Positions 1-52,274 are shown, numbered from the stretch's first letter. The stretch: 52,274 nucleotides of DNA from Candidatus Micrarchaeota archaeon (GCA_018304385.1 JAGVWJ010000012.1:1-52274), one strand, 5' to 3'. Translations and numbers: made by a program. Notes: generated by a model not told the origin, from the letters alone.

Positions 1-1550
1 GTAACAGAACTTACTATATTACCGCTGTCATCATATCCATAAGCTAAATCATCTCTAATTATTGCTACTCCACCTATTACAAATCTTCCTGCAACCCTAT
101 TTAGACCTGGAATCAAAGATCTACTACCAGATCTTAATAAATTTAAAAATGGTGGGTCCTGCAATGAGAGGGAGTGACCAAAAGACTGCCAATTAGCATC
201 TTCTGCCTGATCCATACCAAAAGCACCAGTTGATGTAGGTGGGATATCAACTGATAGATTAACACTAGACTCAACTGCTAAACCTCTAAATTCATCAGAT
301 AAATAAGATAGTGAATGATATAGACTTTGTCCGGTTCCACAAGTTGCTAACCCACCAGCTACAGAACAAGGTGTTCCACTTGGTAAAGATGCCCACTCCC
401 CAATGGCATCAAAACCATCAAAAAATTCAAAAACAGCAATTGGATCAAAAATGTTCAATGCTACAGGATTTCCATAATAAACTGCTACAGTTGCAACATT
501 AGGTGTTATTGTTTTAAACCAGATTTTACTTTCTCCTGCTACATCAATTGATTCTGCCCATGCTGCAAGAACACCTAATGCTAAATCTGGATCATCACAT
601 GTGCCTTCTAAGAATCTTAGATCTGTTAAATCTGGATTAGTATTTGCATAATTAAATATTGCTGGATTAAGTAATAACAAATGTTGATGTTCTTCTGGGA
701 AATCACCTGCAATAGCTATTTGTCTGCAAAATAACCAAGAAGGATTCCACCATGGTAGCGGTGCACATACCCCTTCAACACAAACCTCTTCCCCTGGACA
801 AGGTAGAACTGACTCTGCAATAACATCTCCTTCACAATGAAACTCTCGGACGGCATCTCCTTCACAAGCATCTGTTACTGTGGCAGCTGGGTTGGGTACT
901 CCATCAATCAGATCTCCTACTTCAGTAGTACCTTGGACAGTAAGATCTAAGCCATCCGGATCTGAACAATATGGAATTATTACAGGGCCTGCATCACCGG
1001 GGCCTGCATCCTGCCCAGCGTCAGCCCCTGCATCTACACCTGCATCTCTGCCTGCATCGACACCCGCATCAGTACCTACGTCTTGGCCTGCATCACCTGG
1101 ACAAATTAATGGACAAATATCACCTGCATCCCGACCTGCATCCCGACCTGCATCCCGACCTGCATCCTGACCAACGTCTGGCCCTGCATCTACACCTGCA
1201 TCAGGTAATGGGCATAGTACGGGTGGACAACCAGCATCTGGTTGACCTATATCAACACCTACTGGCTTAGCGTCAGTCGAACCTGCGTCTCTGCCAGTAT
1301 CTGGTTTTCCATCACCATCACAATCTCTTTTACAAGTAGTGGTGTCAACATCTGGTCTATTTGTATCAGCAATTCCTGCATCTCTAGGATCAGAAAGGGC
1401 TTGGGGTTTTATATCTAATGTACATGCTGCTGTTAAAGCCAAAAGCGCAGCTTCTACCCAAACTGTGCATCTTCTAAAAAACCCCTGATTTATATTAATA
1501 TCCCTTCTCGAATGCTCCAAATGTTGTTTTCCTGTAAAGAGATTTCTCAT
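1..1550 (-). CDS. Secreted/lipoprotein-like surface protein with Asp-Ala-Gly (DAG) repeat linker, Cys-rich module and DUF2341-like domain; 3' end beyond window (>516 aa)
   Basis: Not in the ORF track. Manual translation from the ATG at 1550 stays open to the window edge: MRNLF...GFFRRCTVWVEAALLALTAAC (hydrophobic segment ending in Cys), DCDGDGKPD, many DAG repeats, YCSDPDGLDLTVQG..DAC..EFHC, then WWNPSWLFCRQIAI..DLRFL..WAE..IWFK..VYYGNP, which resembles DUF2341. Confidence 0.85.
   Translation of the reverse strand, partial: MRNLFTGKQHLEHSRRDININQGFFRRCTVWVEAALLALTAACTLDIKPQALSDPRDAGIADTNRPDVDTTTCKRDCDGDGKPDTGRDAGSTDAKPVGVDIGQPDAGCPPVLCPLPDAGVDAGPDVGQDAGRDAGRDAGRDAGDICPLICPGDAGQDVGTDAGVDAGRDAGVDAGADAGQDAGPGDAGPVIIPYCSDPDGLDLTVQGTTEVGDLIDGVPNPAATVTDACEGDAVREFHCEGDVIAESVLPCPGEEVCVEGVCAPLPWWNPSWLFCRQIAIAGDFPEEHQHLLLLNPAIFNYANTNPDLTDLRFLEGTCDDPDLALGVLAAWAESIDVAGESKIWFKTITPNVATVAVYYGNPVALNIFDPIAVFEFFDGFDAIGEWASLPSGTPCSVAGGLATCGTGQSLYHSLSYLSDEFRGLAVESSVNLSVDIPPTSTGAFGMDQAEDANWQSFGHSLSLQDPPFLNLLRSGSRSLIPGLNRVAGRFVIGGVAIIRDDLAYGYDDSGNIVSSV
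1122..1169 (+). repeat. 12-bp tandem repeat (ACCTGCATCCCG) x4, last copy with one mismatch; encodes (Q/R)DAG x4 on the minus strand
   Basis: Read directly: units at 1122, 1134, 1146 and 1158. Confidence 0.95.
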
Positions 1551-1638
1551 TTTTATCAGTATTAGTTATTTTATGCAACAATTTAAAAATATAGGCAATC
1601 TCGGGGCGTTGGTGTTAGAGAACCCTAGATAAAAAATA

Positions 1639-2303
1639 TTAAACATGACTAGTATTCTCACCCAATACGCTTTCACACTCATCAATTACCTTTTTGATTT
1701 CTAAAACGTTTTTATCAGTATCGTACTTATTTATTTTATCTAAAATCATCTTAGCGTTTTCAGTTTTCTTATTAATGAAAAAAAGTAATGCATTGCAAGC
1801 TACTGCCCTAACCCCATATCCGCCATTAACTAAATTCTCCATCAGATTAGGTATAGATGCACTAATATCAATTTCCTTTTTGGCAGCGTGTGCAAGTGCT
1901 GCAATTGAACGATTGCCTGCGCCACGTGCGATCTGATAATATAATTATTATCTTTTAATACCTTTGCAAGTGCATTTATATTAGATGAAATATCAAATTT
2001 ATGTACTGCAGCATCCCTTAGAGAAACTGCAATGCTCTCTCTTATCTCGCCATCATCATCATTAACTAAGCCATTAAGAAATGGGATAAGAATTGAAATA
2101 TCACGTTTCCCTTGCCACGAAAGAAACTGCACAGCTTTGGTTGCTCCCTTTCTTATATTTATGTCCTGACTTTTAAATAATTCCCCAACTTTATCGTACT
2201 CGTGAAAGTGGCACATGACAAGCATGTACGCAGCATAGCGCCTTTTAGCAGGGTCTTGATTACCTAGTATGTTAATTAACTCATCCTTACTTTCTCGTAT
2301 CAT
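1639..2303 (-). pseudogene. HEAT/ARM-repeat protein split by a frameshift near 1895-1945
   Basis: ORF 1842..2303 carries repeats such as IRESIAVSLRDAAVHKFDISSNINAL. The next repeat (ALAHAAKKEIDISASIPNLMENL) continues in the frame of ORF 1639..1842. GGTGAT SD lies before the ATG at 2303. Confidence 0.7.
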
Positions 2304-2393
2304 AATATCACCATTTAAATACCCATAGAATCCTGAAAGTAAATTGTATGGGTATATAATAAAAAAGTATTAAACTATTGTAGCGTCTAATTC

Positions 2394-3347
2394 TTAAATA
2401 TTTTCCCTGACATCATCCTTGGACTTTAATATGAATCTTGTTCCTGGTTTAAGAATCCGGATATCAAGTGGCTTGTCATTTTCATCCATTATACCAGTTA
2501 TCTGAATTACACCCCTACCACATTGGACAACTGCAGTATTTTTACTAGCAACTAATATGGTACCGTATAAATCAGTATAGTTTTCATTATTTTTAATCTT
2601 AACCTTTGTGATCCTGAGTAAATTAGAACCATAATGGGCTAAGGCACCATGATATGGTGAACCAAGTGCGTGTATAAATTTTTCAATATAATTAGCACCT
2701 TGCTTCCAATCAATAACCCTAGCCTCAATATCAAAAGTTTTTGTATATGTAGCTTTTTTCTCATCCTGTGGAATTCCTTCTACACTGCCGCTTACAATTC
2801 CATCTATCTTTGTTTCAATTATTTTTTCAGCAGCCCTTACTGCTTTTTCATAAAATGTAGAAGCAGTCTCATCTTGAGATATGGAAAAACTCTCTTGCAC
2901 GTATATTCTGCCATTATCAGCTTTACCTTTTTCTACCCCAAACAATGTTACACCGCTTTCACTTTCATTATTTAGTATCTGCCATGCGATAGCGTCGTTA
3001 CCACGATTTTTTGGTAATAGAGATGGATGAGTGTTAAAAACAGCTGCCTTCGTAAATTCTAGGATATTATAAGGAATGCTTCTAGACCAATCAAATATAA
3101 ATACAAAATCTGGTGCAATGTTTTCTATATTAAGATATATATTATTTATATTAAAACACTCATAAAAAATAATATTCTTGATTTTACAAAAGTCTCTTAA
3201 ATCACTACAGTAATCATCAATATTACTTGTTGTATCCTTAATATGACTAATAATACCAACAATGTTAAGCCTCTTTTCAACCATCTTCTTTAAGCATCTA
3301 AAACCCAAAATATTGTTAGTTATTAAAACAATGCGCTTATTTAGCAT
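2394..3347 (-). CDS. Sugar-nucleotide N-formyltransferase (Fmt/ArnA-N-like, N- and C-terminal domains)
   Basis: Motif NTHPSLLPKNRG..IAWQILN.E..SGVT; GGAGA SD; glycan-cluster context. Confidence 0.85.
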   Translation of the reverse strand: MLNKRIVLITNNILGFRCLKKMVEKRLNIVGIISHIKDTTSNIDDYCSDLRDFCKIKNIIFYECFNINNIYLNIENIAPDFVFIFDWSRSIPYNILEFTKAAVFNTHPSLLPKNRGNDAIAWQILNNESESGVTLFGVEKGKADNGRIYVQESFSISQDETASTFYEKAVRAAEKIIETKIDGIVSGSVEGIPQDEKKATYTKTFDIEARVIDWKQGANYIEKFIHALGSPYHGALAHYGSNLLRITKVKIKNNENYTDLYGTILVASKNTAVVQCGRGVIQITGIMDENDKPLDIRILKPGTRFILKSKDDVRENI

Positions 3348-3445
3348 GAAATCTCCTTTAGACCACTCTTAGAAAACATAACTATAGAGCACCAGAAATG
3401 TTTTTAAACTCTTACGCCTCTTATAAATACACAAGGGTGGTGTTA
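3348..3445. promoter_or_regulatory. Divergent promoter region with TATA-like boxes
   Basis: TTTTTAAA near 3401 and TTATAAATA near 3421 between divergent genes; GGTGGTG SD before the ATG at 3446. Confidence 0.45.
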
Positions 3446-4306
3446 ATGAGACCGTTATATGAAATGAAACTTATCCAAATTGAGATTACAAATGCATGTG
3501 TCCTCAGATGTGCAAACTGTACAAGGTTTGTTGGACATCATAGAAAACCATTTTTTATGGACGTAGAAACATTCACCAATGCCTTAGACTCGCTAGAAGG
3601 TTTCCCTGGGCATATAGGAATAATGGGTGGGGAACCAACACTTCATCCACAACTTCCTTGGACTACTGGGCTTCACAAGTGGGAACAGTATAAACCTATA
3701 CTATCTGAGACATTTGATAAAGAGAGAATCGCGTATAATGATCATTCCCAGCCAGATGGTGTGCACCAACCACTGTTAGTAGCTGCAGAGGATGTTATCA
3801 AGGACAAAAAACTGATGTGGGAATTGATAGATAATTGTTGGGTTCAAATGAGATGGTCAGCTTCCATAACTCCAAAAGGTGCATTTTTCTGTGAAGTTGC
3901 CGCAGCTGCAGATCACTTATTTGACGGTCCGGGTGGTTACCCTGTGGAAAAAGGATGGTGGAAAAAAACACCTAAAGAATTTGCAGATCAAGTTCAAAGA
4001 TACTGCCCAAAATGTAGTGCTGCAATCCCAATACCAAGCTACAGTGACAAGGCGAAACATGATCTAGTGTCTAAAAGTAATTTTGAACGCTTAAAACGTG
4101 TAATGTCTCCAAAATACTTTGCAGGAAATGCTACATTGTACGATAAAGAAATAACTGTAAAAGACTTGGAAAATGAAAAACTCGCCACAAAGCAAAATTA
4201 TAGAACATTTGTTGCGCATGGCCCTGAGGATTATCCTGAATATCTACGTAGAAAGAAAGCTAACAGCGGATCAACGGCAGCAGCAACCGCGCCTTCTGGT
4301 GCTTAA
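3446..4306 (+). CDS. Radical SAM protein, apparently with an in-frame deletion after the GGEP motif
   Basis: CxxxCxxC (CVLRCANC), GGEPTLHP, and later Cys residues (CWVQ, FCEVA, CPKC). Start moved to 3446 because of the SD. Confidence 0.85.
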   Translation: MRPLYEMKLIQIEITNACVLRCANCTRFVGHHRKPFFMDVETFTNALDSLEGFPGHIGIMGGEPTLHPQLPWTTGLHKWEQYKPILSETFDKERIAYNDHSQPDGVHQPLLVAAEDVIKDKKLMWELIDNCWVQMRWSASITPKGAFFCEVAAAADHLFDGPGGYPVEKGWWKKTPKEFADQVQRYCPKCSAAIPIPSYSDKAKHDLVSKSNFERLKRVMSPKYFAGNATLYDKEITVKDLENEKLATKQNYRTFVAHGPEDYPEYLRRKKANSGSTAAATAPSGA

Positions 4307-4331
4307 TAGAAACTTTCATAATTAACATTCT

Positions 4332-4390
4332 GACGACCTCGTGACTTTCAGTCACGATCTCTTGATGAAACTCATCAAGAAGACGTCGTT
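4332..4390. repeat. T-shaped palindromic element: two perfect hairpins inside an outer stem, between convergent genes; possible bidirectional terminator
   Basis: TCGTGACT-ttc-AGTCACGA (4339-4357); TCTTGATGA-aac-TCATCAAGA (4360-4380); ACGAC/GTCGT (4333-4337 with 4385-4389). Confidence 0.8.
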
Positions 4391-4405
4391 TCTTTCTATC
4401 CTAGA

Positions 4406-5266
4406 TCAATCGCCAAATTTAAAATGTTCCTGTATTTTTTTTCCGCCCTTTTTATATGCCTCTAACCCAACAGTAACTTCTCCAGGTCTTGGTAAAACAT
4501 ATGTGACTACTTTGTTCAAAAACCCCATGCGAACACCTGCACGGAACATCCTATCCTGTAGATCAGTATCATTGACCCGATTCCAACTTTTGCGCCAGCA
4601 ATCAATATTATACCTAAAGAATCTCAGATATGAACGATACAACCATGTCTGGGTTCCGCCAATACGCGGATACTTTCCTTCCTCATTGATTACTGTGCGC
4701 TTGCCATTGCGCTCTTCGATATATGCTGCAGACACAAACTCATAATTTCCTTTTTTAGCAAAATCCAGCAATACATGAAGATGGTCTTGTGTCCAGATGT
4801 CGTCATCGTCTATACGCGCTATCCATTTACCACGGACTAGATCCAGTGCCTTGTTGGCAGCTACAACTGGTCCTGCAAGCCAATGCACCTCAGGGTCATC
4901 CGGATATCTGCGCTCTCTTTTTGGCAGATTATAAAAGCGTATTCGTGGGTCATCAATCTGTGAAACTAGTTCCTCTGTGCTATCTGTACAATGATCTCCT
5001 ATAATAATCAATTCAAAATTTTTGTACGTTTGCGCAAGAACGGATTTTACTGCACGCTCTACCAACAATTCACTCCGATTGTATGTTGGCACATATGCAC
5101 TAATAAAAGGCTTTTCTTCTAGATTTTCATAAAAACGCTCATTGTTAGAGCGTACAAGTGCAAGTTTTATTGGTTCTGTAATAGAAAATTTAAATGAATT
5201 AAAATTGCTGATCAACATGTCTTCAATGGTACGCTGTCTATAACGCCTTTTATCCATTTTAATCAT
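4406..5266 (-). CDS. GT2 family glycosyltransferase
   Basis: ISAYVPTYNRSELL, IIGDHCTD and RIDDDD motifs. The start may be 5257. Confidence 0.92.
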   Translation of the reverse strand: MIKMDKRRYRQRTIEDMLISNFNSFKFSITEPIKLALVRSNNERFYENLEEKPFISAYVPTYNRSELLVERAVKSVLAQTYKNFELIIIGDHCTDSTEELVSQIDDPRIRFYNLPKRERRYPDDPEVHWLAGPVVAANKALDLVRGKWIARIDDDDIWTQDHLHVLLDFAKKGNYEFVSAAYIEERNGKRTVINEEGKYPRIGGTQTWLYRSYLRFFRYNIDCWRKSWNRVNDTDLQDRMFRAGVRMGFLNKVVTYVLPRPGEVTVGLEAYKKGGKKIQEHFKFGD

Positions 5267-5534
5267 CCCTTTAGAAACTTATATAATAAACATTCTAACA
5301 AATACGTCATACTACTAATGGCTCCTATAAAGACGCAGTCTACTCTAATATCAATGCTGCGTCGGCCGTCAATGGTTTCTCAGGTATATTATCCAAGAGC
5401 TTTATACTTTATGAATATTTATAAATTATACGAGAGTAATATATAATAAATCGCTTCACGATTTTATTTGTAACAACTAGGTCTTAAAAGGCTTCTGAAA
5501 TTTTTTGTTTGAATGATGTATGAGGTGTTATCTA

Positions 5535-7034
5535 ATGAGAATTATGTTTTATTCCAATTGGGAGTTTACCGATCTATGCCATGCATTTGCAATTAGCTTT
5601 AAGAAAAAATACAACATGGAAAATTTTAGTGCTATTGCAGCTGATATTCAGGATTATAACTTCCTAAAAAATCAAAATGATATCATATATGAAAAACTTT
5701 ATCATGTTTTTGAACCATACGAAAATTATGAAGAGGAAAAAATAAATGATCAGTATTTAGATGATATGGAGGAAAAATATGGCATTCCAAACCTGTGGTT
5801 GCTGGTGTACTCCGACAGGGACTTGGCCATTTATAATAAAAAACATTATACCCATGATCAATACAAAAAGTTAATCCAACGATATATACGATTTACTGAA
5901 AAAATACTTGACGAAAGTAAACCAGATTACATTATTATGGATACTATTGCTACCTTGCCCAGCTATACATTATACACGATCGCAAAAAAGAGGGGGGTGC
6001 AACTACGCCTATTCACGCCTGTAAAAACCACTGACAGAATAGGCATAATAGACAATACCTTTGATGATTTTACCCAGATATCAGATTATTTCAGAAAATT
6101 GAAGAACAATGAAAAGAAAGTAAAGCATACAAAAGAAGTCAATGAATTCCTTAACATATACAGGAACAGAAAAATAGAATCTGGGTATATGCAGATTGCC
6201 AAAAGATATATATCGAAAAATTTTTCTTTGGCAGCCATCTCTAAAAAATTTCCCAAATTTCTTGCACAGTTCCAGCATTATTATTTTGGATATCATAAAA
6301 AACAGTATAACAAAATAGACCCTCTAAGTAAGGCCGTACTAACGTTTGAAAGATATTGGAAGGGGCACTACTTTAAGTTTTCAAACCTTTTTGAAAAACC
6401 GCATTATGGGGAACAATATGCGTTCTTTGCACTGCAACTGGAACCTGAAATGGTTACCATGGTACAAGCACCAATGTGGGTGGATCAGCTTTCTTTGATT
6501 GAGAATATCGCAAAAAGTTTGCCCATCAATTTCAAATTATATATAAAAGATCACCCACAGATGGTGTACTTTGCTGACAGGATAAGGCCAACGGCATTTT
6601 ACCACAGAGTCAAAAAAATACCAAATGTGAGACTAATAAACCCATTAGAAGATTCTTACAATATTATAAAGAATACGAAACTTGTCCTTACTATAGGTGG
6701 CACTGTCGGATGGGAGGCAATATTGCTCAAAAAACCAGTAATAATATTCGGTACTACATTTTACAGATGCCTAGATAGTTTGTACAGATGCGAGAATATT
6801 AACGAATTGCCATGGCTAATAAAAAAGGCCCTGAAAACACATGTGCACAATGATGAGGACCTGAAACTGCTGCTAGACGCTATTTATGAGAAATCGTTTG
6901 GTGGCGCATATCCAAAGCTATATGGACTAGAAGGAAGAATGAAAATTCCTGAAATAATCTCGCACAAAGACTTTCCAGAACTTTTTGAATATCTATGTCA
7001 AGAGATAGGTTTGGAAAAAAGAAAAGATGAATAA
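5535..7034 (+). CDS. Capsule polysaccharide biosynthesis protein (KpsS/KpsC-like); candidate nonulosonate transferase
   Basis: FFALQLEPE, LYIKDHP and VLTIGGTVGWEAILLKKPVIIFG motifs typical of this GT-B family; GAGGTG SD before 5535. Confidence 0.75.
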   Translation: MRIMFYSNWEFTDLCHAFAISFKKKYNMENFSAIAADIQDYNFLKNQNDIIYEKLYHVFEPYENYEEEKINDQYLDDMEEKYGIPNLWLLVYSDRDLAIYNKKHYTHDQYKKLIQRYIRFTEKILDESKPDYIIMDTIATLPSYTLYTIAKKRGVQLRLFTPVKTTDRIGIIDNTFDDFTQISDYFRKLKNNEKKVKHTKEVNEFLNIYRNRKIESGYMQIAKRYISKNFSLAAISKKFPKFLAQFQHYYFGYHKKQYNKIDPLSKAVLTFERYWKGHYFKFSNLFEKPHYGEQYAFFALQLEPEMVTMVQAPMWVDQLSLIENIAKSLPINFKLYIKDHPQMVYFADRIRPTAFYHRVKKIPNVRLINPLEDSYNIIKNTKLVLTIGGTVGWEAILLKKPVIIFGTTFYRCLDSLYRCENINELPWLIKKALKTHVHNDEDLKLLLDAIYEKSFGGAYPKLYGLEGRMKIPEIISHKDFPELFEYLCQEIGLEKRKDE

Positions 7035-8342
7035 CTATTCTTCATCATAAACCTTGCTTTTGTCGTATAACTTGTTTGCAATTGCCTTATTCTCAGCAGG
7101 AATACTTGATGCATAGATAGGGACTTCCTTTGATGTCCCATCTAGATCGTAGACTGCACTTTTTAAACGCCATTCACCATTAACCCGCTTCCAGATACGC
7201 GGGGATCTAAATTTATTAATAGTCATCCAAAATTGTTCCTCACTAATATCAAGATAATCTAGGAATACCTTAAACCACTCTCTTGGGAATTCTCCATCAT
7301 AACGTTTTACAAGTGAAACACCTTCTTCACGGGTAATATGTCCATCGCGCACTTCGTGCGCTGCATCAGATGTACATCTTCCAATGCCGAATTTTATAAA
7401 TGCCAAATAATAATGGAAACCATCCAACTGATCATCAAGGCTTGCATATTTTGAATAAGTTCCCTCTGACCGCCCGTTTGGATTTGCCTCGAATCCCGTA
7501 TTTTCTACTGCGTAATAATAATTCTCCTGCGGAATCCATTTATGGTAATAGGCAAACCAATGAAACTCTATTCCACTTTTTTTCAGTTTGTCCACTTTCG
7601 GGGGACGGTAAAAAATCAGATCAGCCTCATCAATATCTTCTTTAGTAAGATACTTGGTTTTTTCCAAACCGACTTTGATCAAATCGTCTATTGTAGCGCC
7701 TTTGAAGTATTGTTCTGTCCATATTTCAAATGGCATTCCACGCAGATTAAAAACCCGTGGATCCCCGCTATATTCTGCCTCGCCATTCTCCCCAAAAAAA
7801 ACCAGTTTGATATCGAATTTTTGGGCTATGTGAAATGCATACGCATACTGACCAAATGCAAAAGGCTGCCATGCATCTCCCATTACTTCAAATGCAATGC
7901 GCGAAAGTTTTCTGTGTAGTTTTGCATTCGGCCAAGCCATCAAATTTACAAACCCTGCTTTGACAAAGTTTCTAAAATTTTTATATCCTATTGGCGTATA
8001 TTCAAACGGGGCCCACGTGACAGTAAGCGGATGCATCTTGTATTTGTGCTTTAGTACATGCGAAACCATAGCCGAGTCCTTACCGCCGCTGCCGGGTACC
8101 ACAACATCGAAACTGCCATCATTTCTCCTATACTGGTTGCACAGCTCCTGTAGCATCTGTTCTCTTTCGCCCCAATTAATAGCCTCGTTTTTTAAGTATC
8201 TGAATTTACAGCCTCCGCAGACACTTTCCTCATCAAACACTATTCTGGGGCGCTGATTTGAAACAACACATTTTTTACAAAATTTTATCTCAGATGGCAA
8301 TTGCACTAGCTGTTTGTCTAAAATATCATTAATAAGTGACAT
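7035..8342 (-). CDS. N-acetyl sugar amidotransferase (WbuX/PseA/PtmG/AglX family), acetamidino-forming
   Basis: CKKCVVSNQRPRI..CGGC, PP-loop SGGKDS, YYLAFIKFGIGRCTSDA. Confidence 0.92.
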   Translation of the reverse strand: MSLINDILDKQLVQLPSEIKFCKKCVVSNQRPRIVFDEESVCGGCKFRYLKNEAINWGEREQMLQELCNQYRRNDGSFDVVVPGSGGKDSAMVSHVLKHKYKMHPLTVTWAPFEYTPIGYKNFRNFVKAGFVNLMAWPNAKLHRKLSRIAFEVMGDAWQPFAFGQYAYAFHIAQKFDIKLVFFGENGEAEYSGDPRVFNLRGMPFEIWTEQYFKGATIDDLIKVGLEKTKYLTKEDIDEADLIFYRPPKVDKLKKSGIEFHWFAYYHKWIPQENYYYAVENTGFEANPNGRSEGTYSKYASLDDQLDGFHYYLAFIKFGIGRCTSDAAHEVRDGHITREEGVSLVKRYDGEFPREWFKVFLDYLDISEEQFWMTINKFRSPRIWKRVNGEWRLKSAVYDLDGTSKEVPIYASSIPAENKAIANKLYDKSKVYDEE

Positions 8343-8443
8343 TATACCACTCCACTATTGAAGTTATGCGATTCTATTTAAAAATCTTACATAGATAATT
8401 TTCATTTTGGGGGTTAAAAGGCCAATTGAGGACATGGAGAACA
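8343..8443. promoter_or_regulatory. Divergent promoter region (amidotransferase / oxidoreductase operon)
   Basis: ATTTAAAAAT (TTTTAAATA on the minus strand) near 8376-8385; SD motifs on both sides (GGAGTGG minus, GGAGA plus). Confidence 0.45.
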
Positions 8444-9358
8444 ATGAAAACCAGAAGTATTTTGCTTATCGGGTACGGTTCGATAGGAAAAAGGCACGCA
8501 AGAAATCTTATAGAAATGGGTTTGACTCCTTTTATCTTAACGAAACATCCTGATGATCTTAATGCTACATTCTTAAACGATGTAAGCGAGCTAGGTGGTA
8601 GAAATATAGAATACTGCATCATATGCTCGCCAACTTCGGAACATTTAGATAGCTTGAAAAAATGCCTTTCCCTGAAACATGGGCCTAAAAAAATTCTAAT
8701 TGAAAAACCGCTCGAGGCAACTTATGCTAAAGGGATCCAGGTAAAAAAAATATCTGAAAAGTTTGATGTAGAAATATTTGTTGCGTATAACCTGAGGTTT
8801 CTTGAGGTATTTAAAACTATCAGGGGCTTTCTAGAAAAAAATAAAGGTATTAGGATTGTAGAAATTGTTGCTGGCCAGGATCTAAAGGAATGGAGATCAG
8901 CCAGAGATTATACACGATCATATAGCGCTCATCGCGAACAAGGCGGTGGTGTTGACCTTGATCTTTCGCATGAGATAGATTATGTGCTATGGCTTTTTGG
9001 GGATAAAATCATTGATAAAATGATGTATAGGAAAAAAATAAGCGACTTGGAAATAGATTCTCCTGATATTTTCAAGTTATTCCTTAGATACGAAAGGTTT
9101 GTTGTTGATGTTACGCTTGATTATATAAGAAAACCAAAAACAAGATATATAAGAATAATTTGTGAGAATGGCGAAAACTTATATTATGATTTTACAACAA
9201 ATAGAATAGATATAAGGACAAGGGAGACAACATTTGCCGACAGTATCGGACAGTCATACAAGAGGATGCTAATGTCATTTCTTGCGGATGAAACAAACAA
9301 AAGGAAATTATGCACAATCGAAGAAGGTTTAAAAGTATTAAAAATTTTAGAGGTTTAG
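8444..9358 (+). CDS. Gfo/Idh/MocA family oxidoreductase (PtmF-like, legionaminic acid clusters)
   Basis: GYGSIGKRH, EKP and DLSHEID motifs. Start refined by the GGAGA SD. Confidence 0.88.
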   Translation: MKTRSILLIGYGSIGKRHARNLIEMGLTPFILTKHPDDLNATFLNDVSELGGRNIEYCIICSPTSEHLDSLKKCLSLKHGPKKILIEKPLEATYAKGIQVKKISEKFDVEIFVAYNLRFLEVFKTIRGFLEKNKGIRIVEIVAGQDLKEWRSARDYTRSYSAHREQGGGVDLDLSHEIDYVLWLFGDKIIDKMMYRKKISDLEIDSPDIFKLFLRYERFVVDVTLDYIRKPKTRYIRIICENGENLYYDFTTNRIDIRTRETTFADSIGQSYKRMLMSFLADETNKRKLCTIEEGLKVLKILEV

Positions 9359-9360
9359 AC

Positions 9361-10089
9361 ATGTTTAATGGACTTAATGTATTATGTACCGTCTGTGCAA
9401 GAGGTGGTTCTAAGGGAATCCCAGGGAAGAATCGTGCACTGATAGCTGGAAAGCCGTTAATTTTTTACACATTTGACACGGCAAAAGAGTGTGAGTATCT
9501 TGATGATATAATAATATCTACCAACGATGATGAAGTTATAAAACTAGCCAAGGCTAGGGGCATCAATGTTCCATTCAAAAGGCCGGAGAACATATCTGGA
9601 GATGATGCCTCCAAAATCGAAGTTGTTAGACATGCAGTGGAATGGGCAGAAAGAAATTATCATAAAACATATGATATTATCGTGGACTTAAGTATTGTGT
9701 CGCCATTAAGGTCTGCCGAGGATATCAAAAATTCGATCGAACTTTTAGTTAATGAAAAGGCAGATAATGTATTTTCAGTATCACCGCCATATAGAAACCC
9801 ATATTACAATGTAGTCGAAATAGTTGATGGTAAAATCAAAATAGTTAGAAAACCAGGGAAAAAGCTGGTAAGAAGACAGGATGCACCTCAAGTATATGAT
9901 ATGAACGACTCTATATATGTCTGGCAAAGAAAGATATTATTTGAAAAGGATACTGTTTTTAATGAAAGGACAAAAATGTATATTATGCCTCGCGAACGCG
10001 GTATTGATATTGATGAACCATTTGACCTGCAAGTTGTTTCATTGCTGATTGAAAGATCAGCTGCTAAAACAGGTGATGAAAATGTTTAA
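9361..10089 (+). CDS. neuA: CMP-nonulosonate synthetase (NeuA/LegF/PtmB family)
   Basis: ARGGSKGIPGKN, RRQDAP and DIDEPFD motifs. Confidence 0.93.
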   Translation: MFNGLNVLCTVCARGGSKGIPGKNRALIAGKPLIFYTFDTAKECEYLDDIIISTNDDEVIKLAKARGINVPFKRPENISGDDASKIEVVRHAVEWAERNYHKTYDIIVDLSIVSPLRSAEDIKNSIELLVNEKADNVFSVSPPYRNPYYNVVEIVDGKIKIVRKPGKKLVRRQDAPQVYDMNDSIYVWQRKILFEKDTVFNERTKMYIMPRERGIDIDEPFDLQVVSLLIERSAAKTGDENV

Positions 10090-10861
10090 CATAAAAAATA
10101 AAGTAGTAGTAATAACTGGAGGCTTGGGCCTGCTTGGGAATGCGTTTTCAATGGAATGCGCCAGACATGGCGCTAGTGTTGTAATTGCTGATCTTGATGA
10201 CAAAAAAGCAAAGGATACTATAGAAAGAATAAAAAAGGAAACCAAAAATAACAACGTACTGTTTCAGCATTGTAACATAACAAATAAAGACGATGCATTG
10301 GCACTTATAGATGCGACACTAAAAAAATTCGGAAAGATAGACGCACTGGTTAATAACGCCTATCCAAAAAATAAGAATTACGGAAAGAAATTTGAAGAAG
10401 TTTCATTTGAGGATTTTTGTGAGAATATAAATATGCATTTGGGCGGTTATTTCTTAATAACAAAAGAAGTATCAAAAATAATGATAAAACAAAATTTTGG
10501 AAACGTAATAAATCTTGCTTCAATATACGGTTTTTCAGCTCCAAAATTTGAAATATATGAAGGTACGCAGATGACAATGCCTGTTGAGTATGCTGCAATC
10601 AAGGGTGCAATAATAAACCTGACCCGGTACCTGGCAGCATACTTGGGTAAGTATAATATAAGGGTTAATTCTATATCTCCAGGCGGAGTTTTCAACGACC
10701 AACCAGAAAGTTTTGTCAGAAAATATTCCAAGAACGTTGTGTTGGGAGGAAAAATGGCCGCAACAGAAGATCTGACAGGAATTTTAATATTCTTATTATC
10801 AGACGCATCAAAATATATGACAGGACAAAATCTGGTGATCGATGGCGGCTGGACATTATAA
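10082..10861 (+). CDS. Classical SDR oxidoreductase (PtmA/flagellin modification protein A-like)
   Basis: TGGLGLLG, NNAYP and EYAAIK (YxxxK) motifs; AGGTGA SD before 10082. Confidence 0.88.
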   Translation: MFNIKNKVVVITGGLGLLGNAFSMECARHGASVVIADLDDKKAKDTIERIKKETKNNNVLFQHCNITNKDDALALIDATLKKFGKIDALVNNAYPKNKNYGKKFEEVSFEDFCENINMHLGGYFLITKEVSKIMIKQNFGNVINLASIYGFSAPKFEIYEGTQMTMPVEYAAIKGAIINLTRYLAAYLGKYNIRVNSISPGGVFNDQPESFVRKYSKNVVLGGKMAATEDLTGILIFLLSDASKYMTGQNLVIDGGWTL

Positions 10862-10882
10862 ATTTTTTCTGCAAACAGGAGA

Positions 10883-10980
10883 TATTCAGAACCAACTAAG
10901 TAATACCGATTCGGGATTATAGGTTTTATCCCGTGGGTTCTGAATAGATCGATCCAACAAACAAAGTTGGATCGGGATAA
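10883..10980 (+). promoter_or_regulatory. Structured 5' leader with alternative pairings, upstream of the hisF/hisH paralogues
   Basis: 11-bp stem 10883-10893/10936-10946; 9-bp hairpin 10950-10958/10966-10974; TTATCCCG (10926-10933) is complementary to 10973-10980 and, in its ATCCCG part, to 10912-10917. Confidence 0.5.
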
Positions 10981-10989
10981 GGAATAACT

Positions 10990-11847
10990 ATGACAATTCG
11001 TATTATACCAAGATTAGATATTAAAGGGCCAAACCTTGTAAAAGGCATCCATCTTGAAGGCCTGCGCGTGCTTGGAAAGCCTTGGAATTTTGCATATCGT
11101 TATTACCAAGAAGGTGCAGATGAATTAATTTATATGGATGTTGTAGCCAGCCTTTATGGTAGAAATAATCTTACAGAGATAGTTAAAAAAACCGCTGAGA
11201 ATATCTTCATTCCGTTGACAGTTGGCGGGGGTATAAGAACGGTTGAGGACATAAAAACACTGCTGCGCGCTGGTGCAGACAAGGTTGCAATAAATACAGC
11301 GGCTATACATAATCCAGATCTCATAAAAGAGGGGGCAGAGATTTTTGGTTCGCAATGCATTGTTTCTGCCATCGAGGCTAAATATATGAATGGAAGATAC
11401 GAGGCAATGACTGATAATGGCAGGGAAAAAACCAGCAAGGATGTGTTTAAATGGGTGCAAGAGGTTGTTAACCTTGGGGCTGGAGAGATTTTATTAACAT
11501 CTGTTGACAGAGACGGCACTGGGTTTGGTTATGATTTAGAACTGGTCAGAAAAATTACTGAATCTGTCTCTGTGCCTGTTATTGCGCATGGGGGTTGCGG
11601 CAAGCCAGAACATATTACTAATATTATCAAAAAGAGCAATGCAGATGCAATCTGTGCATCTACCATATTCCATTATAACTATTTAGAAAATTATGTTAAT
11701 TCTGAGGAATTCAAGGAGGAAGGGAATATTGAATTTATAAAACAAAAAACCAATTCAATTGTTTTTATGGATGATCGGATTACCAAGATGGGCATAAATG
11801 ATGTAAAAAAAATTGTAACAGAAGCTGGTGCAGAATGCAGAAAGTAA
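10990..11847 (+). CDS. HisF-like cyclase paralogue for glycan amidination (WbuZ/AglZ family)
   Basis: RIIPRLDIKGPNLVKG, VGGGIR and LTSVDRDGT motifs; lies next to a HisH paralogue in a glycan cluster. Confidence 0.9.
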   Translation: MTIRIIPRLDIKGPNLVKGIHLEGLRVLGKPWNFAYRYYQEGADELIYMDVVASLYGRNNLTEIVKKTAENIFIPLTVGGGIRTVEDIKTLLRAGADKVAINTAAIHNPDLIKEGAEIFGSQCIVSAIEAKYMNGRYEAMTDNGREKTSKDVFKWVQEVVNLGAGEILLTSVDRDGTGFGYDLELVRKITESVSVPVIAHGGCGKPEHITNIIKKSNADAICASTIFHYNYLENYVNSEEFKEEGNIEFIKQKTNSIVFMDDRITKMGINDVKKIVTEAGAECRK

Positions 11848-11859
11848 AGGGTTTTTACT

Positions 11860-12513
11860 ATGAAGGATCAAAAAATCACAATTGTTGATTATGGTATGGG
11901 AAATCTTTTCAGTATAGAAAGGGCGATAAATTATATAGGTGCCAAAGCTGAGATAACGAGCGATAGATTGAAAATAGCGAATGCAGACAAATTAATTCTA
12001 CCTGGTGTTGGAGCATTTGGAAAAGCTATGGATGAACTAAAAGAGCGAAAAATTATCGAAGCGGTATATAGGTTTGTCGAATCGAAAAAACCGTTACTTG
12101 GCATTTGCCTTGGTATGCAACTACTGTTTACTGAAAGTTTTGAATTTGGCCATCATAAAGGACTTGATCTGATTAAAGGCAGGGTGATCAGATTTAGAGA
12201 TCCGGATCCAAACTGGGTAAATTTTAAAATTCCGCAAATAGGCTGGAACAAGATAAAATCACCAGGAGAAGAACCATGGGATTACTGGAAAAATACAATA
12301 TTAGAAAGTATCCCTACTGGCTGTTTTTTCTATTTTGTACATTCTTATATTTGTGTACCTGAAAATAAAAAGTACAGCATTGCAGAATCAGAATATGGAA
12401 AGGATTTATATTGTGCAGTAATAAACAAAGATAATGTATGGGGGTGTCAGTTCCACCCTGAAAAAAGCGGCGAGGCCGGATTGAAGATATATAGAAATTT
12501 TTTAAAAATATAA
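11860..12513 (+). CDS. HisH-like class I glutamine amidotransferase (WbuY/AglY family)
   Basis: DYGMGN, PGVGAF, GICLGMQ and QFHPEKS motifs. Confidence 0.92.
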   Translation: MKDQKITIVDYGMGNLFSIERAINYIGAKAEITSDRLKIANADKLILPGVGAFGKAMDELKERKIIEAVYRFVESKKPLLGICLGMQLLFTESFEFGHHKGLDLIKGRVIRFRDPDPNWVNFKIPQIGWNKIKSPGEEPWDYWKNTILESIPTGCFFYFVHSYICVPENKKYSIAESEYGKDLYCAVINKDNVWGCQFHPEKSGEAGLKIYRNFLKI

Positions 12514-12615
12514 ACTACCGAAAATAAGATGAAATTATTGAAACAAGAAGTATTTTAAACACAAAATTGAAAATATTTGTATCTTAGCCTTAATTAATAT
12601 TTCCAGGTAGTACCT

Positions 12616-13674
12616 ATGAGAAAATATAATAAAAATTTCAAACTCGGCCATTTTGATGCGGAAAAATCCAGTTGTCTGCTAATCGCAGAGGCTGGTGTAA
12701 ACCATAATGGAAGTCTAGAGTTGGCAAGAAAGCTTGTGGACGTGGCAAAGGAAGCAAACGCAGATGTAATCAAATTCCAAACTTTTAAAACAGAAAATCT
12801 AGTAGCAGAGACAACTAGTATGGCTCCTTACCAAAAAGAAAACCTAAAAAAGAACCAGACTCAGTTTGAAATGCTTAAAAAATTGGAACTTAGCGAATCT
12901 GATTTCAGGACTCTTTTTGAATATTGCAAGAAGAAGGGGATAATAGCATTATCAACCCCGTTTGATCTGGAATCAGTTGATCTTTTGGAACGGCTAAACG
13001 TGCCTGCTTACAAAATAGCATCAGGAGAGATAACAAACACACCGCTTATAGAAAAGATTGCCAAAACAAATAAGCCAATAATATTATCAACAGGCGCTGC
13101 TAATTATGCAGAAATCAATGATGTTGTTTCCATAGCAAGTAACAGTTCTGGCGGTTTGGCAATACTGCATTGTGTTACTGATTACCCTACAAAATTCGAA
13201 GATTTGAACCTGAATGTGATGAAAACCATTGAAAAAATGTTTGGATTGCCTGTAGGTTTTTCTGACCACACAGAAGGATTAGAGGCCTCACTAGCAGCAG
13301 CTGCACTTGAAGCAAGGATAATAGAAAAACATTTCACACTTGATAAGAATATGGAGGGGCCTGATCATAAGGCATCATTGAATCCTGATGAGCTCAAACA
13401 ATGGGTAAGATCAATAAGAAACATTGAAAAAGGGTTAGGTGATGGGGTAAAAAGACTTAGTGAAAGAGAGGAAGAAATAAAAGAGTACATGAGAAAAAGC
13501 ATAATTGCTAAAAGAGATATTTTAGCTGGTGAGAGATTAAACAATGATAACATTGCCATAATGCGACCTGAAAAAGGCATACCTCCTAAGTATTGGAAAC
13601 AGGTGATTGGGAAAAAGACTAAAAAGGGAATAATGAAGTTCCACCCATTAACGTGGAGCGACATAGAAGACTAA
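12616..13674 (+). CDS. neuB: Nonulosonic acid synthase (NeuB/LegI-like) with C-terminal SAF domain
   Basis: IAEAGVNHNG, KFQ, KIASGE, LHCVTDYP, SDHT and EKHFTLD motifs. Confidence 0.95.
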   Translation: MRKYNKNFKLGHFDAEKSSCLLIAEAGVNHNGSLELARKLVDVAKEANADVIKFQTFKTENLVAETTSMAPYQKENLKKNQTQFEMLKKLELSESDFRTLFEYCKKKGIIALSTPFDLESVDLLERLNVPAYKIASGEITNTPLIEKIAKTNKPIILSTGAANYAEINDVVSIASNSSGGLAILHCVTDYPTKFEDLNLNVMKTIEKMFGLPVGFSDHTEGLEASLAAAALEARIIEKHFTLDKNMEGPDHKASLNPDELKQWVRSIRNIEKGLGDGVKRLSEREEEIKEYMRKSIIAKRDILAGERLNNDNIAIMRPEKGIPPKYWKQVIGKKTKKGIMKFHPLTWSDIED

Positions 13675-13688
13675 AAAGGGTGAGACTT

Positions 13689-14330
13689 ATGCAAATGATA
13701 ATAATTGGGGCAGGCGGTCATGCAAAGGTAGTATATGAAATACTGCGCTTTCACAAGGAGGCAGGGGTATACGCAGCCATAGATAATAAAAAACCAGTAA
13801 GGGATGAAAAAATAATTGATATCCCCATATTGGGCGGCCATGAAATAATACCGGATTTATACAATACCAAAGGGATAAAAACAGCTATAGTTGCGGTTGG
13901 TGACAACGAAATAAGAAAGGAGTATTATCTCAAACTTAAGGACATGGGTTTCCAAATAATAAACGCAGTGCATCCAAATGCATATGTATCCCCTACTGCA
14001 CAACTTGGAGAGGGCGTGGTGATCTGCCCACTGGCTGAGATAACAACTGAGGCTAAAATAGGCAATAACTGCATAATAAACAGCGGCACAATAGTAGAAC
14101 ACGAAACAATATTAGGTGACCATTCACATCTTGCTTCAAGAGTAGTTATCGCAGGTAGAACCAAGATAGGTGAAAATACATTTATAGGAGCTGGTACAGT
14201 AGTAAAGGATTACGTAAACATCGGAAAAAACGTAAAGATAGGTGCTGGTTCGGTAGTTTTGGAAGACATACCTGATAATGTAACTGCTGTAGGTGCGCCT
14301 GCTAGAGTAGTAAAGAAAAGGGAGGGTTAG
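13689..14330 (+). CDS. Sugar N/O-acetyltransferase, left-handed beta-helix (NeuD/PglD/LegH/PerB family)
   Basis: GAGGHAKVV, VGDN..R, hexapeptide repeats, VGAPAR. Confidence 0.92.
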   Translation: MQMIIIGAGGHAKVVYEILRFHKEAGVYAAIDNKKPVRDEKIIDIPILGGHEIIPDLYNTKGIKTAIVAVGDNEIRKEYYLKLKDMGFQIINAVHPNAYVSPTAQLGEGVVICPLAEITTEAKIGNNCIINSGTIVEHETILGDHSHLASRVVIAGRTKIGENTFIGAGTVVKDYVNIGKNVKIGAGSVVLEDIPDNVTAVGAPARVVKKREG

Positions 14331-14331
14331 G

Positions 14332-15177
14332 ATGATTTATACCTCTTCCTCCTGCATCGAGAACTGCAGGGACATTGAATCAGTTCTAAACGCGTATGAA
14401 AAATTAGGGATAGAACGTGTTGAATTAGGTTCAGCGCACAGGTATCATCCAAATATAAAGTCATTGGTAAAAAAATACAACTTCAAATATATTATACATA
14501 ATAATTTTCCTCCACCTAAAGAGGACCTTATTCTAAACTTAGCATCACCAAATGATGGTATATGGCAAAGGAGCATCAGTCAGGTAAAAACAGCCATTGA
14601 TTTTGCAAAATTGATAAAATCAAAGATCGTTTCTATTCATGCTGGCTTTAGCGAAGATCCAGATATAAACTTCAGGTTCTCTCTTAACCCGCAGGACAAC
14701 GATTCAGCAATGGAACGTTTCATTAAGGCATTGAAAATGCTGGAGGAATACAGCAGCAAGCAGCACATACTATTGGCAGTCGAGAACAATGTTGTTGCAG
14801 GCTACAATATCAGAGATGGGTATACGCCATTGCTAATGGGAACCTCACCTGAATGCGAATATGTTTTCAACAAAGTAAGATCTCGATATTTTGGCATGCT
14901 TCTTGATATAGCGCATCTCAATGTTTCTGCATTTAATCTTAAATTCGACCGAGATGATTTTATTGAAAGAACAAGAAAATTCGTAAAGGAATTGCACATA
15001 CACGAAAATAATGGTGTGAGTGACCAACATCTCGGATTAAGCAATGGAAGCTGGTTTGAAAAAACAGTGCGCTCATTTAAAGATCAAAAAGAACTTTATT
15101 TTACACTTGAAAGTAGTAGCCTGAAAGAAAGCGAGATCATAAAGAATCTAAAAACACTGAAAAAATGGCTTGTGTAA
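14332..15177 (+). CDS. Sugar phosphate isomerase/epimerase (AP endonuclease 2 TIM barrel)
   Basis: HNNFPPP, SIHAGF, VENN, LLDIAHL, LHIHEN..DQH metal-site pattern. Confidence 0.8.
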   Translation: MIYTSSSCIENCRDIESVLNAYEKLGIERVELGSAHRYHPNIKSLVKKYNFKYIIHNNFPPPKEDLILNLASPNDGIWQRSISQVKTAIDFAKLIKSKIVSIHAGFSEDPDINFRFSLNPQDNDSAMERFIKALKMLEEYSSKQHILLAVENNVVAGYNIRDGYTPLLMGTSPECEYVFNKVRSRYFGMLLDIAHLNVSAFNLKFDRDDFIERTRKFVKELHIHENNGVSDQHLGLSNGSWFEKTVRSFKDQKELYFTLESSSLKESEIIKNLKTLKKWLV

Positions 15178-15183
15178 TTTTTT
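15178..15183 (+). terminator. T6 tract, possible archaeal terminator
   Basis: TTTTTT directly after the TAA at 15177, in a 19-bp gap between convergent genes. Confidence 0.35.
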
Positions 15184-15196
15184 ACTGGCGTTTCGC

Positions 15197-16294
15197 TTAT
15201 GAAAGCGCCTTCTTTATACAATCACAGATATAATCGATATCCTTCTCTTCCATTCCAGCATATGAAGGCAGGCTTATACCATGATCTGAAATATAGTCAC
15301 TTACTGGAAATTTCTCATTGCTATGGTAGGGTGGCATGCGATGCAAAGGATAGAAAAAAGGTCTTGATTCGATTCCGGAATCTACAAGACTTTTCATCAG
15401 TTCCTGTTTAGAAACCTTTGAATTTTTTATTAATATATTAAACATCCAGTAAACGTTTTTTGCCCAAGGTTTGCATGCAGGTAATTCAATTATACTTTGT
15501 TTCTTCAAATCAGAGAGATGATAAACATAGCTTTTTGCTATTCTTATTCTTTCATTGATAAAAAAATCTATTTTTTCCATCTGCGCTACTCCAACAGCCG
15601 CCTGAAGATTTGTCATGCGATAATTATAACCAAGAACATCATGCCAATAACGTCTTGATGCAGTCATGCCATGGTTTTTCAAAAGCTCCATCTTTGCATA
15701 TAACTCATTGTCATCTGTTACGCACATGCCGCCTTCTCCAGTAGTTATTATTTTATTTCCATAAAAAGAAAAGCAACTGATATGGCCAAAGGAACCGACG
15801 CGCCTTTTATTCACCTCAGCTCCATGCGATTCCGCCGCATCTTCCACTACTGATATGTCATGCCTATTGGCAAGCTCCATTATCTCATCCATTTTGCAAG
15901 GATGTCCATATAAATGAACTGGGATTATTGCCTTTGTTCTCTTTGTTATTTTTTTTGAAATGGCATCTGCTGTTATGCACCCGGTTTCTCGTTCCACATC
16001 GACAAGCACTGGCTTTGCATTCGCATGCAAAACTGCGTTTGCAGTAGCTGCGAATGTAAAATCTGGTACTATTACTTCGTGTGAATGGCCGACACCTAAT
16101 GCAAGCAATGCAAGATGTAAAGCAGCGGTTCCATTGGATATTGTACTCGCATATTTAACATTACAAAACGCTGCGAATTTTTTTGAAAAAGTATCAAGAA
16201 AAGAACCTTTTGAAGATACCCATGTACTTTTAACTGCTTCTTGTACATAGAGCGTTTCCTTTTCATCAAAATAAGGTTTTGCCATAGGTATCAT
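15197..16294 (-). CDS. DegT/DnrJ/EryC1/StrS aminotransferase (GDP-perosamine synthase-like)
   Basis: SNGTAALHLAL, EDAAESHG and SFYGNKIITTGEGG (PLP lysine) motifs; directly downstream of gmd. Confidence 0.9.
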   Translation of the reverse strand: MIPMAKPYFDEKETLYVQEAVKSTWVSSKGSFLDTFSKKFAAFCNVKYASTISNGTAALHLALLALGVGHSHEVIVPDFTFAATANAVLHANAKPVLVDVERETGCITADAISKKITKRTKAIIPVHLYGHPCKMDEIMELANRHDISVVEDAAESHGAEVNKRRVGSFGHISCFSFYGNKIITTGEGGMCVTDDNELYAKMELLKNHGMTASRRYWHDVLGYNYRMTNLQAAVGVAQMEKIDFFINERIRIAKSYVYHLSDLKKQSIIELPACKPWAKNVYWMFNILIKNSKVSKQELMKSLVDSGIESRPFFYPLHRMPPYHSNEKFPVSDYISDHGISLPSYAGMEEKDIDYICDCIKKALS

Positions 16295-16343
16295 AAAAAT
16301 CAGATTCCACATAAAATCTCATATAAACAGCTAAATTATAATA

Positions 16344-17390
16344 TTACGCCTTAAGAGCTCGTGATAAAATATGTAGTTCGTCCAAGTGGTTTGGTGCATC
16401 CCAGGGAAAGACCTCTCCTTTCTGCCACCTTGTCCATCTTTCTACATCTGCCTTTGTCATTATTTTTACCAATTCATCAAATTTGACCTTTGGTTTCCAG
16501 CCAAGATGCTCTTTAGCCTTGGAATAGTCACCACACAAATGATTGACATCCAACGGTCTTTTGCATCTTTGATCTGTCTCCACATATTTATGCCAATCCA
16601 GGTCAACAACTGCAAATGCCTTTTCAACAAAATCCCTAACTGAGTGCGCCTCTCCAGTAGCAAAAACAAAATCCTCTGGCTCATGGTGCTGGAGGATCAT
16701 GTGCATCCCTTCCACATAATCGGGCGCGTACCCCCAGTCCCGCTTTGCATCTAGGTTTCCTAGCACTAATTTTTTTTGTAGCCCAAGTGATATACGAGAA
16801 ACTGCATTTGTTATTTTTCTTGTTACAAACTCAAGACCACGTATTGGGGATTCATGATTAAACAATATGCCATTTGAACAAAACATCTTATACCCTTCAC
16901 GATATATCCTTGTCATCCAATAGCCATAAAGCTTTGCTGCTGAATATGGCGATGCAGGACTAAATGTGGTTTCTTCGTTTTGCGCCTCTTTTTTATTGTT
17001 ACCATACAGCTCGCTTGTTGATGCTTGATACGTCTTTATTTTGGGATCAAAGCTTCTTATTGCCTCTAGTAGTCTTGCAACGCCTATCCCTGTTACCTGA
17101 CCTGTTCCTACTGGCTGTTCAAAAGAAGCACCAACAAAGCTCTGGGCTGCGAGATGATACACCTCATCTGGCTCTGAAACCTTTAGGGCCTCTGTTAAGG
17201 ATGCTGAGTCTATAAGTTCTGCAGGAATCAAAGTAACTTTATCATAAACATCAACTGCAAAAAGCCTCCAGAAATTTGGCGTGCTGAGCCTTCTGTAAGT
17301 GCCAAATACCTTATAGCCTTTATCAAGAAGAAATTTAGCGAGATAGGCACCATCTTGTCCAGTAATGCCAGTAATTAACGCAGATTTCAT
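16344..17390 (-). CDS. gmd: GDP-mannose 4,6-dehydratase
   Basis: ITGITGQDGAYLA, HLAAQSFV, SPYSAAK, FNHESP.RG.EFVTRKI and RDWGYA motifs. Confidence 0.97.
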   Translation of the reverse strand: MKSALITGITGQDGAYLAKFLLDKGYKVFGTYRRLSTPNFWRLFAVDVYDKVTLIPAELIDSASLTEALKVSEPDEVYHLAAQSFVGASFEQPVGTGQVTGIGVARLLEAIRSFDPKIKTYQASTSELYGNNKKEAQNEETTFSPASPYSAAKLYGYWMTRIYREGYKMFCSNGILFNHESPIRGLEFVTRKITNAVSRISLGLQKKLVLGNLDAKRDWGYAPDYVEGMHMILQHHEPEDFVFATGEAHSVRDFVEKAFAVVDLDWHKYVETDQRCKRPLDVNHLCGDYSKAKEHLGWKPKVKFDELVKIMTKADVERWTRWQKGEVFPWDAPNHLDELHILSRALKA

Positions 17391-17483
17391 GGCAATATGA
17401 TGTCGGATTATAATTAAAAGCTTAATGCCTTAACTTGTTGTATATACATCCAATTAATTCGTGTTTTGATTAGGTGATCATAG
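17391..17483. promoter_or_regulatory. Divergent promoter (gmd / epimerase operon)
   Basis: TTATAATTAAAAG near 17408-17420; AGGTGA SD before the GTG at 17484. Confidence 0.45.
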
Positions 17484-18386
17484 GTGAATATACTAATTAC
17501 TGGTGGTGCGGGTTTTATAGGTTCGAATATTGCCGTAAAACTAGTTACTGAAGGAAACAACGTTACAGTTGCTGATAATTTTCATAGTGGAAGCGTGTCA
17601 AATCTTCAAGCTATAAAAGATAAGATCAAAATCCTGAATTGTGAAAGCGGGGCCTGCGAAAAATTCACAGATAACTATGATGTTATATTTCATAAAGGAG
17701 TATACTCATCTACTCCAATGTATAAAGAAAACCCGCTCCGCGTTGGCATGGTTATAAATGATTTCATAAATATTCTTGAGTTTGCACGTAAGCAAGAGAC
17801 TCGAATTGTATGGGCCTCGACATCCTCTCTATATAACGATCTAAGGCCACCACATAAGGAAAACATGCGCATAAAGGTTACTGACTTTTATACCGAGGCA
17901 AGATTTGCAATGGAGAGGTTAGCAGAACTTTATAATAAGCTTTATGGCGTACGATCAATGGCATTGCGCTATTTCAGTGTTTATGGCCCAGGAGAAACAG
18001 CTAAAAAAACTTATGCAAACCTAATTTCACAGTTTTTTTGGGCGATAAGAGATAACGAATCTCCAGTTATTTATGGCAACGGCAAGCAAACCAGGGACTT
18101 TACATATATTGATGATGTTATTGATGCGAACATGCTGGCAATGAAAAGCAGCATAAAATTCGGAATTTACAATGTTGGTACTGGGGTTGAAACCTCTATT
18201 AATAATATGGTTCACCTGCTTAATAAAAAAATGCATAAGAACTTAAAGCCAAAATATGTCGAGAATAAAATAAGCAATTATGTATTCAGGATAAGGGCAG
18301 ACACTGCGAAGGCGGAAAAAGAACTTGGGTTTAAGGCAAAGGTAGATCTTGAACAAGGCATTGAAAGGTTGATTAGATTCTATTAA
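17484..18386 (+). CDS. NAD-dependent epimerase/dehydratase with an atypical YxxxR motif; HldD-like candidate
   Basis: [31 protein letters not shown] and QTRDF motifs; GTG start. Confidence 0.88.
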   Translation: MNILITGGAGFIGSNIAVKLVTEGNNVTVADNFHSGSVSNLQAIKDKIKILNCESGACEKFTDNYDVIFHKGVYSSTPMYKENPLRVGMVINDFINILEFARKQETRIVWASTSSLYNDLRPPHKENMRIKVTDFYTEARFAMERLAELYNKLYGVRSMALRYFSVYGPGETAKKTYANLISQFFWAIRDNESPVIYGNGKQTRDFTYIDDVIDANMLAMKSSIKFGIYNVGTGVETSINNMVHLLNKKMHKNLKPKYVENKISNYVFRIRADTAKAEKELGFKAKVDLEQGIERLIRFY

Positions 18387-18401
18387 TATAATGGTGGGCC
18401 A

Positions 18402-19124
18402 ATGACAAAGGAAATAACTGAGATTAAAAAGATAACTAACGGTGTAGAAGGATGGTTAACTGATGAAGAGGGAGAAACTCTCTACAACCTAGCCAAAAAC
18501 TGCACAGGCAGAGGTGTGATTGTTGAAATAGGTTCTTGGAAAGGGAAAAGCACAATATGGCTTGCCAAAGGGTCAAATGCTGGTAATAAAACCAAAATTT
18601 ATGCGATTGACCCGCACAATGGTTCCCCTGAACACCAAAAAGTATTTGAAAAAATTAATACACTAGAGTCATTTAAAAAAAATATCAAAAATGCAAAAGT
18701 TGAAGATATAGTCTATCCGATTGTTAAGACGTCAGAGGAGGCGGCTGCATCCTTTGACCATTCGGTTGAATTGATTTTTATAGATGGAAACCATGAATAT
18801 GATTCGGTAAAAAAAGACTTTGAAATATGGTTCCCAAAATTAATAAACAATGGAACGATTGTTTTTCACGACACTACCCAATACGAAGGACCAAAAAAAG
18901 TAGTTAAAGATAATTTATATATGTCCAGGAATTTCAGACATATTAAATTTACAGAAACTTCAATGGTCTATGCTAAAAAGGTTGAACAAAATTCAACAAT
19001 GGACCAGATTGAGAATAGATGTGCGTTATACTCAAAATACTTATACACAATAAAATTTTATACAAAATACTGGATGGACATAATTAAAAAGAAAATTGGT
19101 AAAGTACTTTTGCATAAGAAATAA
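18402..19124 (+). CDS. Class I SAM-dependent methyltransferase (Methyltransf_24-like)
   Basis: VEIGSWKGKST and FIDGNHEYDSV..D motifs. Confidence 0.9.
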   Translation: MTKEITEIKKITNGVEGWLTDEEGETLYNLAKNCTGRGVIVEIGSWKGKSTIWLAKGSNAGNKTKIYAIDPHNGSPEHQKVFEKINTLESFKKNIKNAKVEDIVYPIVKTSEEAAASFDHSVELIFIDGNHEYDSVKKDFEIWFPKLINNGTIVFHDTTQYEGPKKVVKDNLYMSRNFRHIKFTETSMVYAKKVEQNSTMDQIENRCALYSKYLYTIKFYTKYWMDIIKKKIGKVLLHKK

Positions 19125-19155
19125 AAGATGTAAAATGACTGGGTAAGGTTAATAT

Positions 19156-20088
19156 ATGAAAATCCTAATTACAGGTGGTGCAGGCTTCATAGGCAGCCAT
19201 ATGTGCGAGCGCTTAGCCAGTGAAGGCCATGAAGTGGTATGCATTGATAGTTTAATTACTGGAGACAAAAAAAACGTTGAGAATCTCAACATAGAATCCC
19301 TAAATCAAGATATAAGAAAGCCATTTGATATTAAAGCGGATTTGGTAATTAATCTCGCATGCCCGGCAAGCCCTATTGATTATCAAAAGTATCCTATTGA
19401 AACGCTTGAAACAAATTCTATAGGTATGAAAAATGTTCTGGGCAATGCAATAAAATACAAGATGCGTGTTTTGCATGCGTCAACTTCAGAGGTTTATGGT
19501 GATCCGCTTAAGCACCCTCAAAGTGAAGACTACTGGGGTAATGTTAATCCAAATGGCCCACGCTCTTGCTATGATGAAGGAAAGAGATTTGCGGAATCTT
19601 TTTGCATGAATTACAATAAAAAATATAAGATAGACATCATTATGGCTAGGATATTCAACACGTATGGCCCTAGAATGCGCAGTAATGATGGCAGAGTTAT
19701 CCCAAATTTTATTAACCAGGCACTGCGCAACGAACCAATAACGATTTATGGAAATGGAAAACAAACGCGCAGTTTTTGTTATATAAGTGATATGGTTGAT
19801 GGATTAATAAGGCTCGCTTTCTCAGATATTAAATTTGATATTTTCAATATTGGAAATCCAAATGAAACAAAACTCACAGAGCTTGCTGAAATTGTAAAAA
19901 AATTGTGCGCGAGCGATTCGAAAATAACATTTAAGCCATTGCCACAGGATGATCCGGTAAAAAGAAAACCAGATATTACAAAGATCACAAAAACGACTAA
20001 TTGGATGCCAAAGGTATCCCTGGAAGAAGGATTATTAAAAACTATTAATTATTTTAAAGACGTTGGTGATAAGAAATATGGAAGATAA
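19156..20088 (+). CDS. UDP-glucuronate decarboxylase (UDP-xylose synthase)
   Basis: [16 protein letters not shown] and [19 protein letters not shown] signature. Confidence 0.95.
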
Positions 20089-20893
20089 AACCAATGTAGT
20101 AATACTGGCTGGTGGAAAAGGACTGAGGATGAGGGAATACTCGGACATAATACCGAAGGCTCTTGTCCCAATAGGCCCCTATCCAGTAATTCTGCACGTA
20201 ATGCATATTTATGCTTCTTATGGATATACTAATTTTATCTTAGCATTAGGATATAAGGGGGAAATGGTAAAGGAATTTTTCGTAGATATGGAATGGAAAC
20301 TCAATGATTTTTCAATCCGTACAGACAATAATAATAACAAAGAAATTATAAAACACCTGCCAGATAACTGGCATAACTTTAACATTACATTTGCAGATAC
20401 AGGCTTAGAAACACAAACAGGTGGGAGAGTAAAGCTTATTGAAAAATATGTAGAAAGTGAAAATTTTTTTGTTTCATACTGCGATGGGTTAACTGATTTG
20501 GACATATCCAAACTATATGAATACCATCAAAAAAAGAAAAAAATAGCAACAATGACGGCAGTACATCCTATGACAACCTTTGGACTTGTAGAAATAGACC
20601 AAAATAACATGGTCAAATCATTTCGTGAGAAGCCTTTCCTGAAAGATTACATAAACGGTGGTTTCTTTATCTTTAAAAAGGAATTTTTCGATTATCTTAA
20701 TGCTAATGACATACTGGAAGAAGAACCAATGAGAAAACTTACCAAGGCTGGTGAATTGGCTGCGTATACCCATGATGGCTTCTGGACCTGCATGGATACT
20801 TTCAAGGATGTTGACAGGTTGAATAGTCTCTGGAATACTGGAAAAATGATACACACTGGCTATAAGGGCGTGGTACCATGGATAAAAAAATAG
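20078..20893 (+). CDS. rfbF: Glucose-1-phosphate cytidylyltransferase
   Basis: VILAGGKG.R, ADTGLETQTGGR, INGGFF and GFWTCMDTFKD motifs. Confidence 0.92.
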   Translation: MEDKTNVVILAGGKGLRMREYSDIIPKALVPIGPYPVILHVMHIYASYGYTNFILALGYKGEMVKEFFVDMEWKLNDFSIRTDNNNNKEIIKHLPDNWHNFNITFADTGLETQTGGRVKLIEKYVESENFFVSYCDGLTDLDISKLYEYHQKKKKIATMTAVHPMTTFGLVEIDQNNMVKSFREKPFLKDYINGGFFIFKKEFFDYLNANDILEEEPMRKLTKAGELAAYTHDGFWTCMDTFKDVDRLNSLWNTGKMIHTGYKGVVPWIKK

Positions 20894-20903
20894 GGTTGTT
20901 TTC

Positions 20904-21932
20904 ATGTTATGGAAAGGGAAAAAAGTTCTAATAACAGGCGGGACTGGCTTTATAGGCTCTTGGCTTGTTGAAGCGCTTACGGATAGGGAAGCAGATATAA
21001 CTTTGCTGGTTAAGAGAGATGATCCGATCGGACTAGATAGCATTAAACATATAAGAAAAAAAATAAAGGTAGTTTATGGAGATGTTAGGGATTCATCTGT
21101 AATCAACAAAGCAATGAAAGATATGGATATGATTTACCATCTTGCTGCAATAACACAGGTAATGTATGCAATAAAAAATCCAAGAGAAACAAGTGAAGTA
21201 GACATTAATGGAACCATGAATATATTAGAGGCCTTAAGGATTGAAAACAATGAGGCATTCCTTATTTTTGCAAGTACAGACAAGGTGTATGGTGAACCTA
21301 ACTATGTCCCTATAGATGAGAATCATGTCCTAGATGCAAAGTCTCCTTATGATGCTTCCAAATTAGCAGCAGATCGTCTGGTTCAGTCTTATCATACAAC
21401 CTATGGTTTAAAAACTGCAATATCAAGGTGCTCGAACGTAATTGGCGGGAGAGATTCTAATATATTGAGGGCCCTCCCTAGTTTTGTTTATTTCTTAATC
21501 AACAATAAAAAACCTATAATAAGAACTAGTGGAGGATATATAAGGGACTACATGTATGTTGAAGACGCAGTAAACGCCTTAATAAAACTAGGGGATAAGC
21601 AGGAACTAACAAATGGCCATGTATTTAATTTTGGCACTGGAAATGCCACATCAGTAATCCAACTAGCAGAATTAGCAATTAAAAATTTCGGTTTGCATTA
21701 CAATTATGAACCAGTAGTACTTAATAAAAAGGCTACTGGTGAAATAGAGAAACAATATTTATCATGGGACAAAGCTGATAAAATATTAAACTGGAAGCCT
21801 TCTGTACATTTAGAAGAAGCAGTAAAAAGATCTGTAGACTGGTACAAGAACAATAAATGGTGGCTTCAGGTTATTGAAAAAACTTCTTACTATTATGGTT
21901 TAAATATAAATACCATTTATGGTATTAATTGA
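20904..21932 (+). CDS. CDP-glucose 4,6-dehydratase-like SDR (RfbG-like)
   Basis: TGGTGFIGSWL, ASTDKVYG and PYDASK motifs; follows rfbF. Confidence 0.85.
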   Translation: MLWKGKKVLITGGTGFIGSWLVEALTDREADITLLVKRDDPIGLDSIKHIRKKIKVVYGDVRDSSVINKAMKDMDMIYHLAAITQVMYAIKNPRETSEVDINGTMNILEALRIENNEAFLIFASTDKVYGEPNYVPIDENHVLDAKSPYDASKLAADRLVQSYHTTYGLKTAISRCSNVIGGRDSNILRALPSFVYFLINNKKPIIRTSGGYIRDYMYVEDAVNALIKLGDKQELTNGHVFNFGTGNATSVIQLAELAIKNFGLHYNYEPVVLNKKATGEIEKQYLSWDKADKILNWKPSVHLEEAVKRSVDWYKNNKWWLQVIEKTSYYYGLNINTIYGIN

Positions 21933-21953
21933 GTTGAAAAAGCAGGTGATACA

Positions 21954-22403
21954 TTGATTGAAGGCATAGAGATACACCAACTAAAGCAGATTCCTGACGA
22001 ACGCGGCAAGGTAATGCATATGCTAAGGAAAGATGACAAGCACTTTGAGAAATTTGGCGAGATATATTTTTCCATGGTTTATCCAAATGTAATAAAGGGA
22101 TGGCACCTACATGAAAGGATGACGTTGAACTATACAGTAGTAAGCGGGATGATAAAACTAGTTGTATACGATGATAGACCAAAAAGCAGGACAAAAGGGG
22201 AAATAGATGAACTGTTTATAGGAAAGGATAATTACTGTCTTGTGAAGATTCCGCCAAATATATGGAATGGGTTTAAAGGGATAGGAGTTAAGCCTGCGAT
22301 TGTAGCCAATTGCGCCACAGAACCCCATGATCCAGAAGAGATAAAAAGAAAGGATCCGTTTAGCAAGGACATTCCTTACAATTGGGAGATAAAACACAAA
22401 TAA
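21954..22403 (+). CDS. NDP-4-keto-6-deoxysugar 3,5-epimerase (RmlC-like cupin)
   Basis: DERG, IKGWHLH and IPPNIWNGF motifs; TTG start after AGGTGA. Confidence 0.88.
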   Translation: MIEGIEIHQLKQIPDERGKVMHMLRKDDKHFEKFGEIYFSMVYPNVIKGWHLHERMTLNYTVVSGMIKLVVYDDRPKSRTKGEIDELFIGKDNYCLVKIPPNIWNGFKGIGVKPAIVANCATEPHDPEEIKRKDPFSKDIPYNWEIKHK

Positions 22404-22416
22404 ATGTGGTCGTTTT

Positions 22417-23637
22417 ATGTTTAAAGACAATTGGCTACAGGAAGGACCAACGCTTAAGGAGCTAGCGAATCTTGTTAAGGATGAACGAAAGGCAGAAAAC
22501 GATGTTGCCATAATTATGCCAAGTTTTAGGGGAAAGGAAAAGCTTGGCAGGCACATGCAATATCTAAAAGAGCAGACATTCCAAGATTTCGATTTAATAA
22601 TTGTTTATGGTCCGGATGACGAATTGATAGAAAACACGGAAGAATTCAGTTTGGCCCATATACGAAGGAACAATGACTATGGAAGTGCCGGCGGGTTTTA
22701 TACTGGAGAGCGTTTTGTTCTGGAAGAGGATTACAAATACCTGATACTTGCAGATGACGACTGCTTTCCGATTGATAAGAAACTGGTAGGAAATATTGTA
22801 AAAGTACTGAAGGAAAACCAAGTTGTTGTTTTTCCCACTGCAGATGTTGGCGACTCAAACTTTATAACGCATCTAATGGGTTTTTACGCAGGTGTAAGAA
22901 CAGATTCTTTATACAAAGCCGGACTGAGCTGGATGCCTTTTTATTACTATTGTGAAGACCTGGAATGGCACAACAGGTTGAACATATACGCCAAAAATGT
23001 CATAATACCTAGCAAGGTAGTCCATGAAACCAGGCAGATCTACTTTTTTAGCGAGAGGGCGTATTATGTTGTCCGCAACAGCCTGATGCTGGAATTCATG
23101 ATGGGCAAAAAGCGCGTTTTTTTTACATATCTGTACGTTTTCATGACTTCCGGATTTTCTTTTTACCTGCTAGACCAACCAAGGTCACGGTACCTTTTAC
23201 AGGGAATCGCTGATTTTGTTTCAGGGCGGATGTTCCGCGGCAATTACAAGGCGGTTAGATACGAACAGGACAACTGCAACCTTCCAACAGAAGCTATTGG
23301 AATCAATTACGAACACAAGAACGAGATAATGAGGAAATGGAAAACCACACTTGGCGCTTTTAACAAAAAAATTTTTACAAATAAGGCTAATTTCACTGGC
23401 TGGTGGGTTATCTTTCTATATCTTCTATCATCGGAATTATTTGTAGTAGATAAAAAAGAACATGTCATATACCAGGGTCGCACTGGATTTTTAAATAAGA
23501 TTGCTTTTGTATTACTCTTACCATTAATAGTTACAGGTTCTCTGACGCTTACGATTATTATATTCTTATATTCCCATTTGTTCGTGCCATATCGCAGCAA
23601 GAAAAATATTAAATATGGTGTCCCAAAACAAAGGTGA
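22417..23637 (+). CDS. GT2 family glycosyltransferase with hydrophobic C-terminus
   Basis: N.GSAGGF, ADDDC, EDLEW and YYVVRN motifs. Confidence 0.85.
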   Translation: MFKDNWLQEGPTLKELANLVKDERKAENDVAIIMPSFRGKEKLGRHMQYLKEQTFQDFDLIIVYGPDDELIENTEEFSLAHIRRNNDYGSAGGFYTGERFVLEEDYKYLILADDDCFPIDKKLVGNIVKVLKENQVVVFPTADVGDSNFITHLMGFYAGVRTDSLYKAGLSWMPFYYYCEDLEWHNRLNIYAKNVIIPSKVVHETRQIYFFSERAYYVVRNSLMLEFMMGKKRVFFTYLYVFMTSGFSFYLLDQPRSRYLLQGIADFVSGRMFRGNYKAVRYEQDNCNLPTEAIGINYEHKNEIMRKWKTTLGAFNKKIFTNKANFTGWWVIFLYLLSSELFVVDKKEHVIYQGRTGFLNKIAFVLLLPLIVTGSLTLTIIIFLYSHLFVPYRSKKNIKYGVPKQR

Positions 23638-24523
23638 AAATTTGCACTGTCTTATTATTGGTGGGAGCGGTCTGGTCGGATACACGCTCGTGGAAAAACT
23701 CAAAGAAAACTATAAAATAGCATTAACATACTGCAACCACCAAGTAGACATAGACAATACGAACGGTTATAAAATCAATTTAGAAAACCATGCACATATC
23801 ACATCACTCTTGGACAAAATAAAACCATCAATAGTCTGCCATGTAGCTGCGCCGCCTAGCGTAGATACACATGAAACTGAAAAAGAGAAATCTTATTCAA
23901 TAAATGTGGAAACAACCAGAGCCATAGCAGAGAAAACGAAAAAAATGAATTCAAAGTTAGTTTATCTTTCCACGTCTAATGTATTCCCACCTGTAAAACG
24001 CATCTTCCAAGAGGACGATATACCTGCGCCAATCAATTTTTACGGTGCATGCAAACTTGGCGGCGAATTGGCTGTGGCAAAAAATCCGAACCATCTGATA
24101 ATCAGAACTGATCAGATTTATGGATGGAATAAAACCAGGCAACAGAAAAAATCCTTTGTTGTGAGCACACTAGATAAACTAGAAAGCGATCAGATTATAG
24201 AGGTTTGTGAAGACTGGTATAATAGACCTACCTATGTAGAAGATTTAGTTTCATCCATTAAGCGTTTAATTGAGTTGGACAAGGTTGGAACATATCATGC
24301 AACAGGAAGTACATACCTGAATCGTTTGGAATGGGCAAAAAAAATTGCAATGAAATTTGAAATGGATGATTCTCTAGTCAAAGGCATAAATTCTGGCATT
24401 CTGCATTTGCCAGCAATAAGGGCTAATGTCAATCTGGGCAATACAAAAATTCAAAAAGAAACCAAAATAAAGATGCGGACAATTGAGGAAGGATTAAATG
24501 CAATGAAGAATGAAAAACACTAA
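23615..24523 (+). CDS. NDP-4-keto-deoxysugar reductase (RmlD-like)
   Basis: GGSGLVG, LSTSNVF, YGACKLGGE and RPTYVEDL motifs. Confidence 0.88.
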   Translation: MVSQNKGENLHCLIIGGSGLVGYTLVEKLKENYKIALTYCNHQVDIDNTNGYKINLENHAHITSLLDKIKPSIVCHVAAPPSVDTHETEKEKSYSINVETTRAIAEKTKKMNSKLVYLSTSNVFPPVKRIFQEDDIPAPINFYGACKLGGELAVAKNPNHLIIRTDQIYGWNKTRQQKKSFVVSTLDKLESDQIIEVCEDWYNRPTYVEDLVSSIKRLIELDKVGTYHATGSTYLNRLEWAKKIAMKFEMDDSLVKGINSGILHLPAIRANVNLGNTKIQKETKIKMRTIEEGLNAMKNEKH

Positions 24524-25758
24524 ACTATCTTAACATGCGGAATTGGAATTATAAACTTACCGCCTTTTTTCTTAAACCAAGCCTGCTGTTTCATAATCTC
24601 ATCTGCAAAATTCCAGGCTAAAATAAGCATATAGTCGCTACCGGATTCCGTTATCTTATCAGTTGAAACTATTGGGATGTGTTTTCCTGGTGTGTAATAG
24701 CCATGCTTGTATGGACTTTTATCTGCTATAAAATCTAAAATTTCAGGACCTATCCCAACATAATTGAGAAGTACATTGCCTTTGGCTGCTGCCCCATATC
24801 CAATAATTCGTTTACCTTTTGATTTCAGATCAGTGAGCAGAAGGACCAGTTCATTTTTAAAAGACAAAACGCGCTTGGAGAATTTTTCGTATGTCTCCCA
24901 CTTGTCTAGCCCAAGATCAGTTTCAAGTATTTTTAGTTTTTTTACATCAGGGCTGATGGGATGTGAATGGTATGATTTTCGCTTAACATAAAAACGCAAA
25001 GATCCACCATGGATTGAAGTCCTTTTAACATCATAAATCTCCATCTTAAAACGATTAAAAAAATAGTCTAATGGGGTAACTGATATATAAGAGCAGTGCT
25101 CATGATAGATCGTATCAAATTCCAAATTCTCCAGAAGATCAACCAGATACGGGGATTCGAATACCGCTACTCCATCCTCAGCAAGAAGAATGTCCAGTCC
25201 TCTCGCCATATCATCCAAATCTGGCACATGCGCAAAAACATTGGTTCCGATAATAACGTTTGCCTTGCCGTACTTTGAAGAAACGTTTTTCGCAGTTCGC
25301 TCACAGAAAAAATCCACCCATGTATCTACGCCCTGCTGTTTAGCGGCTGCTGCCACGTTTTCTGCTGGTTCAATTCCTAATGCTGATATATCATATTTTT
25401 TAAAATTTTTTAATAAAATGCCGTCATTACTGGCGATCTCAATAACAAAGCCTTTTTTATTTAACACATTCTCAGCAATATCTTTTGCGAACTCACCGTA
25501 ATGGCGTTGTGCTGACTCTGAATTAGATGAAAAATACATATAATTCCTGAATAATGCCTCTGGGTCTACCACATAACCCAACTGGACAAAATGGCATTTG
25601 CTACAAAAACAAGCCTCTAACGGGTAAAACGTTTCAGGTTCATTAATATGTTCTTTTTTTAAAAAACTATTAGCCAGAGGTTGGGGCCCTAGATTAAGAA
25701 ACGACCGTAGATCTTTATTATTACAAATACGACAAGAGACCATGCTAAAAATTGACAT
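24520..25758 (-). CDS. NDP-hexose C-methyltransferase (TylCIII/NovU/TcaB9-like; Zn-binding N-terminus)
   Basis: CRICNN..LG.QPLAN.F, C..C..VQL, EIASNDG, YHEHCSY and YGAAAKGN motifs. The real start is 25758 or 25743; the first 52 aa in the ORF track are antisense to the next gene. Confidence 0.92.
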   Translation of the reverse strand: MSIFSMVSCRICNNKDLRSFLNLGPQPLANSFLKKEHINEPETFYPLEACFCSKCHFVQLGYVVDPEALFRNYMYFSSNSESAQRHYGEFAKDIAENVLNKKGFVIEIASNDGILLKNFKKYDISALGIEPAENVAAAAKQQGVDTWVDFFCERTAKNVSSKYGKANVIIGTNVFAHVPDLDDMARGLDILLAEDGVAVFESPYLVDLLENLEFDTIYHEHCSYISVTPLDYFFNRFKMEIYDVKRTSIHGGSLRFYVKRKSYHSHPISPDVKKLKILETDLGLDKWETYEKFSKRVLSFKNELVLLLTDLKSKGKRIIGYGAAAKGNVLLNYVGIGPEILDFIADKSPYKHGYYTPGKHIPIVSTDKITESGSDYMLILAWNFADEIMKQQAWFKKKGGKFIIPIPHVKIV

Positions 25759-26482
25759 AGAAAACCTTTTAATAGTAAAGAAAGGAACACGACTGCAACC
25801 GCTTACATATGGGATACCAAAGCCCTTATTACCTGTAGGCGGCAGACCAGTTATAGAATATGTAATTGACAACCTAAAAAAATGCAACAGCATAAAAAAG
25901 ATATATATTGGCATATCGCATATGCGCGATGCACTAGAACATTATTTTAACCATGTTGATTACGGGATCGAAATAGAGTTAGTAAGGACGCTTGGATGGG
26001 AAACTGCCGGCGACCTGAAAACCATAGTTATTGAAAAGGAAATTAGTGAACCTGCATTCATTGCTTATGGAGACAACATAACAAAGCTAGATTCTGAAAA
26101 CATGTGCAACTTTCATAAGAAGAATAATAAGATGGGGACAGTAGCACTTTTTGAAGTGCCACTGGAGGATGTTTCCAGATTCGGAGTTGCGGATCTAGAT
26201 GGCAATATTGTAAAAAATTTTGTTGAAAAACCAACCCAGGCACAGGCAAAATCAAACAAAGCAAATGCAGGATATTATATTATTGAGCCAGAGGCATTAG
26301 AAGATTTAGAACTTAAAAAAATAAAAGTAGAGGAATCGCTATTTCCAAAACTGGTAAAAAAACAAGAACTAGCCGGATACGTATGTAAACTTCCATACTG
26401 GCTTGACATAGGAACCATTGAGTCTTATAGAAAAGCCAATAAAATGATGGAGGGAATAATACCACCGAGTGGTAGCAAATGA
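25742..26482 (+). pseudogene. Sugar-1-phosphate nucleotidyltransferase (GDP-mannose/HddC-like), lacking the N-terminal ILAGG motif
   Basis: KGTRLQPLT..PKPLLPVGG, ETAGDL, FVEKP, NAGYY and WLDIGT are present, but the residues before K14 (25781) are unrelated to the family and overlap the antisense gene. Confidence 0.65.
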
Positions 26483-27426
26483 ACTCAATCCTGATAACTG
26501 GCGGTGCGGGATTTATAGGCAGCCATATCTGTGACAGGCTTCTTAAAGAAGGAAACGCAGTCAATGTTATAGATAATTTTGACAGATTTTACGACCTGCA
26601 AATCAAAAAATCAAATGTCGCCAATAATCTCAAAAATCCAAAGTTCAAATTAACTGAAGGAGACATAATGAATATTAAAGATATCGAAAGTGTTACCAAA
26701 GATGTTGATGCAATTATTCATGAAGCTGCACAGCCAGGTGTGCGCATATCAGTTGAGCTGCCGGTAAAAACAACAGACGTTAATATCATTGGAACATTAA
26801 ATGTATTGGAAACGGCAAGAAAAAAGGATATAAGCAAGATTGTTTTTGCCTCTTCAAGCTCTGTTTATGGAAAAATACAATATCTACCATTTGATGAGGA
26901 GCATCCGACACAACCTATTTCTCCTTATGGAGCGAGCAAACTTGCATGCGAGCATTATTGCAAGGTTTTTTCACAAGTTTATGGTTTAAAAATAGTAACA
27001 CTTCGTTATTTCACTGTTTATGGGCCCAGAATGCGACCTGACCTTGCGATTAATAAATTCATGCACAAAGCAATTAAAGGAGAGGATTTAGAAATTTACG
27101 GTGATGGTAAAAAAACAAGAGACATAACCTATATAGAAGACGCCACGGAGGCAAATATACTTGCACTAAAGTATAACGGTACTGACACTTTTAACATTGG
27201 CGGCGGGAACAAGATCTCTATAGAAGAGCTATCTGAAAAAATATTGAAAATTACCAAAAGTAAATCAAAAATCATAACCAAGGAAAATGTGAAGGGGGAT
27301 GTTGAACATACAGGGGCAGATAACAAAAAAGCAGGTGCAAGACTAGGTTGGAACCCAAAAGTAAAAATAGATGATGGGTTGAAAAGATATTATGAATGGA
27401 TCGTTCGATCTATAAATTGCAAGTGA
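26479..27426 (+). CDS. NAD-dependent epimerase/dehydratase (UDP-glucuronate/UDP-glucose 4-epimerase-like)
   Basis: [25 protein letters not shown] and YGPRMRPDLA motifs. Confidence 0.9.
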   Translation: MNSILITGGAGFIGSHICDRLLKEGNAVNVIDNFDRFYDLQIKKSNVANNLKNPKFKLTEGDIMNIKDIESVTKDVDAIIHEAAQPGVRISVELPVKTTDVNIIGTLNVLETARKKDISKIVFASSSSVYGKIQYLPFDEEHPTQPISPYGASKLACEHYCKVFSQVYGLKIVTLRYFTVYGPRMRPDLAINKFMHKAIKGEDLEIYGDGKKTRDITYIEDATEANILALKYNGTDTFNIGGGNKISIEELSEKILKITKSKSKIITKENVKGDVEHTGADNKKAGARLGWNPKVKIDDGLKRYYEWIVRSINCK

Positions 27427-27431
27427 ATTTG

Positions 27432-28178
27432 ATGGTAAAAAGAATGGAGAAACTCTTAAGGCTACCGGAGATCGTAAAGAACTATCCTGATTGTTTTTTT
27501 GCGTACTTAAAAGCACTAGCCTTTGGAAAAAACTTTTTAACCCTGTATAAGTTAACGGATGGTACAAGACTGTGGGTTAATGCACGCGGACCGGACAGAG
27601 GGCTGCTTGTTCAAATATGGCTGTATAAGGTTTACACAAGATTTTTTGATATAGAAAAAAACGACGTCGTTGTTGACATAGGATCGCACATAGGGGTTTT
27701 TACTATATATGCTGCAAGAAAAGCAAGGGAGGTTATCGCATTTGAGCCTATAAAAAATAATTTTGAAATTTTAAATGCAAATATAAAGGTGAATGGTTTA
27801 AAAAATGTGATAACTCGCAGGATGGCAGTATGGAACGTGAGGAAGAAGCTTGATATTTTTCTCCATCATAACAGCTCTGCAAATTCAATTTTCAATAAAA
27901 CAGAAAAAACCGAAAGGGTCCAATGCATTACCATGGCTGACATATTGGAGAAATTGAACTGTGTAGACTTTATGAAAATAGATTCTGAAGGTTGCGAGCT
28001 TGACACAGTAATATCAACACCAAGGAACGTGATAAGAAAAATAAAAAAGTTTGCAATAGAATGCGGGGATCGGGCAATAAGAAAAAGGATAGCTAGCTAT
28101 CTTCAGAAATGCGGCTATAAAACTATGCATAATGACCAGCCTGGATACTGGCATATTTTATTTGCAGTAAGGAGATAA
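27432..28178 (+). CDS. FkbM family methyltransferase
   Basis: VVDIGSHIG, AFEP and MKIDSEGCE motifs. Confidence 0.88.
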   Translation: MVKRMEKLLRLPEIVKNYPDCFFAYLKALAFGKNFLTLYKLTDGTRLWVNARGPDRGLLVQIWLYKVYTRFFDIEKNDVVVDIGSHIGVFTIYAARKAREVIAFEPIKNNFEILNANIKVNGLKNVITRRMAVWNVRKKLDIFLHHNSSANSIFNKTEKTERVQCITMADILEKLNCVDFMKIDSEGCELDTVISTPRNVIRKIKKFAIECGDRAIRKRIASYLQKCGYKTMHNDQPGYWHILFAVRR

Positions 28179-28223
28179 ATGATAGTTATAAGATTTTGAA
28201 CGAATCCAAAATTTGGTGGAAAA

Positions 28224-29432
28224 ATGAAAATCGCATTTGTTGAGTATTTCTTGAATCTGCAGCTGGAAGGAGGCTCGATGTTTAGCCTCGACCTTTATGC
28301 AAAAGAGCTGACTAAGCGAGGCCATGATATTTCTGTAATAACTATAATTTCAAGCAAGAATGATTTAGGCGAAAGCGAGAAAAAACCTTATAGGATGATT
28401 GAGGAAAACATTGATAACTCAAACCCGATAAAAACCGATCATGAAGCACAAGGTATTCTTAAAAAATACGAAGACCAGTTTGACGTTTACCATGTTCATA
28501 ATCCGTGGCTGCTTACTGCTGCTGCAGCATATAGAAAAAATGGCGGAAACACACCTGTTGTTGTAGATATGAACACGTATATGTTCTGCACAAATTTTGC
28601 ATTAATGGATGGTAACTGTCATAAAAATTGCAGAACATACGAGCGGGTAATGCACTCTGACCTGCCATTCTTAAAAAAAATTATGTCGATCCCTATTCGA
28701 GCTTATCAGCAGAAAGGGCTGGAACTAACCAAAAAATACATTGACATGTACTTCCCAGTAAGTCCATTTGCGGAGAAAATTTTCACAGAATACGGTTTAG
28801 ATGCTGGAAAAATGATGATGATTCCGGATGGATTCGATTTCAGCGTATTTAAATCAAGACCAAAGGCTACAGATCAAAAGTTAAGGGTCTTCAACATAGT
28901 TTCTGCCTCACGTTTTGATTACACGAAAGGGGTTGATATTGTTATAAAAGCAGTTGCTGAACTTAAGAAAAGAGGAATTAACATCATACTACATCATGTT
29001 GGGAATGATGGAAATCAGAAAGAAAAAATAATAGATTTAATAAAGACACTCAAAATAAAGAATAACATAATATTGCACGGCCATGTAAGGCTAAAAGAAC
29101 TGTTAGAAATCTATGCTAACGCCAAACTTTTTGTCCATCCAGCAAGATGGTTTGAGACATTTGGGCGCACAGTTGTGGAAGCAATGGCAATGAGCCTGCC
29201 AGTCGTTGTATCAGATAAGGGCGCTCTCGTATGGGTTGCTGATGGAGCTGGTTTGGTTTTTGAATCTGGCAACCACGTTGATCTGGCAGATAAAATAGAG
29301 AAGATTTATTCCGATGAGAATCTTCAATCAGAACTATCTAAGAAAGCGCTTAAAAGAGCCAAGGATTTTGACGTAAGCAAAACAATTTCTGGATTTATAA
29401 AAGCTTATAATAAGTTGGTTCAGAATATATAA
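28224..29432 (+). CDS. GT4 family glycosyltransferase
   Basis: RFDYTKG and ETFGRTVVEAMA motifs. Confidence 0.92.
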   Translation: MKIAFVEYFLNLQLEGGSMFSLDLYAKELTKRGHDISVITIISSKNDLGESEKKPYRMIEENIDNSNPIKTDHEAQGILKKYEDQFDVYHVHNPWLLTAAAAYRKNGGNTPVVVDMNTYMFCTNFALMDGNCHKNCRTYERVMHSDLPFLKKIMSIPIRAYQQKGLELTKKYIDMYFPVSPFAEKIFTEYGLDAGKMMMIPDGFDFSVFKSRPKATDQKLRVFNIVSASRFDYTKGVDIVIKAVAELKKRGINIILHHVGNDGNQKEKIIDLIKTLKIKNNIILHGHVRLKELLEIYANAKLFVHPARWFETFGRTVVEAMAMSLPVVVSDKGALVWVADGAGLVFESGNHVDLADKIEKIYSDENLQSELSKKALKRAKDFDVSKTISGFIKAYNKLVQNI

Positions 29433-29442
29433 TAGGATAAAC

Positions 29443-29991
29443 ATGGATTACCTTAAAGAACTTCAAGTGGTGCTACAAAGCATAAGCGAAAAAGATATAG
29501 TAAAGTTAGCGGACATAATAAATAACACTCTAAAAAACAATCGCGCTGTTTATATTTTCGGTAATGGGGATAGCGCAACAAATGCATTTCATTTTGCAGC
29601 AGATCTATCAAAGACTGCCGTCATGTATAAAAAAAGGTTGAAGATAATCTGCCTTAATGAAAATATGCCCCTGATTACCGCATGGGCCAATGATGAGAAC
29701 TATGAATCGATTTACTCAAGACAATTGGAAAATTTTCTGGAGAAGGATGATTTGGTTATAGGAATAAGTACTAGCGGCAACTCTCCAAATGTCGTTAGAG
29801 CATTGGAATTCTCAAATAAAAATGGTGCTACAACAGTTGCATTAACCGCTTTTGAAGGAGGCAAGGTAAAAAATATTGTAAAGCACTGTTTTATTACAAG
29901 AACAAACAACGTTGAAATAGCTGAAGATATTCATTTTATAATAGGGCATATGTTAAAATACCAACTTATAGAAAAATGGACTGAAGAATGA
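29443..29991 (+). CDS. SIS-domain phosphoheptose isomerase (GmhA-like, variant motif GNGDS)
   Basis: FGNGDSATNAFHFAADL, ISTSGNSPNV and EDIH motifs; directly upstream of hddA. Confidence 0.85.
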   Translation: MDYLKELQVVLQSISEKDIVKLADIINNTLKNNRAVYIFGNGDSATNAFHFAADLSKTAVMYKKRLKIICLNENMPLITAWANDENYESIYSRQLENFLEKDDLVIGISTSGNSPNVVRALEFSNKNGATTVALTAFEGGKVKNIVKHCFITRTNNVEIAEDIHFIIGHMLKYQLIEKWTEE

Positions 29992-29996
29992 TATAA

Positions 29997-30974
29997 ATGA
30001 TTTTATCTAGAACTCCTTTACGCGTTTCCTTTTTTGGTGGCGGGACGGATTTTGAGGATTATTATAAACTTGACCATGGATGCGTCCTAACCAGCACCAT
30101 TGACAAGTATATATATCTGATGGTAAATAGAAAATTCGACAGGACTATCCAGCTCAATTACAAAATAACGGAGATTGTCAGTTCGATTGATGAGATAAGA
30201 CATCCGACCATAAGGGAAGGTATGCGACTGGTTGGCATAAACAAGGAATTCGAGCTTAGCGCAATTGCAGATGTACCTGCTCATGGAACTGGCCTTGGCT
30301 CATCCAGCAGTTTCATAGTGGGGGCGCTTAATGCAATGCACACCTATAAGAAAGAAAATGTAGATGCTGAACAGCTTGCCACAGAGGCATGCAAGATAGA
30401 AATTGATGTTTTGAAGGAGCCAATAGGAAAGCAGGACCAGTACATTGCTGCATATGGCGGATTTAGGTTTATCCGGTTCAGCAGGGACGGAACTGTAACA
30501 GTAACCAAAATAAATGCATCTGAAGAAACAATAGGCAGATTATACAAAAAACTAATGTTTTTTTATACAGGTGGCGGCCGAAAGGCCAGTGATATATTAA
30601 CTACTCAAAAGCGAAATATAAAAGATAAAATCGAAACACTTAATAAAATGCGTCAGATAGCTAATAAAATGCATAAACAGCTTGATAATAAAGTAATTGA
30701 CGGATTCGGCGAAGCCTTAAATGATTCCTGGAAATTAAAACGATCCCTTGCGGATAAGATCAGCAACGATATTATAGACGCATATTATGAAAAAGCTATG
30801 ATGGCCGGCGCAAGCGGTGGAAAGATTTTAGGCGCAGGTGGCAGCGGATTTCTCATGTTTTATTGTGAAGAAGAAAAGCAATCCGTAGTACGCAAGGCAT
30901 TAAGCAATTTAAGAGAAGTGTGTTTTAAATTCGAGGAAGAAGGAACTAAAATAATATATAATGACACAGGATAA
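29997..30974 (+). CDS. hddA: D-glycero-alpha-D-manno-heptose 7-phosphate kinase (GHMP family)
   Basis: RTPLRVSFFGGGTD, GTGLGSSSS, GKQDQY and GGKILGAGGSG motifs. Confidence 0.9.
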   Translation: MILSRTPLRVSFFGGGTDFEDYYKLDHGCVLTSTIDKYIYLMVNRKFDRTIQLNYKITEIVSSIDEIRHPTIREGMRLVGINKEFELSAIADVPAHGTGLGSSSSFIVGALNAMHTYKKENVDAEQLATEACKIEIDVLKEPIGKQDQYIAAYGGFRFIRFSRDGTVTVTKINASEETIGRLYKKLMFFYTGGGRKASDILTTQKRNIKDKIETLNKMRQIANKMHKQLDNKVIDGFGEALNDSWKLKRSLADKISNDIIDAYYEKAMMAGASGGKILGAGGSGFLMFYCEEEKQSVVRKALSNLREVCFKFEEEGTKIIYNDTG

Positions 30975-30990
30975 CAAGAGGGGGGCAAAG

Positions 30991-31773
30991 ATGGTATTGA
31001 ATAAAATAAAAAGGGGCATTGACCTGGCCAATATTATAAAAAACTGGCCTGGGCTTTTCATATCAACATTGGATAAAAAAAGAAAACTGTTCGAACTGAA
31101 ACTTAGGAACGGGCTAAAATTCAGGATAAGAACTGGATATTCTTCAGACCACAATATATTCAGGGAAGTATTCATAGAAAAGATATACACTCCAGATAGT
31201 TTACCATTAGGTGATGGCACGGTTATTGATGTAGGGGCGCATATCGGGTTTTTCTCCATAATGGCATCACAAAAGGCAAAGGAAGTAATTGCTGTAGAAC
31301 CTACTGATTCTAATGGAAAGCTGCTTGAAGAGAATATCCTACTGAATAACAAAAAAAACATAACAGTAGTCAGAAAGGCGCTTGGTAAAGGAAAGGAAAA
31401 AAGAAAGATGTATATAAATAAAACTGCTTATCACACCGGATTGCACAGTTTCTACAAAAGCATCGCCAGCCAGGAATTTGAAAAAGACCTGGAAGAAATA
31501 GAAACAACATCGATTGGAATAGACCAGCTTTTCAAGGATTATAATATAAAAAGCTGTGAATTTCTGAAGATGGATTGTGAAGGCGCTGAGTATGATATAC
31601 TTCTAAATGCATCAGATAAAACGCTTGGAAAAATCAAAAAAATTGCAATATCCACGCATGATGTTGAAAAATACAATGGACAGATCCTGGCGGATTTCCT
31701 TGTCAAAAAAGGCTTTAAGGTATGGTTTGCACCTGGTGGCCACCCGCTTTATGCGAAAAATAAGAATATATAG
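30991..31773 (+). CDS. FkbM family methyltransferase
   Basis: VIDVGAHIG, AVEP and LKMDCEGAEY motifs. Confidence 0.9.
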   Translation: MVLNKIKRGIDLANIIKNWPGLFISTLDKKRKLFELKLRNGLKFRIRTGYSSDHNIFREVFIEKIYTPDSLPLGDGTVIDVGAHIGFFSIMASQKAKEVIAVEPTDSNGKLLEENILLNNKKNITVVRKALGKGKEKRKMYINKTAYHTGLHSFYKSIASQEFEKDLEEIETTSIGIDQLFKDYNIKSCEFLKMDCEGAEYDILLNASDKTLGKIKKIAISTHDVEKYNGQILADFLVKKGFKVWFAPGGHPLYAKNKNI

Positions 31774-31787
31774 AAAAAAGATGGTAT

Positions 31788-32741
31788 ATGATGCCTTTTG
31801 AATCCAAAAATATCATTGTAACCGGTGGTGCAGGCTTCATAGGCAGCCACATTGTCGATAGGTTATTGGCGCAAAAAGCAAATGTGACTGTAATCGACAA
31901 TATGCACACTGGACAGCAGAAGGTTGTTGAGGGACACAGGAAAAACAAAAACTATAAACTTGCTAGAGTGGATATTTTCAAAGAGCCTGCTCTTTTGATA
32001 AAGGAGATGAAAAACATTGATTTCGTTTTTCATGCTGCTGCAAACGCAGACATACGCAATGGAATAAAAAATACACGCGTTGATTTGGAACAAAATACAA
32101 TCGCAACATGCAATGTCCTGGAGGCAATGCGCCTAAATGACGTAAAGGGTATTTGTTTTACCTCTTCTGCAGCAGTCTATGGCGAGCAGAAGTCAATACC
32201 AACACCAGAAGATACGCCAAAAGTACAAAACTCGCTTTACGGCGCGAGCAAACTTGCATGCGAGGCATTGATAGAGGCATTTTCATTTTATTATGGCTTT
32301 AGACATTATATGTATAGGTTCGTATCCATAGTTGGCGAACGCTACCCGCATGGCGTGGTGATAGATTTTGTAAATAAACTAAAAAAAGATCCGAAAAAAC
32401 TCGAGATACTTGGAAATGGAAGGCAAAAAAAGTCTTTCCTTTATATAAATGACTGTATAAAGGGCATATTCACTGGCATCGAAAGATCAAAGAATCAAAA
32501 TAATGTATTCAATCTTGGCCATGATAATGTTATATTAATCGATAAAGTAGCGGATTTAGTTATAAACGGGATGGGGCTGGAAAAAGTCGAACGATATTAT
32601 ACTGGTGGTGAAGTGGGCTGGCTTGGAGACCAGCCAATGGTACTTCTATCAACTGAACGAATAAAAGCGCTTGGATGGAAGCCCGAAATAAGCATTGAAG
32701 ATGGAATAAGAAGAACTGTTAAATTTTTGCTGGAAAAATGA
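31788..32741 (+). CDS. NAD-dependent epimerase/dehydratase
   Basis: [15 protein letters not shown] and SLYGASK motifs. Confidence 0.9.
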   Translation: MMPFESKNIIVTGGAGFIGSHIVDRLLAQKANVTVIDNMHTGQQKVVEGHRKNKNYKLARVDIFKEPALLIKEMKNIDFVFHAAANADIRNGIKNTRVDLEQNTIATCNVLEAMRLNDVKGICFTSSAAVYGEQKSIPTPEDTPKVQNSLYGASKLACEALIEAFSFYYGFRHYMYRFVSIVGERYPHGVVIDFVNKLKKDPKKLEILGNGRQKKSFLYINDCIKGIFTGIERSKNQNNVFNLGHDNVILIDKVADLVINGMGLEKVERYYTGGEVGWLGDQPMVLLSTERIKALGWKPEISIEDGIRRTVKFLLEK

Positions 32742-32753
32742 TGAGGGGAAAAA

Positions 32754-33782
32754 ATGAAAATTCTTATTACTGGCGGTGCTGGTTTGGTAGGAAGTGAATG
32801 CTGCAAACTATTCGCCAGCGACGGCTGGGGGGTAATCAGTATTGACAATTACACGAGAGGAAAACTTTTCGGTAAAGAAAGCGAAACAAGCACGACTATG
32901 ATGGACCTAAGAAAGAAGTATTCCATAGAGCATCATGAGATAGATATAAGGGATGAAAAAATTATAGAAGTAGTTAAAAAAGTTGATGCGGTCATACATA
33001 CTGCGGCACAACCGAGCCACCCAAAATCAATCGAAATACCAATGGAGGACTTCCAAATAAACGCATACGGAACGCTTTTTCTTCTTGAGGCGGTGAGGAA
33101 ATATAATAAAGAGATTCCTTTTGTTTTTTGTAGTACTAATAAGGTTTACGGCGAGGCGCCAAACTATTTTTCTTATAAAAAAATTGGAAAACGATTTGAA
33201 CCAATCGACCCAACCTTAAAGGATGGTTTTGATGAAAGCCTGCGCATAGACCAAATGATGCATACGCCTTTCGGTGTTTCAAAGGCTGCCGCTGACTTAT
33301 ACTGCCAGGAATATGCGCACCTCTATGGATTGAAAACTGGGATTTTCAGAATGGGCTGCATAACAGGTGGAGCTGCAAAGGCCGCAGAAATGCACAACTG
33401 GGAACCGTTTTTCATCAAAAAGGCACTTACTGGTGAGGAATTAACAATTTTTGGGCATGCAGGTTATCAGGTTCGGGATGTTATACATGCTGCAGATCTG
33501 GCAAAATTATTCTTCGAATTTATTAAGAAACCAAGAGCAGGAGAGGTATATAACATCGGCGGTGCAAGAAAAAATTCCATCTCGCTAATAGAAGCAATCG
33601 ATCTTATTGAGGATATCACCAACAAAAAAATAAAATATAAAATGGGCCCGGAAAGAGAGGCTGATCATATATGGTGGATATCCAACATAAACAAGGCGCG
33701 CGATCATTATCCAGCTTGGAACATAAGAATTGGATTAAAAGAAGTCTTTGAAGATATTTATAAAGCACTTGGAAAAAAATAG
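32754..33782 (+). CDS. NAD-dependent epimerase (CDP-paratose 2-epimerase-like)
   Basis: AAQPSH, STNKVYG, HTPFGVSK and FRMGCITG motifs. Confidence 0.8.
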   Translation: MKILITGGAGLVGSECCKLFASDGWGVISIDNYTRGKLFGKESETSTTMMDLRKKYSIEHHEIDIRDEKIIEVVKKVDAVIHTAAQPSHPKSIEIPMEDFQINAYGTLFLLEAVRKYNKEIPFVFCSTNKVYGEAPNYFSYKKIGKRFEPIDPTLKDGFDESLRIDQMMHTPFGVSKAAADLYCQEYAHLYGLKTGIFRMGCITGGAAKAAEMHNWEPFFIKKALTGEELTIFGHAGYQVRDVIHAADLAKLFFEFIKKPRAGEVYNIGGARKNSISLIEAIDLIEDITNKKIKYKMGPEREADHIWWISNINKARDHYPAWNIRIGLKEVFEDIYKALGKK

Positions 33783-33795
33783 TTTTTGGGAGAAC

Positions 33796-34980
33796 ATGTG
33801 GCAGAACTATAAAGTATTTTTATACTCTTCAACAAATCTGCATAATACGCATAAGCATATGCTTACTAACCCGCCAAAAGGCTGTGAATATAAAACCAAG
33901 GAATATGCAGCAATACCAATGGCACAAGCCAAAAATAGCAGGGTAATGGAGTTATTCGAACGAATCCGCTGGTCAGTCTCGCCACATTATAACGATCTTT
34001 TGGTCAAGATAGGAAGACCAAAAATAAGAAAATTCAGCAGCAATGATTATGAGGCCGTGCACAGCGCGCAGTCGCTCCTGAAAACAAACATACCTTATGT
34101 AATGGATTTTGAGCATGCTGCTGTATTTTCCGGATACAACCAGGCGGCGTTTAATAATCCGGCATTCCTAAAAAACCTGAAAAAAATACTTGAAAATAGA
34201 AGATTGAAAAAACTCTTGCCCTGGACAAATGCTGCAAAGGCAAGCTTGTTAAATTTCTTGAAATCAGAAGAAATAGGAAAAAAAATAGAAGTTGTCTATC
34301 CGGTGATAACGCCACCTGAAAAAATCAAAAAGAAAAATGATAACGTAATAAAATTTTTATTTATAGGTGGAAATTTCTACGAGAAAGGAGGAATAGAAAC
34401 ACTGATGGCGTTTGATAAGATAGGTCGCAAGTACGATATAGAATTAACCATGGTTTCTTCAGTACCAGAACGCATAAAAAACCTATTTGAAAAAAATAAA
34501 AAGATAAAAATAAAAGATCGCATACCATACGAAGAAGCGAAAAAACTTTATGAACAATCACATATTTTCGTTCTGCCAACACATATGGATACGTTTGGTT
34601 TTGTAATTCCGGAAGCCCTTTCGTACGGCCTGCCAGTAATTGCAGAAGACAGTTTTTCCAGACCTGAACTCGTTGCACACGAGAAAAGCGGCCTGCTGAT
34701 AAAATCTTATTACTCCTGTTTTGATGTAAAAGGAAACTATATCTATCCAACTAACATAGAACTACATAGAAATAGATTAATGGCATGCATGAACCCTCCA
34801 AAAAAATACGTTGCACAGCTTGTCAAGTCAATGGAAAGGTTCATATTGGATAGCAGACTAAGAAACAAATGCTCAGAAAATGCAAGGAAGGAAACCACTG
34901 AAGGTAAATTTAGCCCAAGGGTTTGGAAAGAAAAAATTGGGAGGATATATAGAGAAGCAATAAACAATAGAGAGTTGTAG
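33796..34980 (+). CDS. GT4 family glycosyltransferase
   Basis: FYEKGG and DTFGFVIPEALSYG motifs. Confidence 0.9.
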   Translation: MWQNYKVFLYSSTNLHNTHKHMLTNPPKGCEYKTKEYAAIPMAQAKNSRVMELFERIRWSVSPHYNDLLVKIGRPKIRKFSSNDYEAVHSAQSLLKTNIPYVMDFEHAAVFSGYNQAAFNNPAFLKNLKKILENRRLKKLLPWTNAAKASLLNFLKSEEIGKKIEVVYPVITPPEKIKKKNDNVIKFLFIGGNFYEKGGIETLMAFDKIGRKYDIELTMVSSVPERIKNLFEKNKKIKIKDRIPYEEAKKLYEQSHIFVLPTHMDTFGFVIPEALSYGLPVIAEDSFSRPELVAHEKSGLLIKSYYSCFDVKGNYIYPTNIELHRNRLMACMNPPKKYVAQLVKSMERFILDSRLRNKCSENARKETTEGKFSPRVWKEKIGRIYREAINNREL

Positions 34981-34984
34981 CGAC

Positions 34985-35860
34985 ATGGTAAAAAATTTAC
35001 TTAGAAGATTGTATGGCAAGGCATACAGCATAGTCGGTAACAGGAAACTCACAAAAACATTTCCTTTCCTTATGACCATACACTGCTATATAATGAATAA
35101 ATTAAAACCTAGTAAAAATGTTATAGATGTAGATGGACTCAAAATGCTCCTGCATAGAGAAAAATCAGCTACCTCTGCAGCTTTATCTGTTCTTGGGATT
35201 GTAGAACCATTAACGATGGATACGATAAAAATAAATGTAAAGAGGGGGGATATTGCACTTGACCTTGGTGCTAATATAGGGTACCATACATTAATATTAT
35301 CAAAACTCGTTGGGAAAACTGGTAAGGTTTTTGCATTTGAGCCTGCTCCAGAAAATGCTGCACTCATAAGGGAAAATATCAAAATTAATAATATCAAAAA
35401 TGTCGTAGTGATTGAAATGGCAGTATCTGATAAAAAACAAAAAAGCAGGCTGTACTTAGATTATAATCAGGATTCGCACAGTTTATACAAAAACAAAAAT
35501 TCAAAGTATATAGAAATAGAAACTACGACACTTGATGACTTTTTTGAGAATTATAATGGCAAAATCAACTTTATCAAGATGGATGTTCAGGGGGCAGAGT
35601 ATAAAGTATTGAAAGGAGGTTACAAAACTATTCAGAAAAATAAAAAAATTAAGATTATTGCAGAATACGAACCTGTCTTGCTAAAAGCAGCTGGTATAGA
35701 TCCGATAGAATTTCTAAGATTTATAAAAAGAGCTAATTTTGTGATATATAATATTAATCAGGCTGAAAGGAATTTGGAGGAATTAAAAGAGGATAAGTTT
35801 GAAAGATTTACAAGGACTTTGAGTGAAACTGAGAACACAAACTTATTTCTTGTGAGGTAA
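34985..35860 (+). CDS. FkbM family methyltransferase
   Basis: LDLGANIGY, AFEP and IKMDVQGAE motifs. Confidence 0.92.
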   Translation: MVKNLLRRLYGKAYSIVGNRKLTKTFPFLMTIHCYIMNKLKPSKNVIDVDGLKMLLHREKSATSAALSVLGIVEPLTMDTIKINVKRGDIALDLGANIGYHTLILSKLVGKTGKVFAFEPAPENAALIRENIKINNIKNVVVIEMAVSDKKQKSRLYLDYNQDSHSLYKNKNSKYIEIETTTLDDFFENYNGKINFIKMDVQGAEYKVLKGGYKTIQKNKKIKIIAEYEPVLLKAAGIDPIEFLRFIKRANFVIYNINQAERNLEELKEDKFERFTRTLSETENTNLFLVR

Positions 35861-35864
35861 AGAT

Positions 35865-36803
35865 ATGAAACTACTCATCACAGGCATCGCTGGTTTTATT
35901 GGCTCAAGCATTGCTTTAGAGGCAGTTAGGAACAACGAAATTAGTAGTATTATGGGTATTGATGATTTTTCCACCGGAAACACACAAAACATTGATAAAA
36001 TAAAAACCAGGATCAAATTCCATAAAACAAGCATTCTCGAACTTGAAAAATTAAGAGAGAGATTCAAAGATATTGACTATGTTTTGCACCAAGCAGCAAT
36101 ACCAAGCGTACCACGCTCAATTAAAGATCCGATTGGAACGAGCAGAGTAAACGTAATTGGAACGCTTAATGTCCTAATAGCTGCACGAGACGCAGGTGTA
36201 AAACGTGTAATTTTAGCATCTTCAAGCTCGGTTTATGGAGATACTCCGAACTTGCCAAAACATGAAAACATGCAACCATGCCCACTCTCGCCATATGCAG
36301 TAAGCAAATTAACAAATGAAATCCACGCTAGACAGTTTTATGAACTTTATGGATTGGAAACTATTTGCTTGCGCTATTTTAATGTGTTCGGTCCAAACCA
36401 AGATCCTAAAAGCGAATATGCGGCAGTAATCCCAAAATTCATAAATAGGATACTTAATAACGAAAAGCCAACAATTTGTGGTGATGGAACCCAAAGCAGG
36501 GACTTTACTTATGCGAAAGACGCAGTAAATGCGAATCTGCTTGCAATTAAAGCGCCAAAAACCGCTTGCGGGAAGGCATTTAACATTGCTGGTGGAAAAC
36601 AAATAACAATCAATGACTTAGCTAAAACGCTAAACAAACTAATGGATAAGAAAATAGAGCCGGTTTATGATAAGCCAAGGGCAGGAGATATAAAACATTC
36701 TTATGCAAATATTTCACTTGCTAAAGAATTCTTAGATTATATGCCTAAATATGGGTTCGAAGAAGGGTTGAAAGAAACAATAGACTATTTTAAAAAAGGT
36801 TAA
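35865..36803 (+). CDS. UDP-GlcNAc(A) 4-epimerase-like SDR (WbpP/TviC-like)
   Basis: HQAAIPSVPRS, SPYAVSK and YAAVIPKF motifs. Confidence 0.88.
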   Translation: MKLLITGIAGFIGSSIALEAVRNNEISSIMGIDDFSTGNTQNIDKIKTRIKFHKTSILELEKLRERFKDIDYVLHQAAIPSVPRSIKDPIGTSRVNVIGTLNVLIAARDAGVKRVILASSSSVYGDTPNLPKHENMQPCPLSPYAVSKLTNEIHARQFYELYGLETICLRYFNVFGPNQDPKSEYAAVIPKFINRILNNEKPTICGDGTQSRDFTYAKDAVNANLLAIKAPKTACGKAFNIAGGKQITINDLAKTLNKLMDKKIEPVYDKPRAGDIKHSYANISLAKEFLDYMPKYGFEEGLKETIDYFKKG

Positions 36804-36806
36804 AAT

Positions 36807-38045
36807 ATGCCAAGAATATTAGTAGTTGTCGGTTTAGGATATGTTGGATTACCTCTTGCAATTAAATTCGCTAAACATTTTTCTATTATCGGTTATGATA
36901 TAAACAAAGATCGCATTGTGGAATTACAAAAAGGATTTGACAAGAATAACGATGTAACTAATAGCGAATTTAAAGAAGTTTCAAAAAATATTAATTTCAC
37001 AACTGACGCAAAGGAAATCGCAAAAGGCGATATTGTCATTATCTCAGTTCCAACTCCGCTCAAACCAAATAATAATCCTGATTTAAGCTATTTGGAGAGC
37101 GCTTCAAAAACAGTTGGTAAGCATATGAAAAAAGGTGCGCTAATTATTTATGAATCAACCGTTTATCCAGGATGCACAGAAGAATTCTGTCTGCCGATTC
37201 TTGAAAAAGAAAGTAAAATGAAATTAAGGGAATTTTATTTAGGATACTCTCCAGAGCGCATGAATCCAGGCGATAAAGAACATACTGTTGATAAAATTAC
37301 AAAATTAATATCTGCTTCGCATCCCGAAGCGCTTGAAAAAATGAAGGAAATTTATAGTAAAATCACAAAAACTTATGCTATGTCAAATATAAAAGCTGCA
37401 GAGGCTGCAAAAATTATTGAAAACGTGCAGCGTGATATAAATATGGCACTATTCAACGAGCTGAGCATGCTTTTTGACAAACTTGGATTGGATAGTGAAG
37501 AAGTGTTCGCAGGCGCTGCAACTAAATGGAATTTTATTAAATTTAGACCAGGTTTGGTTGGTGGTTATTGTATTCCGGTTAATCCACATTATCTAGCTTA
37601 TAAGGCAGCACTGATAGGTTTTCATCCAGAGCTTATCCTCGCAGGTAGAAAAACAAATGAAAACATGCCGATTTTTATCGCGAAAAAAGCAGTACAGGTG
37701 GTTGGGAAGAGCGCAAAAACACTTATCTTGGGAGCTTCTTATAAAGAAAATGTTGCGGAGCTGCGAAGCAGCAGGGTGAAAAATCTAGTCGAAGCACTGC
37801 AAAAGGAAGGTGCAAAATCTATCTCGATTTACGATCCAATTATTAAAGAGGATAGTATTTTTGGATTGAAAAATGAGGAACCAAGAGAAAAATTTGACTT
37901 AATTATTTATGCGGTTGCACACGATGCTTTTGGTAAAATGGATTACAGCTCATGGTTTAGTGCCCATGGCTACGTAATCGATATCCCAAAAAAACTAGAT
38001 CGCAGGACATTAGAAAAACAGGGGTTTCGGTACTGGGCACCATAA
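36807..38045 (+). CDS. UDP-N-acetylhexosamine 6-dehydrogenase (WbpO/TviB-like)
   Basis: GLGYVGLPLA, ESTVYPG, YSPER and GGYCIPVNP motifs. Confidence 0.9.
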   Translation: MPRILVVVGLGYVGLPLAIKFAKHFSIIGYDINKDRIVELQKGFDKNNDVTNSEFKEVSKNINFTTDAKEIAKGDIVIISVPTPLKPNNNPDLSYLESASKTVGKHMKKGALIIYESTVYPGCTEEFCLPILEKESKMKLREFYLGYSPERMNPGDKEHTVDKITKLISASHPEALEKMKEIYSKITKTYAMSNIKAAEAAKIIENVQRDINMALFNELSMLFDKLGLDSEEVFAGAATKWNFIKFRPGLVGGYCIPVNPHYLAYKAALIGFHPELILAGRKTNENMPIFIAKKAVQVVGKSAKTLILGASYKENVAELRSSRVKNLVEALQKEGAKSISIYDPIIKEDSIFGLKNEEPREKFDLIIYAVAHDAFGKMDYSSWFSAHGYVIDIPKKLDRRTLEKQGFRYWAP

Positions 38046-38081
38046 AACAGTAAGCTGATATTTCCAGTTCCAAGTTTTTAG

Positions 38082-39305
38082 ATGATGCATATGAATATTG
38101 ATGCTATAAGAAAAATAGATTACTGGATTGGAATACCAATATGCTTCTTTTTATCGATTATAAATAATTTTAGTAAGCTTTTTAGAAATAAAAAAAACAT
38201 GGATAACCAAAAGAAGTTTTTGTTTATTCAACTATCAGAAATGGGAAGCACCGTTATTGCTTATTCTGCTATGGAATATATTAAGAAAAAATATCAAAAG
38301 GCGCAACTGTATTTCTTAATATTCAAAAGAAACAAAGAAGGGATAGATATTTTAAATATAATAAACCCAAAGAACGTTATAACAATAAGAGACACCTCTT
38401 TCATAGAATTAACTATTGACACATTATTTGCTATCTGGAGGTTGAGATGCGAACGAATTGATGTTTCATTTGATTTGGAATTGTTCTCTAGATATTCTGC
38501 AATATTGAACTATTTGATAGGTGCTAAAACCAGGGTTGGATTTTATAAATTCGCAGCAGAGGGACTTTATCGTGGTAATCTACAAACCCACAATGTGACC
38601 TATAATAATTACTATCATATGAGCCAAAATTTTATGGCACTGGTTAAGGCATTAGAAGGCCCGGATGAAATACCTCTCCTAAAACAAACCATTGACAAAA
38701 TCAAAGTTCCAAAAATAATCAGTAAAAAATCTGATAAAGAACTTATGTGGAAGAGACTAAGATTACTAAAGCCGTCAATTAACAAAAAAAACAGGATAAT
38801 ATTGCTAAACCCAGGCACAAGCAAACTACTCCCATTAAGAAAATGGCCTATAAGTTATTATGCCAAATTAGCAAAAAATTTACTGATGGACAAGGATACA
38901 AACATCATAGTAACTGGGCTTATAGAAGATAAAATTTATGCTGACTATATACGCAATTTCACTGGTGACAGGTGTATTGACTTTACCGGGAAGACCAAAA
39001 CATTGAAGGAGTTAATTGACTTATACAATGTTGCAGATATCCTGATAACCAATGATTCCGGCCCTGCGCATTTCTCTGCGCTAACCCCAATCAAAACAAT
39101 TGTATTTTATGGCCCGGAAACACCTGTCTTATATTCCCCATTAGGCAATAACTACACTACCTTGTACTCGAAATTTGCTTGTTCGCCTTGTGTATCGGCA
39201 TATAATCATAGAAAGAGTCCCTGCACAAATAACAGGTGCCTGCAGGCAATAAAACCAGAGGCTGTTATTAAATTAGTACAAAATAATTTTAAACAAAATC
39301 TTTAG
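38082..39305 (+). CDS. GT9 family glycosyltransferase (ADP-heptose heptosyltransferase-like) no. 1
   Basis: QLSEMGS, LNPG....RKWP, ITNDSGPAHF and CSPC...N motifs. Confidence 0.9.
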   Translation: MMHMNIDAIRKIDYWIGIPICFFLSIINNFSKLFRNKKNMDNQKKFLFIQLSEMGSTVIAYSAMEYIKKKYQKAQLYFLIFKRNKEGIDILNIINPKNVITIRDTSFIELTIDTLFAIWRLRCERIDVSFDLELFSRYSAILNYLIGAKTRVGFYKFAAEGLYRGNLQTHNVTYNNYYHMSQNFMALVKALEGPDEIPLLKQTIDKIKVPKIISKKSDKELMWKRLRLLKPSINKKNRIILLNPGTSKLLPLRKWPISYYAKLAKNLLMDKDTNIIVTGLIEDKIYADYIRNFTGDRCIDFTGKTKTLKELIDLYNVADILITNDSGPAHFSALTPIKTIVFYGPETPVLYSPLGNNYTTLYSKFACSPCVSAYNHRKSPCTNNRCLQAIKPEAVIKLVQNNFKQNL

Positions 39306-41628
39306 GATAAAAAATTAAGAATATCATTCCGCTAATACTAATAAGAAACAAGCTTTTTTCCCATAAAGGCAATTCATATCTCAAAAGTATATCATTTCCA
39401 TTTTTATTTTCAACTATCATAAGGCCAACATCTGATTCTACTACTGGCACTTGGCCAAATCCATTTTGATATGCGTGCCAATTTGGAAAATATTCTTCTT
39501 TCACAAATAGATACTTTGATCTAGGATTTTTTATCAGAATTTCTTGGGGGTTGGGCCTCACGTAATCTAGTTTCTTCGCCACCCTCCAGTCATAATTTTG
39601 TTCTGTAGGTACAAAGTCAAACCCATCTATAAAACTATTTTCTAAAGATATAACAAACGCGCAATTACTCACCTGTATTGCCTCTTTAAATCTACATTCC
39701 TTGCAAATATCAACCCTATCTAAAAAATTCATACCTCCATCGTTGCAGGTATCAACAAAGATCCTGGTAACATCGGTCATTTTAAACAGTTTAAATGCCT
39801 CTTGCATGGTTGTCTTATTGGGCAACCCCCAATCATTACCATATATATCAGTTAATCTGTTAAGATATATGTCCGTATGCTGGCCTTGCACAAAACCAAG
39901 TCCATTAGTCGAAATACCGGAAATTGCAAGCAAAGGATGTAAAGTAGTCCCGTAGGTTCCATATGTTATTACCCTTCCCTCAAACCTACCAAAAACTTTC
40001 TTCAGATAATCGATACTGTCTATTAAGCCCTTATCTGTAACATACCTGATCGTTTTTTCATGCGTGATAAAGAGATAATGCAGGATAAAAATAACTAGTA
40101 TTAGCAGCACCATAAATTTACCAACCAAGTTAGGGTTAGATGAAATCTTATCAAAAAAATTAACTATAATGATAGCATAAAAAAATGCAAAGAAAGGCAT
40201 CATCCTGTCTATGCCAATTATTGTCTTAGATATAGTATCGCTGATGTTTGCACCTAAGAATATAACCAACCAGGTCAAAATAAAGATGAATGTAAAGGTA
40301 TGAAGTTCGTTTCTCTTATTTTTTACCGCCTCACGACCCAGAATAATCAACCCAAGGGTTACAAAAATACCATAAAATAAACCAACGTTCAAGTTATTCG
40401 ACCCTGTGAATTTTATTTCCGGTTCGCTGAAAAGCGGAAGTAGCAGCAGATTGATCGCGTCAACGCTGCCTAATTCAAATGTTATTTTTGATATGTGACC
40501 GGAATAGATCACGATTGGAACAACGAAAAAAGCGACAAGGAAAAAAAATATAAACACCACTTTCATTGGAAATTTCAACGCTCCGAACAGCGCGCCAATG
40601 CCAGTAACGCTTTTGCTTTTAAAGGAATAAACAAGCCATGATAGCATAAGAAAGGACAATAGAACTAGACCGACACTGGGGTGGGACAAAAATGCGTAAG
40701 CAATCAGCAGCGCGATTGGCAGCAGATACTTATTATCATGCACCTGGTAGGTCCTTATTATAAAGTATAATGCAACAGACATGGCAGCAAATGCAGAGAA
40801 CAACTTATAATTGCCAACATACGCGGAATTCAATGTTAGTACCGGGTTTATTATAAATATAATGGTGGATATAAATGATAAATAGGGATCTTTTAGTATG
40901 GCCTTGTTCAACAAAAATACGCCAAGGGCCATTAATATTATAAAAAACAGAAAAATAAGGTTAAAGGCGTTTCTTAAATCTCCATGGGATATTAGCTGGT
41001 ATGTTCCCCCAAAAATAAATGATTGCGGAGGGTCAAATGTAAACATAGGGTAGCCAAGCTGTTCCTTGTCGTACCAGCTAAAAATTATTTCATAATATTC
41101 TAAAGAAGTTTTAACGAAATGAATCCTGGCTAAATACGACATGGCATCTGTTTTCTGGATGTATGTTGTACTTAAAAATCCCTGATAAGCATATAGGGAA
41201 ACTATCAGGATTAGCAAAACAAACATAAGATTCCTGTTTGCCAGAGGTTCTAAATTAATTAGACGATTAAGGTCTGATTTTATTTTTTCTCTATAGAAGA
41301 TAAATGCAAATAGTGTTGGAAAAATTAAAAGCAGAAGATAGATAAAAGGCAATGGTAAGGGAAGACCGAAAACCGACAATAAATAAAGAACATTGGTAAA
41401 GAGTGCTGCCAACGGAAGAGAAAGTAGCATGCGCTCTAATAAACCAAGATTCCATTTATAAGTCAAAAGAAAGTAAGGGAGCAGAAAAATTACCAACCAC
41501 GCAACTTCATAAAAAAAGTCCATTATAAAGAATAGAATAATCAGAATAAGTAGTACGTTCATTAACCCTAAATTCTTATTTATAAAAACGGCAAAATTTT
41601 CAAACATAAGAATCGTTTCAATTAACAT
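39289..41628 (-). CDS. Large multi-pass membrane protein, GT-C/YfhO/PTPS-related-like, with extracytoplasmic C-terminal domain
   Basis: More than 10 hydrophobic segments, loop KTDAMSYLARI, C-terminal KEEYFPNWHAY and GLMIV..LLRY motifs. Confidence 0.65.
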   Translation of the reverse strand: MLIETILMFENFAVFINKNLGLMNVLLILIILFFIMDFFYEVAWLVIFLLPYFLLTYKWNLGLLERMLLSLPLAALFTNVLYLLSVFGLPLPLPFIYLLLLIFPTLFAFIFYREKIKSDLNRLINLEPLANRNLMFVLLILIVSLYAYQGFLSTTYIQKTDAMSYLARIHFVKTSLEYYEIIFSWYDKEQLGYPMFTFDPPQSFIFGGTYQLISHGDLRNAFNLIFLFFIILMALGVFLLNKAILKDPYLSFISTIIFIINPVLTLNSAYVGNYKLFSAFAAMSVALYFIIRTYQVHDNKYLLPIALLIAYAFLSHPSVGLVLLSFLMLSWLVYSFKSKSVTGIGALFGALKFPMKVVFIFFFLVAFFVVPIVIYSGHISKITFELGSVDAINLLLLPLFSEPEIKFTGSNNLNVGLFYGIFVTLGLIILGREAVKNKRNELHTFTFIFILTWLVIFLGANISDTISKTIIGIDRMMPFFAFFYAIIIVNFFDKISSNPNLVGKFMVLLILVIFILHYLFITHEKTIRYVTDKGLIDSIDYLKKVFGRFEGRVITYGTYGTTLHPLLAISGISTNGLGFVQGQHTDIYLNRLTDIYGNDWGLPNKTTMQEAFKLFKMTDVTRIFVDTCNDGGMNFLDRVDICKECRFKEAIQVSNCAFVISLENSFIDGFDFVPTEQNYDWRVAKKLDYVRPNPQEILIKNPRSKYLFVKEEYFPNWHAYQNGFGQVPVVESDVGLMIVENKNGNDILLRYELPLWEKSLFLISISGMIFLIFYPKDFV

Positions 41629-43546
41629 TTACTTCATAAATGATCGCACATTCACCCAAGCATGCAATCTGTTCGCCTTGCTGTTGAATACCAATAAACT
41701 TTACTGGTTTTAAGTATTTATTGAGACCTACATCCCAAGGATAAAGAATATTCGAACCTTCAACAGTTATTGCACCTGTAACCAACATATCATATTTTGG
41801 ATAAACATCTAATGTATACGGATCCAAAGAAGTATGCATTTCAACGTATCTAACTCCATTTTTATCCAGATAACTACGATAATCTGGTTTATCTTTAACC
41901 ATAAGAGGGTCAAAGAATCTAGCAATTTGGTTATTTTGAACTATAAACTCGTGCCCAAACCAATCATTTGTCCATAATAGATATTTTACATTGTATTTTC
42001 TAAGAAGCTCTTTTCTTACAGCATCATTTTTTCCATAAAGCATGACCGCTGCATCTAATGCACGCTGATTCATATCTGAATAGACTGGTGCATGCGTTCT
42101 CCTGTATGTAACTACTTTTCTACCACTGAGCGCATTCAGCATAAACCCCCCTTCATTGGTTGTAAGGAAAACATCGCTTAGGCTAGTATCTGATAAAATC
42201 CAGGATTTTATCTCTTTATGCATTGAGGATAGATCGCTTCGACCAGCAGAAACCCAATTACCTGGGCCATTAGCACCACCTTTATTCTTTTCAAGATCTG
42301 CAAAATGATTATAGAAAAATGCAATTGCAAGCAAAACTAATAATAACTCGGTTATTGCAATACCTTTTTCACTAGAACCGATCTTTATCAAGTTATCTAA
42401 CTTTATCCTCTCTTTGATAAAAATTAAAGCAAATAATATTTCTATAGGCTCGAGCGGAAATTGCATCATTTGGAATAAATGCCCTGGTGCGAGGTGCGTA
42501 TGTAAAAGATTAAATAAAATCAAATGATGAGATAAACCAATCAATGCAGCTACTAAAACAAGAAAAACAAAACGATAAAAGAGATTAATATTACGATTCA
42601 ATACGATGGCTATGGCACCAATTAACTCCAGAATTGAAATCATGGAAGAAACAACATTCTCTAGTTTATCAAAATTTATTGCAAAAAAAGTACCACGTAA
42701 TTCATCTGTTATTGACTTTATCTGTAAATCAAATTTCGTATAATCTGGCCAACCATATATTTGTAGATCATTGGGCGTTGCACCTTTGTAAACAAAAAGT
42801 GGTGCATACCAATAGACTAAAGACAAAAGAAAACCTAAGGCAAAAACCTTTACAAATGGTATTATTTCTTTTATAAAATCCGAAGAACGAATGAAAGCGA
42901 AACTTTTCGATTTCTTATAATTTTTATATGTTAGATCCAGCATTATAACGCCAAACAAAATAATACTTGCAAAAAATAGCTGCGTACTTGATAAATGCGC
43001 GAGCGCTATAGCAATTGCTAAAAATATAAAACGATTTTGAGTTTGTTTTTCCAGAAACAAAAACCATGCAAGAATCATTAAAGGCGAAGTAACGAAAAAT
43101 GCGAATAATGTATATTTGTATATCGGATAGGCAGAAAGGAAAATTAGAATGACTGATAGGATTAACAATCTGTTTTCAGTAAAGCGAGTAATAGTTAAAT
43201 AAACAATGATTGCACTAACGAAAATTAATGGAAGTGACGAATATATAATTCCAAACAACGGATCCACGCCCGTAATTTTCGAAAGAATTACAACATATGA
43301 ATGATAAAGCCAGGGAGCCCATTGGATCTCTCCGAGCATTTGCCCATTTTCAAAAATAGATCCGCCATAATAAATATGATAAATGCTCCCTAAGTGATTA
43401 TAATAATCGCCTCCATAAAGCGGACTTGGTAGTTGCTTAAACTGACTTAAAAAATTATAGTTGACAAGAGCAACAACTAGCGCTAAAAGAAGTACATACT
43501 TAAAAGTATCCGAACTTAACTCGCGTTTAATAAAATTTTTTACCAT
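41618..43546 (-). CDS. Multi-pass membrane protein, GT-C/AftA-like glycosyltransferase candidate
   Basis: First loop SPLYGGDYYNHLG, about 10 TM segments, C-terminal DVFLTTNEGGFMLNALSGRKVV. Confidence 0.6.
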   Translation of the reverse strand: MVKNFIKRELSSDTFKYVLLLALVVALVNYNFLSQFKQLPSPLYGGDYYNHLGSIYHIYYGGSIFENGQMLGEIQWAPWLYHSYVVILSKITGVDPLFGIIYSSLPLIFVSAIIVYLTITRFTENRLLILSVILIFLSAYPIYKYTLFAFFVTSPLMILAWFLFLEKQTQNRFIFLAIAIALAHLSSTQLFFASIILFGVIMLDLTYKNYKKSKSFAFIRSSDFIKEIIPFVKVFALGFLLSLVYWYAPLFVYKGATPNDLQIYGWPDYTKFDLQIKSITDELRGTFFAINFDKLENVVSSMISILELIGAIAIVLNRNINLFYRFVFLVLVAALIGLSHHLILFNLLHTHLAPGHLFQMMQFPLEPIEILFALIFIKERIKLDNLIKIGSSEKGIAITELLLVLLAIAFFYNHFADLEKNKGGANGPGNWVSAGRSDLSSMHKEIKSWILSDTSLSDVFLTTNEGGFMLNALSGRKVVTYRRTHAPVYSDMNQRALDAAVMLYGKNDAVRKELLRKYNVKYLLWTNDWFGHEFIVQNNQIARFFDPLMVKDKPDYRSYLDKNGVRYVEMHTSLDPYTLDVYPKYDMLVTGAITVEGSNILYPWDVGLNKYLKPVKFIGIQQQGEQIACLGECAIIYEVNVN

Positions 43547-43550
43547 GATT

Positions 43551-44517
43551 TCACTTACTCAAAAGCGCAGCGGCCAGTAAAGGAATCATTAACTCATGCC
43601 TACCAATTAGATAATAACCTTTTCCTATCCCTTTTGTTGGTCGTTCAACAACATTGCGCAGTGGGCGATACTGATAGTTATAATCAAGAACAACTGTTAT
43701 AAAATCCTTTAACTTTTTGCCTTGATGAAATTTAGAAATTTCATCAATTGTGTCGGCGTTTTTTTGCCCTGCCGACACAGCTTGGTTCTGGCTTATTGCA
43801 ATTGCCTTTAGAAATATCTCAGGCAAAAGAACGTTTGAACCAGCATTAATATAGGCGCCACCACTAATCTCACTTACCTCATTACAAAATAATTTGAAAT
43901 CATCATATGTTGCTTTGCCTGTTGCTTCACCACTCATAGATGGATGCATATGCACTATGTCAGTTCCAAGCGCAACATGAACAGTAACTGGAATGTTAAG
44001 CCTTGCTGCTGCACAAAGTATGCTGTATTTCGCATATTTTGGTTTTGTTTCCTCTAAAAGGCGCTTTAAGCCTGCACCAAAACCAACGTTCGCATCTGCC
44101 GCAATCTTTGCAGCCTTATTAATAAATTCTGCTGTTTCTTTTGCAACACCAAATTCGCCTTCATGCAAGCTTTCACCAACATCTTCTGAGCTTTTACCTG
44201 CTAAAGCGAATTCAACATCATGTATTGCGCTAGCGCCATTTACGGCGATAGACGTAATAAAACCATTTTCCATTAACTGAATTAAAAGTGGATTTAAACC
44301 AAATTTTATTACATGAGCGCCAATACCCCAGATAATCTTCCTTTTAGCTGCTTTTGCAGCCTTTAAATGGCTTATAATTGCCTTAAAATCACTACCGCTA
44401 TAGATATTAGGAATACTAGCTAATTCCACTAAATGGCGCTGCAAAATCTTTAACATTGCTTAGGCTTGACCGATCATAAAGCGAATATGTTTTGATCTTT
44501 GAGAAATCAACTGACAT
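43551..44517 (-). pseudogene. Deoxyhypusine-synthase-fold protein of unknown function (GSU2086-like), frameshifted near 44420-44435
   Basis: The N-terminus MSVDFSKIKTYSLYDRSSLSNVKDFAAPF starts at ATG 44517 (GGTG SD) and stops at 44416. The body (LASIPNIYSG..GIGAHVIK..NGASAIHDVE) continues in the frame of ORF 43551..44456. Confidence 0.72.
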
Positions 44518-44606
44518 AGAAACACCAAAAATAACAATATAAAATACTAATGCTTAAAATAGTTAGGATAGACAAATTTATATTAATAGGCTTTATGGGG
44601 AGTAAA

Positions 44607-45773
44607 ATGAATTCTAAAACCGTATCACGGAGAAGAGTAGACAGCGTTAGCCTAATCCGTATTATGGACAAGGGCGCAGGAAGCTTATTGTGTCATATGC
44701 TGGGTATTCTGGGCAAGAAAAGAGAGATACCAAAGGAGATAAAGAAAATAGCACTAATCAAGTTCTTTGGATTTGGGAACGTAATAATGATATCTCCATT
44801 TTTTAAGCTATTAAAGCAGATATTTCCGAATGCTAAGCTGATTTTGCTAACGCTAACTGGGAATAAAAAATTAGCCAGCTTTTACAAAACAATAGACAAA
44901 GTAATTGATATAAATCTCTCAAATCCAGTTCTTATCCCATCTAAAATCCTAAATGCAATAGATAAATTAAGAAATGAAGATATTGATGTGATTATTGATT
45001 TTGAACAGTATTCACGAACTTCTGCTATTATATCTTTTTTATCTAATGCGCGTTTTGGCGTTGGTTTTTCTTTAGATAAGAATCCTAGATGTTTATTGTA
45101 TGATAAAACAATTGAATGTAATGAAAATAAACATATGATTAAGCAGTTTCACAAACTAGTATCAATAATTACTACTAAGCGAAATGAGGATATTGAATTA
45201 GAGAAAATTGAATATACAAACAACGATATTAAATTTGTGGATAATTTAATTAACGGAGTTATGAGAAAAATTGTTGTATTGCACGTTGGTAATGGACCAA
45301 ATGCACCTGAAAAACGTTGGCCAACTGAAAGATTTGTTGAACTTGCGAAGCGATTGGATGATAGAAAACTGAGGATCGCAATAATCGGATCTGACCAGGA
45401 TAAAAAAGAAGTTGAAATATTTAAAAGCAAGTTCAATAGTGAGTATATAGATGTCTATAATAGATTAACAATACCACAACTCGCATATTTTTTAACTAAA
45501 GCAAATGTATTTGTTTCTGCAGATACTGGGCCTGCGCATCTTGCAGCTTCGGTTGATGTACCTTCAGTAGTTTTATATGGACCAAGCACTCCTACTATAT
45601 ATGGTTCATGGGGAAAAAACGTACACCACTTATATACAAATCTGTGGTGCAGCCCTTGTGGTACCAATAAAAACTCTCACGAATATATATGTATAAATAG
45701 GATTTATCAAAAGTGTATGCTAGATATAAGTGTAAATAAAGTAGAGAAAATGGTATTGGAGATAATGAAATGA
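44607..45773 (+). CDS. GT9 family glycosyltransferase (heptosyltransferase-like) no. 2
   Basis: [22 protein letters not shown] and CSPC motifs; GGGGAG SD before 44607. Confidence 0.9.
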
Positions 45774-46327
45774 CAAATATGAAACAACGAATAAACGAAC
45801 ATATTGAAACGTGCAAAAAAATAACAGATAGCGAAAGCGATATTATCAAAGCAGCAGAAATAATAACGAACGCATATATAAAAGGCGGGAAACTTTTGAT
45901 ATGTGGAAATGGTGGAAGCGCTGCAGATGCGCAACATTTTGCTGGTGAACTTGTAGGCAAATTTATGAAAGAACGAAAGGCATTGCCAGCAATTGCAATA
46001 ACAACAAATACTTCTAATATGACTGCAATAGGGAATGATTATGAATTTGAAAAAATATTTGAACGCGAAGTTGAGGCACTTGGAAAAAAAGGAGATGTTT
46101 TATTTACAATTAGTACAAGCGGAAATTCTGAAAACGTAATAAGAGCTGTTAAAAAAGCAAATGAAATCGGTATGAACGCTATCGCGCTTTTAGGAAAAGG
46201 CGGCGGAAAATTAAAAGGATTATGTAACTGCGAAATAATTGTTCCTTCAAATGACACGCAGCGCGTGCAGGAGGCACACATAATGATTATTCATTTAATA
46301 TGCGAACTTATTGAGGCGGATTTATGA
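45770..46327 (+). CDS. gmhA: D-sedoheptulose 7-phosphate isomerase
   Basis: [24 protein letters not shown] and RVQEAH motifs. Confidence 0.96.
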
Positions 46328-47271
46328 AAATAAAATTCAAAAACTCGAACATTTTGCTAATTGGAGATATAATAATCGATCATTATATTTATGGAACAGT
46401 TGACAGGATCTGCCCTGAAGCACCAGTGCCAGTACTTAATTGCAAATCAGAAGAAATGTTTCTTGGTGGGGCAGGCATTGTTTTAACGAATTTATTACAT
46501 CTTGGCGCTAAAACAAATTTGGTTTCAGTTGCCGGTGATGATGAAGAGGCTGAAAAACTCGAGAAATTATTTAAAAGTGCCGGTGCCTCATTCCAGAACG
46601 TAGCAATAGAAAATGGGAGAAAAACAACAATTAAAACTAGATGCGTTGCAACATCCCCATTCTGGCAGATGTTAATGCGATTTGATAAGGAGGTCGTATA
46701 CCCTATATCAAATACAACAGAACAGGAAATTATCTTAAAATTAGACACTTTATTAAAAAATGCGGATTTAGTTGTAATATCTGATTACAAAAAAGGATTG
46801 CTTACGCCGACATTGCGCGAAGCGATAATTACTAAGGCAAAAAGCAACAATAGAAAAATAATCGTAGACAGTAAAGGTTTCGTATCGGATTATAAAGGTG
46901 CAGATATTATCGCGCCAAATAGAGTAGAATTGTGTGAACATTTTGGCGCAGCTCCAACTAATGATGATGGAATTATTAGGCAGTTTGCTCAAAAACTTGC
47001 TAGGCAAATGAATTGTAAATTAGTTGTAAAACGCTCGGAAAAAGGAATATTATGGATAGATAATGGCAAGGAAGGAAACGTTCCGAGTGTTGCGAAGAAA
47101 ATAGTTAATGTATCTGGTGCAGGCGACGTCTTTATTGCTTCGTTAGCATTGGCAACAGCTTCGGACTATACGCTTGAGGATGCTGTTAAAATAGCTAACT
47201 TTGCCGCTGGTATTGCTATTGGAAGAACAAGACCACATGTTACATTAGAGGACTTTAAGAATTTTGAATGA
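46324..47271 (+). CDS. rfaE1: D-glycero-beta-D-manno-heptose 7-phosphate kinase (HldE/RfaE domain I, PfkB family)
   Basis: GDIIIDHY..G...[20 protein letters not shown] and VSGAGD motifs. Confidence 0.93.
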
Positions 47272-47279
47272 GGATTTGA

Positions 47280-48272
47280 ATGAAACGCGCAGTATTTTTA
47301 GATAGAGACGGCGTAATTGTAAAAGACACGGGATACACACATAAAATAGAGGATTTAGAAATAATAGATGGTGCAGCAGAAGCAATTAAAACTTTTAATA
47401 AAGCAGACTTCTTGGTAATTATCATTTCAAATCAATCTGGCATAGCAAGAGGATTATATAGAGAAGAGAATTTGGAAATATTTAACCAAGAAATGATAAA
47501 AAGACTAAAAGTATTGGGAGCCAAAATTGATAGCATTTATTTCTGTCCCCACCATCCAACAGAAGCAAATGTAGAGAGATATAACCGTGTTTGCGAATGT
47601 AGAAAACCTGCACCTGGCATGATATTGAAAGCGTCCAAAGAACATAACATTGATTTAAAACATTCTTGGATGATTGGCGATCGAGAAAGCGATATTAAAG
47701 CAGGGAAAACTGCAGGATGTAAAACGATATTAATAGGTAGAGATGCTAAGAACTTAAATGAGGCGGCTAAAATGATAAATGAAAGTTGTAGCCCGGTGCT
47801 AAATAGAAAAATAAGGGATAAGTATAATATTATGGAATTGGTTCAAGAACTCAGAAAAAACGGGAAAAAAATAGTATTTACAAATGGATGTTTTGACATA
47901 CTTCACTATGGCCACGTTTATTATCTAAGCGAAGCTAAAAAACTCGGAGATGTGCTGATAGTTGGACTTAACTCCGACAACTCAATAAAGAAAATTAAGG
48001 GCAAAACAAGGCCAATAAATGGTGAAGCTGTAAGATTGGCGGTAATAATAGCACTTGAAGCAGTTGATTACGCCATAGTTTTTAACGAGGAAACACCACT
48101 AAATCTTATTGAGATGATCAAACCTAATACCCATGTTAAAGGTGGTGACTGGAAAGACAAAAAGATTCCTGAAAAAAAAGCAGTAGAGAAAAACGGTGGA
48201 AGAATAGAGTTTATTGATTATTTAAACGGATACTCCACAACAAGCATAATAGAAAAAATAAAAAAAGGTTAA
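47280..48272 (+). CDS. gmhB: Fusion: GmhB heptose-1,7-bisphosphate phosphatase + HldE domain II heptose-1-phosphate adenylyltransferase
   Basis: N-terminal FLDRDG, SNQSGIARG, CPHHP, CECRKP and IGDR motifs; C-terminal TNGCFDILHYGH, GLNSD, KGGDW and GYSTT motifs. Confidence 0.93.
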   Translation: MKRAVFLDRDGVIVKDTGYTHKIEDLEIIDGAAEAIKTFNKADFLVIIISNQSGIARGLYREENLEIFNQEMIKRLKVLGAKIDSIYFCPHHPTEANVERYNRVCECRKPAPGMILKASKEHNIDLKHSWMIGDRESDIKAGKTAGCKTILIGRDAKNLNEAAKMINESCSPVLNRKIRDKYNIMELVQELRKNGKKIVFTNGCFDILHYGHVYYLSEAKKLGDVLIVGLNSDNSIKKIKGKTRPINGEAVRLAVIIALEAVDYAIVFNEETPLNLIEMIKPNTHVKGGDWKDKKIPEKKAVEKNGGRIEFIDYLNGYSTTSIIEKIKKG

Positions 48273-48275
48273 TTT

Positions 48276-48929
48276 ATGGGTGTAACTATTCTCCTCCCAA
48301 CATATAATGAAGAAGAAAATATAGCAAAGATGATAGATAGCATTAGAAGTATCTCTAAAAAATACAAGATTACTGTGGTAGACAGCAACTCAACAGATAA
48401 TACACAAAAAATCGCAAAGTTAATGGGTGCACAAGTAATAGCAATAAATAAAAGAGGAAAGGGACTCGCAGTAAAACACGCATTGCAAAGGATAACTGAG
48501 GATTACTTAATCATAATGGATTCTGACCTTACTTACCCTGTTAAAAAAATTCCGCAATTTTTAGAATTACTAAAGAATTTTGATGTTGCTATTGGCTCAA
48601 GATTTAGAGGTAACATTGAAAATGGAGCTATGACTCCGATTAATAAATTTGGAAATATCTTCCTTACTATGCTGGCCAGTTTGACTTATGGCAAGAATAT
48701 AAGTGATGTGTGCTCTGGTATGTGGGGTTTTACGAAAAAGGCATACAAAAAAATAAGTATAAATGCACCTCATTTTGAATTAGAGGTTAATCTTTTTGTA
48801 CAATGTGTTAAAAATGGTTTACGATTTTGTGAAATCCCCATTGAATACAAAAAAAGAGGGGGCAAGACAAAACTAAGGGTAAGCGATGGGCTTAGGATTG
48901 CTGGCTATTTAGTTAGAAGGAGGTTTTAG
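48276..48929 (+). CDS. DPM1-like GT2 (polyprenol-phosphate glycosyltransferase candidate)
   Basis: PTYNEE, VDSNSTD, GKG, MDSDLTY, GSRF and DVCSG motifs. Confidence 0.88.
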   Translation: MGVTILLPTYNEEENIAKMIDSIRSISKKYKITVVDSNSTDNTQKIAKLMGAQVIAINKRGKGLAVKHALQRITEDYLIIMDSDLTYPVKKIPQFLELLKNFDVAIGSRFRGNIENGAMTPINKFGNIFLTMLASLTYGKNISDVCSGMWGFTKKAYKKISINAPHFELEVNLFVQCVKNGLRFCEIPIEYKKRGGKTKLRVSDGLRIAGYLVRRRF

Positions 48930-50195
48930 CTACCAGCAAACCCCTTCGTAATTTTTATCACTCTTTTTCTTTAGAACGTATCTGCCATCAAAAACGATTT
49001 TATCTTTGTATAATTTTTCATCATTAAACTCTTCCCATTCAGTAAGAATAAAAATAATATCTGAAAAAGCAAGTGCCCCCTTTAGCGAACTCGCATATTC
49101 TATTTTATCTCCAAATATTTTTTTCGCATTTTCATTTGCAATTGGATCATAAGCCGCGAGCTTACAGCTACTAGCTAACAGCTCATTGATTACTTTTATG
49201 CTAGGCGCTTCACGCATATCATCGCTATCTGGCTTGAACGCTAAACCAAGGATCGTAATTTTTTTATCTTTTAGTGTACCTAACTTCTTTTTTGCTAATT
49301 CAACAATCTTTAATGGCTGGTTTTCATTCACGCCTATAACCGCGTTTAGTATCTTTGGACTAACATCAACATTTTTTGCTGTGGATATTAGAGATTTGAC
49401 ATCTTTTGGAAAACAACTGCCTCCATATCCAATTCCAGCATTCAAAAACGCCCGCCCAATTCTCTTATCAATGCCAATTGCATTCATTACATCGTAAACA
49501 TCAATATTCAGCGCTTTGCAGATATTGCCAATTTCATTTGAGAAACTTATTTTCGTAGCAAGAAACGCATTGCTTGTGTATTTTATCATCTCTGCAGTTC
49601 GTAAATCAGTGCTTAAAATAGGACATTTAAAATTTTTATATAACCCGTAGACTTTTTCATAAGATTTATCATCATTTGCACCTATAATAATCCTGTCTGG
49701 ATTCATAAAATCATAAACTGCGTTGCCTTCGCGTAAAAACTCGGGGTTCATTGCGATTCCAAAATCCTTTCCGCATTTTTTTCCGCTTTCTTTTTCTAAA
49801 ATATGGATTAGGCTTTCAGTAGTTTTTGGTGGAACTGTACTTTTTACTACAACAACACAATAATCTTTTTTCGATTTCAGCTTTTTTCCAATATCTCGCG
49901 CAGCATTTTCAATATATTTTAGATCAGTACTTCCATCCTCGCGCGAAGGCGTGCCAACGCAAATAAAAATAACTTCTGCTGTTTGTGGCAACTGGTTTGT
50001 GGCATTTAGCTTTTTTCCAGCATGGTTCTTCAACAAATTCTCAAGTCCTTTTTCAAATATAGGAGCTTTCGCTTTATTAAGCATGTCAACTTTTGATTTG
50101 TCAATATCTATGCAAGTGACGTTATTGCCAAGCTCTGCGAGGCATGCGCCTGTAACAAGACCAACATAGCCAGTGCCAACTATAGTAATGTTCAT
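48930..50195 (-). CDS. ugd: UDP-glucose/GDP-mannose 6-dehydrogenase
   Basis: GTGYVGL, CVGTP, KSTVPP, NPEFLREG, GYGGSCFPKD and FKPDSDDMRE motifs. Confidence 0.94.
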   Translation of the reverse strand: MNITIVGTGYVGLVTGACLAELGNNVTCIDIDKSKVDMLNKAKAPIFEKGLENLLKNHAGKKLNATNQLPQTAEVIFICVGTPSREDGSTDLKYIENAARDIGKKLKSKKDYCVVVVKSTVPPKTTESLIHILEKESGKKCGKDFGIAMNPEFLREGNAVYDFMNPDRIIIGANDDKSYEKVYGLYKNFKCPILSTDLRTAEMIKYTSNAFLATKISFSNEIGNICKALNIDVYDVMNAIGIDKRIGRAFLNAGIGYGGSCFPKDVKSLISTAKNVDVSPKILNAVIGVNENQPLKIVELAKKKLGTLKDKKITILGLAFKPDSDDMREAPSIKVINELLASSCKLAAYDPIANENAKKIFGDKIEYASSLKGALAFSDIIFILTEWEEFNDEKLYKDKIVFDGRYVLKKKSDKNYEGVCW

Positions 50196-50228
50196 AAAAA
50201 TCATTTAGATAAATAGATTAATAACTTA

Positions 50229-51008
50229 TTATTCTTTGCCTGCAATAAGCTTGCCTTGATAATAAATCTTTCCACCATGAATATTGCATCCTATTCGAGC
50301 TGGATCTCCGTTTAGATGAATCTCGCCACCGCTCATATCCTTTCCGACATCTGGATAGGCAGATCCATGAAGTATAATTTTTCCACCAGACATGCCATCT
50401 CCAAGATTATCTAGTACATCTCCTTTGATTACCAATGTTCCGCCGCTCATATCCGAACCTGCGAATACGCCTGCATTGCCATCTAGAACAATTCTGCCTG
50501 CACGCATTTCTTGCCCTAAACCAACATCAACATTACCTGTTACGTTGACAATTTTATTATTTTCGTAACCCAGAAAACATATCCCCTCAGAAAGATGGGA
50601 TAAGTGAGATAAATCCAAATTATAATGCTTCGCACTTCCATTATTTATAAGTGCACTTAAGAAAACCCCTGCCTTAAGGTTAAAATGCGGTTCCTCTTGA
50701 AACTCTGCTAGCGCGATAGCAAATAACTGGACATCCTTGGGCGTATAAGGTAATCTGGCAAAGACTTTGACTAATGCAGATGCTTCTACATAATTCCCAA
50801 AAACCTCTGTATCAACTTCATCGCGATCATCGTAAGAATACTTAAACCTCTGCCATACTTCCTTTATTTCCTTAAGCGCTTTATTTTCTTTTACATCTGG
50901 TTTTCGAACCTCTTGTTTTGTTTCTTTTTTGTATCTTCTAAAAACATCATGGGCGCTAACTCTGGACCTCGCTTTAATTCTAGAATCAGCATTCATCGCA
51001 ATTCGCAT
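50229..51008 (-). CDS. Protein with C-terminal GXGXG (GltB/FwdC-like) beta-helix; family expanded in Micrarchaeota-like archaea
   Basis: Repeats of the form G..MSGG.I.I.G; AGVFLSALIN and LGYEN.K motifs before them. Confidence 0.7.
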   Translation of the reverse strand: MRIAMNADSRIKARSRVSAHDVFRRYKKETKQEVRKPDVKENKALKEIKEVWQRFKYSYDDRDEVDTEVFGNYVEASALVKVFARLPYTPKDVQLFAIALAEFQEEPHFNLKAGVFLSALINNGSAKHYNLDLSHLSHLSEGICFLGYENNKIVNVTGNVDVGLGQEMRAGRIVLDGNAGVFAGSDMSGGTLVIKGDVLDNLGDGMSGGKIILHGSAYPDVGKDMSGGEIHLNGDPARIGCNIHGGKIYYQGKLIAGKE

Positions 51009-51044
51009 AGAATAAGTTGTGTTAAGAAAGAAATAAAAAAGTAA

Positions 51045-51977
51045 TCAATTAGACTTCTTACCAGTAACAGCAGTAGGAAAATCAAGCCTCTTTATGTCAT
51101 GCAAACCAGCTTCCTTAAACCAGTCTATTACCTCATCAAAAGAATGCTTTGACTGATATTTTGGAGAGTACCAATCAAATGTATCGAGCAAGCGCCAATC
51201 TTTATTTTCATGTGTAGAGATAAAAGCCTTAAATGGATACCCAATTATCGGGATCCGCGTAACAGAATATATTGGCTCGACGACAAATTTACATACACTG
51301 TATAACTGTTTTCTATCCATGCGCGTAGTGGCAATTCTTAGTACATCTGTTGCTAGAAAATGGATCTTTTTTGAGTATAACCATATACTAATCCTACCAG
51401 TATTCTTTAAGAGCTTCGGAAGTTGCATAAAGGCTTCTTTGCAGTTAGGAGTATGATGAAGTACCCCTAAACTGAATACGTAATCAAAGGTATTTTCTTT
51501 AAAAGGAAGGTGAAAAACATCAGCTTGTATAAAATCAATGTCATTTCTTTTACCAAGATTTTGAAATGCTGCATCAACTGCAAAACTCAGATCAATAGCA
51601 ACAACTCTTGCACCAGCATTGCATGTGACCTCTGAATACCTGCCACTTCCGCAACCAACATCCAAAACAAGTTTATTCTTTAGGTCTTTTAGGTTAAACC
51701 CAGTAATGCGCTGAAAATGTTTAGTAGATTCATCTCTTCCAGTTTTAGAATCAAGCTGAGTACTCTTATGCGCATGCCATTCAAAGCTAAAATTATCAAC
51801 ATATAAATCCGATACAACAAAACGAGGGATATAATTCTTTATCTTATAGCTTTTTTTGCATGAACTGCATAGTAGAAAACCTTCCTTGATACCAAGCTTG
51901 TCAGATTGCTTTATTTTGCATTTCATAGACGATTTACAATCTGGACAAACAATTACTTTAAGAAGTGATTTTTTCAT
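51045..51977 (-). CDS. Trm112-like zinc ribbon fused to a class I SAM methyltransferase
   Basis: CPDC..CSSC..YKI...IPRF, then LDVGCGSGR, GVLHHTP and FDWYSP motifs. Confidence 0.9.
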   Translation of the reverse strand: MKKSLLKVIVCPDCKSSMKCKIKQSDKLGIKEGFLLCSSCKKSYKIKNYIPRFVVSDLYVDNFSFEWHAHKSTQLDSKTGRDESTKHFQRITGFNLKDLKNKLVLDVGCGSGRYSEVTCNAGARVVAIDLSFAVDAAFQNLGKRNDIDFIQADVFHLPFKENTFDYVFSLGVLHHTPNCKEAFMQLPKLLKNTGRISIWLYSKKIHFLATDVLRIATTRMDRKQLYSVCKFVVEPIYSVTRIPIIGYPFKAFISTHENKDWRLLDTFDWYSPKYQSKHSFDEVIDWFKEAGLHDIKRLDFPTAVTGKKSN

Positions 51978-52062
51978 AAAAACACGATTTATTAGTTGTA
52001 GGAATATATTTTAATCTAACTATGTATATAAATTTATCTAAACTAATTCTGCGGTAATAAAT

Positions 52063-52274
52063 ATGGTGGATGGAGATATTAATGAAGGAATTATAATTCC
52101 TGGGCAAGAGAATGAAATTCTAGAAGAAGAGAAGAAAAGGGTCGCACAACTAGTAAAAGATTTCCAAGAAAAACGAATCGAAGACGGCAGTAATAATGGC
52201 AAGGTAACATTCAATCCAATATCACTAAAACAATATCAAAAAACATATGGAATAGTTGGTAATCATAGCGGTGT
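52063..52274 (+). CDS. taw1: 5' fragment of a probable 4-demethylwyosine synthase (Taw1/TYW1 radical SAM), truncated by the window
   Basis: Not in the ORF track. MVDGDINEG...KQYQKTYGIVGNHSG(V) resembles the Taw1 N-terminal Y.IVG.HS.V motif; TATA-like TATATAAAT upstream. Confidence 0.6.
   Translation, partial: MVDGDINEGIIIPGQENEILEEEKKRVAQLVKDFQEKRIEDGSNNGKVTFNPISLKQYQKTYGIVGNHSG

Follow-up and report, generated by a model that had tools for sequence, protein, structure and literature searches.

The ADP-heptose pathway and the glycosyltransferases of family GT9 are typically Gram-negative and of the lipopolysaccharide (LPS) type. Heptose has also been reported from Archaea: it occurs in the N-glycan of Thermoplasma acidophilum (PMC11407970), an ADP-heptose cluster of Iplasma was proposed to serve S-layer glycosylation (Yelton et al. 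2013, PMC3750248) and working archaeal NDP-heptose enzymes have been described (Tang et al. 2024, via PMC11461863). Two other known schemes resemble parts of the locus described here, namely the GDP-D-glycero-alpha-D-manno-heptose pathway (GmhA, HddA, GmhB and HddC) of the Aneurinibacillus S-layer glycan and the Campylobacter capsule, and the two-step extracytoplasmic glycosylation of ArnC/ArnT (also GtrB/GtrC and DPM1/PMT).

The locus lies in a 52,274-nucleotide stretch of DNA, the whole of which is referred to below as the window. Positions 38082-48929 encode a GT9 protein (GT9a), two GT-C-fold membrane glycosyltransferases (MP779 and MP642), a GSU2086-family protein and, in a five-gene operon, a second GT9 protein (GT9b) and the ADP-heptose enzymes. 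The locus shares its four enzyme activities with the bacterial LPS-type pathway; the profile models score over or close to their cut-offs, the motifs are intact, and GT9b aligns over its whole length with HepI and retains the ADP-heptose-binding Lys and D-T-G-x-x-H. The locus differs from that pathway in its archaeal host, in which lipid A and Kdo genes were not found and Kdo2-lipid A is not possible as the acceptor, in the split of HldE with fusion of GmhB to the adenylyltransferase, in that HldD above its cut-off was not found here, and in the replacement of the catalytic Asp13 by Asn (GT9b) or Ser (GT9a). It resembles the archaeal cases in that a heptose pathway lies amid glycosylation genes with a proposed role in supplying surface-protein glycans, Micrarchaeota having GT9 and heptose cassettes in AglB islands; it differs from them in its DPANN lineage and gene architecture. 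Since the use of heptose in archaeal glycans has been reported before, we regard the locus as a variation on a known theme rather than a new envelope system. The genes most likely serve the decoration of the host's own surface glycans, and on balance we favor the reading that the cluster truly belongs to a large surface-glycan island, the ADP-heptose operon of which feeds a dolichol-linked glycan via GT9b and AglB.

The ADP-heptose operon

An ORF check placed every gene where the initial annotation had put it, and the ADP-heptose enzyme set and two GT9 proteins that it named are present with intact catalytic motifs, the HldE-I kinase scoring under its equivalog cut-off. The operon genes, all on the plus strand, are ordered GT9b, gmhA, hldE-I, gmhB::hldE-II and GT2, with 4-bp overlaps followed by gaps of 8 and 3 bp. 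The sedoheptulose-7-phosphate isomerase GmhA (45770-46327) scores 219.5 bits with TIGR00441 (cut-off 209.45). The stand-alone HldE domain I-type heptose-7-phosphate kinase, which is HldA-like (46324-47271; PfkB E 6e-34), has an intact GAGD motif and TIGR02198 as its best model, at 283 bits against a strict equivalog cut-off of 345 bits. The next gene (47280-48272) encodes GmhB (residues 1-170) joined to an HldE domain II/HldC adenylyltransferase (residues 187-329), based on profile scores of 179.5 bits for NF006506 (cut-off 178), 167 for TIGR00213 (149.6) and 205 for TIGR02199 (181.5), and on matches to the GmhB structures 3l8e (E 5e-38) and 5x9q. Its motifs include DRDG in GmhB and HxGH in the adenylyltransferase, as well as YLNGYSTT, and there is no conserved Arg at -5. 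The two parts are fused in this genus only and are encoded by separate, adjacent genes in other lineages, a genus-restricted fusion that is apparently a new detail.

Isomerization, 1-O-phosphorylation, 7-dephosphorylation and adenylylation by these enzymes would together turn sedoheptulose-7-phosphate into ADP-D-glycero-beta-D-manno-heptose. A candidate divergent HldD, an SDR encoded at another place in the island (17484-18386, plus strand), may then epimerize the ADP-heptose: its best model is TIGR02197 (HldD, ADP-heptose 6-epimerase), at 153 bits (E 8e-45) against a cut-off of 274.6 and ahead of a second model at 102 bits, and in L129 and L130 its orthologs adjoin the GT9-HldE cassette. HldD at or above the model cut-off was not found, and the product could therefore be either D,D- or L,D-heptose.

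The last operon gene, GT2 (48276-48929), begins 3 bp past hldE-II and encodes an AglJ/DPM1-like polyprenyl-phosphate hexose synthase (PF00535 E 2e-29) with sub-cut-off matches to TIGR04182 AglJ (E 8e-51) and the Dol-P-hexose transferase NF041391 (E 1.5e-36). It holds the same position in the congener G001, and in G139 and G044, of which the latter is without GmhA, orthologs with 57-59% identity are found next to MP642 or close to it.

Acceptor of the heptose

The absence of Kdo and lipid A genes, noted earlier for the window, extends to the whole bin, in which WaaA, LpxA, LpxB, LpxC and KdsA were not found anywhere. A non-LPS acceptor is therefore reasonable to expect, and to that extent the earlier proposal that the heptose is placed on an archaeal protein or lipid glycan stands, although which acceptor is used can be given only as a prediction; both the donor and the acceptor of each GT9 named here are ones that we infer. 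In other families of the class, a cassette of GT9 with GmhA, GmhB and HldE lies within the AglB island, and GT9 adjoins AglB in L124 and L126. AglB is present in 56 of 61 relatives, including both congeners. It was not found in this assembly, which is likely an assembly gap given its occurrence in those relatives and a bin completeness of 89%.

In the favored reading, GT9b, a soluble GT-B enzyme, would most likely transfer heptose to a dolichol-phosphate-linked oligosaccharide at the cytoplasmic face, and AglB would attach the heptosylated oligosaccharide to surface proteins once it had been flipped; there is no flippase gene within the window. The main alternative fate of the heptose would be a lipid-anchored surface glycan. 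More broadly, we consider it a minor possibility that the target is independent of AglB, being either a membrane-anchored lipoglycan or glycolipid, or proteins that are directly O-heptosylated in the cytoplasm, as by TibC/AAH, the heptosyltransferases of bacterial autotransporters. Such a target would be in keeping with the missing AglB, with the placement of the G001 operon ~95 kb from AglB rather than next to it, with the divergence of the GT9s (an altered catalytic residue and an N-terminal extension) and with the existence of protein-targeting GT9 enzymes, which PMC11461863 mentions. However, PDB searches with both GT9s, at E values up to 0.01, returned nothing beyond WaaC, WaaF and 3tov, related lineages keep their GT9 and heptose cassettes inside AglB islands, and members of the GT9a family have Wzx-type flippases and GT-Cs near them, as is usual where lipid-linked glycans are assembled.

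GT9 proteins

There are exactly two GT9 genes in the genome, and they belong to different subtypes. GT9b (44550-45773, plus strand; PF01075 E 5e-35), of the 'GN' subtype, can be aligned over its full length with HepI/WaaC (2gt1, 2h1f) and with 3tov (E ~4e-17) and has the donor motifs Lys and D-T-G-P-A-H, with Asn in place of HepI Asp13 in 11 of 11 members of its clade. GT9a (38082-39305, plus strand; PF01075 E 9e-24), of the 'GS' subtype, has Ser at that position (motif EMGST), retains Lys and D-S-G-P-A-H, and matches WaaF in the PDB by its C-terminal donor domain only. Its family numbers at least 571 relatives from metagenomes, in which the Asp13 position is invariably Ser or Ala; the family is for the most part bacterial and is seldom close to heptose genes (HldE in 2 of 80 loci), which means that the donor of GT9a may not be heptose. 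The absence of the canonical Asp from both GT9s, with each substitution conserved in its clade, is apparently a new detail.

GT9b, the first gene of the operon, probably encodes the heptosyltransferase. It is improbable, in our estimation, that one or both GT9s instead use another nucleotide sugar or are catalytically impaired, leaving the ADP-heptose to other transferases of the island or to a non-structural role. The replacement of Asp13 in both proteins does mean that their chemistry or acceptor may differ from those of known heptosyltransferases and that activity is not guaranteed; neither comes near the equivalog cut-offs for LPS heptosyltransferases, heptose genes hardly ever lie close to members of the GT9a family, and GT9 was not found in G139 and G005, which do carry heptose modules of the alpha type. 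Against this, the GT9b gene overlaps gmhA and occupies the operon position of the GE-type GT9 in related genera, the ADP-heptose-binding Lys and D-[ST]-G-x-x-H are conserved in both proteins, and the substitutions are fixed in whole clades, which favors selection over decay.

Membrane glycosyltransferases and the GSU2086-family protein

The description of the two membrane proteins as GT-C-like was borne out by AF2 models and Foldseek searches. MP642 (41618-43546, minus strand; pLDDT 89.8) has an invariant Asp47 in its first loop (PLYGGDYY) and matches DPY19 (E 6e-9), AftA (TM 0.60), AglB, PglB and ArnT in fold; it has no Pfam family. The named members of its 38-protein family are from Micrarchaeota or Woesearchaeota, and MP642 occurs in 41 of 401 phylum genomes, mostly without heptose genes and usually with no GmhA or GT9 nearby. 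Its conserved neighbors are a GT2, a TviB-like sugar dehydrogenase and an SDR. In the window, the TviB-like nucleotide-sugar dehydrogenase (36807-38045, plus strand; TIGR03026 355.7 bits) belongs to its conserved sugar-supply module, and in the congener G002 this gene directly adjoins MP642. An AglM-like UDP-glucose 6-dehydrogenase lies beyond the operon (48930-50204, minus strand; TIGR03026 481 bits, above cut-off; NF041297 AglM 481.8 bits, below 670). MP779 (39289-41628, minus strand; pLDDT 90.6, pTM 0.92), which has ~15 TM segments and a beta-rich domain at its C terminus, is a distant PTPS_related member (PF10131, matched by 9 of 25 homologs) and belongs to a small family (68 matches). Its best Foldseek matches are to STT3, AglB and PglB (E 9e-8), followed by AftD, AftA, DPY19 and ArnT. 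No MP779 homolog was seen at the corresponding position in either congener, and MP779 with GT9a forms a two-gene insert found, in comparison with the congeners, in this genome only.

The grouping of GT2, GT-C, dehydrogenase and SDR around MP642 in many Micrarchaeota resembles ArnC/ArnT-type systems, although the nearest folds of MP642 are DPY19, AftA and oligosaccharyltransferases rather than ArnT, and its sugar and acceptor are not assigned. These genes would form a native module for adding a sugar, carried on Dol-P, at the outer side of the membrane, Dol-P-sugar probably being the donor of MP642, with MP779 and GT9a as a later addition of the same general kind. MP642 and MP779 are not heptose-specific. 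We regard as highly doubtful a scheme of extracytoplasmic heptosylation, in which GT9b, GT9a or GT2 would charge dolichol phosphate with heptose from ADP-heptose and MP642 or MP779 would transfer it outside. Points in its favor are a GT-C beside each GT9 of the window, a GS-type GT9 next to a homolog of MP642 in L135, from a distant family, the sharing of one operon by GT2 and the heptose genes here and in G001, MP642 homologs adjoining heptose-nucleotide modules in three genera, and the clade-wide Asn or Ser at Asp13, as loss of the acidic base would suit an anionic phosphate acceptor. However, MP642 and the ortholog of the operon GT2 are present in genomes without any GmhA, most MP642 loci have the dehydrogenase and SDR rather than heptose genes, and GT9a-family genes have varied neighbors, with a GT-C in 4 of 10 cases, flippases in 2-3 and, in the remainder, genes that are unrelated or of no known kind. 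To our knowledge, neither a polyprenyl-phosphate-heptose donor nor a GT-B polyprenyl-phosphate glycosyltransferase has been described, which also counts against that scheme.

The remaining gene (43551-44456, minus strand), divergent from the heptose operon, encodes an enzyme-like protein that the initial annotation called a DHS-fold unknown. It is indeed uncharacterized, but its family is already named (NF052581, GSU2086; 344.6 bits, cut-off 250) and has ~100 invariant columns. That it is the DHS of the cell was rejected, the DHS being located on another contig (C6). All of the best 80 GSU2086 genome loci come from bacteria (43-50% identity), 44 of them having gmhA immediately upstream, and in Geobacter the gene lies between hldE and gmhA and gives the same Tn-seq defect. 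A true member occurs in 2 of 401 phylum genomes, within the phylum in this genus only, and the import of this gmhA-linked gene from bacteria is apparently a new detail; the accessible portions of the archaeal heptose literature hold no mention that we found of it or of non-Asp GT9 subtypes. The protein would probably act on an intermediate of the heptose pathway.

The claim of a single dedicated and undescribed heptosylated-envelope system made up of the GT9s, the GT-Cs and the DHS-like protein was not supported: MP642 is native and usually apart from GmhA and GT9, GT9a and MP779 are an insert confined to this genome, the GT9a family is largely bacterial and seldom near heptose genes, and GSU2086 was acquired from a bacterial family by this genus only.

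Host of the locus

The host is an archaeon of the DPANN, most likely a member of the Micrarchaeota, and the taxonomy check called for at the outset agreed on this point. The bin carries an archaeal SSU rRNA, the heptose cluster is syntenic in both congeners (G001 and G002), and GmhA falls inside a Micrarchaeota-only clade, the branching of which mirrors family taxonomy (support 98/92). When the neighborhood was sought in other Micrarchaeota, it was found in the two congeners, in G001 on one 184-kb contig with an AglB that has WWDYG, and a related cassette of GT9 with HldE, GmhA and GmhB was present in a closed, single-contig 1.57-Mb genome. The GC content of the window's contig (C29) is in line with the rest of the bin. 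In tetranucleotide distance all of its segments rank at the 93rd-98th percentile of the bin, a deviation that fits a mobile glycan island and is in itself no proof of bin membership. That the contig comes from a bacterium or is a chimera, binned here in error and with genes for ordinary LPS core synthesis, is scarcely credible, for although the typically Gram-negative pathway and GT9, the tetranucleotide deviation and the otherwise bacterial GSU2086 would suit it, the synteny (with a Micrarchaeota-type AglB on the G001 contig), the cassette in the single-contig genome, the DPANN-only MP642 family, the archaeal GmhA clade, the GC agreement and the lack of detected lipid A/Kdo genes in the whole bin argue against it.

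A second heptose-like module

Separate from the beta-pathway operon, the window has an alpha-type heptose-like pair (29443-30974, plus strand) that the initial annotation did not mention. It consists of a second SIS protein, a GmhA paralogue (29443-29991; TIGR00441 106 bits, under cut-off), followed by a GHMP kinase (29997-30974) with HddA as its best match (NF049969, E 2e-42, 145.8 bits against a cut-off of 600). This order, and the NTP-transferases, SDRs and methyltransferases nearby, recall the GDP-D-glycero-alpha-D-manno-heptose pathway, from which the pair differs in scoring far under the equivalog cut-offs and in having no dedicated second GmhB. Similar HddA-GmhA-GmhB-NTP-transferase modules adjoin MP642 in G005 and G139.

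The ADP-heptose operon

ORF mapping of the window, combined with Pfam and NCBIfam scans, confirmed the gene content proposed in the initial annotation, namely GmhA, HldE domain I, a GmhB-HldE domain II protein and two GT9 proteins. One of the two GT9 genes, GT9b (44550-45773, plus strand; PF01075, E 5e-35), is followed on the same strand by gmhA, encoding the sedoheptulose-7-phosphate isomerase (45770-46327; TIGR00441, 219.5 bits against a cut-off of 209.45), hldE-I, encoding a kinase of the HldE domain I type (46324-47271), the fusion gene gmhB::hldE-II (47280-48272) and a gene for an AglJ/DPM1-like GT2 (48276-48929; PF00535, E 2e-29). Consecutive genes in this series are joined by two 4-bp overlaps and then by gaps of 8 and 3 bp, and we interpret the stretch from GT9b to the GT2 as a single putative operon that is divergent from the gene for the GSU2086-family protein.

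The fusion protein exceeded the cut-off of every relevant model. Its GmhB half scored 179.5 bits with NF006506 (cut-off 178) and 167.4 with TIGR00213 (cut-off 149.6), matched the E. coli GmhB structures (E 5e-38) and keeps the DRDG motif, and its HldE domain II (HldC) half scored 205.4 bits with TIGR02199 (cut-off 181.5), with the HxGH and C-terminal G-x-S-T-T motifs present. The GmhB::HldC fusion is confined to this genus, the two halves being separate, adjoining genes in other lineages, and we could not find it described. The kinase has the PfkB fold and GAGD motif, and TIGR02198 was its top model (283 bits, E 2e-84, versus an equivalog cut-off of 345). An Arg at position -5 is linked to CDP/UDP-heptose promiscuity by Tang et al. 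2024 (via PMC11461863). No conserved Arg was found at that position (the STTR5 promiscuity signature) in the adenylyltransferase, a tentative reading given that the residue counting follows a secondary source, and ADP-heptose is therefore taken as the default product. No HldD was detected at cut-off in the genome, the best SDRs scoring 163 and 153 bits (cut-off 274.6). For one SDR of the window (17484-18386), HldD was nevertheless the top model, by about 50 bits, and orthologs of this SDR adjoin a GT9-HldE cassette in another genus. It is conceivable that this is a divergent HldD, and the final sugar could be either D,D- or L,D-heptose.

Assignment of the cluster to an archaeon

The window is the entire contig C29 of a bin of 1.53 Mb in 65 contigs, with 89% completeness and 0.9% contamination, whose SSU rRNA is archaeal. 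The SSU rRNA gene (C3:28631-30388, positions 1501-3258 of the extracted locus L001) spans 1758 bases relative to a 1478-position model, and the approximately 280 bases of insertion probably represent one or more introns. No match to rRNA, tRNA or another RNA family, and no universal marker protein, was found on C29. Its GC is the same as that of the bin. The tetranucleotide distance of C29 lies at the 93rd-98th percentile along the whole contig, yet within the range of the bin, and is not decisive; high distances are common for glycan islands.

The proposal that the host is archaeal, made initially from sequence inspection, was sustained by several lines of evidence. GT9b, gmhA, hldE-I, gmhB::hldE-II and the gene for the 642-residue membrane protein MP642 occur in the same arrangement in both congeners (G001 and G002), with identities of 50-79%. 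The GSU2086 and GT2 genes are also present in G001, and an assembly gap occupies the expected GSU2086 site in G002. In G001 the cluster shares one 184-kb contig with a Micrarchaeota-type AglB bearing WWDYG. A related cassette was found in a second genus, with GT9, a canonical bifunctional HldE, GmhA and GmhB together, and one of these genomes is a single 1.57-Mb contig. The recurrence of the neighbourhood in other Micrarchaeota, which had been put forward as a check, was thus established. In addition, the MP642 family is restricted to DPANN, its named members being Micrarchaeota or Woesearchaeota, and the window GmhA falls in a Micrarchaeota-only clade, apart from all 39 bacterial GmhAs in the tree. 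The split within that clade tracks family taxonomy (f1 clade 98/92, with the f16 clade as its sister), and because the GmhA tree mirrors taxonomy in this way the cassette is considered old in Micrarchaeota. That C29 is a binning artefact is, in our view, extremely improbable. The placement of the host in Micrarchaeota itself follows named homologs. Micrarchaeota would consequently join the archaea that make ADP-heptose. GT9 genes were identified in 31 of the 401 genomes of the phylum (about 8%).

Association with AglB and absence of an LPS pathway

In other families of the class, a cassette of GT9 with GmhA/GmhB/HldC/HldA lies within an AglB island (L119, L121, L123 and L127), and in two further loci (L124 and L126) a GT9 gene directly abuts AglB. 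These families offer the strongest, though indirect, pointer to the acceptor of the heptose, which would be an AglB-dependent glycan. A lineage-specific profile (A4) identified AglB, a protein of about 1000 residues with WWDYG, in 56 of 61 relatives including both congeners. The Pfam STT3 model misses many of these proteins, being positive in 26 of the 61 relatives and in none of the genus; since the lineage profile finds 56, the absence of AglB suggested by Pfam is a sensitivity artefact. We had considered that this genus lacks AglB and that a GT-C protein takes its place, which is refuted by the A4 matches in both congeners. AglB was not found in G000, the genome that contains the window, by either the A4 profile or tblastn, most likely as a result of an assembly gap.

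The cassette is accordingly tied to protein-glycosylation islands and to nothing LPS-like. WaaA, LpxA, LpxB, LpxC and KdsA were not found in the genome, and at 89% completeness the lack of all five genes carries weight. The sole KDO8P-synthase-like match scored 125.6 bits against a cut-off of 314 and is, by inference, a related DAHP synthase, and the LpxA matches were generic hexapeptide transferases, including the PglD-like gene of the window. The genome-wide search thus agrees with the lack of Kdo and lipid A genes noted earlier for the window alone, and confirms the non-LPS setting that had been claimed.

Heptose in archaeal glycans has precedents, which accord with this picture. The N-glycan of Thermoplasma acidophilum carries a heptose that is familiar from LPS (PMC11407970), a role in S-layer glycosylation was put forward for a complete ADP-heptose cluster in Iplasma (PMC3750248), and Tang et al. 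2024 reported in vitro activity of archaeal heptose enzymes (via PMC11461863). The link to AglB islands bears on a question left by Tang et al. 2024, that of how NDP-heptoses are used in archaea.

Two GT9 proteins without the HepI aspartate

The second GT9 gene, GT9a (38082-39305, plus strand; PF01075, E 9e-24), lies apart from the operon. Both GT9 proteins match PF01075 with the donor-binding motifs conserved (the Lys192 equivalent and D-[ST]-G-x-x-H). GT9b aligned over its full length with E. coli HepI/WaaC and 3tov (E about 4e-17) and keeps the ADP-heptose-binding Lys and D-T-G-x-x-H, with an Asn at the position of HepI Asp13, a residue of the N-terminal G-D motif that is the proposed catalytic base. 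Among 49 aligned GT9 proteins this position was Asp in 28/28 ordinary homologs, Asn in 11/11 members of the GT9b clade (GN type) and Ser in GT9a and its four nearest relatives (GS type). The GT9s of the phylum are mostly of the canonical GD type, including those adjoining AglB, and a GE type occurs in one clade of this family. A tree from a quick search, some of whose branches are long, joined the GN and GS clades as sisters (support 94) and set them, together with the GE clade, apart from the canonical GT9s (support 82). We could find no description of these non-Asp clades. Matches to the LPS heptosyltransferase equivalogs TIGR02193, TIGR02195 and TIGR02201 reached 20-106 bits versus cut-offs of 135-185. 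Unlike WaaC, WaaF and WaaQ, therefore, the window GT9s have neither the Asp13 base nor an equivalog-level score, and they belong to a cell in which no Kdo2-lipid A genes were detected. As for a likeness to TibC/AAH, phmmer against all PDB chains, among which a TibC entry is unconfirmed, returned only WaaC, WaaF and 3tov (E <= 0.01).

GT9b is very probably the heptosyltransferase of the operon, because its gene runs into gmhA and occupies the place that the GE-type enzyme has in the operons of sister genera. GT9a can be assigned as a GT9-family enzyme of uncertain donor, and both proteins probably act on lipid-linked glycans. The GT9a family has at least 571 metagenome relatives, mostly bacterial as judged by GC. 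The Asp position is always Ser or Ala in this family, within an E-Q/M-G-S/A motif, and its genes are rarely near heptose genes (HldE in 2 of the 80 loci L136-L215). Some sources label members of this family as ADP-heptose:LPS heptosyltransferases, a label given routinely on weak grounds that may be a misannotation. The existence of conserved GT9 clades that lack the catalytic Asp, one of them large and mostly bacterial, is a directly testable result.

GT-C membrane proteins and the MP642 module

Two polytopic proteins without Pfam matches are encoded between the GT9 genes: MP779 (779 residues; 39289-41628, minus strand) and MP642 (642 residues; 41618-43546, minus strand). AlphaFold models built from family alignments had pLDDT values of 90.6 and 89.8, respectively, and for both models GT-C enzymes made up the top 25-plus structural matches, which included DPY19, AftA, AglB, PglB, STT3 and ArnT for MP642 and were led by STT3, AglB and PglB for MP779. 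The predicted folds confirm their earlier description as GT-C-like. PF10131 (PTPS_related) was matched by 9 of 25 MP779 homologs. An acidic residue in loop 1 could be located only in MP642, as the invariant Asp47. Identification of either protein as AglB/STT3 was rejected, as neither matches PF02516 and the A4 profile was negative for the whole genome.

The MP642 family is present in 41 of the 401 genomes of the phylum and in 26 of 75 genomes of this family. Its recurrent neighbours in 12 Micrarchaeota genomes, across genera (L021-L032), are a GT2, a TviB-like nucleotide-sugar dehydrogenase and an SDR. This arrangement resembles ArnC/ArnT in the style of an extracytoplasmic glycosylation system, and by that analogy we predict that the MP642 module is an ArnC/ArnT-like extracytoplasmic glycosylation unit. 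The conserved GT2/dehydrogenase/SDR/GT-C module of Micrarchaeota can be tested directly. MP642 is a native gene of the lineage and is not heptose-specific; three genomes (G015, G006 and G044) have MP642 and lack GmhA. The idea that the GT2 and MP642 handle heptose is weakened by G044, which has both without GmhA. In G005 and G139, MP642 abuts an alpha-type heptose module (HddA, GmhA, GmhB and an NTP-transferase), and for this reason MP642 appears to gather different sugar-supply modules.

At the corresponding site the congeners lack GT9a and MP779, and the dehydrogenase gene immediately adjoins MP642; due to this absence we regard the pair as a later insert. An obligatory pairing of GT9 with GT-C was rejected as a general rule and is retained only as an improbable reading, as MP642 is far commoner than GT9 and the genes beside GT9a-family members are varied: a Pfam scan of ten polytopic neighbours gave four GT-Cs, two Wzx-type flippases, one MATE-family transporter, one unrelated AcrB-type pump and two without a family match. 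Elsewhere in the class, in a distant family, a GS-type GT9 is the immediate neighbour of a GT-C belonging to the MP642 family (L135, from G393:C54, positions 2910-5916), which is a second, independent GT9/GT-C adjacency.

The GSU2086-family protein

The protein encoded at 43551-44456 (minus strand) belongs to the GSU2086 family (NF052581, 344.6 bits, cut-off 250). It had been described initially as an unknown with a DHS fold, of which a limited Rossmann-like similarity stood: the family profile aligned to DHS, LOR/SDH and ArgZ-C structures over only about 50-90 residues, at E 0.003 or worse, and the stretch in common is short and Rossmann-like. The family is, however, a named one and the protein is not the DHS of the cell. 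It has no PF01916 match, which dismisses deoxyhypusine synthase as its identity, and the real DHS, on contig C6 (366 bits with PF01916), shows no significant similarity to it.

The window protein shares 43-54% identity with bacterial members, and about 100 alignment columns do not vary across the archaeal and bacterial sequences. The best 80 GSU2086 loci in named genomes (L033-L112) are all bacterial (Acidobacteriota, Desulfobacterota, Aminicenantes, Nitrospirota and others). In 44 of these, gmhA lies directly upstream on the same strand, about 150 bp away; HldE or GmhB is nearby in 4/80 and GT9 in 0/80. The Geobacter GSU2086 gene is flanked by hldE and gmhA and has the same Tn-seq defect as they do (PMC5585712). 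True members were found in only two of the 401 genomes of the phylum, both in this genus, and given that the best loci are bacterial GSU2086 is viewed as a genus-specific bacterial import. We could not find such an imported enzyme described. A joint arrival of gmhA and GSU2086 is contradicted by the GmhA tree, in which the window GmhA groups with Micrarchaeota and not with the bacterial gmhA that accompanies GSU2086; the two genes were acquired separately. Our best guess is that GSU2086 is an enzyme acting on an intermediate of the heptose pathway. That it replaces HldD is weakly hinted at by the lack of an HldD above cut-off in all five bacterial GSU2086 holders tested, a weak test as the same threshold was reached in just 2 of 14 control genomes. 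The extreme conservation of this gmhA-linked family in many Gram-negative phyla lends itself to direct testing.

The initial annotation had united the GT9, GT-C and DHS-like proteins in an undescribed heptosylated-envelope system. Such a unit is not supported: MP642 is independent of heptose, and GT9a and MP779 are a later insert. The general phenomenon is already known, and this is not a new kind of envelope. A more elaborate scheme, in which the non-Asp GT9s transfer heptose onto dolichol phosphate or another anionic acceptor, the GT-Cs then use Dol-P-heptose outside the cell and GSU2086 is a missing, widespread heptose enzyme, would imply a new polyprenyl-phosphate-heptose route. We know of no organism with such a route, and consider the scheme a long shot.

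Other sugar modules of the island

An alpha-type heptose-like module (25742-33782) contains an NTP-transferase (25742-26482), a GmhA paralogue (29443-29991) and an HddA-like GHMP kinase (29997-30974), as well as several SDRs, three FkbM methyltransferases and GT4s, all with scores below equivalog cut-offs. Its gene content suggests a GDP-heptose-derived sugar, possibly deoxy or methylated. A CDP-hexose branch (20063-25914), consisting of a glucose-1-phosphate cytidylyltransferase, a 4,6-dehydratase, a 3,5-epimerase-like protein, an RmlD-like reductase and a sugar C-methyltransferase (PF08421/PF08484), points to a branched or methylated deoxy sugar. A nonulosonic-acid-type block (7035-17390) has a WbuX-like amidotransferase with HisH/HisF-like partners, NeuB, a PglD-like acetyltransferase, a DegT aminotransferase, a CMP-sugar synthetase (CTP_transf_3) and a Gmd-like dehydratase. 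At positions 3-1550, on the edge of the glycan island, a 516-residue ORF with a DUF2341 domain runs off the contig end; its product may be secreted or located at the cell surface.
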